From an uncultured cyanobacterium (GTDB lineage Bacteria; Cyanobacteriota; Cyanobacteriia; PCC-9006; JAAUQQ01), in assembly GCA_963718615.1 (NCBI GenBank), contig OY970368.1:1376001-1440000 (forward strand): a DNA stretch of 64,000 bases, read 5' to 3'. This document shows positions 1 to 64,000 of this stretch, piece by piece (positions within the stretch are counted from its first letter, which is position 1; the number at the start of each line of letters is the position of its first letter). The translations under genes were made by a program, and so were the position numbers. The notes beneath the pieces were generated by a model that made no database searches, was not told the origin of the DNA, and saw only the letters and a program-made list of their open reading frames with translations.

Positions 1-830
1 AAGGGATGATCCTTGGGAACCAGTGTCGGATGAACCCGCAACTCTAGTTGCTCGGGCTCGTTCTCCTGTTGGGGTTGACGTTTCGCCATGGCTAGGAGCT
101 TAATCACAAACCCCAGGTTATCGGCGTAGGCAATATCCGTCGCGGCGATGTTGCGAATGCCTTCGCTATAAACAGCTTTGCGATCCACCCGACCGCCATA
201 GGCCAAGGAGGCCAAAATCGTAATCTTATCCGCTGCATCCCAGCCATCCACATCTGCTGTGGGGTCCGCTTCGGCGTAGCCTAGGCGCTGGGCATCCGCC
301 AGAATATCCTCAAAGGCTCCTCCCTCGTTTTTCATGCGGGTGAGGATATAGTTGGTTGTGCCGTTGATAATTCCGGTAATGGCATGGATGCGGTTCGAGC
401 AGAGGGATTGTTTGAGGGGTTCAATCACCGGAATGCCGCCCCCCACTGCCGCTTCCAGCAGGACATAAACCCCTGCCTCCGCCGCTGCGGCAAAAATCTC
501 GTCGCTGTAGAGGGCGATCGCCGCTTTATTCGCTGTTACCACATGTTTGCCATGGGCGATCGCCTGGAGGATGAGCGAGCGAGCGGGTTCCAACCCCCCC
601 ATAACTTCCACCACAATGTCAATGGCTGGATCCGTGACAATGGCCTCTAGGTCTGTGGTGAACAGATCTGCCGACAGCCCCACCTGACGGGGTTTATCGA
701 GGGACCGCACCCCCACCCGCGCAATCTCTAGGTCCTTGACCAGGGGATGACGCTGGGCTGGATCGAGCAGGATTTGGGCGGTGCCCGTGCCGACTGTTCC
801 TAAACCGAGGAGACCAACCTTAAACGTCAC
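1..830 (-). CDS. hom: Homoserine dehydrogenase (3' part runs off window start)
   Basis: Not in the ORF track because it is truncated. Reading the minus strand from GTG at 830 gives MTFKVGLLGLGTVGTG (Rossmann motif), followed by HVVTANKA, EAAVGGGIPVI, GIINGTTNYIL, LGYAEADPTADVDGWDAADK. Confidence 0.93.
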   Translation of the reverse strand, partial: MTFKVGLLGLGTVGTGTAQILLDPAQRHPLVKDLEIARVGVRSLDKPRQVGLSADLFTTDLEAIVTDPAIDIVVEVMGGLEPARSLILQAIAHGKHVVTANKAAIALYSDEIFAAAAEAGVYVLLEAAVGGGIPVIEPLKQSLCSNRIHAITGIINGTTNYILTRMKNEGGAFEDILADAQRLGYAEADPTADVDGWDAADKITILASLAYGGRVDRKAVYSEGIRNIAATDIAYADNLGFVIKLLAMAKRQPQQENEPEQLELRVHPTLVPKDHP

Positions 831-911
831 GACTTCTAGCTCATCAATGAAATGGACTCACCTATTGTACGAGGCTGGGTTGTCAGCTTCCATCCCAGAT
901 TTTGCTCCCTG

Positions 912-950
912 GAGCTCGGTACAAGAGCTCAGTACAAGAGCTCGGTACAA
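912..950 (+). repeat. 13-bp tandem repeat x3 (GAGCTCRGTACAA); last copy runs into a TACAAT -10-like hexamer
   Basis: gagctcggtacaa/gagctcagtacaa/gagctcggtacaa read directly in the hom-helicase divergent intergenic region. Confidence 0.85.
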
Positions 951-993
951 TAGGGCAGACCGCCATCGCCTCGTCCGGACTCAGGGACTTCCT

Positions 994-2598
994 ATGCCTC
1001 GCCAGCCCACGCTCAGCTTTGATCGCGGCACGCTGATTTTGCATCCGCCCCCGCGCGGCAAAGTTTGGGTGGATTTTGTCGAATGGGACGATCGCATCGA
1101 GAAATTCCGCGTTCCCGCCATCCGCTACCGCGAACTCGTGGAAAAACTGCGCCACGCTAACACCCCCTTCGAAGACAAAGCCTGCCAGTTTGAAACCCTA
1201 GAATTAGACGCCCAAATCTCGATTCAGCCCTTTCCCCACCAAGCCGAAGCCCTGGCCGCCTGGAAAAAATCTGAGCGCTGTGGTGTTGTTGTTCTACCCA
1301 CTGGGTCTGGAAAATCTTATCTGGCACAGTTGGCGATCGCCTCCACCCCCCGCTCTACCCTGGTGGTGGTCCCCACCTTGGACCTAATGCATCAGTGGTA
1401 TGCCCAACTCGAAGCTTCGTTTCCTGGTGTGCAAGTGGGATTGCTGGGGGGCGGATCGCGCGATCGCACTCCCATCCTCGTCGCCACCTACGACAGTGCC
1501 GCCATCAACGCCGAAACCCTCGGCAGTCAGTATGCGCTGATTATCTTCGACGAATGTCATCATTTGCCTAGCGATTTTAACCGGGTCATTGCCGAATATA
1601 GTATTGCCCCTTATCGCTTGGGTCTGACCGCTACCCCCGAACGCAGCGACGGTCGCCACGAAGATCTAGGCACCCTCGTGGGCCCAGAGGTCTACCGGCG
1701 CACTGCCGAGGAGCTATCGGGCGAAACTTTGGCGGACTATGAAGTGCGGCAAATTAAGGTGAAACTGACGGAGGCCGAACGGGAGCGCTATAGCCAACTG
1801 ATCGAACAACGCAATGCTTTTTTGAAAAGTGCCAAAATTTCCTTTGGCAGTATTAATGGCTGGCAACGGTTTATTCAGGTGAGCGCCCGGTCTGAGGAAG
1901 GCCGAAAAGCCATGCGGGCCCACCATGAGGCGAAGGCGATCGCCCTCGGCAATGAAGGCAAAATTCAGATCCTGACCGATTTGTTGGCGGACCATCATCC
2001 CGAAAAAACCCTGATTTTCACCAATGATAATGCCACCGTCTATCGCATTTCTCTCGATTTTTTGATCCCTGCTATTACACACAAAACCCCTGTTAAAGAA
2101 CGCCATGAAATCTTGCAAAAATTCAAAGCGGGGGACTATAGAACTTTAGTGGTTGCCAATGTGTTGGATGAAGGGGTGGATGTACCCGATGCGAGTATTG
2201 CGATTTTCCTAGCGGGTACGGGCTCAACGCGACAATTTATTCAACGCCTAGGGCGGATTCTGCGGCGGGGGGCAAAGCCCGGAAAACGGGCGATTCTTTA
2301 CGAAGTGATTGCCGAGGATACAGTTGAAGAGCGGGTCTCTCAACGACGGCGCAAGACGCAAAACCACAAGCCCGAGAAGCGTGGTCAGTTGGAGCTCTTA
2401 CCGGGGGGTGGATTAACGCCCAAGGATTCTCCTGAAGAGGCTCAACCGACCCAACCTGTCATTGACAAACCCAAACCTGTTTCTCCCTATGAGCTTTATC
2501 CGTTGGCAGCGCCGAAGGCGGCGGAAGGGGGCGATCGCTACTCCTCCCAGCGTGACGAAGCAGAGGAAGCAGAGGAAGATAATGATACAGATTGGTAG
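994..2598 (+). CDS. Superfamily-2 DExH helicase (XPB/Rad25/ResIII-like)
   Basis: Walker A LPTGSGKS, DECHH, GLTATPER, DEGVDVP, QRLGRILR. ATG 994 chosen as start because the longer ORF overlaps hom. Confidence 0.9.
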   Translation: MPRQPTLSFDRGTLILHPPPRGKVWVDFVEWDDRIEKFRVPAIRYRELVEKLRHANTPFEDKACQFETLELDAQISIQPFPHQAEALAAWKKSERCGVVVLPTGSGKSYLAQLAIASTPRSTLVVVPTLDLMHQWYAQLEASFPGVQVGLLGGGSRDRTPILVATYDSAAINAETLGSQYALIIFDECHHLPSDFNRVIAEYSIAPYRLGLTATPERSDGRHEDLGTLVGPEVYRRTAEELSGETLADYEVRQIKVKLTEAERERYSQLIEQRNAFLKSAKISFGSINGWQRFIQVSARSEEGRKAMRAHHEAKAIALGNEGKIQILTDLLADHHPEKTLIFTNDNATVYRISLDFLIPAITHKTPVKERHEILQKFKAGDYRTLVVANVLDEGVDVPDASIAIFLAGTGSTRQFIQRLGRILRRGAKPGKRAILYEVIAEDTVEERVSQRRRKTQNHKPEKRGQLELLPGGGLTPKDSPEEAQPTQPVIDKPKPVSPYELYPLAAPKAAEGGDRYSSQRDEAEEAEEDNDTDW

Positions 2599-2667
2599 TG
2601 GTTCAATGCAAGGTTATACGAAAGGTCTATCTCCAATTATCGAAGCCCACGAACAGCCCCGCGCCCA

Positions 2668-2703
2668 CAAAAAAGCCCCGCCTCCGCAGAGACCGGGCCT
2701 TTT
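2668..2703 (-). terminator. Intrinsic terminator of 6S RNA (probably bidirectional)
   Basis: GC-rich hairpin (minus strand ggcccggtctc-tgc-ggaggcggggc) flanked by A6 and T4 tracts, between the convergent helicase and 6S genes. Confidence 0.75.
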
Positions 2704-2713
2704 CAAAATAAGA

Positions 2714-2893
2714 TTCACCGCAACGCCGTCTTACCTCAGTTTGTGACCTGGAAACTCCAGGGGGGGGCCGGTTAAAACTGATTTAAAGTTTCCGGGTACA
2801 AGCCCGGCCTACTGCCACCAGCAAGTTAGCTCCCAACTAAATCAAGACATAGATCAAAAAACATTGTTGGCAGTCACCAACGCCGCCGTGAAC
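2714..2893 (-). ncRNA. ssrS: 6S RNA
   Basis: About 180 nt immediately downstream of purK, the known cyanobacterial position. 5' ttcacggcggcgtt pairs with 3' ggcgttgcggtgaa to give a long closing stem. Internal segments GGGAGCTAACTTG and GGTCACAAACTGAGGTAA resemble cyanobacterial 6S. TAGAAT -10 box at 2900-2905. Confidence 0.88.
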
Positions 2894-3012
2894 TTGTTCA
2901 TTCTAGCCACTGGTTTTGCCCCTGACCAGATGGGGATTTCCACATTGACAGGTGTCACAGCGCCGCTTGCTGGGAAATTGCTCGTACGCCGTTTGAACCA
3001 TATTGAATCGAC

Positions 3013-4188
3013 TTAGACCAGCGGGGGCCAGAGGCTGTCGATTTGGGCGATCGCCTCATCCGCCAGCCGTTGCCGTTTCTGCGGATCTGCCTCCGTCAAT
3101 GTCACCGTCACATGACCCAATTTACGTCTGGGTCGCGACTGTTTCTTTCCGTACCAATACACATGGGCATTGGGAATCTCCGCCAGTTTCTTCCGCTTTT
3201 CTTCATAGTTATCCGTCGCCGCTTCAAACCCCAGCAGATTGACCATCACGGCTCCCGGCACCGTCATCTCTGCACTCCCCAGGGGAAACCCACAAACCGC
3301 CCGTAGCTGCTGCTCAAACTGAGAGGTTTTACAGGCATCGAGGCTGTAGTGGCCCGAGTTGTGGGTGCGAGGTGCGGTTTCGTTGATCAGGATGCGATCG
3401 CCCTGCTGAAACAGCTCCAGCCCAAACACCCCCACCACCTCTAAGCTCTGAAGCAACGTCTCCGCCATGCGAGTCACCGCCGCTTGCACCCTGGGTGAAA
3501 CCGCTGCCGGGGCAATCACCCAACGACAAACCTGCTGCACCTGCCGGGTTTCAACCACGGGATAGACAACGACTTCACCGCTGGCGCTGCGGGCTGCCAT
3601 GACGGCGAGTTCGCGCTCGAAGGGGATAAATTCTTCGAGCAAAAATGGTTCAAAACCTTCTGCATCGAGAATCTGCTGCAACGCCCCAGCGGTTTTAATC
3701 ACCGTTGTCCCCTGGCCGTCGTAGCCCAGTCGCCGCGCCTTGAGAACGACCGGAAAACCAAAGGGATTTTGCCAATCGCCCCGGTCCGCAGCGGGAACAT
3801 CGCCGAGGGCCAGAAACATCGGTGTCGGTAACCCCGTCCGTTGGAAATAGGCCCGCTGCTCCGCCTTATCCAGCAAAGGCCGCAGGGCCGAGAGACTGGG
3901 CGCAAACCTCACCCCCTGCTGCGCTAGCGCCTCCAACGCCTCTAGATCGACAAATTCATTTTCAAACGTAATCACTTCGCTGTGGGCCGCCAGGGCCTGG
4001 GTCGTCCCCACATCCTGAATTGCGCCGAGAAAGGTTTCCTCGGCGATCGCCCCCGCTGGATCCTCCATGTGGGGCGTTTGCACGCGCAACTCCAGCCCTA
4101 ATTTTGCCGCCCCTGCTGCCATCATCCAGGCCAGTTGTCCCCCGCCAATCACCCCAACCTGTCGATAGCACCCACTGTCCTGAACCAT
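3013..4188 (-). CDS. purK: N5-carboxyaminoimidazole ribonucleotide synthase (ATP-grasp)
   Basis: GVIGGGQLAWM, ITFENEF, GYDGQG, NETAPRTHNSGH, SQFEQQLRA, RKLGHVT. Confidence 0.96.
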   Translation of the reverse strand: MVQDSGCYRQVGVIGGGQLAWMMAAGAAKLGLELRVQTPHMEDPAGAIAEETFLGAIQDVGTTQALAAHSEVITFENEFVDLEALEALAQQGVRFAPSLSALRPLLDKAEQRAYFQRTGLPTPMFLALGDVPAADRGDWQNPFGFPVVLKARRLGYDGQGTTVIKTAGALQQILDAEGFEPFLLEEFIPFERELAVMAARSASGEVVVYPVVETRQVQQVCRWVIAPAAVSPRVQAAVTRMAETLLQSLEVVGVFGLELFQQGDRILINETAPRTHNSGHYSLDACKTSQFEQQLRAVCGFPLGSAEMTVPGAVMVNLLGFEAATDNYEEKRKKLAEIPNAHVYWYGKKQSRPRRKLGHVTVTLTEADPQKRQRLADEAIAQIDSLWPPLV

Positions 4189-4315
4189 GATCCGAACGTC
4201 TCTACCGCTGCACTTTACGAGAAATTCATTCCGCCTCACTGTACAATGGCTCGCCGCCCTTGGGAACTTTAGGTCTAGTCTGTCTTCCCATCGTCGTGCG
4301 CTGCTGGAGGTCTCG

Positions 4316-5851
4316 ATGACAATCCCAGATCGGCTCGATCGAGTCGTTAATGACCTCGAACGAGATCAGAATCTGTCGCGGATTAGAAAGCTGCTTTACT
4401 GCACCTACCATGGCGTGTGGGAAGATGATCTCAGCCGTCTGGGTCGGGTGCCCCTGCGGGAGTTAGTCCAGGGGGTTTGGGAGCGATCGCCCACCCTCGA
4501 TGCCCTACAGTTTCAGCTCAACCGCATCGTCAAAACCCTGAATAAGCCCGTGGAATATGCCCATGTGGCCAATTCAATTTTGCGAGTAATGACGCCCCTC
4601 TACCGGGATGCCTACGACATTACGCGACCCCTCAGTCGTCCCGGCAAAGGTCTGGAGACGGGCGGGCATTTTCCGGCGCTAGAAGCCGAGCCCATGACCG
4701 CCCAGCTTGTGGCTCCACCCCCGGCTCCACCCCCCACCCATGCCACCCCCAACGCGACTCAATGGCTGGGCAGTGAACCGGCTGCCCCCTCGCCGCGACA
4801 GCTTGTAGACACCCAAGTAGCTCACGAGCTATCCCATCACGTCGATAATATTCGCCTCAAAAAGTTGCTGGTTTGTGTCTGCAAGAATTTTTGGGAAAAC
4901 GACCCGGCACGGCTGGTGGCCCTCGATTGGGGGGAGCTCCTGCGCGAAACCCAGCAGCTGATTCCGACGCTGGAAAATTTGGACTATGTCTTGCAGGCGA
5001 TCGTCAAGTCCTTGAGCAAGCCGCTGGAATATTTGCCCATCGCTAGTACGCTCCTAAACTTGCTGCGTCCCCTCTATGAGCAACGCCCTAAGGCTGCGGA
5101 TACTCAGTTTTATGGTTTGGAGAACAGCCCTAAGCCCACCGAAGCAACACAGTTCTATGGCGGGGATGGTAGCGGGAATGGTAGCGAGCATGGGAGAGCA
5201 GCCCCTGCCGTGACCTCTCGTGAGCCTGCTCCAGCCGTTGAGCCGGTGACGGCTGCCTATTGGAATCCTGCGCCTGCGCCTTCGGCTCTAGAGCAACCCA
5301 CCGGGATGCTGACGCCCGAGGCGGTGGATTGGAGCGATCGCGATCGGCCTGAATTGGCCAATGGACGTCCCAGTGACGAGCACGCTTCGCTGGCAGAATT
5401 GCCGAGCCCAGATGGGCAAGATGACTTTAGCCTGCGGTTGGAGATCATGCGCTATGCCAATCCGCTCATGGTCAAAATCGTGGTGTTTTCTGCCCTGCAT
5501 CGGCTATTTCGATTTTCTGAGCAGGACTGGCAGGATTTGCGCCAGTACAGCTTGGTCAGTTTACTGACGGGGTTGCGGCAAAGCTATCCCAACTTCATCG
5601 ATGTGGAAACCAAGCTTTGTCTGACGGCGGAACAGATTGAGCTAAGCGAAAACGCCATGAAAACCGTGGCCGCCATCTTGAAAGTGCTCAAGCCCTACTA
5701 CACCGATAGTGGTGCTGGAGCCCCAGTCCGTCAGTTTGCCTTGACCCAGGCGGTTGCCAGCTCCCTCGAAGATGATTTGGCAGCACTTGCGGCGGTGCTG
5801 GAAGAGGACGAACGTAAACATGAGAATAGCTGTCAGGTTTTTGAGTCATGA
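4316..5851 (+). CDS. Hypothetical protein with three copies of a ~90-aa helical domain and Pro/Thr-rich linkers
   Basis: Repeats RIRKLLY..WEDD..PTL..LNKP.EY..PLY and RLKKLLV..WEND..PTL..LSKP.EY..PLY, plus a diverged third copy ending LKPYY. Stop overlaps the next ATG (ATGA). Confidence 0.8.
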   Translation: MTIPDRLDRVVNDLERDQNLSRIRKLLYCTYHGVWEDDLSRLGRVPLRELVQGVWERSPTLDALQFQLNRIVKTLNKPVEYAHVANSILRVMTPLYRDAYDITRPLSRPGKGLETGGHFPALEAEPMTAQLVAPPPAPPPTHATPNATQWLGSEPAAPSPRQLVDTQVAHELSHHVDNIRLKKLLVCVCKNFWENDPARLVALDWGELLRETQQLIPTLENLDYVLQAIVKSLSKPLEYLPIASTLLNLLRPLYEQRPKAADTQFYGLENSPKPTEATQFYGGDGSGNGSEHGRAAPAVTSREPAPAVEPVTAAYWNPAPAPSALEQPTGMLTPEAVDWSDRDRPELANGRPSDEHASLAELPSPDGQDDFSLRLEIMRYANPLMVKIVVFSALHRLFRFSEQDWQDLRQYSLVSLLTGLRQSYPNFIDVETKLCLTAEQIELSENAMKTVAAILKVLKPYYTDSGAGAPVRQFALTQAVASSLEDDLAALAAVLEEDERKHENSCQVFES

Positions 5852-6846
5852 ATCCCCAAGAGCTTCTGCGCCGCTATGATGCGGGCGAGACCGATTTCAG
5901 CGGGATCAATCTCACCAGTGTGAATCTGGCCGGGGTAGATCTGGTGGGTGCAATTTTTAAGCGGGCTGATTTTCGCAGCGCCAATTTAATTCTCAGTTTT
6001 CTCAATCGGGTAAATCTGCGCGGGTCCGTGCTAATGGGGGCTAGGCTCTGCGGTGCCAATCTGGCCCAGGCCAATCTCAGCGCAGCGCAGCTCAAGGATG
6101 CGGATCTCCATGGGGCAGTCCTGTCTGGGGCTGATTTGCGGGGCTCGAATTTGACCTTGGCGAATTTGATGGATGCCAATTTGGCCTATGCCGATCTGCG
6201 CAGCGCCAATCTTAGTGGGGCGAATTTGAGCGGGGCCTGTTTGTGGGGCGCAAATTTACGCTACGAAGCGCGGTCCTACGATGGGGCGAATTTGCGCGGG
6301 GCCAATTTGGCAGGGGCGGATTTACGCGGGGCGAATTTTTATGGCGCGGATCTGAGTCGGGCGAATTTGCGCGGGGCGAATTTGAGCGAGGCGAATCTGC
6401 GGGAGGTGGATTTGCAGGAGGCGGATCTGAGTGAGGCGATCGCCATCAACACCGCCCTCGGAGATGCCAATTTGATCAATGCCAATTTGATGGGGGCAAA
6501 GATTGTGCGATCGCGCCTCGAACGGGCGAACTGTACAGGCGCAAATTTCCGGGGGGCAGACCTTTCGGATACGACCCTAGCGGATGCAGTCCTAGACAAA
6601 GCCGATTTACGCAGTTGCCGACTGATCCAGACAAGGCTCAAGGGCGTCACCCTCAGCCATGCCAACCTTACGAAAGCGGATTTAACGCAGGCGACGCTGG
6701 TCTCTGCCTATTTAACCCGGACCAATTTAACCGGAGCGATTTTACGGGATGCCAACCTGGTGAAGGCCGAAATGAGCAGTGCCAATATCATTGGGGCAGA
6801 TTTTTCCGGGGCAACCATGCCAGACGGGTCAACCCATCCGGATTAA
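5848..6846 (+). CDS. Pentapeptide repeat protein
   Basis: ELLRRYDAGETDF N-terminus, A[DN]Lxx repeats throughout, GATMPDGS C-terminus. Confidence 0.95.
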   Translation: MNPQELLRRYDAGETDFSGINLTSVNLAGVDLVGAIFKRADFRSANLILSFLNRVNLRGSVLMGARLCGANLAQANLSAAQLKDADLHGAVLSGADLRGSNLTLANLMDANLAYADLRSANLSGANLSGACLWGANLRYEARSYDGANLRGANLAGADLRGANFYGADLSRANLRGANLSEANLREVDLQEADLSEAIAINTALGDANLINANLMGAKIVRSRLERANCTGANFRGADLSDTTLADAVLDKADLRSCRLIQTRLKGVTLSHANLTKADLTQATLVSAYLTRTNLTGAILRDANLVKAEMSSANIIGADFSGATMPDGSTHPD

Positions 6847-6897
6847 ACCCTCCAGATCAAATCCCTCAAGCCATTGCGCTAGGCTAGGACTGTGCAA

Positions 6898-6916
6898 GGA
6901 CGAATGCGATTCGTCC
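6898..6916. repeat. Short REP-like palindrome
   Basis: ggacgaat-gcg-attcgtcc perfect 8-bp stem between two genes, similar in form to cyanobacterial GGGCGAAT..ATTCGCCC elements. Confidence 0.4.
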
Positions 6917-6945
6917 CAATGTAATTTCCTTTCCTCGGTCTGGCT

Positions 6946-7818
6946 ATGAGCACCACCCCTTTTTCAACCCCTTCTTCTACGGCTGCACCACAGGGCGAGT
7001 CTGCTTCGGATTTGAGCAATTTGATCCAGGAGACGTTGGCGCTGACCCGTCGGCTGTTTATTCAGCTCCAGCGTCGCCCCACTACGCTGATTGCGGGGAT
7101 TATTCAGCCGGTGATGTGGCTGGTTCTCTTTGGTGCCCTGTTTCAAAATGCACCCCAGAATTTGTTTGGGGACGAAGTCAGCTATGGCCAGTTTCTTGGA
7201 GCTGGCGTGATTGTCTTTACAGCCTTTAGCGGGGCGCTGAATGCCGGATTGCCGGTGATGTTCGATCGTGAGTTTGGTTTTCTCAACCGCCTCCTAGTAG
7301 CGCCCTTGACCTCTCGCTTTTCCATTGTCCTGGCCTCGGCCCTTTACATCATGGTCCTGACGCTGCTACAAACGGCGGCGATTATGGCGATGAGTGCGGC
7401 CTTGGGTGCGGGCTGGCCTGGTGCGGCGGGGTTGGCGATCGTGGCGATGATTATCGTTCTAATGGTTCTCGCCGTTACAGCCCTCAGTCTAGGGTTGGCC
7501 TTTAGCCTGCCCGGTCACATTGAGCTGATTGCGGCGATTTTTATCACCAATCTACCGCTGTTGTTTGCCAGTACGGCCTTGGCTCCACTGTCATTTATGC
7601 CGGTGTGGCTGCGCTGGATTGCGAGCCTCAACCCGCTGAGTTATGCGATCGAGCCCATCCGCCATGTCTATTTGCATCCTGTCTGGCATTGGAGCGACGT
7701 TGTTCTCGCGGCTCCCTTTGCGAATATCACGATGGGGGGTGCAATTTTGGCACTGGCGGGATTTTGCGTAGCGGCAGTCCTGCTCATTCAACCGGCGCTG
7801 AAGCGAACGCTCATTTAA
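6946..7818 (+). CDS. ABC-2 type transporter permease (Ycf38-like)
   Basis: Six hydrophobic segments; FDREFGFLNRLLVAP, LNPLSYAIEPIR. Confidence 0.9.
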   Translation: MSTTPFSTPSSTAAPQGESASDLSNLIQETLALTRRLFIQLQRRPTTLIAGIIQPVMWLVLFGALFQNAPQNLFGDEVSYGQFLGAGVIVFTAFSGALNAGLPVMFDREFGFLNRLLVAPLTSRFSIVLASALYIMVLTLLQTAAIMAMSAALGAGWPGAAGLAIVAMIIVLMVLAVTALSLGLAFSLPGHIELIAAIFITNLPLLFASTALAPLSFMPVWLRWIASLNPLSYAIEPIRHVYLHPVWHWSDVVLAAPFANITMGGAILALAGFCVAAVLLIQPALKRTLI

Positions 7819-7904
7819 GGACCACAGGCGGATTGTGCTGAAGCCGACGATCGCGTAAATTAAAATGTAAAGAAATGTGAGTACACGGTCTCATAAAGCT
7901 GCCC

Positions 7905-8708
7905 ATGCTCAATCGCCTCTTCCGACCTATCGCTGCGGGTCTGCTCTGTCTGCTAGCTTCCTTTGTGATTCTGGCCCCTCCAGCCTTTGCCTATGACAAC
8001 CCCGATCTGCTCCCCAACCAGAGCACCCCGATCATTGATCTAGCCCGTGCCCTAACGGATGTTCAAGAGGAGCAGTTGGCGAGCGAACTTGAGACGCTGG
8101 AATCCGATACCGGCTGGAAGTTGCGGGTGTTGACTCAGTTCGATCGCACGCCAGGTCGCGCCGTCCAAGAGTTTTGGAAGCTAGACCAAAAAAGTTTGCT
8201 CTTGGTTGCAGATCCCCGTGGTGGCAATTTGCTCAACTTTAATGTGGGGGGTGATTTTTACGAGATTTTCCCACGCACCTTTTGGATTGAACTGCAAACC
8301 CGCTTCGGCAATCAGTTTTACGTGCGGGATAACGGTGAAGACAGCGCTATCCTCGAATCGATCAAAACCCTGGATGGCTGTCTCCGCCAAGGCGGTTGTA
8401 GCGTCGTGCCAGGACTGCCCCGCGAGCAGTGGATTTTTACGCTGATTACGTCAGTTTTGGGCGGCGTGATTTGTGGGTTTGCGGCCCATCCCCGCAAGCC
8501 GGGTCAGATTATTGCTTGGCAGTGGGCGCTGATTCTATCGCCCCTATGGGGAATTTTGTTTGGGGCGTTTGGGATTGGTCCGGTGGTAACGAGGACTTCA
8601 GACTGGCTGCCGCTATTCCGCAATGTGCTGGGGTTTGCCGTGGGGGCCTTGGCGGCGTACCTAACCTACCAAATCCGAGAGGATAATTCCTCCCGTTCAG
8701 AAACCTAG
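7905..8708 (+). CDS. TPM-domain thylakoid/membrane protein
   Basis: Signal peptide ending AFA, IIDLARAL..TGWKLRVLTQ TPM-like core, three C-terminal TM helices. Confidence 0.8.
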   Translation: MLNRLFRPIAAGLLCLLASFVILAPPAFAYDNPDLLPNQSTPIIDLARALTDVQEEQLASELETLESDTGWKLRVLTQFDRTPGRAVQEFWKLDQKSLLLVADPRGGNLLNFNVGGDFYEIFPRTFWIELQTRFGNQFYVRDNGEDSAILESIKTLDGCLRQGGCSVVPGLPREQWIFTLITSVLGGVICGFAAHPRKPGQIIAWQWALILSPLWGILFGAFGIGPVVTRTSDWLPLFRNVLGFAVGALAAYLTYQIREDNSSRSET

Positions 8709-8717
8709 CGATCGCCC

Positions 8718-9464
8718 ATGACCCCAGATTTATGGGCCAGAACCAGCGGCACTTGGATGAATGTCCTCACGGTCGCCCTAGGTTCTGGCCTTGGTTTGTT
8801 TTTACAGGAAAAATTACCCACCCGGATGCAGCGGGTCATTATCCAGGGAGTCGGTCTGCTGACGATTTTCCTGGGGCTGACGCTGGCGAGCAAACTGCTG
8901 GCGGTGCAGGCCGGACGGCTGGATGGCATCATCGTCGGGCTGATTGCCTTGGTCGCCGGTGGATTGCTGGGTGAAGGGCTGAAGCTGGAGGTACGGCTAG
9001 AGCAGCTAGGGGATTGGCTACAGCGGCGGTTTCGTGGGCAGGGCCGGTTTACGGAGGGGTTTGTGACGGCGAGCTTGCTGTTTTGCGTCGGGCCGATGAC
9101 GCTGATTGGCAGCTTAAACAATGGCCTCAGAGGGGACGATACCCTGCTGATGCTCAAGGCCGTAATGGATGGGATTACAGCGATCGCCCTCACGGGCAGC
9201 TATGGTCCCGGCGTCGCCTGCTCCTTATTCACCATTTTGCTCTATCAAGGCGGACTCTCCCTGGCCGCAGGGGCCTTGGCCCAGACCCTGCCTGACCCCG
9301 CCCAGGATCCCCATATTTTGATCGCCACCGGCATTGGGGGGCTGATGATTTTGGGGACGGGGTTAAATCTGTTAGACATGGCCAAAGTCCCTGTCGCCTC
9401 GTTTTTGCCCGCGTTGGTCTTAGGGCCGCTGGTCTTGGCGCTGGCAGTGGCGTTGAGCTCGTGA
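8718..9464 (+). CDS. DUF554 family membrane protein
   Basis: GTWMNVLTV, GFVTASLLFCVGPMTLIGSL, LKAVMDG. Confidence 0.88.
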   Translation: MTPDLWARTSGTWMNVLTVALGSGLGLFLQEKLPTRMQRVIIQGVGLLTIFLGLTLASKLLAVQAGRLDGIIVGLIALVAGGLLGEGLKLEVRLEQLGDWLQRRFRGQGRFTEGFVTASLLFCVGPMTLIGSLNNGLRGDDTLLMLKAVMDGITAIALTGSYGPGVACSLFTILLYQGGLSLAAGALAQTLPDPAQDPHILIATGIGGLMILGTGLNLLDMAKVPVASFLPALVLGPLVLALAVALSS

Positions 9465-9471
9465 GCTCCGG

Positions 9472-9699
9472 CTAGGGCGTATCCAGCAATTGCCACCAGC
9501 CCAAACTGGGGCCAATAAACCGAATCACTACCCAACCTGCCACCAAGCCGACAATCCCCACCCAAGCGCCCTTGGTGGAGAGCTTGATGAATTTTTCGGA
9601 CTGTTTTTTCGTAACGGGTAAGAACGGCAAGAGATAGTCTGGCTTCTCCTTCCCGTAGTCTTCTCCCAGGTTTTCCTGACGACGTTTGGCTTCTCCCAT
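9472..9699 (-). CDS. DUF2839 family small membrane protein
   Basis: MGEAKRR N-terminus; GAWVGI..RFIGPSLGWW C-terminus. Confidence 0.85.
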   Translation of the reverse strand: MGEAKRRQENLGEDYGKEKPDYLLPFLPVTKKQSEKFIKLSTKGAWVGIVGLVAGWVVIRFIGPSLGWWQLLDTP

Positions 9700-9709
9700 G
9701 GTGCCTCTG

Positions 9710-10819
9710 TTAACGTAGATCTTTTAAGAGTTTGTCAATCTCCTCTAGCTTCTCACGGTTGCCCTGGTCTTTGAAGAGGCGGCTGGCGCGTTTGAACGCT
9801 TCAACAGCCTCAGACTTACGCTCCCGCGCCCGCAGGGCAATGCCTAAATCAAAGTAAGCTTCGGCATTTTGCGGATCCTTTTCGAGAATTTGTTTGTAAA
9901 CAATCATGGCCCGTGCGTAGTCCTGCTCCGCCATCAGCATCTTGCCAATGCGGGACTGGGCCTCTAAAAAATCTGGCTGGAGCGTCACGGCCCGCCGATA
10001 GGCTTCAAAGGCTTTTGGGTCATTGCCCATGGTCCGATAGACTTCGCCCAGTCGGTAGAAAATCTGGGCATTATTCCGGTCAATATTGGCCGCTTTTTCC
10101 AGGGCCGCCACGCCTTCATTGGGACGGTTGAGGCCGAGGTAGGCGATCGCCTTGCTCAACTGAATTTTGCCATTGCTGGGGGCAAACCCTTCGGCGGATT
10201 GGATGTAGGGCAGGGCCTCGCTATATTTGCGTTGCTCAATCAAAATTGCCCCGATCGCCTCATAGGGTCGCCAATCGCGGGGCTGCAGCGATTTAAGCTG
10301 TTCGTAGGCGGCGATCGCTTCTCCATAGCGCTTCTGCCGCTGGAGCAACGTTCCTAGGCCATAATAGGCTTCGTATTTTTTGCTGTCGTACTGGACAACC
10401 TGACGGTAGGCGCGGGTGGCACCGTCGTATTCTCCGAGCTTGCCGAGGGCGTAGGCCAGACCGTAGTAAAAATCGGAATTCTTGTTATCGAGAGCAATAG
10501 CCTGCTGGAACGCCGTGGCGGAGGCACGAAAGTCCCCTTTCTGGGCCTGGGCATAGCCGAGGGCGGAGTAAATACGGGGGTTTTCCCGGTCGTAGGCGAT
10601 CGCCTGCTGATAGGATTCGGCAGCCTTTTGGTAGTTCTGGCTCTTAATGGCATCCTTGGCACTGTCTAGCAGTTGATTCAGGAGAACATCTGTATCCTCA
10701 GGCTGCACGCCGGGATCAATTTGAACTCGAATCGGTTGGGCCTGGGCGGCAGCGGCACCGATCACGGGGGCAGCTAAAGCCAACAGGAGGGTCGCAAATA
10801 GAACAGTAGAACGAAACAC
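9710..10819 (-). CDS. Exported tetratricopeptide repeat protein
   Basis: Signal peptide (AQA) followed by about nine 34-aa TPRs (YxxLG..A...A..Y..A...DP). Confidence 0.9.
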   Translation of the reverse strand: MFRSTVLFATLLLALAAPVIGAAAAQAQPIRVQIDPGVQPEDTDVLLNQLLDSAKDAIKSQNYQKAAESYQQAIAYDRENPRIYSALGYAQAQKGDFRASATAFQQAIALDNKNSDFYYGLAYALGKLGEYDGATRAYRQVVQYDSKKYEAYYGLGTLLQRQKRYGEAIAAYEQLKSLQPRDWRPYEAIGAILIEQRKYSEALPYIQSAEGFAPSNGKIQLSKAIAYLGLNRPNEGVAALEKAANIDRNNAQIFYRLGEVYRTMGNDPKAFEAYRRAVTLQPDFLEAQSRIGKMLMAEQDYARAMIVYKQILEKDPQNAEAYFDLGIALRARERKSEAVEAFKRASRLFKDQGNREKLEEIDKLLKDLR

Positions 10820-10909
10820 AGTGATAACCCACTCCCAAGGAGAAGAGAAAAAGGGCGAACCCGGTAAAAACCTCTGTGATCAAGGCTTTTGGCCTGGGGT
10901 CTTGGACCA

Positions 10910-10934
10910 AGCTCTTGGACCAAACTCTTGGACC
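10910..10934. repeat. 13-bp tandem repeat (TCTTGGACCAARC)
   Basis: tcttggaccaagc-tcttggaccaaac-tcttggacc upstream of the TPR gene; coordinates approximate. Confidence 0.7.
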
Positions 10935-11089
10935 TGCGCGATCGCTTTTAAGTTCCATGGCTCCCCTCGGGGTATCCGGAAACTCAAAGATCCAAATGAC
11001 GAATTCCAATGCAAGGGACCCTCATTCTACAAGCTGTAAGTCCAGATCAACGCGTAGTATGCTGAAAGAAATTCGATTCCTAGGCCAGG

Positions 11090-11416
11090 ATGATTACAAC
11101 CACGACGGATTTTCTTCAGGGCTACGAAATCACGCAGTATCTCGGCCCGGTGACGGCAGAAGTTGTCTATGGAACCAATGCTCTGCGTGATTTTATGGCA
11201 GGGCTGCGGGATGTCTTTGGCGGGCGCACCGGTAGCTATGAACGGGTATTTGAAAAGGGCCAGCAGGAGGCCATTCGAGAGCTGGAGGATCGCGCCCAGC
11301 GGCTGGGGGCCAATGCGGTGGTTGGTATGCGATTGAATACGGATTCGATCAATATCGACAATGAAGGCGTTTTGTTTCTGATTACCGCCACGGGCACCGC
11401 TGTCACGTTACGCTAA
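11090..11416 (+). CDS. YbjQ/UPF0145 family protein
   Basis: ITTTT..G.EI..YLG.V, RDFMAGLRDVFGGRTGSYE, LGANAVVG, ATGTAV. Confidence 0.92.
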   Translation: MITTTTDFLQGYEITQYLGPVTAEVVYGTNALRDFMAGLRDVFGGRTGSYERVFEKGQQEAIRELEDRAQRLGANAVVGMRLNTDSINIDNEGVLFLITATGTAVTLR

Positions 11417-11434
11417 GCCAATGGGAGACAACTG

Positions 11435-12856
11435 GTGGGGTTAATTTTTAGCTTGTTGCTGGGGCTACTGGTGGGATTGCTGCTGGGGGCGATCGCCACC
11501 GCCCAACTCCTCAAAGCCCGTGAACAAACAAGGATTGAAAAGAACAAAGCCGATCTGGCTGCCGAACGAGCTACAACCCTAGAACGGTTGCAGCAACAGG
11601 ACCAACAAGCCCAACGGCTCAATGCCACCCTCCAAGAAAAACAGTTGCGGATTGAACAGGTGCAAACCGATAATACTGCTCTTAAAGCCCAAGTAGCGGC
11701 CCTTGAAGCTTACCTAGGGGAAACCCAAAAACATGCTGCCGAGAAGTTAGCGCTGTTGGAAGACGCCCAAACCCGGTTGTCGGAAACCTTTAAGCTGCTG
11801 TCTGCGGAGGCTTTGGACCGGAGCAATCAGTCGTTTTTGGCGATCGCCAAGAGCACCCTCACCCAATTTCAAGACCGCGCCCAGCAGGATCTGGGCTATC
11901 GCCAGGAGGCGATCGAAACCCTCGTGCGTCCCCTCGCGGTCTCCCTGGAAAAGGTCGGTCATAAGCTCCATGAAATCGAAACCGCTCGGGTATCGGCCTA
12001 TGCCAGTTTGACGGAGCAGGTCAAGTCTCTAGCGGTGACTCAGTCGCAATTGCAACAGGAAACGGGGAATTTGGTTAAAGCCTTGCGATCGCCCACCGTG
12101 CGCGGTCGCTGGGGAGAAATTCAGCTCCAGCGGGTTGTCGAAATTGCCGGAATGGTGGAATATTGCGACTTTGTTCAGCAGGCCACCGCCACGACGGACC
12201 AAGGGCGATTGCGTCCGGATATGGTGATTCAGTTGCCCAATCGCAAAAACATCGTCGTGGATTCTAAGGTCCCCCTACAGGCCTATTTGGAAGCCTTGGA
12301 AGCCCCCGATGAAACCAGCCGCAAACGCCAGCTCCAAGCCCATGCTAAACAGGTGCGGAACCATTTGGTGCAACTGGGCGCAAAATCCTATTGGGAGCAA
12401 TTCCAGCCCTCGCCGGAGTTTGTGGTGCTGTTTTTGCCGGGGGAAACGTTTTTTAGCGCGGCCTTAGAGCAGGACCCAAGTCTGATCGAGTTTGGGGTCA
12501 ATCAAAGCGTGATTCTGGCGACGCCAACAACACTAATTGCCCTGCTCAAAGCCGTCGCCTACGGCTGGCGACAGGAGCAAATGGCCGAAAATACGCAAAT
12601 GGTGCAGGATTTAGGCCAGGAACTCTACGATCGCACTCGCACCTTTGTCGGCCATTTTGTGAAGCTCCGCCGCAATTTGAATACCACCGTCGATTCGTTT
12701 AACAAAGCCGTGGGCTCCCTAGAATCCAGGGTCTTGGTCACGGCCCGGAAGCTCAAAGAAACCGGAGCCGCGACGGGCGAAGCGCTAGAAACGGTCGAGG
12801 GCATCGATCTCGTACCACGAGCCTTACAAACGGAGGAGACCGAGGAGGCGTCTTAA
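11435..12856 (+). CDS. rmuC: DNA recombination protein RmuC
   Basis: N-terminal TM helix, coiled coil, RGRWGEIQL, RPDMVIQLP..IVVDSKVP, EFVVLFLPGE, ATPTTL. Confidence 0.93.
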   Translation: MGLIFSLLLGLLVGLLLGAIATAQLLKAREQTRIEKNKADLAAERATTLERLQQQDQQAQRLNATLQEKQLRIEQVQTDNTALKAQVAALEAYLGETQKHAAEKLALLEDAQTRLSETFKLLSAEALDRSNQSFLAIAKSTLTQFQDRAQQDLGYRQEAIETLVRPLAVSLEKVGHKLHEIETARVSAYASLTEQVKSLAVTQSQLQQETGNLVKALRSPTVRGRWGEIQLQRVVEIAGMVEYCDFVQQATATTDQGRLRPDMVIQLPNRKNIVVDSKVPLQAYLEALEAPDETSRKRQLQAHAKQVRNHLVQLGAKSYWEQFQPSPEFVVLFLPGETFFSAALEQDPSLIEFGVNQSVILATPTTLIALLKAVAYGWRQEQMAENTQMVQDLGQELYDRTRTFVGHFVKLRRNLNTTVDSFNKAVGSLESRVLVTARKLKETGAATGEALETVEGIDLVPRALQTEETEEAS

Positions 12857-13782
12857 CCCAGCTTGCATTGGGCCTTGCCCCCTTGCTCAATCCAGCCGTG
12901 AATTAACCCCGAAGTAGACTGAGCCGCCCCGCAACGTCCTGCGCCATCAATGACAATCACGCCCCCATCCCCCTGGACCTTGGCCACGAGATAATCAACC
13001 CCGGCCTGGGCTGCCGCTGCTGCATCCATTCCTTTGAAGAGCACAAAATCAGAGATGGTTTTGGCAAAAACCGTCCGCAAAAACTGCTCCCCATACCCCG
13101 TCGCCGAGACTGCGCAGGTGTCATTGTCCGCAAACACCCCCGCCCCCACGATGGGCGTATCGCCCACCCGGCCCCAACGTTTGTTCACCAATCCCCCCGT
13201 CGAAGTTGCAGCAGCCAAATTGCCCTGGAGATCGCGGGCAACGGCCCCAACAGTCCCCAGCTTTTGGGCGGGTTTGACGCGCTCATAGTCAAGGGTAATG
13301 CGACCTGCGGCTTGGGCGGCTTGGAGCTGCTGAATGCGAGCTTCCGTGACAAAATAGTCGTCCGGGCACAGCTCCGCTTGACAAAACTTGGCAAATTCCA
13401 AGGCCCCTTCCCCGGCCAACAACACATGGTCTCCCTGCTCTAGCACTTGACGGGCGAGGGCGATGGGATTTTTGACCTGTTTTACACAGGTGACACCTCC
13501 CGCCTTGAGGTCGCTGCCGTTCATCAGCGCCGCATCCATTTCAACCTGGCCCTGGGCATTGAGGACAGACCCCCGTCCGGCATTGTAGAACGGCTCGTTT
13601 TCCAGCAGGACCACGCAATACTCCACCACATCCAGCGCACTGTCTCCGGCCTCAAGTCGCTGGCGGCCTTGTTCCAGAATGGTGATGACGCTGTGGTGAA
13701 AATCGGCCTCGCTGGCTTCAGCCTTCATATCCTCTAGGGCACCTGCCCCACCGTGGATCATTAATGAATAGGAATCAGACAT
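12853..13782 (-). CDS. iaaA: Isoaspartyl peptidase / plant-type L-asparaginase (Ntn hydrolase)
   Basis: IHGGAG, YNAGRGS, EMDAALM, G|TVGAVA autocleavage site, ATSTGG, GRVGDTP, SATGYGE. Confidence 0.93.
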   Translation of the reverse strand: MSDSYSLMIHGGAGALEDMKAEASEADFHHSVITILEQGRQRLEAGDSALDVVEYCVVLLENEPFYNAGRGSVLNAQGQVEMDAALMNGSDLKAGGVTCVKQVKNPIALARQVLEQGDHVLLAGEGALEFAKFCQAELCPDDYFVTEARIQQLQAAQAAGRITLDYERVKPAQKLGTVGAVARDLQGNLAAATSTGGLVNKRWGRVGDTPIVGAGVFADNDTCAVSATGYGEQFLRTVFAKTISDFVLFKGMDAAAAAQAGVDYLVAKVQGDGGVIVIDGAGRCGAAQSTSGLIHGWIEQGGKAQCKLG

Positions 13783-13807
13783 GGTTGTAGCGTTTAAGTT
13801 GTAGCGT

Positions 13808-15568
13808 TCAAAGGGATAGATCTTCCCCCGGCACCAGCTCTTCTAGGATCCGGTAGCGAATATGATTAATCGCCAGGTCTCCGAGCGACACGTCCTCCGG
13901 CTTATCCGCTGCTTTCATTTTTTCAAAACTGATTCCCTTACCAATTTCTGTGTGATACCAGGATAGACCCATGAAAAAGCGGGTGGGATAGGGTCCGCGA
14001 TCAATCACGTCATCGACGTTTGACTCCATCGGCAACCAACCGATCCCCGGCACATAAAACTCTAGCCATACATGGTTGAAGTCCGGTTCTAGGGGAATGT
14101 TGCGGCGATCGGGATGGGGCGGACATTTATAGCGTCCAATCGTGCGACAGGCGATGCCATTCAGCCGCGCCAGCGCCAACAACACCCCTACATATTCGCC
14201 ACAGGAGCCCACACCTCGGGCTAGGGCCACATCAGGGGTATCGATTCGGGGCTGGATGCCGTAGGAGAGGCGATCGTAGACATAATTGCGAATCTTCAAC
14301 ATTTTGCGCAGCACGTTGGTTTCCGTTCCGCTGGCAGCCTTGGCGGCTTCTTGAATGGTGCTAGTTTCCATGGCAAGCTCATCGTCGTCGACCAAGTAGC
14401 GCGCCTGAAACTCCGGCGATAGCGGCGGACTATCCTCCACATCCCTTGGGGATAGGTAATATTTGAGACTATACATTTCGACGATCGCCCGCCAGCCAAA
14501 CAGCCCGCCCTGATGGGGTTGAAGCTGATCAAACTTGAACACTGCGACCCGCTGTCCTTCCTGCTCTTCAATCACAAAGGGATGACCAATCGGTTCCACT
14601 TGGCGCACCCGCTGACGCAGCGTATCCGATGGTAAGGCAATCCGCCATTCTACTTGATTGATGGTGACGGCTTCGAGGGGCAGTAGTTCTTCCACGTAAG
14701 ATAGCTCCACCAGATAGCCATTGGAGAGGGTATAGCATTCCTCAGGGTTATGGTAGAGATTCAGCGGGTGGATAAAGGTGCGATCGCGAAAGGTCAACTG
14801 ATAGGGATAGGAACTATTGGGATCATCGCGAATGTAGGGCTCCTCATCGGCATAGGCCACATAGCAAATCGGGGTACTTGAGGCTTTCGGTGTGGTGCGG
14901 CGACCTTTGCCTTTGGGGTCCTTCGGTGTGTAGAAGGCAATACCGACCGGAGAACTAAAGGGGGTCAAGGCACTAAACCGCAGTTGCCCCGTGGCTCGAT
15001 CCAGGCAATAGATCGTTTGTTCGGTGCGATCGCACACCCAAAGCTCCTCCCCCATCACCGTCAGGGTTTCTGGCCCTATACCCGGTTGGGGAAATCGGGT
15101 CACAGCCTTGCCTGTACTGCGTTCAAAGACATGAATATAGCCGGACTTGTTGCAGGAGACATACACCGTGGATTCCCAAATGGCAATGCCATCCACCGGA
15201 TAGGAAAGTCGCGCAAAGAACTGAGGGGGGGGAATCTTCGAGGGGTTAGCCGATGAACGTGCCGATGAAGGTTTCGACGCAACCTGAGGCCATTCGCACC
15301 ACCAGACCTCCTCGCCCTTGGCAAACCAAAGACTCCCTGGACCCACCGCCAATCCCACCGCATCCTGCCAGTCTTCGACCTGATAGGGGTTCAAAATCCT
15401 CGTGTCGTTGGTCGTGGGATCAATGCTGACCAGATACCCTCGAATGCTATCCACGGCCAGCAAGCGATCGCCATCCGTGGCTAAACCAGAGAGTGCATAA
15501 ACACCAATGGGTCGAAGGGTTGTGTGCTGCAGCGACGCATCCGGAAACACACGGTCGGGGTTAGACAT
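13808..15568 (-). CDS. Beta-propeller + transglutaminase-like domain protein
   Basis: N-terminal propeller-type repeats (GLA.DG..L, GIA.W, LWVCD); C-terminal GSCGEY..LARLNGIACR, FNHVWLEFYVPGIGWLPME. Confidence 0.85.
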   Translation of the reverse strand: MSNPDRVFPDASLQHTTLRPIGVYALSGLATDGDRLLAVDSIRGYLVSIDPTTNDTRILNPYQVEDWQDAVGLAVGPGSLWFAKGEEVWWCEWPQVASKPSSARSSANPSKIPPPQFFARLSYPVDGIAIWESTVYVSCNKSGYIHVFERSTGKAVTRFPQPGIGPETLTVMGEELWVCDRTEQTIYCLDRATGQLRFSALTPFSSPVGIAFYTPKDPKGKGRRTTPKASSTPICYVAYADEEPYIRDDPNSSYPYQLTFRDRTFIHPLNLYHNPEECYTLSNGYLVELSYVEELLPLEAVTINQVEWRIALPSDTLRQRVRQVEPIGHPFVIEEQEGQRVAVFKFDQLQPHQGGLFGWRAIVEMYSLKYYLSPRDVEDSPPLSPEFQARYLVDDDELAMETSTIQEAAKAASGTETNVLRKMLKIRNYVYDRLSYGIQPRIDTPDVALARGVGSCGEYVGVLLALARLNGIACRTIGRYKCPPHPDRRNIPLEPDFNHVWLEFYVPGIGWLPMESNVDDVIDRGPYPTRFFMGLSWYHTEIGKGISFEKMKAADKPEDVSLGDLAINHIRYRILEELVPGEDLSL

Positions 15569-15926
15569 CAGGATTAGACGTAGAGTATGCACAACATGAG
15601 AATCACGGACCTGAAATGTTCTTTGGTTTCTGGCCTAGGGTGCGTTTGTTTTTATACGCCAAAGACCTAGAAATGATTTAAAGTTTAGTTAGCTTAGTCT
15701 AAAAAGGGGAGCTAATTCTGCAATAAAAACTACTCGCGCTAAGTTCACGCTTCGGTTCAGACCCTGAGTCTGACTTGCCCTAGCGTAAATCTTTTGCTTT
15801 AATCCCTCCTTTAATCCCCTATGATCGAATAAGTTTCCCATTGCAGCAAGTACCCTACAGGAAGAGATTCAAAACGGACTAATCCTCTAGGATACTGATT
15901 ATTCCAGTGCAAGGATAAAATATTTT

Positions 15927-16160
15927 ATGAGAGTGATTTACGATCCGGAGACCGATATTTTACAGATTTCTTTTCGTGAAGATTCAGTTGAAGAGACGAC
16001 TCAGATTGCGCCGGGACTAATTTTAGATTATGACGAAGACGGCAGCGTTATTGGCGTTGAATTGCGGAAAGCGTCCAAGAGAGTAGATAACCCCTATGGG
16101 ATTTCCTATGAGGTAGGTCAGACTAATGGCGACAAGCCCCAACCCAAAGCTAAGGATTGA
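15927..16160 (+). CDS. DUF2283 family protein
   Basis: YDPETDIL.I, GLILDYDEDG.VIGVEL..ASK. Confidence 0.88.
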   Translation: MRVIYDPETDILQISFREDSVEETTQIAPGLILDYDEDGSVIGVELRKASKRVDNPYGISYEVGQTNGDKPQPKAKD

Positions 16161-16348
16161 GGATTGCTTGCCAATCGAACGGCTTCTACATCAGCGACTA
16201 GTGCTCTGTCAGTGCTAGATTTTCGGGTTAAGACAGATAATTACGTCACAGGGAATAGTAGGAACCCTAATGCCTAGGCTTAACGCTGCACTAACCTGAG
16301 ATCGCCAAGGTGTAGATGGACTTGACGATCTCAAGATGAGCCTCGCTC

Positions 16349-16576
16349 TTAGTCATTCAGCCAAGATTCCTGGCCCACTAGGTCGATCACATGGTCGCGG
16401 AGCAGGTAGTCATGGGCTTCGAGGAGCTGCTCGACGGTTTGCCATTCGCGATCGCTAAAAAACTTACCCAGCTCATAGATCCGATACTGCCGGCCCACGG
16501 TGCCCCGATCGATCAAGGCTCGCACCTCGTCTTGAACATCATGGATGGAATATTGACGTACTTTAGGCATAATCAT
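16349..16576 (-). CDS. DUF4327 family protein
   Basis: YSIHDVQDEVRAL, REW..VE..LE..DYLLRD.VIDL....W.ND. Confidence 0.85.
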   Translation of the reverse strand: MIMPKVRQYSIHDVQDEVRALIDRGTVGRQYRIYELGKFFSDREWQTVEQLLEAHDYLLRDHVIDLVGQESWLND

Positions 16577-17199
16577 GTCCCCGAGAAACGAAGCCGATTT
16601 TTACAAATCGGTGGAATGGATGGCTTGATGCAAGTCAGCCTGAAAGGCCGAGCCATTTCAACAGTAAAAATCTTTAGCAGAGGCAAACACTCAAGTGACC
16701 CAGAGGATTGTGGATGAGCTCTGACGGGGGCCAAACCGAACCTCGGTAGAGCCAAAGACAACTCAATCTCAGTCGCAGCCCATTCGGTAGTGTACAGCAC
16801 AATTATTGTAGAACATTGCTCAAGGAGAAGTACAATCTCATGACAGGGAAATAGTCACGAGTTGATGACATTGTGGTGAGCTCGAAGCGCAGATTCCCCA
16901 TCAAATCCATGACGGGATTGTGCGGTCGGAGCAGGCAAATACGAGGCCAATGGGTCACTCCTGGAAAAGGATTTTTGGGCATTGCCCAGGGTTTCTGTGA
17001 AAGAAGTTGATATTTCTTTGGATAGACTTCATATTTGGTAAATTTATTGGGAAAATTATTGGGAAAGTTTTGGTGATGGGCGATCGCTAATCCCTAGGAA
17101 AAACACCAGCCCATGCGGTATATGTAGAGCCAGATCTGCCTGGCTCAGGAAGGCCATTCAAGGTCGGATTAAATCAGACGGTTAAATGTTAGGTTCAAC

Positions 17200-19314
17200 A
17201 TGACTGACTCAGTGCGAATTTTAATGTGTCCACCCCATCATTACGATGTGGACTACGTAATTAATCCTTGGATGGAAGGAAATATCCATCGCTCATCGCG
17301 GGAGCGGGCGGAGGAGCAGTGGAACAAACTTTACCAAGTCCTAAAGACCTACGCGACGGTGGATTTGGTTGAACCCCAGCCCGGTTGGCCAGATATGGTA
17401 TTTACCGCCAATGCCGGGCTGGTACTGGATAATACGGTGGTACTGAGTCGGTTTTTTCATCCTGAGCGTCAAGGAGAAGAACCCCATTTTCAAAAGTGGT
17501 TTGAAGATCAAGGCTATACCGTTCACACCCTCCCCCAGAGTTTGCCCTTTGAAGGGGCCGGAGATGCATTGCTCGATCGCTCGGGTCGCTGGCTGTGGGC
17601 CGGATATGGTTTTCGCTCGGAGCTAGATTCCCATCCCTATTTGGCCAAATGGCTGGATATGGAAGTCCTATCGCTGCGTTTGGTCGATCAGCGGTTTTAT
17701 CATTTAGATACCTGCTTTTGTCCGTTGACCGAAGGATATTTACTTTACTATCCCCCTGCCTTTGATACCTATTCAAATCATTTAATTGAATTGCGGGTTC
17801 CGGCGGAGAAACGCATTGCCATTGATGAAGTGGATGCAATTAATTTTGCCTGTAATACGGTGAATGTCGATCGCGTTGTAGTGATGAATCAGGCCAGTGA
17901 GAGCTTGAAACAAACCCTGAGCGATCGCGGCTTTACCGTGGTAGAAACGCCCCTGGGTGAGTTTCTTAAGGCGGGGGGGGCTGCCAAGTGTCTGACTCTA
18001 CGGGTAACGGAACCTCGCCAAGCGTCGCCCCAGGTTTCTACGATTCAAACCAGGGTTGTGCAGCTAGAAGGGCATTTGCTCGATTCGGGACTCGTGAACC
18101 GCACCCTCGATACCATTGTTTCCGGTGGCGGCAGTTTCCAGGTGCTGAATTTTAATCTGGGATCACAACGACAGGACCGGTCCACAGCGGAAATCAAAGT
18201 CACGGCTCCCAATGGGGCGGTGATGGCGGACATTATGGGGCAGTTGATTGATCTGGGGGCGGTGAGTTTGGCCGATGCCTCGACCTCGGCATCGGCCTAT
18301 CTGGAAGCCATTACCCAGGCAGGTGTTGCGCCAGACGATTTTTATGTGACGACGATCTATCCCACCGAGGTCTTGATCAACGACCAGTGGATTCGGGTCC
18401 AGGGTCAGCGCATGGATGGGGCGATCGCCATCACCCAATCTGCCGAAGGACCGGTCGCCCGCTGCAAACTCCTACGGGATTTAGAACTCGGGGAAGCGGT
18501 GGTGGTGGGGAGTGAAGGCATCCGCACCCTGCGCAACGAAAGTTCGCTGAAAAAACGCACCCCGGAAGAGTTCAGCTTTATGGGCGCGGGAGTGTCGAGC
18601 GAACGACGGGTGGAGCTGGTGGTGGAACAAATTGCTTGGGATCTGCGCCAGATTCGCGATCGCGGCGGCAAGGTCGTCGTCACCGCTGGGCCGGTGGTCA
18701 TCCATACGGGGGGCAGCGAACACCTCACCCATTTGATTCGGGAGGGCTATGTTCATACTTTGTTGGGGGGCAATGCGATCGCGGTCCACGACATTGAGCA
18801 ATCCCTCATGGGGACTTCCCTGGGCGTGGATATGAAGCGCGGCACTTCGGTCCATGGGGGGCACCGCCACCACCTCAAGGCCATCAACACCATCCGCCGC
18901 TGTGGCAGCATCGCCCAGGCGGTCGAGCAGGGGATTCTGACCAGCGGCGTCATGTACGAATGTGTCAAAAATAACGTACCCTTTTCCCTCGCGGGCTCGA
19001 TCCGCGACGATGGTCCGCTGCCAGATACCAAAATGGACCTCATCGCAGCTCAGACGGAATACTCCCAACTCATTCAGGGAGCAGATCTGATTCTGATGCT
19101 GTCGAGTATGCTCCACTCCATTGGGGTGGGGAACATGACTCCGGCGGGGGTGAAAATGGTCTGTGTGGATATTAATCCGGCGGTGGTGACGAAATTGAGC
19201 GATCGCGGCTCTGTCGAATCCATTGGGGTGGTCACTGATGTGGGCTTGTTCCTGAGCCTGCTGGTGCAGCAGCTCGGCAAATTGACGGGGCAATACGCAA
19301 CAACTCAAGTCTAG
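17200..19314 (+). CDS. argZ: Arginine dihydrolase ArgZ/AgrE (amidinotransferase + LOR/SDH domains)
   Basis: INPWM, PDMVFTAN, FEGAGD, FYHLDTCF, KAGGAAKCLTL; then LEGHLLDSG, FSFMGAGVSSER, GGNAIAVHD, LAGSIRDDGPLPD. 704 aa. Confidence 0.95.
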   Translation: MTDSVRILMCPPHHYDVDYVINPWMEGNIHRSSRERAEEQWNKLYQVLKTYATVDLVEPQPGWPDMVFTANAGLVLDNTVVLSRFFHPERQGEEPHFQKWFEDQGYTVHTLPQSLPFEGAGDALLDRSGRWLWAGYGFRSELDSHPYLAKWLDMEVLSLRLVDQRFYHLDTCFCPLTEGYLLYYPPAFDTYSNHLIELRVPAEKRIAIDEVDAINFACNTVNVDRVVVMNQASESLKQTLSDRGFTVVETPLGEFLKAGGAAKCLTLRVTEPRQASPQVSTIQTRVVQLEGHLLDSGLVNRTLDTIVSGGGSFQVLNFNLGSQRQDRSTAEIKVTAPNGAVMADIMGQLIDLGAVSLADASTSASAYLEAITQAGVAPDDFYVTTIYPTEVLINDQWIRVQGQRMDGAIAITQSAEGPVARCKLLRDLELGEAVVVGSEGIRTLRNESSLKKRTPEEFSFMGAGVSSERRVELVVEQIAWDLRQIRDRGGKVVVTAGPVVIHTGGSEHLTHLIREGYVHTLLGGNAIAVHDIEQSLMGTSLGVDMKRGTSVHGGHRHHLKAINTIRRCGSIAQAVEQGILTSGVMYECVKNNVPFSLAGSIRDDGPLPDTKMDLIAAQTEYSQLIQGADLILMLSSMLHSIGVGNMTPAGVKMVCVDINPAVVTKLSDRGSVESIGVVTDVGLFLSLLVQQLGKLTGQYATTQV

Positions 19315-19335
19315 GACGCTAGACGAACGACAAAG

Positions 19336-19415
19336 GCTCAGGCCAGACACCGGGTGTTTGCGAAAATCCCAAAGCTGTAGCCCAAACCCGACAAAAACAC
19401 CCGGTGTCTCCTCCA
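19336..19415 (+). repeat. ~80-bp palindromic dispersed element, copy 1 (15-bp perfect inverted arms)
   Basis: agacaccgggtgttt (19345-19359) ... aaacacccggtgtct (19395-19409). Confidence 0.85.
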
Positions 19416-19554
19416 AAGAATGGCCCATCGAGTCATAAAAATTAGCGCATGTTCTGGAACGTCTCAGTATTCTCTGTATAAGTAGAAAAGATAATCGATA
19501 CTCAGACAACCTTGCCGGATCCGGAAACCCATAGCGCTCCACCCTCCCAACCTT

Positions 19555-21138
19555 ATGCCTCAAGAATTCACAAAAGGTTCAGCCGCGATCGCGACTGGCA
19601 CCACCACCGCCTGGGGAATTACGAGTACCTTTGGCAATATCGGTGTCGCCGCTGGAGGCACAGCTTTTGGTGTGGGTGCCGTACCGATTATGGGGGCTGG
19701 GGCGATCGCCGGAGTCGCTGCCTACGGGGCCTATCGAGGCTTTTCAGAGAGAGACCCTATCGCCTTAGGTTCCTTGGGTCTTGGGGCCGCCGCCGGAGCC
19801 GGAGTCTCAGCAGGGATTGGTGGCGTAGGCGTCGTGGGGGGCTTAGGGGGATTTGGACTTGGGCTTGGAGCTATGAGTACCCTGGGCGGTGTTGCTGGAT
19901 TAGGGCTTTATGGCATAGCCAAAATGTTAGATTCGGGTTCGAAGGAATCGTCTTTTGCAGCTTTTTCGCGCATGGAAGAGCGGATTGATGAAGACTTGGC
20001 TTATTCCATGGCCTATACCTCTGCTTTAATCGAACTGTTTCTGCCAGAAGACGATATTTTTCGTACGATTTTCGAGTACGATGTCGAAGCCGATTTAGAT
20101 GCACTTAAAGAAGAACTAGCAACAGCGAAAATCTCTGCTTCTCCGTTAGTTTTTTCCGAGCTGAAACCCATAGCGTTAGGGACTGATCTAAGCCAAGCTA
20201 CCTGGCTCAAGCTTCGGCAATTCAAGCCAAGTCAAACCGCAATCAATGACGTTGTCATTTATCATCAAGAATCACGTGTTTTAGTCGCTTGCGAGGATGG
20301 CTCTGTCATTGACTTGAACCTAAGCACGGGTAAGCGACGCTGTACATTCACTTCACCCAAATCGGTTTTAGCGATCGCCCTCAATCCCCATAACAACACT
20401 CTCATCTGCGGGGGACAAGAAAATAGCCTTAGCAATTGGAATTTAGAAACTCAACAGCTCATTGAAATGCCAAAAGCCAGCGAATTAGCACGGGGAGAAG
20501 CTCGGTTTACTTGTGCGCTTGCTTTTGGTCAAACCGGCAAATATTTTGCCAGTGCAGGTACAGATCAAGTGGTCACACTCTGGTGTCCCCATGAACTTTA
20601 CCCGTTGCGCTATCGAACTCGGCGATCGCTCAAGGGTCATCAGAATACCGTCCTTTCTCTTGCCTTCACACCCGATGAAAAAGCACTAGTCAGTGCCAGT
20701 GCAGATGCTACGATTCGCATTTGGGATTTAACCTCCTGGAATGCACCCAAAGTTTTGCTCGGTCATCGAGGTGCCGTTCATTGCATTGCGATTTGTCCTA
20801 CTCATCTCCTTCTTGTCAGTGCCGGTCAGGATGCCACACTGCGGTTTTGGGATTTGGAAACGGGAGAACTTTTAAAGACGATTCAAGCCCATGAACAAGC
20901 CATTCGATTTTTAGCTTTCAGCCCGGACGGATCGCGTTTGGTTAGCAGCGGCAACGACAACTTAACCAAGATTTGGCAGGTTGACGATCAAGAAATTTGT
21001 GGCGAGTCTCGGGAGATTATCGTCACTCGACAGGCTACGTTGACAGGCTCTGGACCGGTGGCGTTTTATGGCTCGGGAAGGATCTTAGTCCAGGGCGATC
21101 GCGCTGGCAAAATCACCCTTTGGCAGCTTCATTGGTAA
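19555..21138 (+). CDS. Glycine-zipper / PspA-like helices / WD40-repeat protein
   Basis: Gly/Ala-rich hydrophobic N-terminus; AAFSRMEERI...DVEADLDALKEEL segment; C-terminal GH..V..LAF..D....SAS.D.TIRIWD repeats. Confidence 0.88.
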   Translation: MPQEFTKGSAAIATGTTTAWGITSTFGNIGVAAGGTAFGVGAVPIMGAGAIAGVAAYGAYRGFSERDPIALGSLGLGAAAGAGVSAGIGGVGVVGGLGGFGLGLGAMSTLGGVAGLGLYGIAKMLDSGSKESSFAAFSRMEERIDEDLAYSMAYTSALIELFLPEDDIFRTIFEYDVEADLDALKEELATAKISASPLVFSELKPIALGTDLSQATWLKLRQFKPSQTAINDVVIYHQESRVLVACEDGSVIDLNLSTGKRRCTFTSPKSVLAIALNPHNNTLICGGQENSLSNWNLETQQLIEMPKASELARGEARFTCALAFGQTGKYFASAGTDQVVTLWCPHELYPLRYRTRRSLKGHQNTVLSLAFTPDEKALVSASADATIRIWDLTSWNAPKVLLGHRGAVHCIAICPTHLLLVSAGQDATLRFWDLETGELLKTIQAHEQAIRFLAFSPDGSRLVSSGNDNLTKIWQVDDQEICGESREIIVTRQATLTGSGPVAFYGSGRILVQGDRAGKITLWQLHW

Positions 21139-21143
21139 TTCCA

Positions 21144-21223
21144 GCTCAGGCTAGGTACCGGGTGTTTGCAAAAATCCCGAAACCACCCCCCCATCCGACA
21201 AACACAATCGATGTCTTCCTCCA
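21144..21223 (+). repeat. Degenerate second copy of the 19336-19415 element
   Basis: gctcaggctaggtaccgggtgtttgcaaaaatcccg...ccgacaaa...tgtcttcctcca aligns end to end with copy 1 in direct orientation. Confidence 0.8.
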
Positions 21224-21296
21224 TCATCTTGAAAAATCCCTTGCAAGATTCCATCCTGGGGGAGAGAGATTTGAACCTAGAACCCAGTAGGTTAAG

Positions 21297-23414
21297 GTGA
21301 ATCTTTCGCAGACCCCGTTGAGGTCATCTATGGAATCGATCTCAGAAACGCTGAGAGAACCAGTTGTTAGCTTTGTACTCCTTCTATCAGTTGTTTTTGT
21401 CATTCCACCAATCTTTGAACGGCTACGGGTGCCTGGATTGGTTGGTCTGCTGGTTGCTGGTGTTTGTTTGGGTAGTAGCGGTTTGGGTTGGCTCAATAGC
21501 GACTCAGATACAATGAAACTGCTGTCAGATATTGGCAAGATTTATTTGATGTTTATTGCGGGTTTGGAAGTTGACCTTGCTCAATTTCAACAAACCCGCA
21601 ATCGATCACTCGGCTTTGGTGGTTTTACGTTTTTGCTACCGCTATTAGGGGGAATTGGTGTCGGTCGACTGTTTGGATTTGATTGGAATGCCGCCTTTCT
21701 GATAGGTTCGCTGCTTGCGTCCCATACCCTGTTGGCCTATCCGATTTTACGACGATTGGGCGTTGTAGGGGATGAATCGGTTACCGTCACCGTGGGTGCG
21801 ACGATTTTTACGGATATTGGCTCACTGGTGATTCTGGCGGTGTGTCTTGGTGTGCAATCAGGGGAATTTTCGCTCGCAAAACTAGCCATTTTGTTGGGAT
21901 CTCTTGCCATCTATTCTTTTCTAATTCTCTGGGGAATTGTTCGCCTAGGAAACATCGTTTTACCCCACTTCAAGGGCGATGAAACCAATCAGTTTCTGTT
22001 CGTACTTTGTGCGGTTTTTCTGGCTGCGGTGGGAGCACAGTTGATCGGGGTTGAGAAAATTGTGGGGGCATTTTTGGCGGGGTTGGCGGTGAATCAGGCG
22101 TTGGGGCGATCGCCCGTCAAAGAAAAAGTAGAATTCATCGGCATGGCACTGTTTGTCCCGATCTTTTTCATTGATATGGGTCTGTTGTTAGATCTGAATG
22201 CCTTTGAGGATTTGTTGGGAGCGATTGGGTTGCCCTTGGCGGTTTTGGGTTGTTTATTCTTAACCAAGTTTGCCGCAGTTTTAATTGCGAAAATGCTTTA
22301 CCATTACAATTGGTTGCAAGCGATGCTTATGTGGTCGCTGTCATTACCTCAGGTGGCGGCAACCTTAGCAGCAGCATTGATTGGTTATCAGGCAGAGATT
22401 ATCAATGAAAATGTCTTTAATAGCGTCATCTTATTGATGCTAGTCACCGCCGTGGTTGGACCGTTGCTTACAGCTCAGTTTGGGGCTCGGCTGGCCACAG
22501 AAACAGCGTTGGCTGCCACTGAAACCCTACCTCCCGACTGGCTGGCTCCCGATTCTGCCGAAGTACTACCAACGCAAACGAAAGCTTTTTCCGTGGTGGT
22601 TCCGGTTTACAATCCCAAAACCGAGGGACATCTGGTGAAATTAGCGGCACTCCTGGCGGATCATGAGGCAGGTCGAGTGATTCCCCTGACAGTAGTCCAG
22701 GCTCAGGCGCGACTCGATACGCCCCAGATCGAACGCAGTCTTCAGCACAGTCAACAGTTGCTCGGGCAAGCAGAACTGATTTGTGAGGAGCTGGATGTGG
22801 AAGTTAAGCCAACCCTTCGCATTGAGCCCAATATTGGTTTTGCCATCAGCCATGTGAGTCGTGAAGTGGATGCAAGTTTGATTGTGTTGGGCATGACGCC
22901 CCCGTCGCAACGGCGATCTTCGCGTTTGTTTTCTTCCGTTACCGATGCAGTTTTGCGATCGGCCCATTGTTCCGTCGCCATTAGCGCACTCACCGAGTCT
23001 CCCCAATCGTTCAAGCGCATCCTAGTGCCCCTGTCCAACTTCTCGCCCGCTGCCCTGCGTCCTCTGCGCTTAGCCCTTATCCTGGGTGAACAAAACGCCG
23101 CCCAGGTCACATTGCTCCATGTGTGCAATCCGAATTTTCCTAAGGAACAAGTAGTACGGTTGCGACAGCATCTAGAAAACCGGATGGCGCAACTCTCGAC
23201 CAAGGCTTCCAAAATCAATCAAGTCGAAGTGATTCCCAGCCGCAATGTCGTCGAGACCATCAACCGCGTAGCGCGAGAGCACGATCTGCTAATCCTACAG
23301 ACTTACCGACAACGGGCGGGAATGAATAGCCTCGTCCTCGGCAGTCGCACCACGCCGATTGTGCAGCGGGCTAGGGGCTCGATGATTTTGCTGGGCGAAC
23401 CCCAGGCGGATTAG
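21297..23414 (+). CDS. CPA2 cation:proton antiporter with two C-terminal USP domains
   Basis: LMFIAGLEVD, ASHTLLAYPI, GATIFTD, IVGAFLAGL, PQVAATLAA; then VVVPVYNP and RILVP USP-like folds. Confidence 0.92.
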   Translation: MNLSQTPLRSSMESISETLREPVVSFVLLLSVVFVIPPIFERLRVPGLVGLLVAGVCLGSSGLGWLNSDSDTMKLLSDIGKIYLMFIAGLEVDLAQFQQTRNRSLGFGGFTFLLPLLGGIGVGRLFGFDWNAAFLIGSLLASHTLLAYPILRRLGVVGDESVTVTVGATIFTDIGSLVILAVCLGVQSGEFSLAKLAILLGSLAIYSFLILWGIVRLGNIVLPHFKGDETNQFLFVLCAVFLAAVGAQLIGVEKIVGAFLAGLAVNQALGRSPVKEKVEFIGMALFVPIFFIDMGLLLDLNAFEDLLGAIGLPLAVLGCLFLTKFAAVLIAKMLYHYNWLQAMLMWSLSLPQVAATLAAALIGYQAEIINENVFNSVILLMLVTAVVGPLLTAQFGARLATETALAATETLPPDWLAPDSAEVLPTQTKAFSVVVPVYNPKTEGHLVKLAALLADHEAGRVIPLTVVQAQARLDTPQIERSLQHSQQLLGQAELICEELDVEVKPTLRIEPNIGFAISHVSREVDASLIVLGMTPPSQRRSSRLFSSVTDAVLRSAHCSVAISALTESPQSFKRILVPLSNFSPAALRPLRLALILGEQNAAQVTLLHVCNPNFPKEQVVRLRQHLENRMAQLSTKASKINQVEVIPSRNVVETINRVAREHDLLILQTYRQRAGMNSLVLGSRTTPIVQRARGSMILLGEPQAD

Positions 23415-25692
23415 TCCCGTTTGGATGAGCGGCATTTGGCTGAGTTGTGCTGACAAAGCCTCGCCGCTGACCATTCCGGGCAACTGGCTCCACTCGGAAC
23501 GTGACGCGATCGCTCCCTCCCTCTCCCCGAGCCTCCAACACCCAATCACCGACCTGAGGGGTCCATAGAATCATCGTGGCTGTTTCGGCCGTGCTGGCCT
23601 TTTGTAACGGCTGACCGTTGAGAAACCAGGTGACCGGGCGATCGCTCCGATTCAACAGTTCAAAACGCAACTTCTGGGGATTTTTAGGATCGAGATGGGC
23701 TGAATCAAGATTGGCTCTATCGAGGAGGAAGCGATCGCCCATGCGGGGAAACGTAATCTGAACGGATTTTTCGAAGGGGTTTTGAGCTTGAGTTTGGTTT
23801 TGGGTTTGGGTTTTAATGGCTAGAGGAGGGGCGATCGTAGCCTTCTCAAGGCTGTTCTGCTGGGGATACTGCGGATCCATAAATTCCAACACCACCGTTT
23901 GGCAATCCGCCTGGGGTGGCAGTCCCGTTGTGGCACAAACTTTTTCCTGGGGCCAGGCAGGTTTGGGGAATGGTTTAGGTTCTTGTCTTTCATGCAAATG
24001 CAACATGATCCGATGCCACAGCGGGGCTGCACCAGTTACGCCAGAAACGTTTTGCATCGCGCTGCCATCAAAGTTGCCGACCCAGGTGGCGACAGTGTAA
24101 TCGGTTGTATAGCCGACGGTCCAGGTGTCGCGATAGCCCGAGGAGGTCCCGGTTTTGACGGCAGCGGGGAAGGGGAGAGCTAGAGCGGAGTCGATGCCAA
24201 ATTCGCGGGCGCGGGCGTGGGGGTCGGAGAGGATGTGAGTGATGTAGCGGGCGGTTTGGGGATTCAGGGGTGAGGATGGGGCCAGCGTCGATTGGGCGAG
24301 GGTTTGGTAGGCGTGGGCCAGTTCCCAGAGGCTGACTTCGCCGCTGCCGAGGGCGAGCCCAAGGCCATAGTGGTCAGGGGGATGGGTGAGGTGTCGGAAA
24401 CCGAGGGATTGCAGTTGCTCTAAAAACACAGGCACGGTAACCTGTTCGAGGGTTTTGACGGCGGGGATGTTGAGGGAATTGCCGAGGGCGAGGCGCAGCC
24501 GAATGGGGCCGAGAAAACGATTGCTATAATCCACAGGACTATACAACTGGGCACCGGGAATGGCGTAGTAAACGGGACTGTCGTTGAGAATGCTGTTGGG
24601 TTGGAGTTTGCCGGTGTCGAGGGCGAGTTGGTAGAGGAAGGGTTTGAGGGTAGAGCCCGGTTGACGCAGGGCTTGAACACCGTCGTTGCGGCCCTGGCGA
24701 TCGCCCCAATAACGGGGTGAGCCCACATAGGCTAGGACTTCTCCGTTGTGATTGTCGAGGACGAGTGCTGCGGCCTGGTTGACATTGTGGGGGGCGAGGC
24801 TGGCGACGAGTTGACGGACTTGGGCGCTGACAAATTCCTGGAGGGGGCGATCCAGGGTGGTGGCGATCGGTCCAGTAATGGGAGCTTGGGGGAAGTTCCC
24901 TTGTCGTTGTTCGGCTAGCCAAAACAGATAGTGGGGTGCAATCAGCGGGTCGTCTTCGGGGAGACGCACGAATAAATCTTCAGCAGCGGCTTGGTGGGAT
25001 TGGGCGGGGCTGATGTTTCCCTCGGCGACCAGGCGCTGGAGAATATAGCGCTGGCGCTGGCGCAGACCGGGGCGATTGGCGTAGGGATTGAGATGGACGG
25101 GATCGTTGGGTAAGGCTGCGAGCAAGGTCGCCTGGGCTAAGGTCAAATCAGCAGCGGGGGTGTTGAAGTAATAGCGCGCCCCTGCTTCGATGCCATAGAG
25201 ATTGCCCCCCAGGGGCAGCCGGTTGAGGTAGGCGGCCAAAATTTCGGCTTTGCTCATACCGGCTTCCAATCGCCAAGCCTGCCAAATTTCCTGGGTTTTG
25301 GACCAAAGCGTACGGGGTTTTGGGTCCAGCATCCGTGCCAACTGCATCGAAATCGTCGAAGCTCCGCTGACAATCTGTCGCCTCTGAACCGCTTGGCCCA
25401 CTGCCCGCCCCAAGGCCCAAAGGTCAACCCCGTGGTGTTGATAAAACCGCTGGTCCTCGGCGGCAATGAGTGCAGCCGTCAGATGGGGCGAAATTTTTTC
25501 GAGGGGGACAACCTGGGTATGGTCCTGGTCCTGACTCAGAAGCGTGCCGAGGGGGAGACCGTTGCGATCGCGAAAACTTAAAGCCTGATCCTGCTGGGCG
25601 ATCGCCTCAGCCCGAATCGGAGCACCATAGGGCAACCCACGAATACCGACTAAACCTACACTAATCCAGAGCGGCAGCATTGCCTTTCCCAT
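23371..25692 (-). CDS. pbpC: Penicillin-binding protein 1C
   Basis: EDQRFYQHHGVD, GASTISMQLAR (transglycosylase); RQPGSTLKPF, SLN, KTGTS (transpeptidase); BiPBP_C-like C-terminus. Start codon uncertain. Confidence 0.9.
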   Translation of the reverse strand: MGKAMLPLWISVGLVGIRGLPYGAPIRAEAIAQQDQALSFRDRNGLPLGTLLSQDQDHTQVVPLEKISPHLTAALIAAEDQRFYQHHGVDLWALGRAVGQAVQRRQIVSGASTISMQLARMLDPKPRTLWSKTQEIWQAWRLEAGMSKAEILAAYLNRLPLGGNLYGIEAGARYYFNTPAADLTLAQATLLAALPNDPVHLNPYANRPGLRQRQRYILQRLVAEGNISPAQSHQAAAEDLFVRLPEDDPLIAPHYLFWLAEQRQGNFPQAPITGPIATTLDRPLQEFVSAQVRQLVASLAPHNVNQAAALVLDNHNGEVLAYVGSPRYWGDRQGRNDGVQALRQPGSTLKPFLYQLALDTGKLQPNSILNDSPVYYAIPGAQLYSPVDYSNRFLGPIRLRLALGNSLNIPAVKTLEQVTVPVFLEQLQSLGFRHLTHPPDHYGLGLALGSGEVSLWELAHAYQTLAQSTLAPSSPLNPQTARYITHILSDPHARAREFGIDSALALPFPAAVKTGTSSGYRDTWTVGYTTDYTVATWVGNFDGSAMQNVSGVTGAAPLWHRIMLHLHERQEPKPFPKPAWPQEKVCATTGLPPQADCQTVVLEFMDPQYPQQNSLEKATIAPPLAIKTQTQNQTQAQNPFEKSVQITFPRMGDRFLLDRANLDSAHLDPKNPQKLRFELLNRSDRPVTWFLNGQPLQKASTAETATMILWTPQVGDWVLEARGEGGSDRVTFRVEPVARNGQRRGFVSTTQPNAAHPNGTNPPGVRPAKSSSP

Positions 25693-26198
25693 CCAGGGTT
25701 TCAGCACCAGCGGCACCTTGAATACCCCCGTCCAACGAGCAAAAGGTGAAGGCAAGATCATGTGAGGGATCCCTGAGCATTTGCTCCATCCTAGCCAGCC
25801 CCTGAGAAGGACGTCAGGCATAATTGCCCATTTCGTTACAAAGCCCCTGACCCAGCTCACATTACGAAACAAAACGAGGTGCCTGCTGTCGTAAGCACCC
25901 CTACGAAGGAGGGTATAGGCAGCCCCTTCTAGTTTTGGGCCTGAATCGACGATGATTAGCTCGGCTAATTTTCAGCGGATTTGCGTATCCTTTTTAGCAA
26001 ATTGCGAAAAATCAAGCGCTGAATTTCGGAAATAACATGGGAAAGTCATCCAGGAATCTGCTAATTTTCCCTTATAAGGATAAATTTTTTAAAGTCTTAA
26101 GATTACGGTCTTTAGATGGGGGTGTATGGCACCGGGGAAACGGGATCTCCGGGGTATAGGCTTGTACTGGCCTGAAAGGTTGGCCTGGAGGTGTTTTT

Positions 26199-26612
26199 AT
26201 GACGTTTATCCCCGCTGTTTTCACTCAAGTCTCAGACGAAACTCCAATGGTATTGGCCCTAAGGCAGCGGATTTTTGCGATCGCCACCTTCGATGCCAAC
26301 GGAATCCTAGAGCGGTGCGCCCTGGGGAAAGAGCGAAACAATCCCGTTTGGACCGAAGTGATTTTTTCGGCCATTGGACTCAAGGGGTTGCTCGATGCCT
26401 CGCTCGAACATCAGCCCTTTCACCATGCCAAGATCGATGGTGGCCATCAAGTCGCCCTGCTGATCCGTCGTCGTCGTCGCTACGTTGCGGCTCTGATGGC
26501 ACGACCGGCCTCCAGCGCCGAGGAGGAGGCAATGTGTCGATACTTACAGGAGACTCGCCTTGGTGATCTCTTTGCCCTTGTAGAACCCGAACCAACGCTC
26601 ATGGCCGGTTAA
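26199..26612 (+). CDS. Hypothetical protein (small alpha/beta)
   Basis: 137-aa ORF with GGAGG RBS upstream and globular composition; convergent on cobO with a 4-bp overlap. Confidence 0.7.
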   Translation: MTFIPAVFTQVSDETPMVLALRQRIFAIATFDANGILERCALGKERNNPVWTEVIFSAIGLKGLLDASLEHQPFHHAKIDGGHQVALLIRRRRRYVAALMARPASSAEEEAMCRYLQETRLGDLFALVEPEPTLMAG

Positions 26613-27766
26613 TAATCCACCCCCCGTTTGAGGTCAACGCCTCGCTCCGCATAGTGCTTGTGGCAGACCATTTCTGAATGCACCGTGGCCAGGTTGAAAT
26701 AGGCCGGGATTTGCTGACAGCGACCGGTAATGATCACCTCGGTTTCACGCGGTTTGCGCAGCAGGGCGTGGACGATGGGCTCTTGGGGCAACAGTTCTAA
26801 ATCCACGGTGGGGTTGAGTTCATCGAGGATGATGGTTTTGTAGAGCCCGGAGGCGATCGCCGTCTTGGCAATTTCCCAGCCCCGCTCCGCTTCCACATAG
26901 TCAATGGTTTGCTGCTGTCCCCGCCAGACGATGGCATCTCGCCCCGAGCGCTGATGGTCCACGAGATTGGGATAACTCTGCTGGAGGGCGGCGATCGCTC
27001 CATCCTCCGTATAGCCGCTGCCCCCCTTGAGCCACTGCAAAATCAGCACCCGGTGGGATTTGTCCTGACTAATGCCTCGGCCAATGGCCTGGAGCGCTTT
27101 GCCCAGGGCGCTGGTGGATTTGCCCTTGCCCTCCCCCGTATAGATTTCGATGCCGCCGACGTTGCCCGTCTGGGCCATTTGCGCCGCCAACCGCTGGGCC
27201 GCCTCGTGGTAGTGGGGACGCATTTCAGAATGTAGGTCTGCGATGTCCAGGAGTTGGGGCGGGGCTCCCCGTCCGGTGGCAATGATTTCTAAATGTTCGG
27301 GTTTTTGCTTGAGCGTCCGCACCACGTCAGACACCGGCAAAAGCCCTAGGTCCAATACCGGATTGAGTTCATCCAAAACCACCACTGAGTAGAGCCCTGA
27401 GGCGATCGCCCCCTTGGCCACATCCCAACCCCGCTGGGCTTCCCGCCGGTCGTAGCGCGTAATTTCATCCGCGCCAAAAAACTCCGCCCGTCCGGTGCGT
27501 ACCTGGTCAATCAAATGGGGAAAGCCTTTCTGAAGCGCCGCGATCGCCGCATCTTCATCGTAGGTTCGTTCTGGTCCCTTCAAAAACCGCAGCAGCAACA
27601 CCCTGGTCTGCCAGTTGGTTTTGATACCATAGCCAATCGAGCGCAGCACCACCCCCAGCGCCGCCTGGGACTTGCCCTTGCCCGCCCCATCGTAGACATG
27701 GATTTGGCCAACAGCTCGCCCTGAGGTCTGCTGTGCAGTGCGAATTCCAATTCCCACCCGGACCAT
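26609..27766 (-). CDS. cobO: Cob(I)yrinic acid a,c-diamide adenosyltransferase, tandem two-domain cyanobacterial form
   Basis: Two copies of I.VY.G.GKGKS.AALG, LDELNP..DL.LL, I.TGR, HSEM..H. Confidence 0.88.
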   Translation of the reverse strand: MVRVGIGIRTAQQTSGRAVGQIHVYDGAGKGKSQAALGVVLRSIGYGIKTNWQTRVLLLRFLKGPERTYDEDAAIAALQKGFPHLIDQVRTGRAEFFGADEITRYDRREAQRGWDVAKGAIASGLYSVVVLDELNPVLDLGLLPVSDVVRTLKQKPEHLEIIATGRGAPPQLLDIADLHSEMRPHYHEAAQRLAAQMAQTGNVGGIEIYTGEGKGKSTSALGKALQAIGRGISQDKSHRVLILQWLKGGSGYTEDGAIAALQQSYPNLVDHQRSGRDAIVWRGQQQTIDYVEAERGWEIAKTAIASGLYKTIILDELNPTVDLELLPQEPIVHALLRKPRETEVIITGRCQQIPAYFNLATVHSEMVCHKHYAERGVDLKRGVDY

Positions 27767-27945
27767 GGCTGTTTCCTCGTTTGCTCTGTCTCGTTTGATC
27801 TGTATTGTCTGTATTGATTGACTGTATCGGATTTAGGGAAGCGACAAGAGGGAGTAGGCAGTCCTGCCGAGAGGCACTACAATGCAGGCGATCCGAGCCT
27901 GTTCCCTAAACAGGCCATTCCGCAGGCAACCGAGGAGCGAGACCG

Positions 27946-28494
27946 ATGGAGGAGCTTCAAACTTTAATCCTGCCCTTTCGAACCATGGTTTTGCAGGGGT
28001 TATTGCTGATCGTGGCGACGGCGATCGAAGCCGCTGTGATTCACAATCGCTTGGGCATTAGCAAACGAGGCAGTGTGCAGTATGCCTTGGCCCTCAACCT
28101 CACCTCCACCGTCATTGGCTGGACCTTATTGTTTACCTTAGAACCCTTTTTGTCGGAGCCTTGGCGACTCAATCTGATGAGCTATGTGTTGTTCAATCGC
28201 AGCTTTGGCCCTGTCTCTTCTGCTTCAACCCTGATGGTGGTGGGATTATTTGGGATGTATCTCGGGACTTTCTTGATTGAAACCCAGGCCATGAATATTT
28301 TGCTGCGAATCTGGGCTCCCCCCATTCCTCGGCAGGAATATGATACCTCTGAGGTGAAATATAACCGCACCCAGCGCTATAAAAGCTCCTGGACTGCCCG
28401 CTTTCGGTCTAATGCACTGCTGCGGGCCAATGCCATCAGCTATACCGCCATTTTGGTACTGCTATTCGTGCTCCAGCGCGCTCGCTTTATCTAG
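27946..28494 (+). CDS. fraC: Filament integrity protein FraC
   Basis: LPFRTM..Q.LLLIVA.AIEA, SVQYA..LNL.ST..GW; three to four TM segments; first gene of a fraCDE-like trio. Confidence 0.8.
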   Translation: MEELQTLILPFRTMVLQGLLLIVATAIEAAVIHNRLGISKRGSVQYALALNLTSTVIGWTLLFTLEPFLSEPWRLNLMSYVLFNRSFGPVSSASTLMVVGLFGMYLGTFLIETQAMNILLRIWAPPIPRQEYDTSEVKYNRTQRYKSSWTARFRSNALLRANAISYTAILVLLFVLQRARFI

Positions 28495-28564
28495 GACTCG
28501 CTTTCTCTAGGAATAGGGCAATGCCCTCTCTTCCCAGGACCCTTCTTCTAACCGATCCAAATCC

Positions 28565-29572
28565 ATGAAAGAGCTGGCTCAATCCTTCTGGAATCACTTC
28601 TGGACTTTTCTCGGCCCTCGTCAGTTTTATGCTTGGCAGAGTGCGCTGTGGCTGAGTGTTTTGGCCTGGGTGCTGTCGCGGATTACGCGATCGCCCGTCC
28701 AACTGGATGCCCCGATCACGGCCTACAGCATTCTGATTACGTTTAGCTGGATCTTTTTGATTATTGCCGTGGGCTGGTTCACCACCGAGTACCCGATCAA
28801 GATTTTTGGGCAGAACCTTGGGCCTTGGCTCACGGGGATCCTAGTGTGTCTGTTTTTATTTGACCGAGGAGAAGCGCCGCTGGTGCGTCCTGCGCTCTTG
28901 AGCTGGCCCTTGATTTCGACGGCGATCGCCGCCTTCCCCGATTTTGTCAAAGTCGATTCGGGCTTTACGGTGCCTCGGGGCCTGCAAACGCGGCAGCGCC
29001 TGGTTGTCCTACTGCTGGCTAATCTACTGCTGACAAGCTGGATTTTTTTGGGGTTGAGGATCCAAACCTGGTTTGAGCAATATCCGGGGTTACGGGGTGA
29101 GCGCTTTAATGAAAGCCTCGTAGTCATGGAGCCCTGGTCCTGGCAACCGGACTATCGTCGGGCAGACGCCATTGTGGAAGAAATGAGTAACCAGCTCGTC
29201 CAGGACACGACGGGGGTGACCGTGCCCGAGGTCGAACGCTGGCTAATGGAGCGTCGGGAAAATCCCTATCTCTTCCGTGATGCGGTCATGAACCAACTGG
29301 CCAAAAATAACAGTGACCGTCGCCTCGACCAGGAATTTTGGCAGCTCCGAACCCTAGTGAGTGAACCCGATGGAACCCAAATAGCTCCCTTGGCCCTAGG
29401 CAGTCGTGCCGAGTACCAGGTCACGCTACAAGCCATCTGGACCGGCCCCCACAGTCATCAAGATGGCCATGGGCGGCAGCTTCAGTGCCAAATCAACGTG
29501 GCCAGTAGCAATCGGACCCAGGTGGTGTGCGATCGCGACATCAAAGCCAAGCAAACCGAATCCCAAACATAG
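28565..29572 (+). CDS. fraD: Septal junction protein FraD (DUF5357)
   Basis: P.Q..AWQ, LGPWLTG, WPLIS..IA, Q.W..QYP.L; five TM segments plus a periplasmic domain with PEVERWL and a terminal Cys pair. Confidence 0.82.
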   Translation: MKELAQSFWNHFWTFLGPRQFYAWQSALWLSVLAWVLSRITRSPVQLDAPITAYSILITFSWIFLIIAVGWFTTEYPIKIFGQNLGPWLTGILVCLFLFDRGEAPLVRPALLSWPLISTAIAAFPDFVKVDSGFTVPRGLQTRQRLVVLLLANLLLTSWIFLGLRIQTWFEQYPGLRGERFNESLVVMEPWSWQPDYRRADAIVEEMSNQLVQDTTGVTVPEVERWLMERRENPYLFRDAVMNQLAKNNSDRRLDQEFWQLRTLVSEPDGTQIAPLALGSRAEYQVTLQAIWTGPHSHQDGHGRQLQCQINVASSNRTQVVCDRDIKAKQTESQT

Positions 29573-29598
29573 GCATCAGGCAAAGACGGAGGAGAGAA

Positions 29599-30372
29599 AT
29601 GAATCTTCAACGGGTGTGGGTGATTGCAGCCAATGTTTTTCGGGAGGTCATTCGCGATCGCGTCCTTTACCTCGTCGGTCTATTTGCCCTGGTGCTGCTG
29701 CTGGCCAGTCGCCTCCTGCCGGAAATTTCCAGCGTAGCCGCAGAGAAAACCTTCACAGATTTGGGACTAGCGGCCATCGGCGTCTTTGGCCTCGTGGTGA
29801 CGCTCTTCGTTGCACCAGGCTTGGTGAATAAGGAAATCGACAAACGGACGGTCTTTATCCTGATTTCAAAACCGCTGAGCCGGGCTGAACTAATTCTCGG
29901 CAAGCATTTGGGCCTTTGTGGGGTGCTCGCTGTCTTGCTGGCGGCGATGGCAGGGATCTACATTCTGCTGCTCCAAAGCTATCAGATTGCCTTTCTGCCG
30001 GTGCCCCTAGCCCTGAGCTTGGTTTATTTACTGCTGGAACTTGCCTTACTCACCGCCTTTGCCCTGCTCTTTGGTAGTGCCACTAGCTCGCTGCTGGCTA
30101 CGCTCCTTACCTTGGCGATTTATTTGACCGGCCACCTCAGCCCAGACTTGGTCCAGCTTGCCAAGCTGACAGAGAACCCCAACCTTCAGCGAGTAGTTCG
30201 CAGTCTCTATTTGGTGCTCCCCGATTTGTCTCGCTTTAACTTTCGCAATGAGTCAGTTTATGGCATTCTCCCCAGTGCGAATGGGTTAATCACAACCGCA
30301 CTGTATGGCATTGCCTATACGTTTGTTTTACTGGTCTTAACCAGCTTTATTTTTTCTAAGAGAGAATTTTAA
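29599..30372 (+). CDS. fraE: ABC transporter permease FraE
   Basis: IAANVFREVIRDR.LY, KEIDKRT..LISKP.SR..LILGKHLG, F.KREF; follows fraC-fraD. Confidence 0.82.
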   Translation: MNLQRVWVIAANVFREVIRDRVLYLVGLFALVLLLASRLLPEISSVAAEKTFTDLGLAAIGVFGLVVTLFVAPGLVNKEIDKRTVFILISKPLSRAELILGKHLGLCGVLAVLLAAMAGIYILLLQSYQIAFLPVPLALSLVYLLLELALLTAFALLFGSATSSLLATLLTLAIYLTGHLSPDLVQLAKLTENPNLQRVVRSLYLVLPDLSRFNFRNESVYGILPSANGLITTALYGIAYTFVLLVLTSFIFSKREF

Positions 30373-30860
30373 GACAATCAAAACCGCGACAAAAATAGTA
30401 TAGAGAATGAGGATTTTATACACATATTTTGCAAGTATTAAGTCCTGATGGTCGCCCCCAAAACTGCTCCCCATTAGATTATAATTTTGTTGCAAAAGTG
30501 ACCTCCTTTGAGTCTTCACGGATACCGAATCAAAAGTTAGAAAAGCTACAGAAAATGGAGGTTGGCCCTCAATCTCAGCAGATTGGCTGTTGATTCGTTC
30601 CGCATCTACCTTACAATTTCATCACTTTAATTCTGGTCACGGAGGTCGCTGAGACAGCCTCTAGGGATTCTCCTGGGGAGATTTGTCTCACTTTTTCAAT
30701 CTACGGGTAAGAACTTGTAGATTTCGAAGAACCAATGTAGATTTATGGGGCCATGGAGCAGGTTCTCGCCAGAGATTAATCGAACCTTAAGAAAATTGCC
30801 GACGGTTTTTTCTAAGTGTAGGTTCTTTCTAATTTTCTGCTCATAGCTCAGCGTTCCTCT

Positions 30861-31946
30861 GTGTCTTTAACTTCCTGCAAGCCGATGAGATCCTGGATGC
30901 CGCTCTTATTGCGAAGTCGGGTGTTTCTTGCGGTGGCTCTCCCCCTAGCCGCTGTGGCCACACCATTCCGGTTGCAAGCTGCTGATGTAGTGAATACCGC
31001 CTCAGGTATTGCTAATGGCTTTACGCAACCAACCAATTCCAACCCTGCAGTCATCTCTGCGGGACAGCCCGATTTGGAGCTGATTAAAACGGGCGATCGC
31101 TCTGCCGCAGAACCCGGTGATACGGTGGTTTACCGCCTGCTCTTTGCAAATCGAGGCGATGCATCCGCGACCTTGGCGAATGTTCAAGACACGCTACCGC
31201 GTGGACTCAATCTGAAGTCCAATTCTCTCAAGGCGGTGCTCACCAGTGCCTTAGGGAAAACAGCGATTGATATTGGTCCCGTCAATACGGCGGGTCGTGC
31301 CTTCTCGGCCAGCTTAAACAATGGCGCTGGGGTCATTATCCAGCCGGGTGATGTTTTGGATGTCGTCTATGCGGCGGAAGTCACTCCAGATGCGGTTCGA
31401 GGCAATGGACGGAACCTAGCCGTGGGTCAGTTGTTGAGCGGAACTTTAACCAATACGGCAGTTCACCGTCTACGGATTCGCCCCGGCATTCTCTCCGATT
31501 GCGGCACGATTTTGGGTCGCGTGTTTGTAGACACCAACATGAATGGATTCCATGAACCCGGTGAGCCCGGTGTGCCCTACGCAGTGGTGTTCATGGATGA
31601 CGGCAACCGCATCACCACCGACGAAGAGGGTCTGTATTCCCTTGCCAAGGTCATCGGCGGCAGACGGGTTGGAACCATTGATCTCTCCAGCGTGCCGGGA
31701 TATGAAATTTCGCCGGAACCCAACTTTATTGACCGCAAGAGCGTTTCCCGCTGGGTGCAGCTCGCGCCGGGGACGACCCGCGTCATGAACTTTGGCCTCA
31801 AACCCTTGCCCGAGCCCGAGCCGGAACCTATTCCTGAACCGGAACCCATTATCCCTGCGCCCCTACCCGAGCCAGAACCCATTCCAGAGCCTGAGCCGGA
31901 ACCCGAGCCTACCCAAGAAGCTGCTCCCGTTCCTGCGTTGTTCTAG
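30861..31946 (+). CDS. Exported DUF11 (isopeptide-type Ig) + SdrD-B-like domain protein with PE-rich tail
   Basis: Signal peptide ending LQA; LIKTGDR.AAEPGDTVVY, QDTLP, GRNLA; GTILGRVFVD.N.NG....EPG; (PE)n; C-terminus APVPALF. True start may be ATG 30885 or 30897. Confidence 0.88.
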   Translation: MSLTSCKPMRSWMPLLLRSRVFLAVALPLAAVATPFRLQAADVVNTASGIANGFTQPTNSNPAVISAGQPDLELIKTGDRSAAEPGDTVVYRLLFANRGDASATLANVQDTLPRGLNLKSNSLKAVLTSALGKTAIDIGPVNTAGRAFSASLNNGAGVIIQPGDVLDVVYAAEVTPDAVRGNGRNLAVGQLLSGTLTNTAVHRLRIRPGILSDCGTILGRVFVDTNMNGFHEPGEPGVPYAVVFMDDGNRITTDEEGLYSLAKVIGGRRVGTIDLSSVPGYEISPEPNFIDRKSVSRWVQLAPGTTRVMNFGLKPLPEPEPEPIPEPEPIIPAPLPEPEPIPEPEPEPEPTQEAAPVPALF

Positions 31947-32020
31947 GACCGCACTCGGCGATCGCCCCTAATCTCCGACCGTCGAGTTTCGATGCTTTCG
32001 TTCAATCCCAGTTCCCCAGC

Positions 32021-35000
32021 GTGACGGATCTCGATCGCGCGGCCATTGCCAGAAGCACAAGAGTTATGAACAATTCGACGTTTCTCAGGTTACTCACAGA
32101 TTGGAATCGGCTCGCGGCGGGTCTAGCGAGCGCAGACAGCAACAGGGCTCAGGCGACCAACAGCGCCTGGGCAACCTTTGGGCTTGGTCTTGTGGCCGGG
32201 TTTGCAGGGGTCATCATGACGACGTTGCCGGTCCTCGCGGTCGAGCCTGCTCCGGCGGAATCCGCTAAAACGGCCCAGGCGACGGGTGGATCTTCCCCAG
32301 AGGGAACTTCCGATGATCCACTCTTCATTGAACCGGTCGAGCCCAGCGACCCGCTGCCCCCCCTCGAAGAGTCGTTTCCCCCTGCCAATCCGAGTCCGGA
32401 GAGCACCCCCCGCAATCCCACCCCCTCCCCCGTCGATGACAGCGAGCCCGTAGAAATCGACACCAGTTTGGACCAGGGGCCAGAAGCCAGCGAATTGCCT
32501 CGGGTGGAGTTTGCGGAGCTCGACAGCATTCAGGCGGATGGTCGGTCGATTCGGTTGGTCGAAGGCCAAGTCCTCAAAGCGGACGGCAGTTTGTTCACCG
32601 ATGATGTGGTGGTGACGCTGACCAGCGGCGCAGGCAAGTTTGTCGGCGACGATGCCGATGAAGAGCGGCCTGGTTTCCAAGTGGTTGCGAAGAACGGCAA
32701 GTTTGCGGCACGGCTGCGGGCACCGATTCAGGCCCAGCGCACGCGCATTCGGGCGGCGATCGACCCGGTGTGGGATCTAAAAATGCCCCTAGCTGATCTC
32801 CAGCGGGAAACCCAGGACCTAGTCCTGCCGACAACGCCCTACCAACCGCTGCGCCAGCCCCTCGTTTCTGAAACCTACACCGATCTAGAATTCACCACCT
32901 ATCTGCGGCCTTCGTTGGTTTCGGGTTCGTTGAATGTTCGGCTTGGCAAGGGGACGACGGATTTTTATGGGCCGTTCTCAGAATTTCTCAATCCCAGCGG
33001 CAGCGACGGCTATGAGTTTGATGTGGATGGCGGCCTGTTTGCCACTGGGGCCTTGGGCGAATGGTTATTTACTGGGGCTTTGGCGCTCGATCGCGGCCTC
33101 AACGATGATTGCAACGGCAGCCGCCTTTACCGGGATTACGACAACTGCGACCAGCTCTACCCTGTCTACGGGGACAGTTCAACGGTTGATTACCTCACCC
33201 CGTCCCAGGACAGCATCTACGCCCGTCTGGAGCGCAACTCGCTGATTCCAGGGGCGGACCCCGACTACATCATGTGGGGCGACTGGGGCACGAATGAATT
33301 TGCCCAACCCTCCCAGCTCTTTAGCGCTACGACGCGCAATCTGCACGGGGCCAAGCTCAACTATAACTTCGGCGATTTTCAATTCACCGGGGCCTACGCC
33401 ACTAATATTGACGGTTTCCGCCGAGACACGATTCAGCTCAACGGCACTAGCGGTCTTTACTTCTTCTCCCGCCGTTTGCTGGTTCCTGGTAGTGAAAACC
33501 TCTTTATCGAAACCGAAGAGATTAACCGCCCCGGCTTTGTGGTGGAGCGCAAAGATCTGCGTCGGGGCGCGGACTACGAAATTGATTACGATCGCGGTTC
33601 CATCACCTTCCGCCGCTCGGTTCTGGGTACGGAGTTTGATCCCTTTGGGACGACCCTGGTGCGTCGAGTCGTGGCCACGTACCAGTTTGAAGATGACGGT
33701 GATGCCAATAACGGTCTGTTTGGCGGACGTTTGCAGTACAACCTATCGCGGGAGCTGGGCAAGGAAAGCTGGATCGGTGCGACCTATCTGAATGAAGACC
33801 AGGGCGATCGCGACTTCCAACTGTTTGGCGCAGACTTCCTCGTGCCCCTGGGCACCGCCGGGAGCTTTATCGGGGAATATGCTCGCTCCTCCAACGGTGT
33901 TGATTTCCTCGGCGATGTGGATGGCTCGGCCTATCGACTAGAGGTGGAAGGTAAACCCACGGACTGGGTTCGAGCCCGAGCCTACTACCGCACAGCGGAA
34001 GACGGGTTTGCCAACGATGCCACCTTTAGCTTTGTGCCGGGACAAACCCGTTATGGGGCGCAGGCCACGGCCCAAGCCGGACCCAGCACCCAGGTCCAGG
34101 TCCAGGTGGACCGAGAAAACAATTTTGGTCGTTCGATCAACCTAAGAAATCGGTTTACCGGTGACCTGTTCGATGCCGATAGAAACCTGTTCTTTGACCC
34201 CAATCCGGACTTTGAAGCGGGCGATCGCGTCGACAACACCCTCACCACCGTCCGGGGCGGCATTATCCAAAAGCTAGGGGCGTCGGATTTGAGTTTGGAG
34301 TATGTCTATCGCGATCGCGACGACAATCGAGGCACCTCCCTCAACAGCACCAGCAACCAAATCGTCTCCAAGCTCCTGGTGCCGCTGAATGAAAAGTTTG
34401 CCTTCCGCGCTCAAAACGAACTCAACCTGGGCGACAGTGACGAGCTCTATCCCAACCGCACGACGCTGGGATTGGAGTGGGCCGCTTACCCCGGTGTGAA
34501 ATTGCGACTCGCGCACCAGTTCTTCGATGGTGGCATCCTCAGCAGTAGCGCCATCACTAGCCTCGATACCCTGGCAGATTATGCCCTCTCTGAAAACACC
34601 GACCTCTACAGTCGCTATTCAGTTTTGGGCACCAACAGCGGCATGCGGGGCTACGGCTCCGTCGGCTTAAACCACCGTTGGAAAGTATCACCGGGCTTCC
34701 GGATTAATGTCGGTTACGAGCGTATTTTTGATGATTTGTTCAACCGGACGGGGGCAGGCAACCGCTTTGAGACCGCCTACGCCGTGGGCCAAACCGGCTC
34801 GATTTTAGGCTTGAGCGAAGGCTCTTCCTACAGCGTCGGGTTTGATTACACGGGCTCCGAAACCTTCAAGGGCTCGGGTCGGTTTGAATACCGCGATACC
34901 AGTGATGGGGATCTGTTTCTGACCACCGTGAGCGGTGTGGGCAAGCTGTCGCCTTCGTTCTCGCTCCTGGGTCGTGTGGATGTGGCGGGTGCCTCCAACC

Positions 35001-35734
35001 AAACCCTGGTGGATCGCCTGGGTGATACGCTCAACGCCCGCATTGGTTTGGCCTACCGGAATCCCCTGGACGATCGCTTCAATGGTCTACTCCGCCTAGA
35101 ACACCGACAAAATGGGGACATTACGCCGAACGCCATCGGTACTGGCAGCGAATCCCGCGATACGGTCCTTGCCACCGAGCTGATTTATGCACCGGACTGG
35201 CGCTGGGAATTTTACGGCAAGTACGCCATGCGCTGGGCCGACACCAAGATTGGCGGGGGCTTCAGCAACGACAGCCGCATTTCCCTGGCTCAACTCCGGG
35301 CGCTCTACCGCTTTGATTACCGCTGGGATGTGGCCGCCGAGGCCCGCTGGATTAGTCAACCCACCGCCGACTTCGATGAATTGGGCTGGGCCGCCGAGTT
35401 GGGCTATTACCTCTCTCCCGATCTGCGGGTTTATCTCGGCTATAGCTTCGGCAGCGTCGATGACCGAGACTTCAGCGGCTATCGCTCTGAGGGGGGCATT
35501 TATGGGGGGCTAAACTTCAAGGTCAATCGTTTGTTTAATGACTTTGGGGTGCAGGTACCGGTGCCCAAGGAGCGTGAAGTTCAAGCGGAAGCGGCATTGC
35601 CTGCGGGGGCGATCGCAGAACCCTCTCCCTACGAAGCTCCCGTTGAAGCCGTAGAAGAATCCGAAGCTATGCCCACCCTTGAGGAAGCTGCACCTACCCA
35701 GACCGAGGAAGAAATTCCACGAGCCCTTTTTTAA
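32021..35734 (+). CDS. Large outer-membrane beta-barrel protein with periplasmic Ig-like (invasin-like ADG) domain
   Basis: Signal peptide, IQADGRS Ig-like domain, YPVYGDSS, G.DY.IDY.RG.I.F; long run of alternating amphipathic strands ending YGGLNFKV; acidic tail ending IPRALF. Confidence 0.85.
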   Translation: MTDLDRAAIARSTRVMNNSTFLRLLTDWNRLAAGLASADSNRAQATNSAWATFGLGLVAGFAGVIMTTLPVLAVEPAPAESAKTAQATGGSSPEGTSDDPLFIEPVEPSDPLPPLEESFPPANPSPESTPRNPTPSPVDDSEPVEIDTSLDQGPEASELPRVEFAELDSIQADGRSIRLVEGQVLKADGSLFTDDVVVTLTSGAGKFVGDDADEERPGFQVVAKNGKFAARLRAPIQAQRTRIRAAIDPVWDLKMPLADLQRETQDLVLPTTPYQPLRQPLVSETYTDLEFTTYLRPSLVSGSLNVRLGKGTTDFYGPFSEFLNPSGSDGYEFDVDGGLFATGALGEWLFTGALALDRGLNDDCNGSRLYRDYDNCDQLYPVYGDSSTVDYLTPSQDSIYARLERNSLIPGADPDYIMWGDWGTNEFAQPSQLFSATTRNLHGAKLNYNFGDFQFTGAYATNIDGFRRDTIQLNGTSGLYFFSRRLLVPGSENLFIETEEINRPGFVVERKDLRRGADYEIDYDRGSITFRRSVLGTEFDPFGTTLVRRVVATYQFEDDGDANNGLFGGRLQYNLSRELGKESWIGATYLNEDQGDRDFQLFGADFLVPLGTAGSFIGEYARSSNGVDFLGDVDGSAYRLEVEGKPTDWVRARAYYRTAEDGFANDATFSFVPGQTRYGAQATAQAGPSTQVQVQVDRENNFGRSINLRNRFTGDLFDADRNLFFDPNPDFEAGDRVDNTLTTVRGGIIQKLGASDLSLEYVYRDRDDNRGTSLNSTSNQIVSKLLVPLNEKFAFRAQNELNLGDSDELYPNRTTLGLEWAAYPGVKLRLAHQFFDGGILSSSAITSLDTLADYALSENTDLYSRYSVLGTNSGMRGYGSVGLNHRWKVSPGFRINVGYERIFDDLFNRTGAGNRFETAYAVGQTGSILGLSEGSSYSVGFDYTGSETFKGSGRFEYRDTSDGDLFLTTVSGVGKLSPSFSLLGRVDVAGASNQTLVDRLGDTLNARIGLAYRNPLDDRFNGLLRLEHRQNGDITPNAIGTGSESRDTVLATELIYAPDWRWEFYGKYAMRWADTKIGGGFSNDSRISLAQLRALYRFDYRWDVAAEARWISQPTADFDELGWAAELGYYLSPDLRVYLGYSFGSVDDRDFSGYRSEGGIYGGLNFKVNRLFNDFGVQVPVPKEREVQAEAALPAGAIAEPSPYEAPVEAVEESEAMPTLEEAAPTQTEEEIPRALF

Positions 35735-35826
35735 CGTCTCCCGCATCTGCCGGTTTCCTAGGGAGTCCAGCAGATGCATCCTTTTTTGCTGAAACTCTGT
35801 AATCGTGTGTGTCAGGACGTGAACCC

Positions 35827-38800
35827 ATGAGCCGACTGCGACCCCAACTCTTGCTAGATCTTTTCTCCTCCAATTCCAACCGATTGTCTGACTCGGGGCC
35901 ATCCGCTAAACGGAGGCGAAGTCGATGGCTGCAGATGGTTTTGTTGTTTGCGGGGTTGGGGGCGATCGCCCAAGCAAATCCCGCTCAAGCCGCTAGTTTT
36001 ACCTGGAGCAGTACTCCAGGCGCGGGCAACGATTGGGCAGCAGGCACTCTAGACGGTGGCCCCGCAAACAATCCCTTTCAAACGACACCTCAAAGTGGTG
36101 TCACCCTTCAGTTCAACTGGAACACATTTGACGGTGCCAACTTTGTTGCAGGACGTCCTAGCCTGGGTGAAGGCGTCATTGATGGTGGACTAACTTCCGG
36201 CAACTTGCTGGTTATTTTTGCTTCGACGGATGTTCCCAGCCGCGTTGAATTAGACGTTAACTTTACCAACGCAGCCGGGGATGTAGTCCCCGTTCGCAAC
36301 CTGCGATACACCCTAATTGATATTGACCGAGATAACTCCCGAGACTGGCAAGACGTCACTTCCACCTTCGGTCGGTTTGGGGGAACACCTGCCGCTCCAA
36401 ATAGTGGAGGCGCAATTCAACCTACGGTTGTTCCTGGATCCCAGGGGGAAACTGTCGAAGAAGTAACCGGTAATCAAACCGCGATCGGCTATACCGAGCC
36501 TGCTGCCGCCCGGACTTTCCGAGGGATTACAGACCCCTCTCCAGAAAATCTGGGGTTAAACGGTGGTGAAGACGATGAAGGCGTAGAAGCGGATAACTTT
36601 CGAGACGAGGGTAGTGTTACTCTCAATTATCCTGGTACCTTAATCGACTCCTTCCGAATTGTCTACGGCAACGGTGTTTCGAATGGTGCGCTGAACGGTT
36701 TGGGTTTTAATATTCCTTCGCTAGACCGACCTGCTGATGTGAATGATCCAAACCCGCTTTCTCCCACCAATCCGACTCCCCACGGCATCGGCGTTTTAGG
36801 CGATTTCAACTTTGAGCCTGCCATTATTGGTATTGCCAAAACAGCGAGTGATCCTGTTTTCCAACCAGATGGAAGCTTCCGCGTTACCTATACGATGCGG
36901 GTCACCAACACAGGCGAAGTTCCCCTCGACAACGCTGTCATCACAGAAGACGTTGTGCCGGTCTTTGGAGGTGCTGCCAACTTCAACTTTGTCGCTGGGA
37001 GTTTGACCGGAGCCTTAGGGGGAGAGACCTTCAACGGTAGTACAGATACAACCATTGCCCTAGCGGGTGGAACTTTAGCACCCAACGAGTCTAGAGATGT
37101 TTCGTTCCAGGTTGATATTCTGCCCGCTGCCGGACCGGGTCCCTTTGCAAACCAAGCCACAGTGGTCGCGGAACCCCAAGGCTTTCCCGGAATCCAGGTC
37201 ACAGACCGCTCCGCCAACGGCACCAATGTAGACGCGGACGTGGATGATCCCGATGACGGGACTCCGCTTCCTCCAACCTTTACCGCACCCAATGGCAATA
37301 CGGTCACACGGGGCACAACTCCCGACAATGACCCCAGTAACAACGACTCACCAACAGTTGTATCCCTAACTTTCCCGCCCCGAATTGGGGTGACAAAGCA
37401 GGTCACAAACGTTATCAACAATGGCGACGGCACCTTCGACGTCACCTATCGCCAGATTGTCTGTAACCGCAGTGGCGGAACCGTTGGGCTAACCAACGTA
37501 CAGCTCACGGAAAACCTAGACGACACATTCCGTCTGGGTCAGCCCAATGGCGTCACAGCCTATACCGTGCAGAGCGTCACCTCCCCAGCCGCAGTTGCAG
37601 GTGTCCCCAACTATCGACAGATCACCCCGAATGCTGGCTTTAATGGCGGTGCCCAAGGTGATCAGAATCTGCTGGGGGGGACAGATCCCCTGAATACTGA
37701 TGAATGTGGCGTCGTCGATTTTGTGGTTCGGGTAACGCCGGGACCCAATACAGGAGATAACGTTGGTGGTGATCCGCCCTACGAAGGACAAGTGACGGCA
37801 ACGGGCACGGGGCCGGGTCCTGCGAATCTTGTGGTGACGGACCTTTCTGACGATGTGACGTCCTTCCCCAACGCGCCCTTGCCCATTGCGGAACAACTCC
37901 CTCGGGACACTAGCAACCCAGCCAATGGAACAACCACCGATCCTGTCGATGGAAATGGCGTCCCCCAAAGCAACCCGATTCCAGCGAACGATCCCCAGGC
38001 AGCGACCAATGAAAACAACCGTACCCCGATCGCTTTCCTGCCGCCACAGATTGGGGTAACCAAACAGGTTACAAACGTTGCAGACAATGGCAACGGGACC
38101 TTCACCGTCACCTATCGTCATATTGTCTGTAATCTCGGCAATGAAGCCCTAAGCAATGTAACGGTAACGGAGCAGCAGGATCTGGCAACGGTATTCCGTC
38201 AAGGCCAAGCCAATGGTGTGACCAGCGCTCAGTTTGTTCCAGGTAGCTTGGTTGCACCAACAACAGCGCCCGCAGGATTTGAAACCGGATTTACGCCACT
38301 AGCCCCAACCGCTGGGTTTAACGGCACCGCAGGAAGTCTCCAACTGGCGACGGTGGCCAATTTACCCGTAGGTGGCTGCGGAATTGTGGATTATCAAGTG
38401 CTGGTTAATCCCACGGATCCCCTAGATCCTGCCGTCCAAAACCTGGGCGATGGAACATTAGGTAATCCTGCCAATGATGATCCTCCCTATGTGGCTCAGG
38501 TTGAGGCAACGGGAACGGGAGCAACCTCGGCTGTGCCGGTGGCCGACTTGTCTGATGACGTGTCGAATCTGACGGCTCCCCTGCCTCCTGCCCAGCAAAA
38601 GCCCCGAGATACGACCGGAAACTTCACCGCAACGGATGGGGCTAATGGCCCAGGTACCCCAGGTGGCCCTGAAAACGATCCGACGCCGGTCTCTTTGGTG
38701 GCCAATCCTCAAATTGGTTTAACCAAGCAAGTGGTTGACATTGTCAACAATGGGGATGGCAGCTTTGATGTGGTGTTTGAGTATGTGGTTCAGAACGTTG

Positions 38801-39720
38801 GCGGTACACCGCTGAATGGGGTGACGGTTGCTGATAACTATGATGATCAGTTCACGGCCAACAATGTAGGACCACTGGCCAATTACCAGGTCATTAGTGT
38901 CGTTCCTGTGTCCGCAACCGCCCCTGCGCCAATTGTGCCGGATCCGGCGGCAGTGGGGAGAACCCAAGGCAGTGGACTGATTAACCTTGCTACTGGGGGT
39001 GCAACGGTTTATCAACAGCCCCAAGGCGGTCAGCCGGGACAAAACGCAACCTTCCGGGTAACGGTTCGGGTTCTCAATCCCGATCCCAATGCCCTGTATG
39101 ATTCGAGTGCGATCGCCAACGGCAACTCCACGGTCAACGGACAACTGGTCACTGACTTGTCTGACGATATCCCCAGATTTGGTGCAGCGAATCCTGCGAA
39201 CGGAATCGGGGTTCCGGGGCCAGGGGTCACGCCCGGAAACCCCGCCGATCCGGCCAACACCATCACGCCGGTCGTCTTTGCCCAGGCTTCTCCGCTGCAA
39301 CTGTTTAAGCGGATTACCTCATTCACCCAGGCAGGTGTAACGACTCCGCTGACGAATTTGGTCAACAATCCTCCTGTGGCCACCTTTACGGGAGAAGTGG
39401 ACATTCGCCAGCTTGGAGATCTCCTGTCGGGAGATTCGGTGGAATACACGGTCTACTTCCTCAATGGCTCCACTCAAGCGCTAACGAATGTGGAAGTGTG
39501 CGACCCGCTGCCGTCACCCTTGACGATTGTGAATGGTAGTCTGACGGCATCCCAGGGAACGAGTACGTTTATTTCACCGCTCACGCCTCTTTCCTTAGCG
39601 AGCAATCCAGGACGTTCCTGTGGTGCTAGCTCCGGTTCCCAAGGTGCTGCGGTCTTTAATCTGGGTGATATTCCCGCGAACGGCAATGGCTTCGTAAGAT
39701 TTAACACTCAGATTCCTTAG
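35827..39720 (+). CDS. Large secreted adhesin-like protein: N-terminal head, four DUF11-like Ig repeats, C-terminal truncated DUF11 domain
   Basis: Signal peptide ending PAQA; repeats P.IG..K...N.DG.F.V.Y...V.N; last domain LFKRIT..GDSVEYTVYFLN..VCDPLP..GFVRFNTQIP-stop. Confidence 0.88.
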   Translation: MSRLRPQLLLDLFSSNSNRLSDSGPSAKRRRSRWLQMVLLFAGLGAIAQANPAQAASFTWSSTPGAGNDWAAGTLDGGPANNPFQTTPQSGVTLQFNWNTFDGANFVAGRPSLGEGVIDGGLTSGNLLVIFASTDVPSRVELDVNFTNAAGDVVPVRNLRYTLIDIDRDNSRDWQDVTSTFGRFGGTPAAPNSGGAIQPTVVPGSQGETVEEVTGNQTAIGYTEPAAARTFRGITDPSPENLGLNGGEDDEGVEADNFRDEGSVTLNYPGTLIDSFRIVYGNGVSNGALNGLGFNIPSLDRPADVNDPNPLSPTNPTPHGIGVLGDFNFEPAIIGIAKTASDPVFQPDGSFRVTYTMRVTNTGEVPLDNAVITEDVVPVFGGAANFNFVAGSLTGALGGETFNGSTDTTIALAGGTLAPNESRDVSFQVDILPAAGPGPFANQATVVAEPQGFPGIQVTDRSANGTNVDADVDDPDDGTPLPPTFTAPNGNTVTRGTTPDNDPSNNDSPTVVSLTFPPRIGVTKQVTNVINNGDGTFDVTYRQIVCNRSGGTVGLTNVQLTENLDDTFRLGQPNGVTAYTVQSVTSPAAVAGVPNYRQITPNAGFNGGAQGDQNLLGGTDPLNTDECGVVDFVVRVTPGPNTGDNVGGDPPYEGQVTATGTGPGPANLVVTDLSDDVTSFPNAPLPIAEQLPRDTSNPANGTTTDPVDGNGVPQSNPIPANDPQAATNENNRTPIAFLPPQIGVTKQVTNVADNGNGTFTVTYRHIVCNLGNEALSNVTVTEQQDLATVFRQGQANGVTSAQFVPGSLVAPTTAPAGFETGFTPLAPTAGFNGTAGSLQLATVANLPVGGCGIVDYQVLVNPTDPLDPAVQNLGDGTLGNPANDDPPYVAQVEATGTGATSAVPVADLSDDVSNLTAPLPPAQQKPRDTTGNFTATDGANGPGTPGGPENDPTPVSLVANPQIGLTKQVVDIVNNGDGSFDVVFEYVVQNVGGTPLNGVTVADNYDDQFTANNVGPLANYQVISVVPVSATAPAPIVPDPAAVGRTQGSGLINLATGGATVYQQPQGGQPGQNATFRVTVRVLNPDPNALYDSSAIANGNSTVNGQLVTDLSDDIPRFGAANPANGIGVPGPGVTPGNPADPANTITPVVFAQASPLQLFKRITSFTQAGVTTPLTNLVNNPPVATFTGEVDIRQLGDLLSGDSVEYTVYFLNGSTQALTNVEVCDPLPSPLTIVNGSLTASQGTSTFISPLTPLSLASNPGRSCGASSGSQGAAVFNLGDIPANGNGFVRFNTQIP

Positions 39721-39750
39721 TCACTAGCGCCTCCACTCATTACACCCATG

Positions 39751-39777
39751 ACGTCAAGCCTAGGCTTGACGTTTTTT
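39751..39777 (+). terminator. Intrinsic terminator after the adhesin operon
   Basis: Perfect palindrome acgtcaagcctaggcttgacgt followed by a T-run. Confidence 0.8.
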
Positions 39778-39930
39778 ATGGCAACACCATGACTGTCTCA
39801 GGGCTCTGATATAAGATAATTTTTCTGGGAAGAATAAATACGGAGTCTAGGACGAAAAACTAAATACCTGAAAGCCATTCTCTCTACCATGGCTCCCTTT
39901 AGTCCTTGAATGTTCTATAGGCAACTTTGC

Positions 39931-40983
39931 ATGACTAGCGATCGCCCTATTTTTATCGTGGGTATGCCTCGCTCAGGGACGACCCTGCTGCGCGCGATGC
40001 TCTGCGCTCATTCTCGAATCACGATTTCGCCGGAAAGCCATTTTTTGAACTATTGGTTGCGACAGTATCAGCATTTGGACTTGAGGGAGCGCGAAGGGTT
40101 TGACGAATTTTGGTCAGCGTTTAGCTCTAGTCAGCGGTTTTCCTATTTTGGTGTGGAGCCTGAAGGGCTGCGATCGCGTCTTCTAAGCACCTCTGACATT
40201 AGTTTTAAACACATCTTTCAGTCCCTCCTAGAAGCCTATGCCCAGCGGATGGATAAACCCCGTTGGGGCGAGAAAACTCCGATTCACCATGAACATTTGG
40301 ACACATTATTCGACTGGTTTCCCAATGCCCAAGTGATTTGGACTTTGCGGGATCCTAGAGCTACCACCGCCTCGCTCATGCAGGTCGACTGGGCTAGCCG
40401 CTATGCCTTTGTCAATGCAGAATGGTGGCACCGGAGCTTGCAAGGCTTTGAGCAACGCTGGGCGAAGGATCAACGGGTCTTTTTACTCAGATACGAAGCC
40501 TTAGTTCAGCATCCGCAAGCAACATTGCAATCCCTTTGCCATTTCCTGGGTGAAGGCTTTGAGCCGGGAATGGTTCAGGCTCGTCAGGAAAAAGACATGC
40601 CCATTGTCCATACTTCAGGATGGGCGAGAAAGCATTTTCAAGCGGCCCTCTCTCCCCTTCACCAAGAGGCAGTCAAAAAATGGCAAACGGAACTTTCTTC
40701 AACCCAGATTGCCATTGTTGAACATTGTGTTCGCTCCGTGATGATGCGTTATGGGTATCAACCCCAAACCCAGAAATTAGCCCCTTGGCAAACGGGATGG
40801 CTCAAGCTTTCTCGACGACAGTATCACTGGGATTTAAAACTTCAATCCCTGAAACAGGCTTGGGCTCAGACTTCGCTAGAGGAGAAATGGATTGGCACTT
40901 TGCCCAAGCCTTTACGTAAGCTTCAGCCCTATTCCCTTTCATTATCTGCCCAGGTTCCTCTAAAATCAAACCCAATTCACTAA
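39931..40983 (+). CDS. Sulfotransferase (Sulfotransfer_3-like)
   Basis: PIFIVGMPRSGTTLL (5'-PSB loop), WGEKTP, RDPRA...S, RYEALV..P. Confidence 0.92.
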   Translation: MTSDRPIFIVGMPRSGTTLLRAMLCAHSRITISPESHFLNYWLRQYQHLDLREREGFDEFWSAFSSSQRFSYFGVEPEGLRSRLLSTSDISFKHIFQSLLEAYAQRMDKPRWGEKTPIHHEHLDTLFDWFPNAQVIWTLRDPRATTASLMQVDWASRYAFVNAEWWHRSLQGFEQRWAKDQRVFLLRYEALVQHPQATLQSLCHFLGEGFEPGMVQARQEKDMPIVHTSGWARKHFQAALSPLHQEAVKKWQTELSSTQIAIVEHCVRSVMMRYGYQPQTQKLAPWQTGWLKLSRRQYHWDLKLQSLKQAWAQTSLEEKWIGTLPKPLRKLQPYSLSLSAQVPLKSNPIH

Positions 40984-41005
40984 GCTTTTTGCACCCCTTC
41001 ATGCC

Positions 41006-42178
41006 ATGACTCTTGATTCAGTCGGAGTACTCATTTGCGGATTTTATGGCTACTCCAATATGGGCGATGAAGCGATGCTGGCGGGGATGATTCGGCTGTT
41101 GCGGCAACACAATCCTGCCTTACCGCTAACGGTGTTGACCTTCAATCCCGAAGATACCCAGCGGCGTCATGGCATTGAAACTGTGGCGACTCATCCGCCT
41201 CGCCGTCGCTTAGAGGCATTCAAACGTTGGTTAAATCCCCTGGATCAGCAGGCGATAAAGGCGAATTCTGGCTTTGTACTAGGGGGCGGCGATTTATTGC
41301 GAGATGGAGCCGATCGCGAAGTGGCAGGATTCTGGCTGGCACCCCTGCAAAAAGCGCTTAAGCTCAAGCGTAAAACCGCGTTACTGGGGGTGAGCGTCGG
41401 TGAAATTTGGAAGCCTGAAACCCAACAATTGATTCCTCAGGTTTTGAATCAAGTGGATCTGATTGCGGTGAGAGATCAGCGCTCCAAAGATCGACTGCAA
41501 GCCCTGTCTGTAAATCAGCCGGTTTATGTGATGCCAGATTTGGCATTGGCAGCAGTTCATGCCTTTTCGCCTGCCCAGCCCAAGGCGAGGGGCGATCGCC
41601 CCCAAATTGGTATTTCAGTTCGCTGGATGAGCAATCGCGGCCAAACCGTCAACTATTCCTATGAGGATTTGCAGCGGGAAATTGCGGCGATCGCCGATTA
41701 CGCCGCCGATCGTTACAACGCCATCGTTCACTTCTTACCGTTCCAAGCCTTTGACAACTACTACAGCAACGACGATGACGACTACATCGCGATTCTAGAG
41801 ATTTTGAAATATAGCGATCGTTCCAGTCAGTTTCAGATCCATCGCTATTTGCCCTCGTTGGAAACGCTCATGGGAATTTTACAAACTCTGGATGTCGTCA
41901 TTGGTATGCGGCTACATTCGCTGATTTTGGCGGCGGGGTTGGGAGTTCCGGTGATTGCGGCGGAATATGACCCGAAGGTCGAAGGCTTTATGACGGAAAT
42001 TAGCCAGCGCGATCGCTCGATTCCGCTGAATGAGTTTCATCGCGATCGCATCATTCCGCTGCTGGATGACATCCTGGCAAAACCAGAAATTACGCGGCGA
42101 TCGCTGGCGGAGGGCTTGGCAAACTACCAGGCTAGGTGGGACACTCTCATGCCCCAATTAGACCGATTATTGGGCTAG
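41006..42178 (+). CDS. Polysaccharide pyruvyl transferase family protein (CsaB-like)
   Basis: GFYGYSNMGDEAML, LGGGDL, VRD..S, PDLA, IGMRLHSLI.A, YDPKV. Confidence 0.9.
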   Translation: MTLDSVGVLICGFYGYSNMGDEAMLAGMIRLLRQHNPALPLTVLTFNPEDTQRRHGIETVATHPPRRRLEAFKRWLNPLDQQAIKANSGFVLGGGDLLRDGADREVAGFWLAPLQKALKLKRKTALLGVSVGEIWKPETQQLIPQVLNQVDLIAVRDQRSKDRLQALSVNQPVYVMPDLALAAVHAFSPAQPKARGDRPQIGISVRWMSNRGQTVNYSYEDLQREIAAIADYAADRYNAIVHFLPFQAFDNYYSNDDDDYIAILEILKYSDRSSQFQIHRYLPSLETLMGILQTLDVVIGMRLHSLILAAGLGVPVIAAEYDPKVEGFMTEISQRDRSIPLNEFHRDRIIPLLDDILAKPEITRRSLAEGLANYQARWDTLMPQLDRLLG

Positions 42179-42179
42179 A

Positions 42180-43406
42180 TCAACTGTTGGGTTGAGTGAT
42201 TGTGGTGCCAGGTAGCAGTGCCGGTGCGGGTTGAAGTAGTGCTTGATAGGCCTGACGATGAGCCGCTGCAATTCGAGGCAGAGAGAGCTGGCGTTGTAGC
42301 TGCAAAATCTTGGGATCGGGCTGGTCGGTGATGCGCTTGAGGCTGGTTGTAATCCCTGCGGCTAGGGCCTCGGCACTGTAATCCTCGAAGGTTTGAATAG
42401 CATCAGAAACCATAGCATTGAATTCCTGAATTTGGGGCAGATTAAAGGCCAAAATCGGTCGCCCAATGGAAATCCAAGTGGCCAAGGAACCCGAGGCCGA
42501 AGCAATTTGGAATGGACAAACGGCAAGATCGCTAGCGGCCAAGTGCAGTTCTAAATCGGACTCGGAGAGATAGCCGGTGGTGGTGACGCGATCGCCCAAA
42601 TTCAACCGCTCGATTTGCGCGTTTAACTCTCGCTCAAACGCATCCTGTCCCGGTGCCATCCCCCCTGCGAATACAACATCAACAGAAGCGGGCAGGTGAC
42701 TCAGCGCGTCGAGGAGTAGCTGGTGTCCTTTACTCCGAAAGATAAAGCCCTGGAGGGTGACGACTTGGCGATCGCAAGACCATCCCAGTTTTGCCTTAGC
42801 CTCCTTGAGGGATGCAATGGCAGACCGTTTTTCCACGAAGTGGGGGATGATCTGGAGTCGAGAGGCCTGACGAAAATGCTGGAGGCGTTCAGCTTCAATG
42901 CCGTTGGAGACCAAGGGCATCGCCACATTGCCCAACAACCAACGCATAATCGTTTTATCCGCGAGATGGTTTTCCCAAAGCCACCGCATTGTGCTCCAGA
43001 TCGCTAAAGATTTACCGTTGGAATAACCCCGTAGTCGCTTATTTTCGTAGCCCCAAGCCATCCGCACATCGTAGCTGGGATAAATGTAGTCATAAATGTC
43101 ATGCAGCGTTACGCAGAGAGTACCCCGAAATTTGCGCCGAACTTTGCTCAAAAGTCTCAGCTTTTGCCAACCGGGTAGCCCCAAATATTTGCTGTACTGT
43201 ATGTGCAAAATGTCGCAGTCGCTTAAGGTCCGCAGCGCTTGCTGAAGCGGACGTCCCAGACTATGCGGCTCTGTGATCACAACCTCTGCTTCCGCTACGG
43301 TCACACCGGAAAAGGTTGCGATCGCCTGGGAAAGCCGTTTGCCATATCGAGCAACACCACTTTCATGGGCTTGTTGAGCGGTTAGGTGCAAATATCCAAT
43401 CTTCAT
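42180..43406 (-). CDS. GT-B glycosyltransferase (family 4-like)
   Basis: SGVARY, TLHD, IIPH, GFIFRSKG, ASDLAVCPF..ASASGSL. Confidence 0.85.
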   Translation of the reverse strand: MKIGYLHLTAQQAHESGVARYGKRLSQAIATFSGVTVAEAEVVITEPHSLGRPLQQALRTLSDCDILHIQYSKYLGLPGWQKLRLLSKVRRKFRGTLCVTLHDIYDYIYPSYDVRMAWGYENKRLRGYSNGKSLAIWSTMRWLWENHLADKTIMRWLLGNVAMPLVSNGIEAERLQHFRQASRLQIIPHFVEKRSAIASLKEAKAKLGWSCDRQVVTLQGFIFRSKGHQLLLDALSHLPASVDVVFAGGMAPGQDAFERELNAQIERLNLGDRVTTTGYLSESDLELHLAASDLAVCPFQIASASGSLATWISIGRPILAFNLPQIQEFNAMVSDAIQTFEDYSAEALAAGITTSLKRITDQPDPKILQLQRQLSLPRIAAAHRQAYQALLQPAPALLPGTTITQPNS

Positions 43407-43860
43407 GGAGGTCTGAAAAGTTCAGGGAATCTACGGGTATCTAGACAGAGCACAGGGCTCTATGGCAATCCACCGACCTATCAAGCTAGCTGCATAAAGC
43501 AATACATGAACTATTGAAACGCTGATTCATTGCCATGACATCAGCATTTTTCGCACAGCCAAAACTGCTTTCTAGGTCAGGATTGAAGTGAATCACGGCA
43601 TCTGTCTAGGAAGAGGGATACCGGGTAGATGCCGGGTAGATACTAGGTCAGCCCTATGACTCAGGCACTGACGCATTAAGTCCTTGAATTGGTCGTATTA
43701 GTGACAAAGTATATCAAATTACTCTATTAAAGGAGCGTATTAAGTCTTCTCAACTGGCAAGCGCTTCGCAAAGTGCGCGTCAAGGCATTGAAAACGGGGC
43801 CGATCGCTCGACCCCGCTGAGAATTCGTTTAATTTTTTTAATCGAGGCTGTAACAGACCG

Positions 43861-44880
43861 TTACGCCAGGGCCGACGGTTGGGCGATAGGCTGTTCAAGG
43901 GACTCAAGAGGCTCAAGGGGCTCAAGCGGCTGCATCCCGATCGCCGCTAAGAGTTCCCGATCGGCATCATGATCTTGATTCTCTACGGTTAATAACTTTT
44001 CGCCATAGAAAATCGAATTCGCCCCAGCCATAAAGCACAGGACCTGAGCCTCCCGACTCAGGCTTTCCCGACCTGCGCTGAGACGCACCTTGGCCTGGGG
44101 CATAAGAATCCGGGCCGTGGCACAGATCCGCACCAGATCGAAGGGATCAATGGGCACTTGCTCCGCCAGAGGTGTTCCTGCAACTCCGACCAGCGCATTG
44201 ATGGGAACGCTTTCGGGGTGAGGATTCATCGTGGCTAGGATTTCGAGCATCCGGGCGCGATCGCGCAAACTTTCCCCCAGGCCAATAATCCCCCCACAGC
44301 ACAGCGTAATACCCGCGTTGCGCACCCGCTCTAGGGTTTGGAGGCGATCGCCATAGGTCCTTGTACTAATTACCTGGTCGTAATATTCCGGCCCCGTATC
44401 TAAATTGTGGTTGTAGGCGGTCAGACCGGCCTCCGCTAAGCGTTCTGCCTGGGACTGGTTGAGCATTCCTGCCGTCACACAGGCTTCCATCCCCAGTTCG
44501 CGCACCCCCCGCACCATCGCCACCATCTCGTCAAAGGCCTTACCCTCGCGGATCTCTCGCCAAGCCCAGCCCATGCAAAAGCGCGAGGCTCCAGCGGCCT
44601 TGGCCTGTTCGGCCTTCGCAAGCACGGCCTCCACAGGCAAAATCGGCTCGGCTTTAACCGCCGTGTCGTGGTGAGCAGACTGGGCGCAATATCCACAATC
44701 TTCGGCACAGCCGCCCGTTTTGACGCTGAGCAAGGTCGCCAACTGCACGCCGTTGCCCGGATTGTAGGCCCGATGAACCGTCTGAGCCCCATAGACCAAA
44801 TCCAACAGGGGCTGCTGAAGCAAATCGAGAATTTCAGCGGTCGTCCAGTCGTAACGAATCTTGGGGCAAATTTCAGCCAT
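43861..44880 (-). CDS. bioB: Biotin synthase
   Basis: [15 protein letters not shown] radical-SAM motif, [39 protein letters not shown]. Confidence 0.97.
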
Positions 44881-45050
44881 GGTTCCTCTTGCTCTTTAAT
44901 AGTACCAGTGTACTATAATGGTCAATAGCGTTACTCATCACACCACCGAACGCGGGTGCCGGAGGCATTGAGCTCTATCGATTTTCTGCTGCTCATCAGC
45001 TTACCGCCTCGCCGACTGCGTTGGCCGACTGCGTTGAAGGAGAAGTTCTG

Positions 45051-45845
45051 ATGGACCCCCACACCCCCGATCCCTGGTATCAGTCTGAGCCTTCCGAGCC
45101 GTCTGAGAGTCCGACGGCCTATCCCCCCATTCCCCCCTATCCGGTGGGGCCACCGACGAATCCTCGGTCCCGGTCCCAGGGCCAGAATTCCCAGGGTCAA
45201 AATTTCCAGGGCCAAAATTCCTATGACCAAAATTCCTATGACCAAAATTCCTATGACCAAAATTCCTATGGCTCGTATTCCCCTGCCAATGATGCCTATC
45301 CCCGGCGATCGCGTCCCTCTCAGCCCCAGCCCCCTCGGTCTCGACCCCATTCCCCCCGACCCCATTCCCCTCAGCCCCCAGCGCCACGCCGTCCTCCAGC
45401 CCACTTCAGCATGGCCTACTGGGACGAGGAAGATGAGTTTGTGCCGGTCTTCCGACCTCGGCCCTACTCGTCGCGCCGGGAGGACTATCGGCTGTGGATT
45501 TTGGGTGGGGTGCTGCTGGTGGGATTGACGGTGTTGATCGAGCCGACGCGGGTGATTTCAAGCATTGTCAAAACCCAGGATTACGACTGTCAGGAAATTG
45601 TCCAACCCCAGTCGGTGCTGTCGCGGGAGCAGTTGACCCAGTTGCTGACGATTCCGGAGCGATCGCCCAAGGAAAAAGTCCGCGCCATCATCCGCGAACC
45701 CTATTGCTTGTTGCCCAGCCTCAAAATCCGGGCTGGGGTCTCAGCGGTGCGCGAAGCCTATCCCCTGGAAGCGGATCCCGATACTTGGATCGTTCTACTT
45801 TATGAAGGAGATGAATATGCCGGTTACCGCTTTAATGCTCGTTAG
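45051..45845 (+). CDS. Single-pass membrane protein with Q/N/S/Y/P low-complexity N-terminus
   Basis: Pro-rich and QNSY repeats, one TM helix (LWILGGVLLVGL), C-terminal domain CQ.IV....LSREQL..LL...PYC.LP..REAYPL..DP.TW..LYEG.EYAGY.F. Confidence 0.8.
   Translation: MDPHTPDPWYQSEPSEPSESPTAYPPIPPYPVGPPTNPRSRSQGQNSQGQNFQGQNSYDQNSYDQNSYDQNSYGSYSPANDAYPRRSRPSQPQPPRSRPHSPRPHSPQPPAPRRPPAHFSMAYWDEEDEFVPVFRPRPYSSRREDYRLWILGGVLLVGLTVLIEPTRVISSIVKTQDYDCQEIVQPQSVLSREQLTQLLTIPERSPKEKVRAIIREPYCLLPSLKIRAGVSAVREAYPLEADPDTWIVLLYEGDEYAGYRFNAR
45181..45270 (+). repeat. 15-bp coding tandem repeat x6
   Basis: gccagaattcccagg/gtcaaaatttccagg/gccaaaattcctatg/(accaaaattcctatg)x3, encoding GQNSQ GQNFQ GQNSY DQNSY DQNSY DQNSY. 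Confidence 0.95.
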
Positions 45846-46296
45846 GGGGGCGGCGGTGCTGGGGGCGATCGCCATCGGACTCACGCTGTACCATTGGTCT
45901 GTTCAACAGAACCTGCCTCCCTCTCGTCAGGTCAAGATTCAGCAAACCTGGGAGTTGGAACCGGGACAGCGCGTGGGAGACTACCGCGTGGTGGGAGGCT
46001 TGGGCGATATTTCCATCGATTTGCAAGGCAACAAGGTCTGGGCTCCCTTTGCGGGCGATGTCTATCCGCTGAATAAAAACTGTGTCCTGTTTTCCAGTCC
46101 TGAAGTTCCGGCCTATCTGCTGCGCCTCTGTGGGGTTCAGCAGGTTAACTTTGGGGCGGTCAGTCAAGGCGGACGCATTGCCAAATCCCAGATTCTTCAC
46201 TTCGCAACCCTGCGCAAACAGCCCGATGGCAGTTGGGCGATCGTCGAGCCCTCCCGCGAGGTTTTGGAACGGGTTTTGAATCCCCAGCGCACTTAA
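45811..46296 (+). CDS. Hypothetical exported/membrane-anchored protein
   Basis: N-terminal TM helix; GLGDISI.L...V.APF.G.V segment; overlaps the end of the upstream gene. Start uncertain. Confidence 0.72.
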   Translation: MNMPVTALMLVRGAAVLGAIAIGLTLYHWSVQQNLPPSRQVKIQQTWELEPGQRVGDYRVVGGLGDISIDLQGNKVWAPFAGDVYPLNKNCVLFSSPEVPAYLLRLCGVQQVNFGAVSQGGRIAKSQILHFATLRKQPDGSWAIVEPSREVLERVLNPQRT

Positions 46297-46369
46297 CGTT
46301 CGGCTCAAGGCTGCGTGAATCTGGCGTGAATCTGGCGTGAATTTCCATGACGTTCCGCCGGGAAACCAT

Positions 46370-46490
46370 TATGATGAGATCCGTGGCAAGTCACCTGGGT
46401 TACCTACAGTACGTAAAGCCCACGGTTGCGCTCGCTACCCCAAGGAACGCCGAAGCCTCGGTCCATTCCCGTGCTGGGTAAACGTCATGC
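46370..46490 (+). promoter_or_regulatory. Putative promoter and structured 5' leader of ahcY
   Basis: TATGAT at 46370-46375; stem ccgtgg (46381-46386) / ccacgg (46420-46425). Confidence 0.45.
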
Positions 46491-46524
46491 CAAAAACGCG
46501 AACTTACAAACGGAAAAGGATCAG

Positions 46525-47937
46525 ATGAGTACATCAGTTATTGCACGCGACCCAGCGACCCCCGCCGTGGGTCAGGATTATAAGGTTGCCGATATTACCC
46601 TGGCGGATTGGGGCCGGAAGGAAATTGCGATCGCCGAAAGCGAAATGCCCGCGCTCATGGCGATTCGGGGCAAATATCGTGACAGCAAGCCCCTGGCTGG
46701 GGCCAAGATCATCGGCTGTATCCACATGACGATTCAGACCGCTGTGCTGATCGAAACCCTCCAGGAATTGGGGGCGGAGGTGCGTTGGTCTTCTTGTAAT
46801 ATTTTCTCGACCCAGGACCATGCGGCGGCGGCGATCGCAGCCTCCGGCACGCCGGTCTTTGCCTGGAAAGGCGAAACGGAAGAAGAGTACATCTGGTGTA
46901 TTGAGCAAACCTGCCGCGATGCCAACGGCGAACTTTGGGACGCCAACATGATTCTCGATGATGGTGGCGACCTCACCGGCCACATCCACGAGAAATATCC
47001 CCAGATGCTGGAGCTTATCCATGGGGTGACCGAAGAAACCACCACCGGGGTTCACCGTTTGTTGGAAATGCTCGAAAACGGGGAACTCAAGATTCCCGCC
47101 ATCAACGTTAACGACTCGGTCACCAAGTCCAAGAACGACAACAAATATGGTTGCCGTCACAGCCTCAACGATGCGATCAAGCGTGGCGTAGACCACCTGA
47201 TGGCGGGCAAAAAGGCCCTCGTCATTGGCTATGGCGATGTGGGCAAGGGCTCGGCAGCCTCGCTGCGCCAGGAAGGCATGATCGTCAAGATTGCTGAAGT
47301 GGATCCGATTTGCGCCATGCAGGCTTGTATGGATGGCTACGAAGTTGTTTCTCCCTACATCAACGGCGAGAACACCGGCACCCCCGATTCGATCAACACG
47401 GCTCTGTTGGCGAATACGGATCTGATTGTCACCACCACGGGCAACGTCAATGTTTGCGATAAAAACATGCTGGCTGCGCTGAAGAAAGGCGCGGTTGTTT
47501 GCAACATCGGCCACTTTGACAACGAAATTGACACCCAGTTCATGCGCGACAACTGGCGTTGGGAAGAGGTCAAGCCTCAGGTTCACCAGGTTTATCGCAG
47601 CAATGCAACGGATGACTATTTGCTGTTGCTTTCGGAAGGCCGTTTGGTCAACCTCGGCAACGCTACCGGTCACCCGTCTCGGATTATGGATGGCTCCTTT
47701 GCGAACCAAGTGTTGGCGCAAATCTTCCTCTATGAGCGCAAGTTTGCTGACCTGCCTGCGGATCAAAAGCAAGCGGCCCTCTCGGTACAGGTGTTGCCGA
47801 AGCATCTAGACGAAGAAGTCGCGACCTACATGGTTGCGGGCTTTGGTGGTGTGATCACGAAGCTGACGGAGAAGCAGGCGAAGTACATCAATGTGCCGCT
47901 GAATGGTCCGTTTAAGTCGAACGATTACAAGTACTAA
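46525..47937 (+). CDS. ahcY: Adenosylhomocysteinase
   Basis: [66 protein letters not shown]. Confidence 0.97.
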
Positions 47938-48025
47938 GATTTAGGTAGGGTCTAAGGGGCGGGCGATTGCTGCGCAGACTGGTGTGGCGATCGCCCAGCT
48001 CAACGGACTTCAAAATCCTAATACC

Positions 48026-48062
48026 AAAATCCTCAGTAGCTCACAGCGCTGGGGATTTTTTG
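48026..48062 (+). terminator. Intrinsic terminator after ahcY
   Basis: aaaatcctcag...ctggggatttttt hairpin with T-tract. Confidence 0.7.
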
Positions 48063-48214
48063 ATGGCTCGCTACAATGGGACGAGCAACGTTTCTGGTGC
48101 CCGACGAGTGGGTGAGGGCGGCGGTGGGGGCGTTGAGCACTGACCTATAATCAGGATATCGTGAATTAAAATACCACTGAAGGCTGACGATTTTTATCCT
48201 CAAAACTGTTGATC

Positions 48215-48478
48215 ATGCAATCTCCCTTTCCTGGCATGAATCCGTATCTGGAGCAACCGGCATTTTGGTCGTCGTTTCATAGCCGTTTGATGGTGGCGAT
48301 CGCGCCTCTCCAAGCGGTGTTTGATCAGGTGTTTCGGGAGGGGCGGTATGGGGCGAGGATTGATTATCAACTGCGGATGCCGCCGCCGAGTTTGTCAGAG
48401 GAGGCTCTGGTGTGGGTTGAGAAATTGTTGAGGGGGGAGCAGGCGGTGGCTAAGGTTCAGGATGAACGTTTGAAATAG
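48215..48478 (+). pseudogene. DUF4058 family gene with large in-frame internal deletion
   Basis: Only the family N-terminus (SPFPGMNPYLE..FW..FH.RL..AIA) and C-terminus (LQ.VFD.V....Y...IDY....PPP.LS.....W...LL) remain; they join at HIP1 48296-48303. Confidence 0.75.
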
Positions 48479-48491
48479 GGGAGGGCTGAGG

Positions 48492-50876
48492 ATGGAGCGG
48501 GAGAAGTTGTTGGCGGTGATTGAGGAGGCGAGGCAGAGTGGGGAGACACATCTGAATTTGAACTGGAGAAGGATTGAAGAATTGCCACCAGAAATTGGAC
48601 AATTAATCACTCTCACCTCCCTGTACCTCAGCGGCAATTCACTGACAAGCCTGCCTAAGGAAATTGGGCAATTAACAAATCTCACTTCTCTTCGTCTCTG
48701 GAATAATCAACTGATGACCTTGCCAGAGACGATCGGGCAATTAACAAATCTAACTTCCCTTGATCTCTGGAATAATCAACTGACGAGCTTACCCGAAGAA
48801 GTTGGACGTCTAAGCCAGCTAAAGCACTTAGACTTAACTGAAAATCCATTGAGTAAGCTTCCTCCAGAAATCAGAGGAAAATCTGGACTTGAAATTCGTG
48901 ATTACTATCGGCAACGCTTAGAAGAAAAAACTGATTACATCTATGAAGCTAAACTCTTAGTCATCGGTAAAGGCGGAGCTGGAAAAACCAGTCTTGCTAA
49001 CAAACTGATTGATTCAGGTTACACGCTCAAACTTGAGGGAGGCGAAAATCCCGAAAAATCCACAGAAGGGATTGACGTTCTCCGCCTCGACTTCGAGCAT
49101 CCCAGCAACAACCCCTTTCGCATCAACATCTGGGACTTCGGCGGCCAAGAAATCTACCACGCCACCCACCAATTCTTCCTCACCAAACGCTCCCTCTACC
49201 TCCTCGTCGCCGATACCCGCCAAGAAAACACCGACTTCAACTACTGGCTCGAAATCGTCGAACTCCTCAGCGACGCCAGCCCCACCCTGATCATTAAAAA
49301 CGAAAAACAAGACCGCCCCTGCCAAGTCAACGAAAACCAACTGCGCGGACGCTTCCCCAATCTCGAAAAAATCCTCCCCACCAACCTCCTCACCAATCGC
49401 GGCCTCCCCGAGATCCTCGCCGCCGTCCAACACCACATCAGCCAACTCCCCCACATCGGCCAAGCCCTCCCAAAAACCTGGGTCAACGTCCGCAAAGCCC
49501 TCGAAGAAGACAATCGCAACTACATCCCCCAAACCGAATATCTCAGCCTCTGCGACACCCACGGCTTCAAACGCCACAAAGACAAACTTCAACTCAGCGA
49601 ATACCTCCACGACCTCGGCGTCTGCCTCCACTTCCAAGACGACGACCTCCTCCAACGCTACATCATCCTCAAACCCGAATGGGGCACCACCGCCGTTTAC
49701 AAAGTCCTCGACACCCCCAAAGTTCGCCAAAACCTCGGCTGCTTCACCAGCGAAGATCTCAAACTCATTTGGGCCGATGAACAGTATGCAGACATGCGCC
49801 CAGAGCTGCTGCAACTGATGAAAAACTTCAAACTCTGCTACGAGATCCCCCACCGCCCCAAAACCTACATCGCCCCCCAACTCCTCTCCCGCAACCAACC
49901 CGAATACGCATGGAACGACAGCAATAACCTGATTCTGCGCTACCACTACGAATTCATGCCCAAAGGAATGCTCACCCGCTTCATCGTCGAAATGCATCGA
50001 TTAATTGACCGCGAACTCGTTTGGAAAGATGGCGTAATTCTTGCCGACAACAACGCCCGAGCTGAAGTCATCGAAGCCCGCTACCGCAATGAAATTCGCA
50101 TTCGTATCTCCGGCTTCATAAAGAAACCCTTGCTCGAAGGCATCCGCCACGAATTCAAAAAAATCCACGACTCCTACGGAGAACGATTGCGTTTTCAAGA
50201 GCTTATCCCCTGCAACTGCCCAACCTGCAAAGGTTCTCAAAATCCCCACGCCTACCCATTACAAAAACTCCAAGAACGTCTCCAAAATCAAAACTACGAA
50301 ATTGAATGCGACAAGCCCTCCTACCACAAAGTCAGTGTTCGCAACTTAATCGATGACGCCATTAACCCTAAGCCCAACCGCCCAAATGTTGAACTCCTCA
50401 AAGAAGTCCCACACCCCCAACCTTCGTCGTCTCCCATTATCATCAATAATTACCAAACCCAGGATCAACGTAATACCATGACCGAACAGCCACAAACCAC
50501 CAATACCTTCAACGGCCCCACCTCCGGCATCATCGGCAGCACCTTCAACGACAACGCCCAAGCCAGCCGCAACACCTTCACCCAAACCAATCACCCCACC
50601 CCCGCCGAACTCCTCCAACTCATCGCCAGCCTGCGCCAAACCGCCGCCCAACTCCCCCCAGACATCCAAGAAGAACTGATCATCGACCTCGACGACGTCG
50701 AAGCCGAAATTCAAAAGCCTGAGGGCGATCGCAACCCCACCAAACTCAAAAAACGCCTCCTCGCCCTCGCCACCGCCGCCACCCTCACCGCCACCCCGAT
50801 CGCCGCCATCACCGACTTCGCCAACACCGCCCTCGACCTCGCCAACAAACTCGGCATCGAATTGCCTCTACCCTAA
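48492..50876 (+). CDS. Roco protein: LRR-Roc GTPase-COR plus C-terminal low-complexity/helical module
   Basis: LPxEIGQLTNLTSLxLxxNxL repeats; EAKLLVIGKGGAGKTSL, STEGID, IWDFGGQEIYHATHQFFLT (Roc); YLHDLGVCLHF, IL.PEW.T.AVY (COR); IPCNC..C. Confidence 0.95.
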   Translation: MEREKLLAVIEEARQSGETHLNLNWRRIEELPPEIGQLITLTSLYLSGNSLTSLPKEIGQLTNLTSLRLWNNQLMTLPETIGQLTNLTSLDLWNNQLTSLPEEVGRLSQLKHLDLTENPLSKLPPEIRGKSGLEIRDYYRQRLEEKTDYIYEAKLLVIGKGGAGKTSLANKLIDSGYTLKLEGGENPEKSTEGIDVLRLDFEHPSNNPFRINIWDFGGQEIYHATHQFFLTKRSLYLLVADTRQENTDFNYWLEIVELLSDASPTLIIKNEKQDRPCQVNENQLRGRFPNLEKILPTNLLTNRGLPEILAAVQHHISQLPHIGQALPKTWVNVRKALEEDNRNYIPQTEYLSLCDTHGFKRHKDKLQLSEYLHDLGVCLHFQDDDLLQRYIILKPEWGTTAVYKVLDTPKVRQNLGCFTSEDLKLIWADEQYADMRPELLQLMKNFKLCYEIPHRPKTYIAPQLLSRNQPEYAWNDSNNLILRYHYEFMPKGMLTRFIVEMHRLIDRELVWKDGVILADNNARAEVIEARYRNEIRIRISGFIKKPLLEGIRHEFKKIHDSYGERLRFQELIPCNCPTCKGSQNPHAYPLQKLQERLQNQNYEIECDKPSYHKVSVRNLIDDAINPKPNRPNVELLKEVPHPQPSSSPIIINNYQTQDQRNTMTEQPQTTNTFNGPTSGIIGSTFNDNAQASRNTFTQTNHPTPAELLQLIASLRQTAAQLPPDIQEELIIDLDDVEAEIQKPEGDRNPTKLKKRLLALATAATLTATPIAAITDFANTALDLANKLGIELPLP

Positions 50877-50906
50877 TTTCCCCAACCCTAATTCCCCCGA
50901 CCCTAG

Positions 50907-51206
50907 ATGTATATTGAATGGTTAAAATTTCACGTTCAGCCGGAGTTGCGATCGCAATTCATCCAAAAAGACGCCGAACTCTGGACCCCCTACCTTGCCC
51001 AAAATTCCGCCTTTGTCCGCAAGGAAATTTGGCTAGACCCTAACCATCCCGATGAAGTTGCAACTATCGTTTGGTGGTCCAATCGTGAACAATGGAAAGC
51101 CATCCCCGCAGAAGAGATGGAGGCGATCGCCCAGCAGTTTGAAACGGCCCTGGGCAAAGGAACCTACGAACTCATCGAAGAACGGGAATGGCTTCAGGAA
51201 AGTTGA
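50907..51206 (+). CDS. Cyanobacterial ABM-like protein (TIGR03792-like)
   Basis: IEWLKF.V.PE.R..FIQKD.E.WT..L, KE.W.DP, W..REQWKAIP. Confidence 0.8.
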   Translation: MYIEWLKFHVQPELRSQFIQKDAELWTPYLAQNSAFVRKEIWLDPNHPDEVATIVWWSNREQWKAIPAEEMEAIAQQFETALGKGTYELIEEREWLQES

Positions 51207-51214
51207 TGTGCAGC

Positions 51215-51574
51215 CTAGAGCGGTAACCGGAAAATAAACGGATAGCGATGGGCAACCTCTGGGTTCGTCAAACACTTAAACACCGCCCAGCCCGGAAAAA
51301 TTAGGTTGTATAACAAACCAATCGGAATCAAAATTGGCGACAGCAACCAGCCAATCAAGATGAAATATAAAAAGGCAATAACACCGCCCACAACCCAAAG
51401 GTTGAGGTGAAAATTAATCGACTCCTTGGCGTTTTCCTTCACGACCGGATCATCAGAAACTAACAAAACGGCGATCGGCACCCCAATCGTCACCATCGAG
51501 AGACCCAAGAAATTGAGGCCATGGCAAAGGGCAGACAGGAGCTTACGCTTATCGGGGTCATAGGTGGCTTGCAT
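51215..51574 (-). CDS. DUF4870 membrane protein
   Basis: YDPDKRKLLSALCHG, DDPVVKENAKESINFH.N, RYPFIFR. Confidence 0.85.
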   Translation of the reverse strand: MQATYDPDKRKLLSALCHGLNFLGLSMVTIGVPIAVLLVSDDPVVKENAKESINFHLNLWVVGGVIAFLYFILIGWLLSPILIPIGLLYNLIFPGWAVFKCLTNPEVAHRYPFIFRLPL

Positions 51575-51695
51575 TCCCAAGTCTCCTTACTGGGCTGAAC
51601 CCCTTTATTATGTCGGCCCCGCTCAGATTTGAATAGGGACGGAAAGCCAGATCGATCGATCGGTCTTGCCCACCCCGTCCCGTCAAAGCTATCGA

Positions 51696-53201
51696 CTAAG
51701 CCAAGGCCGCTTCCTTTTCGAGCATTAGCTTCGATCGCTTGATCACATCCGGTACTTCCACCGGATAATTTCCAGTAAAACAAGCCGTGCAGAAATGTCC
51801 CACCGCTTCATGGGTCGCTTCGAGCATCCCATCCAAGCTGAGATAGGCCAAAGAATCCACACCAATTTGCTCACCGATTTCTTCCACGGATTTGGTTGCA
51901 CCAATTAGCTGGTCTTGGCTATCCGTGTCGATGCCGTAGAAGCAAGGATGGGTGACCGGCGGCGAGGAAATGCGCATGTGGACTTCCTTGGCCCCCGCAT
52001 CCCGTAGGGCCTTGACCAGTTTGCGGCTCGTGGTGCCGCGCACGATCGAGTCATCGACGATGATGATCCGCTTGCCGTTGAGCACATCCTTGAGCGGATT
52101 GAGCTTCATCTTGATTCCGGACTCGCGCATAATCTGCGTGGGCTGGATAAACGTCCGGCCCACATAGCGGTTTTTGATCAACCCTTCCGCGTAGGGAATC
52201 CCTGACGCTTCCGAGAAACCAATGGCTGCAGGAATGCCCGAATCAGGTACCCCAATTACCATATCTGCTTCAACGGTGGATTCAGCCGCTAACTGCCGTC
52301 CAATGCGCTGGCGGTAGCTATAGAGCGTTTCGCCATGAAACAAGCTATCGGGCCGCGCAAAATAAATCATCTCGAAGACGCAGAGCTTCGGGCTGGGCTG
52401 GTTGACCCAATGGAACGAAGCCAAGCCTTCTTCATTCACCCAAACCACTTCGCCCGGTTCCACATCTCGCAGATATTCCGCACCAATAATATCCAGGGCA
52501 CAGGTCTCTGAAGCCAGGACGTAGTAGGGTTTATGGGCTGGGCCTTGGGGACTTTCCAATGTGCCAATCACCAGGGGGCGAATCCCGTTGGGGTCGCGAA
52601 CGCCCATCATGCCTTGGGGAGTGCCGATCACGAGGCTAAATGCGCCCTGGCAGCGACGGAAGGCGGTGATGCCCGCTTCGAGCCAGTCCTTGCCTTGATC
52701 AACCGCTTCGGCGATCGCCAAGGCAATCATCTCCGAGTCCGTCGTCGTCGCCAACACCTGATCCTTCGCTTCAAAGGCCGCCCGCAGCTCGGCAGTATTC
52801 ACCAAGTTGCCATTGTGCGCCAAAGCCAGAGACCCTCGATGGGTCTGCACGACCGCAGGCTGAGCATTCCCCACATGGCTAGAGCCGGTAGTGGAGTAGC
52901 GGGTATGGCCCACAGCCATGTATCCCTGCATGCCGTTGAGGATGTCTTCATTAAACACCTGGGAAACCAACCCCATGTGTTTATGGGTAATTACCTGGTC
53001 GCCGTTAAATACAGAAATCCCAGCGGATTCTTGCCCTCGGTGTTGGAGCGCGTAAAGGCCAAAGTAGGTTAGCTTGGCCACATCCTGGTCCGGTGCATAG
53101 ATGCCAAAGACGCCACAGGCTTCTTCAGGTTTGTCGGGACGGTCAGCTTGCGGTGTGGCAGCAGCGAGATGCAATTCCTGAGCAGAATGGTGGGACATCA
53201 T
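51696..53201 (-). CDS. purF: Amidophosphoribosyltransferase
   Basis: EACGVFG, LQHRGQE, GHTRYST, AHNGNL, VDDSIVRGTT, PCFYGID. Confidence 0.98.
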   Translation of the reverse strand: MMSHHSAQELHLAAATPQADRPDKPEEACGVFGIYAPDQDVAKLTYFGLYALQHRGQESAGISVFNGDQVITHKHMGLVSQVFNEDILNGMQGYMAVGHTRYSTTGSSHVGNAQPAVVQTHRGSLALAHNGNLVNTAELRAAFEAKDQVLATTTDSEMIALAIAEAVDQGKDWLEAGITAFRRCQGAFSLVIGTPQGMMGVRDPNGIRPLVIGTLESPQGPAHKPYYVLASETCALDIIGAEYLRDVEPGEVVWVNEEGLASFHWVNQPSPKLCVFEMIYFARPDSLFHGETLYSYRQRIGRQLAAESTVEADMVIGVPDSGIPAAIGFSEASGIPYAEGLIKNRYVGRTFIQPTQIMRESGIKMKLNPLKDVLNGKRIIIVDDSIVRGTTSRKLVKALRDAGAKEVHMRISSPPVTHPCFYGIDTDSQDQLIGATKSVEEIGEQIGVDSLAYLSLDGMLEATHEAVGHFCTACFTGNYPVEVPDVIKRSKLMLEKEAALA

Positions 53202-53534
53202 GCGTGCGATCGGCTCCTTCAGTTAGGACAGTGTCAGGACAGAAATTCCCAAGGGAGTGAGTCGAAGTTAAAAATCCGTTTTTAAGGGGCGAAACGGGGA
53301 AAATTACAGGATAGATATACAGGATAGATATACAGGGGTCGAGGCTCACGCCCTCAATCAAGGTAACGCTGAATTGTGGGAATTGGGTTCCCCTCTCAAT
53401 GAGAGCGCTCTACGCCCCAAAATGGGGATGGGTTAAGTAAAACTTAAGAAACATTTAAGCACCTTGCGGGCATTCGCTCACGACTTTTTAAGTTGAGGGC
53501 TTAGCGCGCTTGAGGATTATTGGGGCTGAGCTAT

Positions 53535-55868
53535 TTAGGGCGAGAGTCGTTTTTCGATTGCCTCACTCCAAGTCCGAGCCAAGGTCGCGATATCCGCTGC
53601 GATCAGGGATTGTCCCGCTGCATCGACAATTTTGAGTCCGGCGTCGGCTCCAGCGACCTCTCCCAGGGCTTGCCAGTTGCCTGCAAGCTGAGTGTGTAGA
53701 TAGGTTTCCCAGGGGGCCTGGTGGGCTGGATTAACAGAAACAACGATGCGGGCTCCCCCTTCGCCAAACAGGAGGCGATCGCCCCTCACCCCATCCGCTG
53801 CAAGCGTCACGGTAGCCCCGAGCTGACCGCTAATACAGCTTTCTGCCAGAGCCACTGCTAAGCCTCCTTCGGCGCAGTCGTGGGCGGAGCGAACCCAGCC
53901 CTGGCGAATGCCGTGACGGCAAACGGTTTGCACTTGGCGTTCTAGCTCAAAATCGACGATGGGAGGCATACCCGCCACGGTTTGATGGAGGACAGCGAGG
54001 TATTCGGATCCCCCAAGACTGACGCGATCGCCCGCTTCCGTGGGGCTACAGCCCAGGAGATAGATGCGATCGCCAGCCGCCAGCCACCCCTGACCACAGA
54101 TATAATCCAAATCTTCGACTAAACCGACCATACCCACGACCGGCGTCGGATAAATCGGCTGGGGCTTGCCTTCGCTGTCGAGGGTTTCGTTATAGAGCGA
54201 GACATTGCCCCCCGTGACCGGCGTTTGAAATTCCCGGCAGGCTTCCGCCAGACCCCGACAGGCTTCTGCCAGCTGCCAGTAGCCCACAGGCTTTTCGGGG
54301 CTACCAAAGTTGAGGTTATCGGTGACGGCGATCGGTTCAGCGCCAACGCAGCTCAGGTTCCGGGCGGCTTCCGCTACAGCGGCTTTGGCTCCTTCGTAGG
54401 GGTGGAGATAGACATAGCGGGCGTTGCAGTCTACCGTGGCGGCGCAGCCTCGGTTGTGGTTGGGGGCAGTGCCGTCCAGCACGGGGCGTAGGCGCAAAAT
54501 CGCGGCATCGGCTCCGCCGGGGAGCAGGACGGTGTTGTTTTGGACCTGGTGGTCATATTGGCGATAGACCCAGCGCTTCGAGGCAATGATCGGGCTGTCG
54601 AGCAGGGCGAGCAAAACCTCCGTCCAGGATTTGCCGTTGATGCCATTGGAATGACAGGCAGGCAGTTGGCTCTCGTCCCAAGCCCAGGCGATTTGGGCAT
54701 AGGCGGGCGGTTCAGCCGGTAGCTCCCGTTTGTAGATGGGGGTATTGTCCGCTAGGGCCGTGGCCGGAATTTCCGCAGCAATTTCACCCTGAAACCGAAT
54801 CCGCACAATCGGCTCAGCAATAATTTCTCCCGCGACGACGGCTTGCAGTTCCCATTTGTGGAAAATATCGATGAGCTCCTGCTCTCGCCCCTTCTCCGCC
54901 ACAAACAACATGCGCTCCTGGGACTCTGAGAGCAAATATTCATAGGGCACCATGCCGGTTTCACGCACGGGAATCAGGTCGAGGTCTAAATCAACACCGA
55001 CGCCGCCCTTCGCGGCCATTTCCGCTGTAGAACAGGTAATTCCAGCGGCCCCCATGTCCTGAGCCGCAACCACTGCTCCGGTTTTGAAGGCTTCCAGACA
55101 GGCTTCCACCAGGGATTTTTCTAGGAACGGGTCTCCCACTTGGACAGCGGGGCGATCGTCCATGGACTCGTCACTCAGCTCCGCACTGGCAAAGCTCGCT
55201 CCCCCCATCCCATCTCGCCCCGTCGTTGATCCCACATAAAGCACCGGATTGCCGATCCCCGAGGCCCCGGCTTTGACAATGTCTTCGGTTTCCATCAGAC
55301 CGATGGCCATGGCATTCACCAGGGGATTGCCGCTATAGGCCGGATCAAAGTAAACCTCACCCGCCACCGTTGGTACCCCAATGCAGTTCCCATAGTGAGA
55401 AATGCCGGCGACAACACCCTCAAAAATTCGGCGGGTGCGCGGATTGTCCAGCGTTCCAAATCGTAGGGAATTCAAAATCGCCAAGGGACGGGCTCCCATC
55501 GTAAAGATATCCCGCAAAATTCCCCCTACCCCCGTGGCTGCTCCCTGGAACGGCTCCACTGCTGAAGGATGGTTATGGGACTCAATCTTGAACGCCAGCC
55601 GCAATCCTTCCCCAAAGTCCACGACACCGGCATTCTCTCCCGGCCCCACCAAAATGCGTGGACCTTCCGTAGGGAACTGACTCAGCAGCGATCGGGAGTT
55701 TTTATAGCAACAGTGCTCCGACCACATCACCCCAAACATTCCCAGTTCCGCTTTATTGGGATGGCGACCGAGCCGCTCCACGATGGCTGCGTATTCCTCC
55801 GGTTTAATGCCTTCAGCCGCAATTTCTTCAGGGGAAAACGGAGCAGATGCTAGAACAGACGCAGACAT
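53535..55868 (-). CDS. purL: Phosphoribosylformylglycinamidine synthase subunit PurL
   Basis: [54 protein letters not shown]. Confidence 0.98.
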
Positions 55869-55987
55869 AGGGGCCTCGATCGCGATCGGTCGTAGGGGAC
55901 AGAGCCAATTGTATCGGGCTAGCCCCTGCTTCGGACCCTCGAGTTCATAGTTGCGCAGAAGATTGCCGAGAATATCACTAGGAGCCC

Positions 55988-56338
55988 CTAGCCTTCGCTG
56001 GACTGTTCAAAAGTATCAAAGGCGTCAAAGGCCTTGGTATCGAGCTCAGATTCCCGCTGGTGTAGGGTCGGAATCGGTGGGGCGGGGGAACGACGGCTGC
56101 GGGCTCGCCAGCGGGGCAGCAGTTCGGTTTTGAGCGAGATTGGTAGGACGATGGGCCACAGCAGCGTGGCGGCGATCAGCACCAGCCAGGAGGTTTTGTC
56201 CGTGAGAGTGGTGGTGCGATCGCGCAAAAACAAATACAGATAAAGGCAGCAGGCGATCGCCCCAACCCCAACATAGATTTGGAAGAAAAAAACGGAATTG
56301 AGTCCACCCGTCTGGGCCAAAATGGGCTGCGCCATCAT
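55988..56338 (-). CDS. Small two-TM hypothetical protein
   Basis: FLRDRTT...[16 protein letters not shown] motif; co-oriented between the channel gene and purL. Confidence 0.7.
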
Positions 56339-56348
56339 GCGGTCCTGC

Positions 56349-57293
56349 CTAAAGATTTTTGATGGGTTCGGTAGCATTGAAATAACGATAGTCTAAGTAC
56401 CGATGACCATCGCTAGTGTCATAGAGCATGTCAATAAATCGATGGTTCCAGAGAATATTCTGCACCGCGTAGACATAGCGGGCATGGATCGGTTGCAAAA
56501 TGGTTTCGTCGAGACCGCTTAAAGACACCAAAATCGTACTGCGCATTTGCTGAAGTGAATCGGAAGTTGCCCCGTGGAGAGGACTCTCGGCGTCGATGGT
56601 GTGCATCACGGTCCAGCCTAGGCTAAACCGAGGGGTTTCATTCCGCATGAGTTTGAGACTGTAGAACCGGCGCAGATGCTGGCCTTCCAAGGAAATTTCG
56701 TCACGCAATAGAAAAACCTTGAGCTGGGCTTCCAAAATTTGGTTGTGGCGCTGGTTGGCAATGCGGAAGACCAGCGTGGGTTGACCATTGTAGGGTTCAA
56801 CCACGGCGACAGTGCTAAACATCACCCGAGCCCGAGAGCGCGAGAAGCGAGCAAAGGCCAATCCTGTAATCACCGCGATACTAATAATACTAACCATGGC
56901 TTCGATCGCCACGATCCCATTGGTATAAAGCGTATTGGGATACATCGCGCCATAGCCAATTGATCCTAGAGTCTGAACGCTAAAAAAGAAGGCGTCGGCA
57001 AAGTTTCCGGGCTTGGCATTTTCAATGCCGCCGGGGTCCAGCAAATAGGCCAGGGCAAACAGCGTATTGACCAAACCATAGCCCAAGGTCAACAGCAAAA
57101 AGAACAGCCACCAGGGTAGGGTCGAAAACAGATGATAGGGCTCTCGCCAATGGTTATACCAGCGATCGAGACCGACGATTTCAAACTGACCCTCTTCAAC
57201 GCGCAAATGCACAATGGGAGGGCGGGATAGCTGAGTCTTAAGGCGATGGATAAGGCGCTGGACAGAGTGCCGAACGGCGCGGAACAGCAGCAT
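56349..57293 (-). CDS. Inward-rectifier K+ channel (KirBac family)
   Basis: DAFFFSVQTLGSIGYG pore helix/filter, GLAFARFS, FRIANQR, WTVMH.ID..SPL.G, SGLDET. Confidence 0.92.
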   Translation of the reverse strand: MLLFRAVRHSVQRLIHRLKTQLSRPPIVHLRVEEGQFEIVGLDRWYNHWREPYHLFSTLPWWLFFLLLTLGYGLVNTLFALAYLLDPGGIENAKPGNFADAFFFSVQTLGSIGYGAMYPNTLYTNGIVAIEAMVSIISIAVITGLAFARFSRSRARVMFSTVAVVEPYNGQPTLVFRIANQRHNQILEAQLKVFLLRDEISLEGQHLRRFYSLKLMRNETPRFSLGWTVMHTIDAESPLHGATSDSLQQMRSTILVSLSGLDETILQPIHARYVYAVQNILWNHRFIDMLYDTSDGHRYLDYRYFNATEPIKNL

Positions 57294-57323
57294 AGCGCAA
57301 GGATGGTTCTTGGTTAGGGGGCT

Positions 57324-58598
57324 TTATTTTTGAGCCTTCTTTGCTGCAATTTTATCTTTAAGCACCGTTATCGCTTTGGCATACTGCGGATCCTGGAGCG
57401 TACCAATGAGCGTTCGGTCCTGGCTTAAGGTTTCCTGAGCGGTTTCGCTTAGTTCTAGCACCACATCCGGATCAATGCCATGTTTGTTGATATCTCGTCC
57501 GCTGGGCGTCAAATATTTGGCGATCGTCACCGCCAGCCCAGAACCATCCCCCAAGGGCCGTACCGATTGCACCAAACCCTTCCCAAAGGTCTTCGTCCCA
57601 ATCAACTCGGCGCGATGGTTGTCTTGCAGGGCTCCTGAGAGAATTTCGCTGGCGCTGGCTGATCCCCCATCCACCAACACCACTAGGGGACGATCGGTGA
57701 GGGCACGCCCATTGGCTTCCTCGCGATCGGAAATCCCACGACGATCGACGGTGGAGACAATCGTGCCGTCATTCAGCCACATTCGAGCAATTTCAATACT
57801 GGCGAAGAGGAGACCGCCGGGGTTGGAGCGCAAATCCAAGACATAGCCGTCAACGTTCTTGGTTTCCAGGGTCCGAATGGCCGTCCGCATCTCTTCCGCC
57901 GCATTGGCGTTGAACTGATTCAGTCGGATGTAGCCGGTTTTGAAGCCTTCGTCGTTACGCTCGCTATACCGAACCGGGTGGATTTCAATGCGATCGCGCC
58001 GGATCGCAAACTCCAGTTCCTTCTTTTCGTCCCGACGCACCGTTAGCGTCACGGTTTCCCCCACGGGACCTCGGATCAGCTTGACCGCATCATCCACATT
58101 CATTCCTTCGGTGCTCTTGCCATTAATCTTGATGATTACGTCCCGAGACTGCACCCCAGCCGTAAAGGCTGGTGTATCTTCAATCGGGGCAACGACGACC
58201 AGTTCTTTAGTCTTCTCGTCTTGACTAAGCTGAATCCCAACCCCGGTCAGTTCCCCCGAGGTATCGATTTTCATGTTCTTAAACTCGTCTGGGTCCATGA
58301 AGCGTGTATAAGCATCGCCCAGGGGCTCCAGCATTTTGCGAATGGCTTCGTAGGCGTCGTCCTTGCTGGAATAGTTTTGATTGAGATATGCAAGACGCAC
58401 TTTGCGCCAATCCGTCTGATTAAACGTCCCGTCAACGTAGTCCTTGTCGATGATGTGCCAGACTTCGTCGATCAGTTCCTTCGGACTATCTTGGAAAAAT
58501 GCCTGTACCTTTGACCACTGATTGACTCCCACCAAAGTGACGGTTGCTACTACAGCCGCTGTCGCACCGATTACAAGCTTCGTTTTGGGGAACGCCAT
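57324..58598 (-). CDS. Carboxyl-terminal processing protease (S41, CtpB/CtpC type)
   Basis: YVDGTFN, D.YTRF, PDZ (GVGIQL), DLRSNPGGL, SASASEI, TFGKGLVQ. Confidence 0.93.
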   Translation of the reverse strand: MAFPKTKLVIGATAAVVATVTLVGVNQWSKVQAFFQDSPKELIDEVWHIIDKDYVDGTFNQTDWRKVRLAYLNQNYSSKDDAYEAIRKMLEPLGDAYTRFMDPDEFKNMKIDTSGELTGVGIQLSQDEKTKELVVVAPIEDTPAFTAGVQSRDVIIKINGKSTEGMNVDDAVKLIRGPVGETVTLTVRRDEKKELEFAIRRDRIEIHPVRYSERNDEGFKTGYIRLNQFNANAAEEMRTAIRTLETKNVDGYVLDLRSNPGGLLFASIEIARMWLNDGTIVSTVDRRGISDREEANGRALTDRPLVVLVDGGSASASEILSGALQDNHRAELIGTKTFGKGLVQSVRPLGDGSGLAVTIAKYLTPSGRDINKHGIDPDVVLELSETAQETLSQDRTLIGTLQDPQYAKAITVLKDKIAAKKAQK

Positions 58599-58918
58599 AG
58601 TGCCGAAGGAATTTGGATATATGGAAGATACGCTTCACTAGTATAAGGAGTGAGCGAGAATCTGGCAGCCTGCCGAGCGTATTCACAGCGGGAGCTGCAA
58701 GGCCCCTGGTCGAGTCAAAAAAAATACAAGGACAAGCGATAGGGCGATCGCCTTTTCATCATATTACGGATTTTTTCAAGGCAATGGGAAGAGGATCCGG
58801 AGAACATCAAGATTGTCCTCCAAGATTATGCTCCAGGATTCCTTCCCCCAATTGTCCCTATTCAGCGAAACTAAAAGATCGTGAATTTAATAACCTACAA
58901 AATGAAGCCGAACGGCCC

Positions 58919-60166
58919 CTAGTCAGGGTCCACCCAACGGTCATCGGCCTTAATCAAGTTAATCAGCTCGGTCACACCATCGGCTTCCGGGACCCGTTTG
59001 ATTTCATCTCGGCCTCGGTAAAGCGAGATATAGCCAGGGGTTTTGCCCACATAGCCGTAGTCCGCATCCGCCATCTCACCCGGACCATTGACAATGCAGC
59101 CCATCACCGCGATGTCGAGGCCCACCAGATGCTTCGTTGCCTCCCGAACCTTGTGCAGCACCTCTTCCAGATTAAACAGAGTGCGACCGCAGGAGGGACA
59201 AGCTACATACTCCACCATGGTTTTGCGAAGACCGAGGGCCTGCAAAATTTCGTAGCACACCGGAATCTCTTTTTCCGGGGCTTCCGTGAGTGACACTCGG
59301 ATCGTATCGCCAATGCCTTGGGCCAGCAGGGGTGCGATCCCCGCCGTGGATTTGATACGGCCATAGTCACCGTCTCCCGCTTCTGTAACGCCGAGGTGCA
59401 GCGGATAGTCCATATTTTCCGCATCCATGCGCTGGACCATGAGCTGATAGGCCGCAATCATCACTGGCACCCGCGAAGCTTTCATGGAAATCACCAGATT
59501 GCGATAATCTAGCAACTCACAAATGCGGATAAACTCCAAGGCCGACTCCACCATGCCTTCGGGGGTATCGCCGTAGGTAAACAGCATCCGCTCTGACAAA
59601 GAGCCATGGTTAACCCCAATACGCATGGCTTTACCTTGATCCCGCAGGGAAACGACTAGAGGTTCAAGGGTTTCGCGAATTTTGTCGCGAATTTCGTTAA
59701 ATTCGCTGGTGGTGTATTCGGTGCGATCGCTCTTCGGTTTCTCAAAGACATACAGCCCCGGATTGATCCGCACCTTATCCACATGCTGTGCCACCTCTAG
59801 GGCAATTTTCATGCCGTTGTGGTGTACATCGGCCACCAAAGGAACCACTTGATAGGTATCGTGCAGCTTCTGCTTAATGTCCTTTAGGGCTTTGGCATGG
59901 GCCAAGCTGGGCACGGTGACGCGAACAATTTCGCAGCCGATTTCATGGAGCCGACGAATGGCCGCAGTGGCACCCTCAATATCTAAGGTGTCCTCATTAA
60001 TCATCGACTGGACCACGACCGGAGCACCGCCCCCAATCGTAATATTGCCGACCTGGACAGGACGCGTTTTGCGGCGGCGGATCATCGTGTCAATGCCCGT
60101 CGGGGGCTGAGAAGCCGCCTCTGACGAAATCGACGTTTGAGAAATCTCTGGTGACAGCGTTTGCAT
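58919..60166 (-). CDS. ispG: (E)-4-hydroxy-3-methylbut-2-enyl-diphosphate synthase
   Basis: [52 protein letters not shown]. Confidence 0.98.
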
Positions 60167-60491
60167 ACCCAATTGGTCGCTTGTGGACAGGCGTAGGTTA
60201 GATCAAAATGCTCAAGCCTTGGGGATCAGGGTCTTAATTCGCTGACCTCAGGCATTCTCAGGTTGCCATACAAAGGCTCTTTTGAGGACCCTTTTGGGTA
60301 ATTTCAGCGAGGAGATTGCAGAAGAAATTTTGCAGAAGCTGAAAAGACTGCGAAACATCCGTGTATATGCCAGCAATTGTTACCAAAATAAATCACTTTG
60401 ACTCGTAAATTTTCCGTACATCTGAGCAGATGCGTCGCAGACATCAAGTGGGCAGACTAAGCACAGACGCTCGACGAAAGTGTGGACGCAT

Positions 60492-61691
60492 ATGATGACG
60501 GTCGGTGAACAAGCGTTAGCTCCTGTCGCAATCAGCGAATTTGACATGGACAAGCAGGTGCGCTTGTTCAAATCGCTGAAGCAGCTCCAGTTAACCGGTC
60601 AGTTGCTCCTCAATGATCATAAGGACCAATCCTGGACGCTCTATCTCTATATGGGGCGGATTGTCTATGCCACGGGCGGCCATCATCCGGTGCGACGGTG
60701 GAAGCGGGGATTAATGATCCATTGTCCTCGGTTGGTGTCGGTTCCCATTGTGTTGCAAGAGCCCCCCGAGGGCCAAGCGGGCAATGAGCTGACCCTCTGC
60801 TGGGAGTACCAACTGCTGTACCAGTGGGTGAGCCAGGGCAAACTCTCGCGGGAAGAGGCCAGCAAAATTATTCGCACGATTACGGTTGAGGTACTGTGCG
60901 ATGTCGCCCAAGCTCAGGAGGTCACCTACCAAGTCAAGTCCGACAACACTTTGCCGACTAAGCTGACGCTGATTGATGCGGAGCAGGCGGTGATGGAGGC
61001 CCATAAGGTCTGGGAAGCCTGGAAAACGGCTCGCATTGCCGATCGCTCGCCCAATTCTGTGCCGGTGATTCGTCAGCCCCAGCAGCTTCAGGAAAAAACC
61101 TCCCAGTCAATTTATCAAGTGCTGAGCCGCTTGCTGGATGGCCAGCAGAGTCTGCGGGATCTATCGGTCAAGATGAAGCGGGATGTTTCGGAGGTAACGC
61201 GATCGCTCCTTCCCTACATTCAGCTCGGGCTGATCGAGTTGGTAGATGTCCCCGATCTGCCTGCGCCCAGCTTTCCCAAAACACCGGTTCCTACTGCTGC
61301 CGCTGCACCAGCGCTGCGTCCTTTGATTGCCTGTATCGACGATAGTCCGTTTATTTGTCAGAGTATGGCGAAGGTATTGACCCAGGCCAACTATCGGTTT
61401 GTGGCCATTAATGATCCCCTGCGGGCGATCGCCGTCCTTCTGGCCCGTAAACCCAATTTGATCTTTTTAGACTTGGTCATGCCCAATGCCAACGGTTATG
61501 AAATCTGCGGCCAATTGCGCAAGCTCTCCTTCTTTAAGGAAACGCCCATTGTCATCTTAACGGGACATGATGGCATCGTTGACCGAGTGCGGGCCAAGCT
61601 TGTAGGGGCCTCTGAGTTTTTATCGAAGCCTGCGGATGCGGATGCAGTATTAGCTGTAATTCGCAAGCATCTCCATGAGCTTGCAGAATAA
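60492..61691 (+). CDS. PatA-family response regulator (PATAN + REC; PixG/TaxP-like)
   Basis: TGQL..W.LY...GRIVYATGG.H..RRW; C-terminal IACIDDS, LIFLDLVMP, DRVRAK.VGA..FL.KP. Confidence 0.92.
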   Translation: MMTVGEQALAPVAISEFDMDKQVRLFKSLKQLQLTGQLLLNDHKDQSWTLYLYMGRIVYATGGHHPVRRWKRGLMIHCPRLVSVPIVLQEPPEGQAGNELTLCWEYQLLYQWVSQGKLSREEASKIIRTITVEVLCDVAQAQEVTYQVKSDNTLPTKLTLIDAEQAVMEAHKVWEAWKTARIADRSPNSVPVIRQPQQLQEKTSQSIYQVLSRLLDGQQSLRDLSVKMKRDVSEVTRSLLPYIQLGLIELVDVPDLPAPSFPKTPVPTAAAAPALRPLIACIDDSPFICQSMAKVLTQANYRFVAINDPLRAIAVLLARKPNLIFLDLVMPNANGYEICGQLRKLSFFKETPIVILTGHDGIVDRVRAKLVGASEFLSKPADADAVLAVIRKHLHELAE

Positions 61692-61803
61692 AAATGGGGA
61701 ATCCTTACAGTAGCGCCATCGAAGCGATGTAACACCTGAGTCGCCCATTCCCATCCAAACTTTTTCTTCTGTCTTTGAGCTTTAGAATCCCGAGGTCAAT
61801 CCT

Positions 61804-62169
61804 ATGAACACCGCACTCATTGTTGAGGACTCTTTAACCGAGGCTGAAATCATTTCTAGCTGCCTAAAACAGGGCGGGATTAATGTTTTAACCGCTAAAA
61901 GTGGCGAAGAGGCGCTTGAGACCCTCGGCTCCACTTCTCCTGACATTATCATCCTGGATGTTGTTTTGCCTGGATGTAGTGGTTTTGAACTCTGCCGAAC
62001 CCTGAAATCTGAAAGCAAAACGAGCAGCATTCCCGTGCTCATGTGCTCCACTAAAGGCAGCGATATGGATAAGTTTTGGGGCATGAAGCAGGGTGCTGAT
62101 GCTTATCTTTCTAAGCCAATTGATCAGGATGAGTTTATTCGCACTGTTCGCGAGCTTTTGGGACGGTAA
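61804..62169 (+). CDS. Single-domain CheY-like response regulator (PixH-like)
   Basis: LIVEDS, PDIIILDVVLP..SGFELCR, DKFWGMKQGADAYL.KP. Confidence 0.93.
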   Translation: MNTALIVEDSLTEAEIISSCLKQGGINVLTAKSGEEALETLGSTSPDIIILDVVLPGCSGFELCRTLKSESKTSSIPVLMCSTKGSDMDKFWGMKQGADAYLSKPIDQDEFIRTVRELLGR

Positions 62170-62351
62170 TCTTATCGCCAGATAGCGCTTTATTTTCATC
62201 GGATTTTCTGGGATTACGAAGCAAATCAATTTTGGTTTTAATCACATCCTTTGGGATTATAAGAGTCGTTGTTCTGTGGAGCAATGGCTCTTTTTTGTGT
62301 TGTTCAGTTTAATTTTGAGGGAATCCTAGGGCTAGGCGCTATTTAGGAGAC

Positions 62352-62909
62352 ATGGCTGTGGTCCTGAACCCTGTCGCTGAGTCTGAATCTCTTTCCCAGT
62401 GGATTGATACAAACGCGTCCCGAGGGGGGGAGCGTTATCTTGGCTGTCATTTGGTCCCCAATTTAACTGTGGTCATGCCCGTTCATAAAATAACGGAGGT
62501 CTTGACCATTCCTACCCCTCAAGTGACTCCCATTCCGCATTTATCCTCATGGGTGATGGGTGTTTATAACTGGCGAGGAGATGTGCTGTGGATGGTAGAC
62601 CTTGGGCATTTGTTAGGTCTAACCCCTTGGTATCAGCAAACTGCTAACCGCTCCGTTCATAGTGCGTTGGTTGTGCGGACCCAGGATAGAAGCTCCACCA
62701 CTCCCAATGCTGGACAGAAAATGTTGGGGTTAGTGGTAAGCCAAATTCGCGACATTGAAACCTTAGAGGCCAACGCGCTGCATTCGCCTTCTTCTGCGAT
62801 CGCCTCTCCCGAGCTAGCTCCTTTTTTACAAGGACATTGGCTCAGACAGGATGGTGAATTGCTAGCCTTTTTAGATATTGATGCCATCTTTTCTATGATT
62901 GCAAAATAA
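62352..62909 (+). CDS. CheW-like adaptor (PixI-like)
   Basis: TEVL.I....TPIP....VMGVYNWRG.VLW.VDL..LLG, LGLVV. Confidence 0.92.
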   Translation: MAVVLNPVAESESLSQWIDTNASRGGERYLGCHLVPNLTVVMPVHKITEVLTIPTPQVTPIPHLSSWVMGVYNWRGDVLWMVDLGHLLGLTPWYQQTANRSVHSALVVRTQDRSSTTPNAGQKMLGLVVSQIRDIETLEANALHSPSSAIASPELAPFLQGHWLRQDGELLAFLDIDAIFSMIAK

Positions 62910-63006
62910 GTCGCTATTCCTAAATGAAAGTCGCCAAGCCTTTAGCTTTTTAATCCGTTTTTCAGTGCTGTATTGACCCCTCGCTTTGAATCTAAGGACT
63001 GTTCCC

Positions 63007-64000
63007 ATGACCCAATTGCCTTCCCCTTCCGCCAACTCGGAATCTCAAAACCTGGATAAGTCAAATTCCATGCCGGAGATCTCCTCCCTGCCCGATCCCG
63101 ACCCTAGTCAGTTGTGGGAACAGTTGCCCCAAACCTCCATGAGCGAGTCTTTAAAAACCTCAACAGCTCGGTTGGGCTCTCCCCAGATGCCTCAACTGGA
63201 ACCTGGAGAAATGATTGAGGAGCCCAAACTTGTGTATGGACCGCTGTTTAAGCAAGTAGAGGTGAGCTCATCTTCGAGTTGGCGGCAAGGGCGGCTGAAA
63301 AGCATGAGCCTGAAGCGGAAGACTATTTTGCTTTCGTTGCTGCTTAGCTTTTTACCCGCTGCCACGATCGGCGCTGGAACCTATGTAGTGGCGAGTAATG
63401 CACTGCTCAACCGGACCCAGGAATCCGCTCAAGCCGCAGTGGAGACGGTTGTGGAACAGTTTGCTCTGTTTATGCGAGAGCGCTATGGGGATATCCAGGT
63501 CATGGCCGCCCTGGACATCCTTACCCATTCCGACACTCGACTCTCGACGCCCTTAGAATCAAAGCAGCGAGTCTTAAATGGGTTCCTCAAGGCTTATCCC
63601 GTTTATGACAGCATTGCAGCCTTTGATCTGAAGGGGAATGTGACGCTGCAATCCACGGGTAAGGCCCTGGATAATCATAGCGATCGCCCCTACTTTCAAG
63701 AAGTTTTAAAGACACAAAAGCCCATTGTCTATTCCCAGGTCATCACCTCCAAATCCTCAGGGATTCCCAGTGTTTACGTGGCATCACCCATTCGAGAACA
63801 GGCCACAGGACAAATGATCGGCGTCATTCGGGCCAGAATTCCGGTGGCATCCTTACAAGGACTGATTCAAGAGTTTACGGCCACCAAATTTGAAAACGGC
63901 ACGAATAACGTCACCGCGAATGCCCCTGCGGTGGAATATTACTTCTACGATTCCCAAAATCACCTCATCGTGGATTCAATGGATGCCGGTGGCGCTGAAG
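63007..64000 (+). CDS. Methyl-accepting chemotaxis/phototaxis receptor, N-terminal part (TM + dCache); truncated by window end
   Basis: Open frame from ATG 63007 to the window end; SLKRKTILLSLLLSFLP TM helix, FMRERYGDIQ, YDSIAAFDL.G, DRPYFQ dCache-like motifs; follows patA-cheY-cheW. Confidence 0.85.
   Translation, partial: MTQLPSPSANSESQNLDKSNSMPEISSLPDPDPSQLWEQLPQTSMSESLKTSTARLGSPQMPQLEPGEMIEEPKLVYGPLFKQVEVSSSSSWRQGRLKSMSLKRKTILLSLLLSFLPAATIGAGTYVVASNALLNRTQESAQAAVETVVEQFALFMRERYGDIQVMAALDILTHSDTRLSTPLESKQRVLNGFLKAYPVYDSIAAFDLKGNVTLQSTGKALDNHSDRPYFQEVLKTQKPIVYSQVITSKSSGIPSVYVASPIREQATGQMIGVIRARIPVASLQGLIQEFTATKFENGTNNVTANAPAVEYYFYDSQNHLIVDSMDAGGAE

Follow-up and report, generated by a model that had tools for sequence, protein, structure and literature searches.

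Covalently linked pili have been treated as a Gram-positive, sortase-dependent trait, and the pili of diderm bacteria have been thought to rely on non-covalent, chaperone-helped strand complementation. In chaperone-usher systems such as type 1 and P pili (FimH-FimG-FimF-FimA-FimI, with FimC and FimD), an incomplete Ig-like subunit fold is completed by the N-terminus of the next subunit. The tip adhesin of these pili has an acceptor and no donor, the fibre is closed by a terminator or anchor subunit, and the operon also codes for a dedicated outer-membrane barrel. SpyTag/SpyCatcher pairs are man-made splits of CnaB2 domains with a Lys-Asp bond, in which the body holds the Lys and the acid and the strand holds the reacting residue.

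The fibre protein BsaA of Clostridium perfringens, of the TasA family, is described in the excerpted part of a preprint as assembling by "donor-strand exchange and lock," with a spontaneous intermolecular isopeptide bond backed by mutants (PMC11580942, preprint); its N-terminal donor strand carries the Asn, and its acceptor carries the Lys and a catalytic acid. For the archaeal thread protein Saci_0406, the excerpted report combines donor-strand complementation with proposed intermolecular isopeptide bonds and no sortase (PMC9715654). CLIPPER/DUF11 domains (PF01345; PDB 9IFR) have nine strands and a Lys-Asn bond according to the excerpts of their description (PMC12617251); judging by the residue numbers of the pair, the Lys would sit on the first strand and the Asn on the last but one. 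The principle is already known from chaperone-usher pili, BsaA, and archaeal threads. Our literature search found no paper on the system presented here and no printed account of this fold, of this barrel family, or of such a system in a diderm. The cyanobacterial tubular pilus is, in the excerpts of its report, a different structure with a 12-kDa pilin (PMC12397347), and the excerpts on a Litorilinea DUF11 "grappling hook" protein (bioRxiv 10.1101/2025.08.19.671072) and on a DUF11 signal peptide of Synechococcus PCC 11901 (PMC13297417) have no bearing on the mechanism.

The DNA analyzed here, referred to as the window, is a stretch of 64,000 nt, and all coordinates count from its first letter as position 1. 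Three co-oriented genes closed by one terminator, as a preliminary description had reported, were located together with their domains (Table 1), and all three products would be exported through signal peptides read from the sequence. It is rather probable that these three genes are the smallest version of a conserved system by which cyanobacteria assemble surface fibres or adhesins.

Table 1. Features of the putative fibre operon in the window (position 1 is the first letter of the window).
Feature	Position	Strand	Basis
ORF, 361 aa, putative anchor/terminator subunit	30861-31946	+	ORF listing
Predicted donor segment at the N-terminus of the mature anchor, residues 41-70	30981-31070	+	conservation, predicted interface, profile match
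Complete anchor DUF11/CLIPPER domain	31071-31484	+	Pfam, own K76/D110/N185 triad
ORF, 1237 aa, putative outer-membrane protein (barrel)	32021-35734	+	ORF listing
Predicted transmembrane beta-barrel, residues about 283-1167	32867-35521	+	AF2 strands, model residues 119-1003
ORF, 1303 aa, putative tip adhesin	35809-39720	+	ORF listing
Putative acceptor domain, adhesin residues 1155-1303, incomplete CLIPPER-like sandwich	39271-39717	+	alignment, hhalign, AF2; ends at stop codon
Terminator-like hairpin closing the operon	39750-39773	+	10-bp stem, 5 GC pairs, T-rich tail

The operon is neighbored by fraC-like, DUF5357, ABC-2 permease, sulfotransferase, and pyruvyl transferase genes. No PapD-like chaperone was matched by Pfam in the operon or its neighboring genes, and the sortase family PF04203 had no Pfam match across the whole genome, which is 100% complete; the reported lack of a nearby sortase or chaperone therefore holds, and for the sortase it extends genome-wide. 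The sole PapD_N and Usher matches of the genome lie at C1:407388-410449, approximately 1 Mb from the operon, with PapD_N at C1:407388-407744 and a true Usher at C1:408845-410449. TasA- or peptidase-related Pfam families had no match in the three proteins or the neighboring genes, and NCBIfam holds no specific model for any component. The adhesin-type C-termini read ...RFNTQIP or ...RFRVKV(K/N) and lack both an LPXTG and a hydrophobic tail. Unlike sortase-assembled pili, the system thus has neither a sortase gene nor an LPXTG-type C-terminal sorting signal.

The adhesin begins with a signal peptide and an N-terminal region that matches no family, continues with stalk modules of the DUF7507/DUF11 type, and closes with the putative acceptor domain at its C-terminus; it has no N-terminal donor motif. 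The acceptor contains K1167 (QLFKRIT; AAG, 39307-39309) and D1232 (EVCDPLP; GAC, 39502-39504), the latter preceded by C1231, and the chain ends at ...GFVRFNTQIP followed by TAG. The earlier reading of this domain, a Lys and an acidic residue without the final Asn strand, was exact to the codon, and the K/D/N triad is incomplete within it. An Asn in the last strand of the window adhesin, N1299, weighs against this reading; the position is taken by Arg in most homologues. The PF01345 score of the adhesin (31.9 bits) comes from its internal modules, and the last domain matches only TIGR01451 (residues 1207-1247). In an alignment of acceptor domains, C77 and D78 were invariant and K13 and R14 were present in at least 90% of the sequences; D78 was aligned to the catalytic Asp of the anchor DUF11 domain (hhalign, probability 94.9%). 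An AF2 model of the acceptor alone had seven strands with a pLDDT of 80.5; this fair confidence suggests that the domain may be stable without a partner. The domain would be a CLIPPER/DUF11-type sandwich reduced to strands 1-7 of nine, in which the first-strand Lys and the Asp at the catalytic position are kept.

Searches by fold were less specific. The acceptor profile retrieved nothing useful from the PDB sequences, and Foldseek returned no match for the acceptor model at an E value of 0.001 or better. VIA-align gave middling ties, led by a mu-adaptin domain (Z 9.5) and including many Gram-positive pilin domains; 9ifr_A reached Z 7.6 (rmsd 3.1, 89 aligned residues). Because the alignment with 9ifr was out of homologous register and the matches were tied, the missing strands are not identifiable from fold searches.

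In the 361-aa protein, the signal peptide is followed by a predicted donor segment of two strands, a DUF11/CLIPPER domain, an SdrD_B domain, a linker rich in Pro and Glu, and the tail ...PALF. Its DUF11 domain was matched by Pfam at residues 71-182 (E value, 1.8e-08; PF01345 score, 35.2 bits against a curated cutoff of 24.6) and carries a whole triad within one domain, with K76 (LIKTG), D110 (QDTLP), and N185 (GRNLA) where they had been named. The SdrD_B match at residues 220-286 was below the Pfam cutoff. The best PDB sequence match of the anchor DUF11 profile was the CLIPPER structure 9ifr_A (E value, 0.001), with the K and D motifs aligned. Since the anchor's own domains are complete, it would accept no further subunit, which suggests a role as terminator and anchor.

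Right after the signal peptide, this protein carries the unpaired DVVNTAS...TNSN segment of the preliminary description. Its first strand is D-V-V-N45-T-A (N45 codon AAT, 30993-30995, as described) and its second T-N-S60-N61 (N61 codon 31041-31043). Conservation of the VNTA strand in homologues was borne out: N5, S20, and N21 of the mature protein (N45, S60, and N61) are invariant in 12 of 12 window-type anchors. When compared with the Asn strand of a complete domain, the donor segment gave a weak alignment (hhalign E value, 0.008; probability, 5%).

The complex of the acceptor with the anchor was predicted in three runs, with ipSAE values of 0.85, 0.90, and 0.82 (median 0.85), compared with 0.30 for the best of three controls. 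Of 80 solved complexes, 58 attained the ipSAE mark, as did 2 of 110 mismatched pairs; these counts hold only roughly here because our own alignments were used for the complex. The runs had at least 77% of their contacts in common, and the pLDDT of the partner was at least 88. On the anchor side, the predicted interface comprised mature residues 2-12, 14, and 16-30, so that residues 42-52 and 56-70 of the precursor were placed against the strands of K1167 and D1232. The predicted contacts, in acceptor and mature-anchor numbering, include D78 with residue 7, K13 with residues 20, 21, and 23, and residue 11 with residue 7. Completion of the adhesin domain by the anchor N-terminus, as first proposed, thus stood in a prediction with controls, with two inserted strands rather than one. 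The low-error contacts listed for K1167 were S60, N61, and A63, and N45 was absent among them, so that the model does not settle the Lys-Asn pair.

These results support a split-domain logic in which the acceptor lacks its last two strands and the small protein carries both at its mature N-terminus. The seven modeled strands of the acceptor and the two of the donor would together make up the nine strands of the solved CLIPPER domain, in what is predicted to be a two-strand form of donor-strand complementation.

The joint is probably also locked by a self-catalyzed intermolecular Lys-Asn isopeptide bond, as suggested by the invariant Asn residues of the donor where a complete domain has its isopeptide Asn. 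This lock is inferred from conserved residues in the sequences. Homology points to N45 as the reacting Asn, while the model contacts point to S60, N61, and A63 around K1167. The lack of N45 among the listed contacts of K1167 would suit a joint that is real but non-covalent, with the Lys and Asp in a structural role such as a buried salt bridge. Even with no covalent links, chaperone-usher and type V pili are highly stable. In the excerpted BsaA preprint, an N35A mutant still formed SDS-resistant oligomers (PMC11580942). We nevertheless consider a purely non-covalent joint unlikely. The Asp is present in 36 of 36 acceptors and the Lys is aligned in 33 of 36, both at positions of the isopeptide triad (the remaining three are distant sequences in which the profile did not cover the first strand), and the donor Asn residues are invariant. 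Furthermore, the p190 proteins, which served as a negative control, have the same truncated shape and do not keep Lys and Asp together, as one would expect of a pair that is retained for its chemistry and not for the fold.

The gene arrangement recurs widely. The same synteny was found in each of the 33 further loci that were examined, one of which is a five-gene paralogue from the same genome, and all 33 contain at least one acceptor ORF. All 36 ORFs with an adhesin-type domain end within 3 aa of the domain end. A search of 1.84 billion representatives placed full-length acceptor-domain matches at protein C-termini; in giant DUF11-repeat proteins the profile matched the core only, save three internal matches reaching query position 141 or beyond (P0030, P0051, and P0082). 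The truncated C-terminal domain and the N-x-A / S-N segment occurred together in every homologous locus examined, a pattern beyond chance.

One subunit of the five-gene locus has both donor and acceptor ends and would polymerize into a shaft between tip and anchor, which supports the earlier suggestion of a pilus pathway. In a profile search, each of the 21 shaft subunits had the motif I-x-N-x-A-T-x-x-Y ... S-N-x-V immediately behind its signal peptide, and a profile made from shaft donors matched the anchor N-termini. By eye, the full two-strand donor follows the signal peptide in no tip adhesin. A short regular expression for the donor was matched in 4 of 32 tip adhesins, none at the mature N-terminus, by a rule that under-counts since the hydrophobic run swallows the motif. 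The shaft subunit contains DUF7925, a family with Q8YS00 as its seed; judging by the accession, Q8YS00 is presumably a protein of Nostoc PCC 7120.

Among 401 genomes of the phylum, the barrel was present in 54 and the acceptor domain in 52. The survey of co-occurrence that had been suggested earlier gave a clear association: all 52 acceptor genomes also hold the barrel, two genomes hold the barrel only, and none of the 347 genomes that lack a barrel match has an acceptor match, although these counts overstate independence because the genomes are interrelated. So strict a co-occurrence, together with a domain that always stands at the extreme C-terminus of otherwise unrelated adhesins, would also be expected if the domain were mainly an export or sorting signal for the giant barrel, similar to a type IX CTD, and the motif of the small protein were a leftover of a repeat boundary that pairs with nothing. 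The T9SS translocon SprA does appear in the Foldseek list of the barrel model, at ranks 13 and 15 with a TM of 0.16. This explanation appears improbable to us: the donor motif directly follows the signal peptide in three subunit classes, its conservation reaches into a second class of the phylum, and the complex prediction, in which precisely the donor segment is the interface, passes its controls. A sorting role and strand pairing are, however, compatible with each other.

The barrel protein comprises a signal peptide, a Pro-rich spacer, an Ig-like domain similar to Big_1/Invasin_D3, a giant beta-barrel, and an acidic tail ending in ...RALF. The AF2 model of residues 165-1195 (mean pLDDT 74.8, pTM 0.67) shows the Ig-like domain followed by 43 DSSP strands of at least 7 residues. 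Pfam matches among 32 aligned homologues were to Invasin_D3 (17), Big_1 (13), and DUF2490 (20), the Big_1/Invasin_D3-like Ig domains standing ahead of the barrel, with a weak match to the inverse-autotransporter family IAT_beta of type V secretion (E value, 0.0086) in 1 of the 32; the window barrel had no match to Usher PF00577, and its only Pfam match was a weak one to DUF2490. Foldseek returned SlpA, FimD, TonB-dependent transporters, LptD, and SprA at a TM of about 0.2, a generic beta-barrel likeness that assigns the protein to no family. In VIA-align, FimD (Z 15.5, rmsd 15.0, 363 aligned residues) was tied with ordinary porins at Z about 15. The barrel profile found nothing useful among the PDB sequences, and its look-alikes in the ESM Atlas were unnamed clusters of outer-membrane proteins only. 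The barrel has 1606 relatives at an E value of 1e-20 or better. Source names of the homologues include "TonB-dependent receptor" and "OprO/OprP family porin."

The anchor is linked to the barrel because anchor homologues lie directly upstream of the barrel gene in other loci, most loci show a 4-nt overlap of the two genes, and at one locus (L067) they form a single ORF, with the anchor fused N-terminally to the barrel in passenger-then-barrel order. From synteny, co-occurrence, and this fusion, we infer that the barrel, of about 40 predicted strands, would serve as export pore and socket for the fibre. The source names and the tie of porins with ushers would fit three mere neighbors, in which the barrel is a porin or a TonB-dependent-type transporter and each of the two DUF11 proteins is a surface protein in its own right. 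Such a coincidence is very improbable in view of the gene order kept in every other locus, the overlaps and the fusion, and the 52 genomes with both barrel and acceptor, compared with 2 that have only the barrel and 0 that have only the acceptor; moreover, no TonB-dependent receptor or plug Pfam family was matched among the barrels.

Compared with chaperone-usher pili, the proposed system is alike in its donor and acceptor logic, its tip without a donor, its terminal anchor, and its dedicated barrel; the incomplete Ig-like subunit fold with an N-terminal donor extension recurs here in logic but in a different fold. It differs in having no PapD-like chaperone in the operon, a barrel outside Pfam Usher (about 40 predicted strands against 24 in FimD), a CLIPPER/CnaA-like subunit fold, two donated strands instead of one, and a Lys/Asp/Asn triad split across the joint. 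Set beside SpyTag/SpyCatcher, it would be a split that arose in nature, in a CnaA-like domain and with two donated strands. The anchor domain and the stalk modules of the adhesin are ordinary members of the CLIPPER/DUF11 family, and the acceptor shares its core motif and catalytic Asp position. Whereas the survey of that family covers intrachain bonds in its excerpted text (PMC12617251), the acceptor described here has its Asn strand and final strand on another protein.

The likeness to BsaA/TasA fibres is one of mechanism only. In the excerpted preprint, BsaA shows a TasA-like fold, uses an N-E-K triad, and forms a homopolymer in a monoderm, with SipW and type IV pilus-linked secretion and with no outer membrane, barrel, separate tip, or separate anchor (PMC11580942). 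Saci_0406, as excerpted, has another fold in an archaeon with no barrel, and its bond runs from the N-terminal alpha-amine (Asp24) to Asn57 of subunit n+2 instead of joining Lys to Asn within one completed domain (PMC9715654). It is possible, and we propose it tentatively, that the system constitutes an undescribed class of diderm fibre spread over the cyanobacterial phylum, with CLIPPER subunits, two-strand donation, a split Lys-Asn lock, a barrel of about 40 strands, and no chaperone or sortase, of which the window carries the minimal tip-plus-anchor form.

If this is true, it would be an undescribed route to surface fibres in double-membraned bacteria and would bring with it an assembly pathway and a family of very large outer-membrane barrels that are both new. 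Many cyanobacterial proteins that are now named only "DUF11 domain-containing" or "hypothetical," the relatives of the barrel among them, would be accounted for, and protein engineering would gain natural, evolved orthogonal tag-and-catcher pairs. Filamentous cyanobacteria would then bear unknown adhesive fibres, with a likely bearing on mats, biofilms, and symbioses.

Re-reading of the sequence located three co-oriented genes closed by a single terminator-like hairpin, as the preliminary description had stated, and each codon named there was exact, as was the end of the adhesin (...GFVRFNTQIP followed by the stop codon TAG). According to Pfam analysis, the anchor, a small protein, contains a DUF11 match and an SdrD_B match below threshold, and its DUF11 domain carries a complete Lys/Asp/Asn set (K76, D110, and N185). 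The adhesin showed DUF7507 and DUF11 matches, and the outer-membrane protein between them, hereafter the barrel, showed only a weak DUF2490 match. At the start of the adhesin (35809-36015), the n-region of the signal peptide has ...KRRRSRWLQ ahead of the hydrophobic core, a candidate Tat-like motif.

Features of the operon in the window and of L008, a paralogous five-gene counterpart that this genome also carries (ORF positions of L008 are counted within that locus)
Feature	Position	Strand	Remark
Anchor ORF	30861-31946	+	361 aa
Barrel ORF	32021-35734	+	1237 aa
Adhesin ORF	35809-39720	+	1303 aa
Strong terminator-like hairpin	39750-39773		3' of the adhesin ORF; the sole one
K1167 codon (AAG)	39307-39309		within QLFKRIT of the adhesin
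D1232 codon (GAC)	39502-39504		within EVCDPLP of the adhesin
N45 codon (AAT)	30993-30995		within DVVNTAS of the anchor
L008 locus	C1:2562000-2581999		contig C1 of the same genome
L008 DUF7925 protein	2635-5118		827 aa; N-terminal donor and C-terminal acceptor
L008 p190	5128-5700		190 aa; single DUF11-like protein
L008 anchor relative	5773-7278		501 aa; 47% identity
L008 barrel relative	7263-10979		1238 aa; 45% identity
L008 adhesin	10991-14671		1226 aa

Upstream of the operon (27946-30372) lie fraC-like, DUF5357, and ABC-2 permease genes, which resemble a filament-integrity cluster of the fraCDE type; the organism would thus be filamentous. Beyond the terminator (39910-43406), genes for a sulfotransferase, a polysaccharide pyruvyl transferase, and a group-1 glycosyltransferase were found, and these could act on a surface glycan or on the adhesin. 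Unrelated genes elsewhere in the window encode a ROCO-type protein (LRR-Roc-COR; 48492-50876), an inward-rectifier-type K+ channel (56349-57293), and a chemotaxis-like set of a DUF4388 response regulator, CheW, and a Cache-domain receptor (60480-63999). The flanking genes inspected included no sortase or chaperone gene, in line with the earlier reading, and the complete 6.1-Mb genome gave zero matches to Pfam Sortase. Its sole PapD_N and Usher matches adjoin each other approximately 1 Mb from the window (C1:407388-410449); this classical chaperone and usher gene pair indicates that the cell also has an ordinary chaperone-usher system.

The adhesins compared have unrelated N-terminal parts and share one conserved C-terminal domain (residues 1155-1303 in the window), here called the acceptor. 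Its motifs are, in order, L-x-L-V-K-R-I-T, G-D-x-x-E-Y-T-I-Y, C-D-x-x-P, and G-F-(I/V)-R-F-R-x-x-V-x, followed by the stop codon. In a profile search, the ORF ended within 3 residues of the domain end in 36/36 ORFs matched to that end; for the acceptor of shaft-type subunits, this held in 16 of 18, and the remaining two ended within 4 residues. The Asp was kept in 36/36 acceptors and the Lys was aligned in 33, the three with a gap being the most distant sequences, in which ...L-V-K-S-V can be read by eye. When 1.84 billion representative proteins were searched, whole-domain matches sat at protein C-termini; in giant DUF11-repeat proteins only the acceptor core was matched, except for three internal matches (P0030, P0051, and P0082) extending to query position 141 or beyond. 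C1231 (39499-39501), directly before the catalytic-position Asp, is invariant in cyanophycean sequences (33/36 overall), and most homologues have another Cys in the loop that comes next (about 39634-39636). The two may form a disulfide, which would place folding in the periplasm.

Profile-profile comparison aligned D1232 on the catalytic Asp of a complete DUF11 (probability, 94.9%). The best PDB sequence match of the complete DUF11 profile was 9ifr_A (E value, 0.001), with the Lys and Asp motifs aligned. This structure is a CLIPPER domain, a DUF11-type domain with an intramolecular isopeptide bond, and it is described as nine-stranded with a Lys-Asn bond (PMC12617251); judged by residue number, the Lys would be in strand 1 and the Asn in the last strand but one. 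The AlphaFold2 model of the adhesin's last domain contains seven strands (pLDDT, 80.5), against nine in 9ifr_A.

The donor consists of two strands with the pattern x-I-x-N-x-A-x-x-(Y/F) ... S-N-x-(V/T) and directly follows the signal peptide of anchors and shaft subunits, the latter being proteins with both a donor and an acceptor. The extra N-terminal N-x-A strand noticed in the anchor is thus a conserved feature: mature N5, S20, and N21 (N45, S60, and N61 of the precursor) were invariant in 12/12 window-type anchors, and the donor profile matched 21/21 shaft subunits (E value ≤ 1.6e-14). The profile also matched anchor N-termini and the last strands of complete internal domains. A weak alignment (E value, 0.008) of the donor with the C-terminal part of the anchor's complete domain put N5 on N185. 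No donor segment was present in the tip adhesins and p190 proteins inspected. The seven strands of the acceptor and the two of the donor add up to nine, as in the CLIPPER domain.

The complex of the last 149 residues of the adhesin (28-row alignment) and anchor residues 41-208 (12-row alignment) was predicted in three runs. The ipSAE values were 0.85, 0.90, and 0.82 (median 0.85) versus 0.30 for the best of three controls; the ipSAE mark was reached by 58/80 solved complexes and 2/110 mismatched pairs, a calibration that applies only roughly to this prediction, for which we supplied our own alignments. The runs shared at least 77% of contacts, with partner pLDDT of at least 88. The anchor interface comprised mature residues 2-12, 14, and 16-30, that is, the N-terminal extension, together with 60-61. 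In the model, donor strand 1 is antiparallel to the C1231-D1232 strand, with D1232 (D78 of the domain) touching residue 7, and donor strand 2 pairs with the K1167 strand, with K1167 (K13) touching residues 20, 21, and 23. Across the core, residue 11 of the acceptor's Lys strand is in contact with donor residue 7. This predicted geometry fits a CnaA-type arrangement, in which a strand-1 Lys meets a penultimate-strand Asn across the sandwich. The model supports binding of the acceptor to the donor and predicts the strand insertion anticipated earlier, but the K13-N5 contact was absent from the contact list; the reacting Asn, N45 or N61, is therefore not fixed by the model.

The barrel was modeled with AlphaFold2 over residues 165-1195 from 32 aligned sequences (mean pLDDT, 74.8; pTM, 0.67). 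An Ig-like domain comes first in the model and 43 strands of at least 7 residues come after it, and on that count the protein would be among the largest single-chain barrels. Foldseek returned only generic large barrels (SlpA, FimD, TonB-dependent transporters, LptD, and SprA; TM about 0.2), and in VIA-align FimD (Z 15.5; rmsd 15.0 over 363 aligned residues) scored level with porins (Z about 15). Pfam detected no Usher, plug, or TonB-dependent receptor match in it. Pro/Glu-rich linkers followed by P-(P/R)-A-L-(F/W) ends occur in the anchor (31803-31943), the barrel (35590-35731), and the L008 barrel (about 10800-10976). No further protein among the genome's ORFs of at least 90 aa has this linker with its tail, and the homologues looked at in other genomes end differently.

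Judged from gene content and arrangement, the tie of the barrel to the anchor and adhesin is genetic. The barrel was present in 54/401 sampled genomes of the phylum and the acceptor in 52, all with the barrel; the acceptor was matched in 0/347 genomes without a barrel match, and these counts overstate independence, since the genomes are kin. One of the two barrel-only genomes has an in-frame stop in the barrel and the other is 87% complete. In most loci, the genes of the anchor and the barrel share a 4-nt overlap. They are fused in L067 (G076:C335), whose genome belongs to a different class of the phylum; the resulting ORF (3062-10378; more than 2438 aa) runs from an N-terminal donor to a C-terminal barrel. 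The barrel gene of L058 directly adjoins a gene for an anchor-like protein of 1418 aa.

Besides the window and L008, 32 further loci were compared, and wherever the gene calls were intact one of two orders was read: anchor-barrel-(accessory)-adhesin, which is that of the window, or shaft-p190-anchor-barrel-adhesin. The distant loci L058, L066, and L067 follow neither. The source names of barrel and adhesin relatives ("hypothetical," "Ig-like domain-containing," "TonB-dependent receptor," and "DUF11 domain-containing") are all cyanobacterial and uninformative. In many loci, but not in the window, the barrel and adhesin genes are separated by a further gene with an exported product (L040:5753-8035, L043:11785-14118, L044:11260-13449, L039:6850-8490, and others). 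This product contains a right-handed beta-helix (Beta_helix/NosD) and a Big_6-like domain, and three of four checked also have an OmpA-family peptidoglycan-binding domain. The DUF7925 protein of L008, with a donor at one end and an acceptor at the other, could polymerize into a shaft. The p190 proteins (L008 and homologues in 17 other loci) are single truncated DUF11-like domains with no donor, and do not keep the Lys and acidic residue together: most of the Nostocales type have K with Q, and in those of L052 and L053 the D is present and the K is lacking. Speculatively, the p190 proteins may serve as non-covalent caps or, like chaperones, hold donor strands that are free.

In the proposed mechanism, all three proteins would be exported by the Sec-type signal peptides read in their sequences, and the open last domain of the adhesin would receive two strands from the N-terminus of the subunit that follows, as the complex prediction suggests. 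The completed hydrophobic core would unite Lys, Asn, and Asp, from which an isopeptide bond would form. In five-gene loci, the shaft subunit could repeat this uptake, as it has both donor and acceptor and conserves K and E in the latter. The anchor, having only complete domains, would end the chain and presumably remain with the barrel. Donation of the anchor's N-terminal strand to the adhesin, as first put forward, is supported by the predicted complex and by donor and acceptor conservation. Taken together, strand donation and a dedicated conserved system are supported, whereas the covalent Lys-Asn bond at the joint and the role of the barrel are proposed.

The logic is shared with chaperone-usher pili, whose chaperone, Usher family barrel, and pilin fold are absent or different here. 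The split triad resembles that of "exchange and lock" in BsaA of the monoderm Clostridium perfringens, a protein with a different fold (PMC11580942). Archaeal threads combine strand complementation with an isopeptide bond differing from the one proposed here (PMC9715654), and the bonds treated in the survey defining CLIPPER and DUF7925 lie within one chain (PMC12617251). No description of this cyanobacterial system was found in the literature searched. We place it among donor-strand fibres, a known principle, as a variant that is itself new; a separate class of diderm pilus may be warranted for it.
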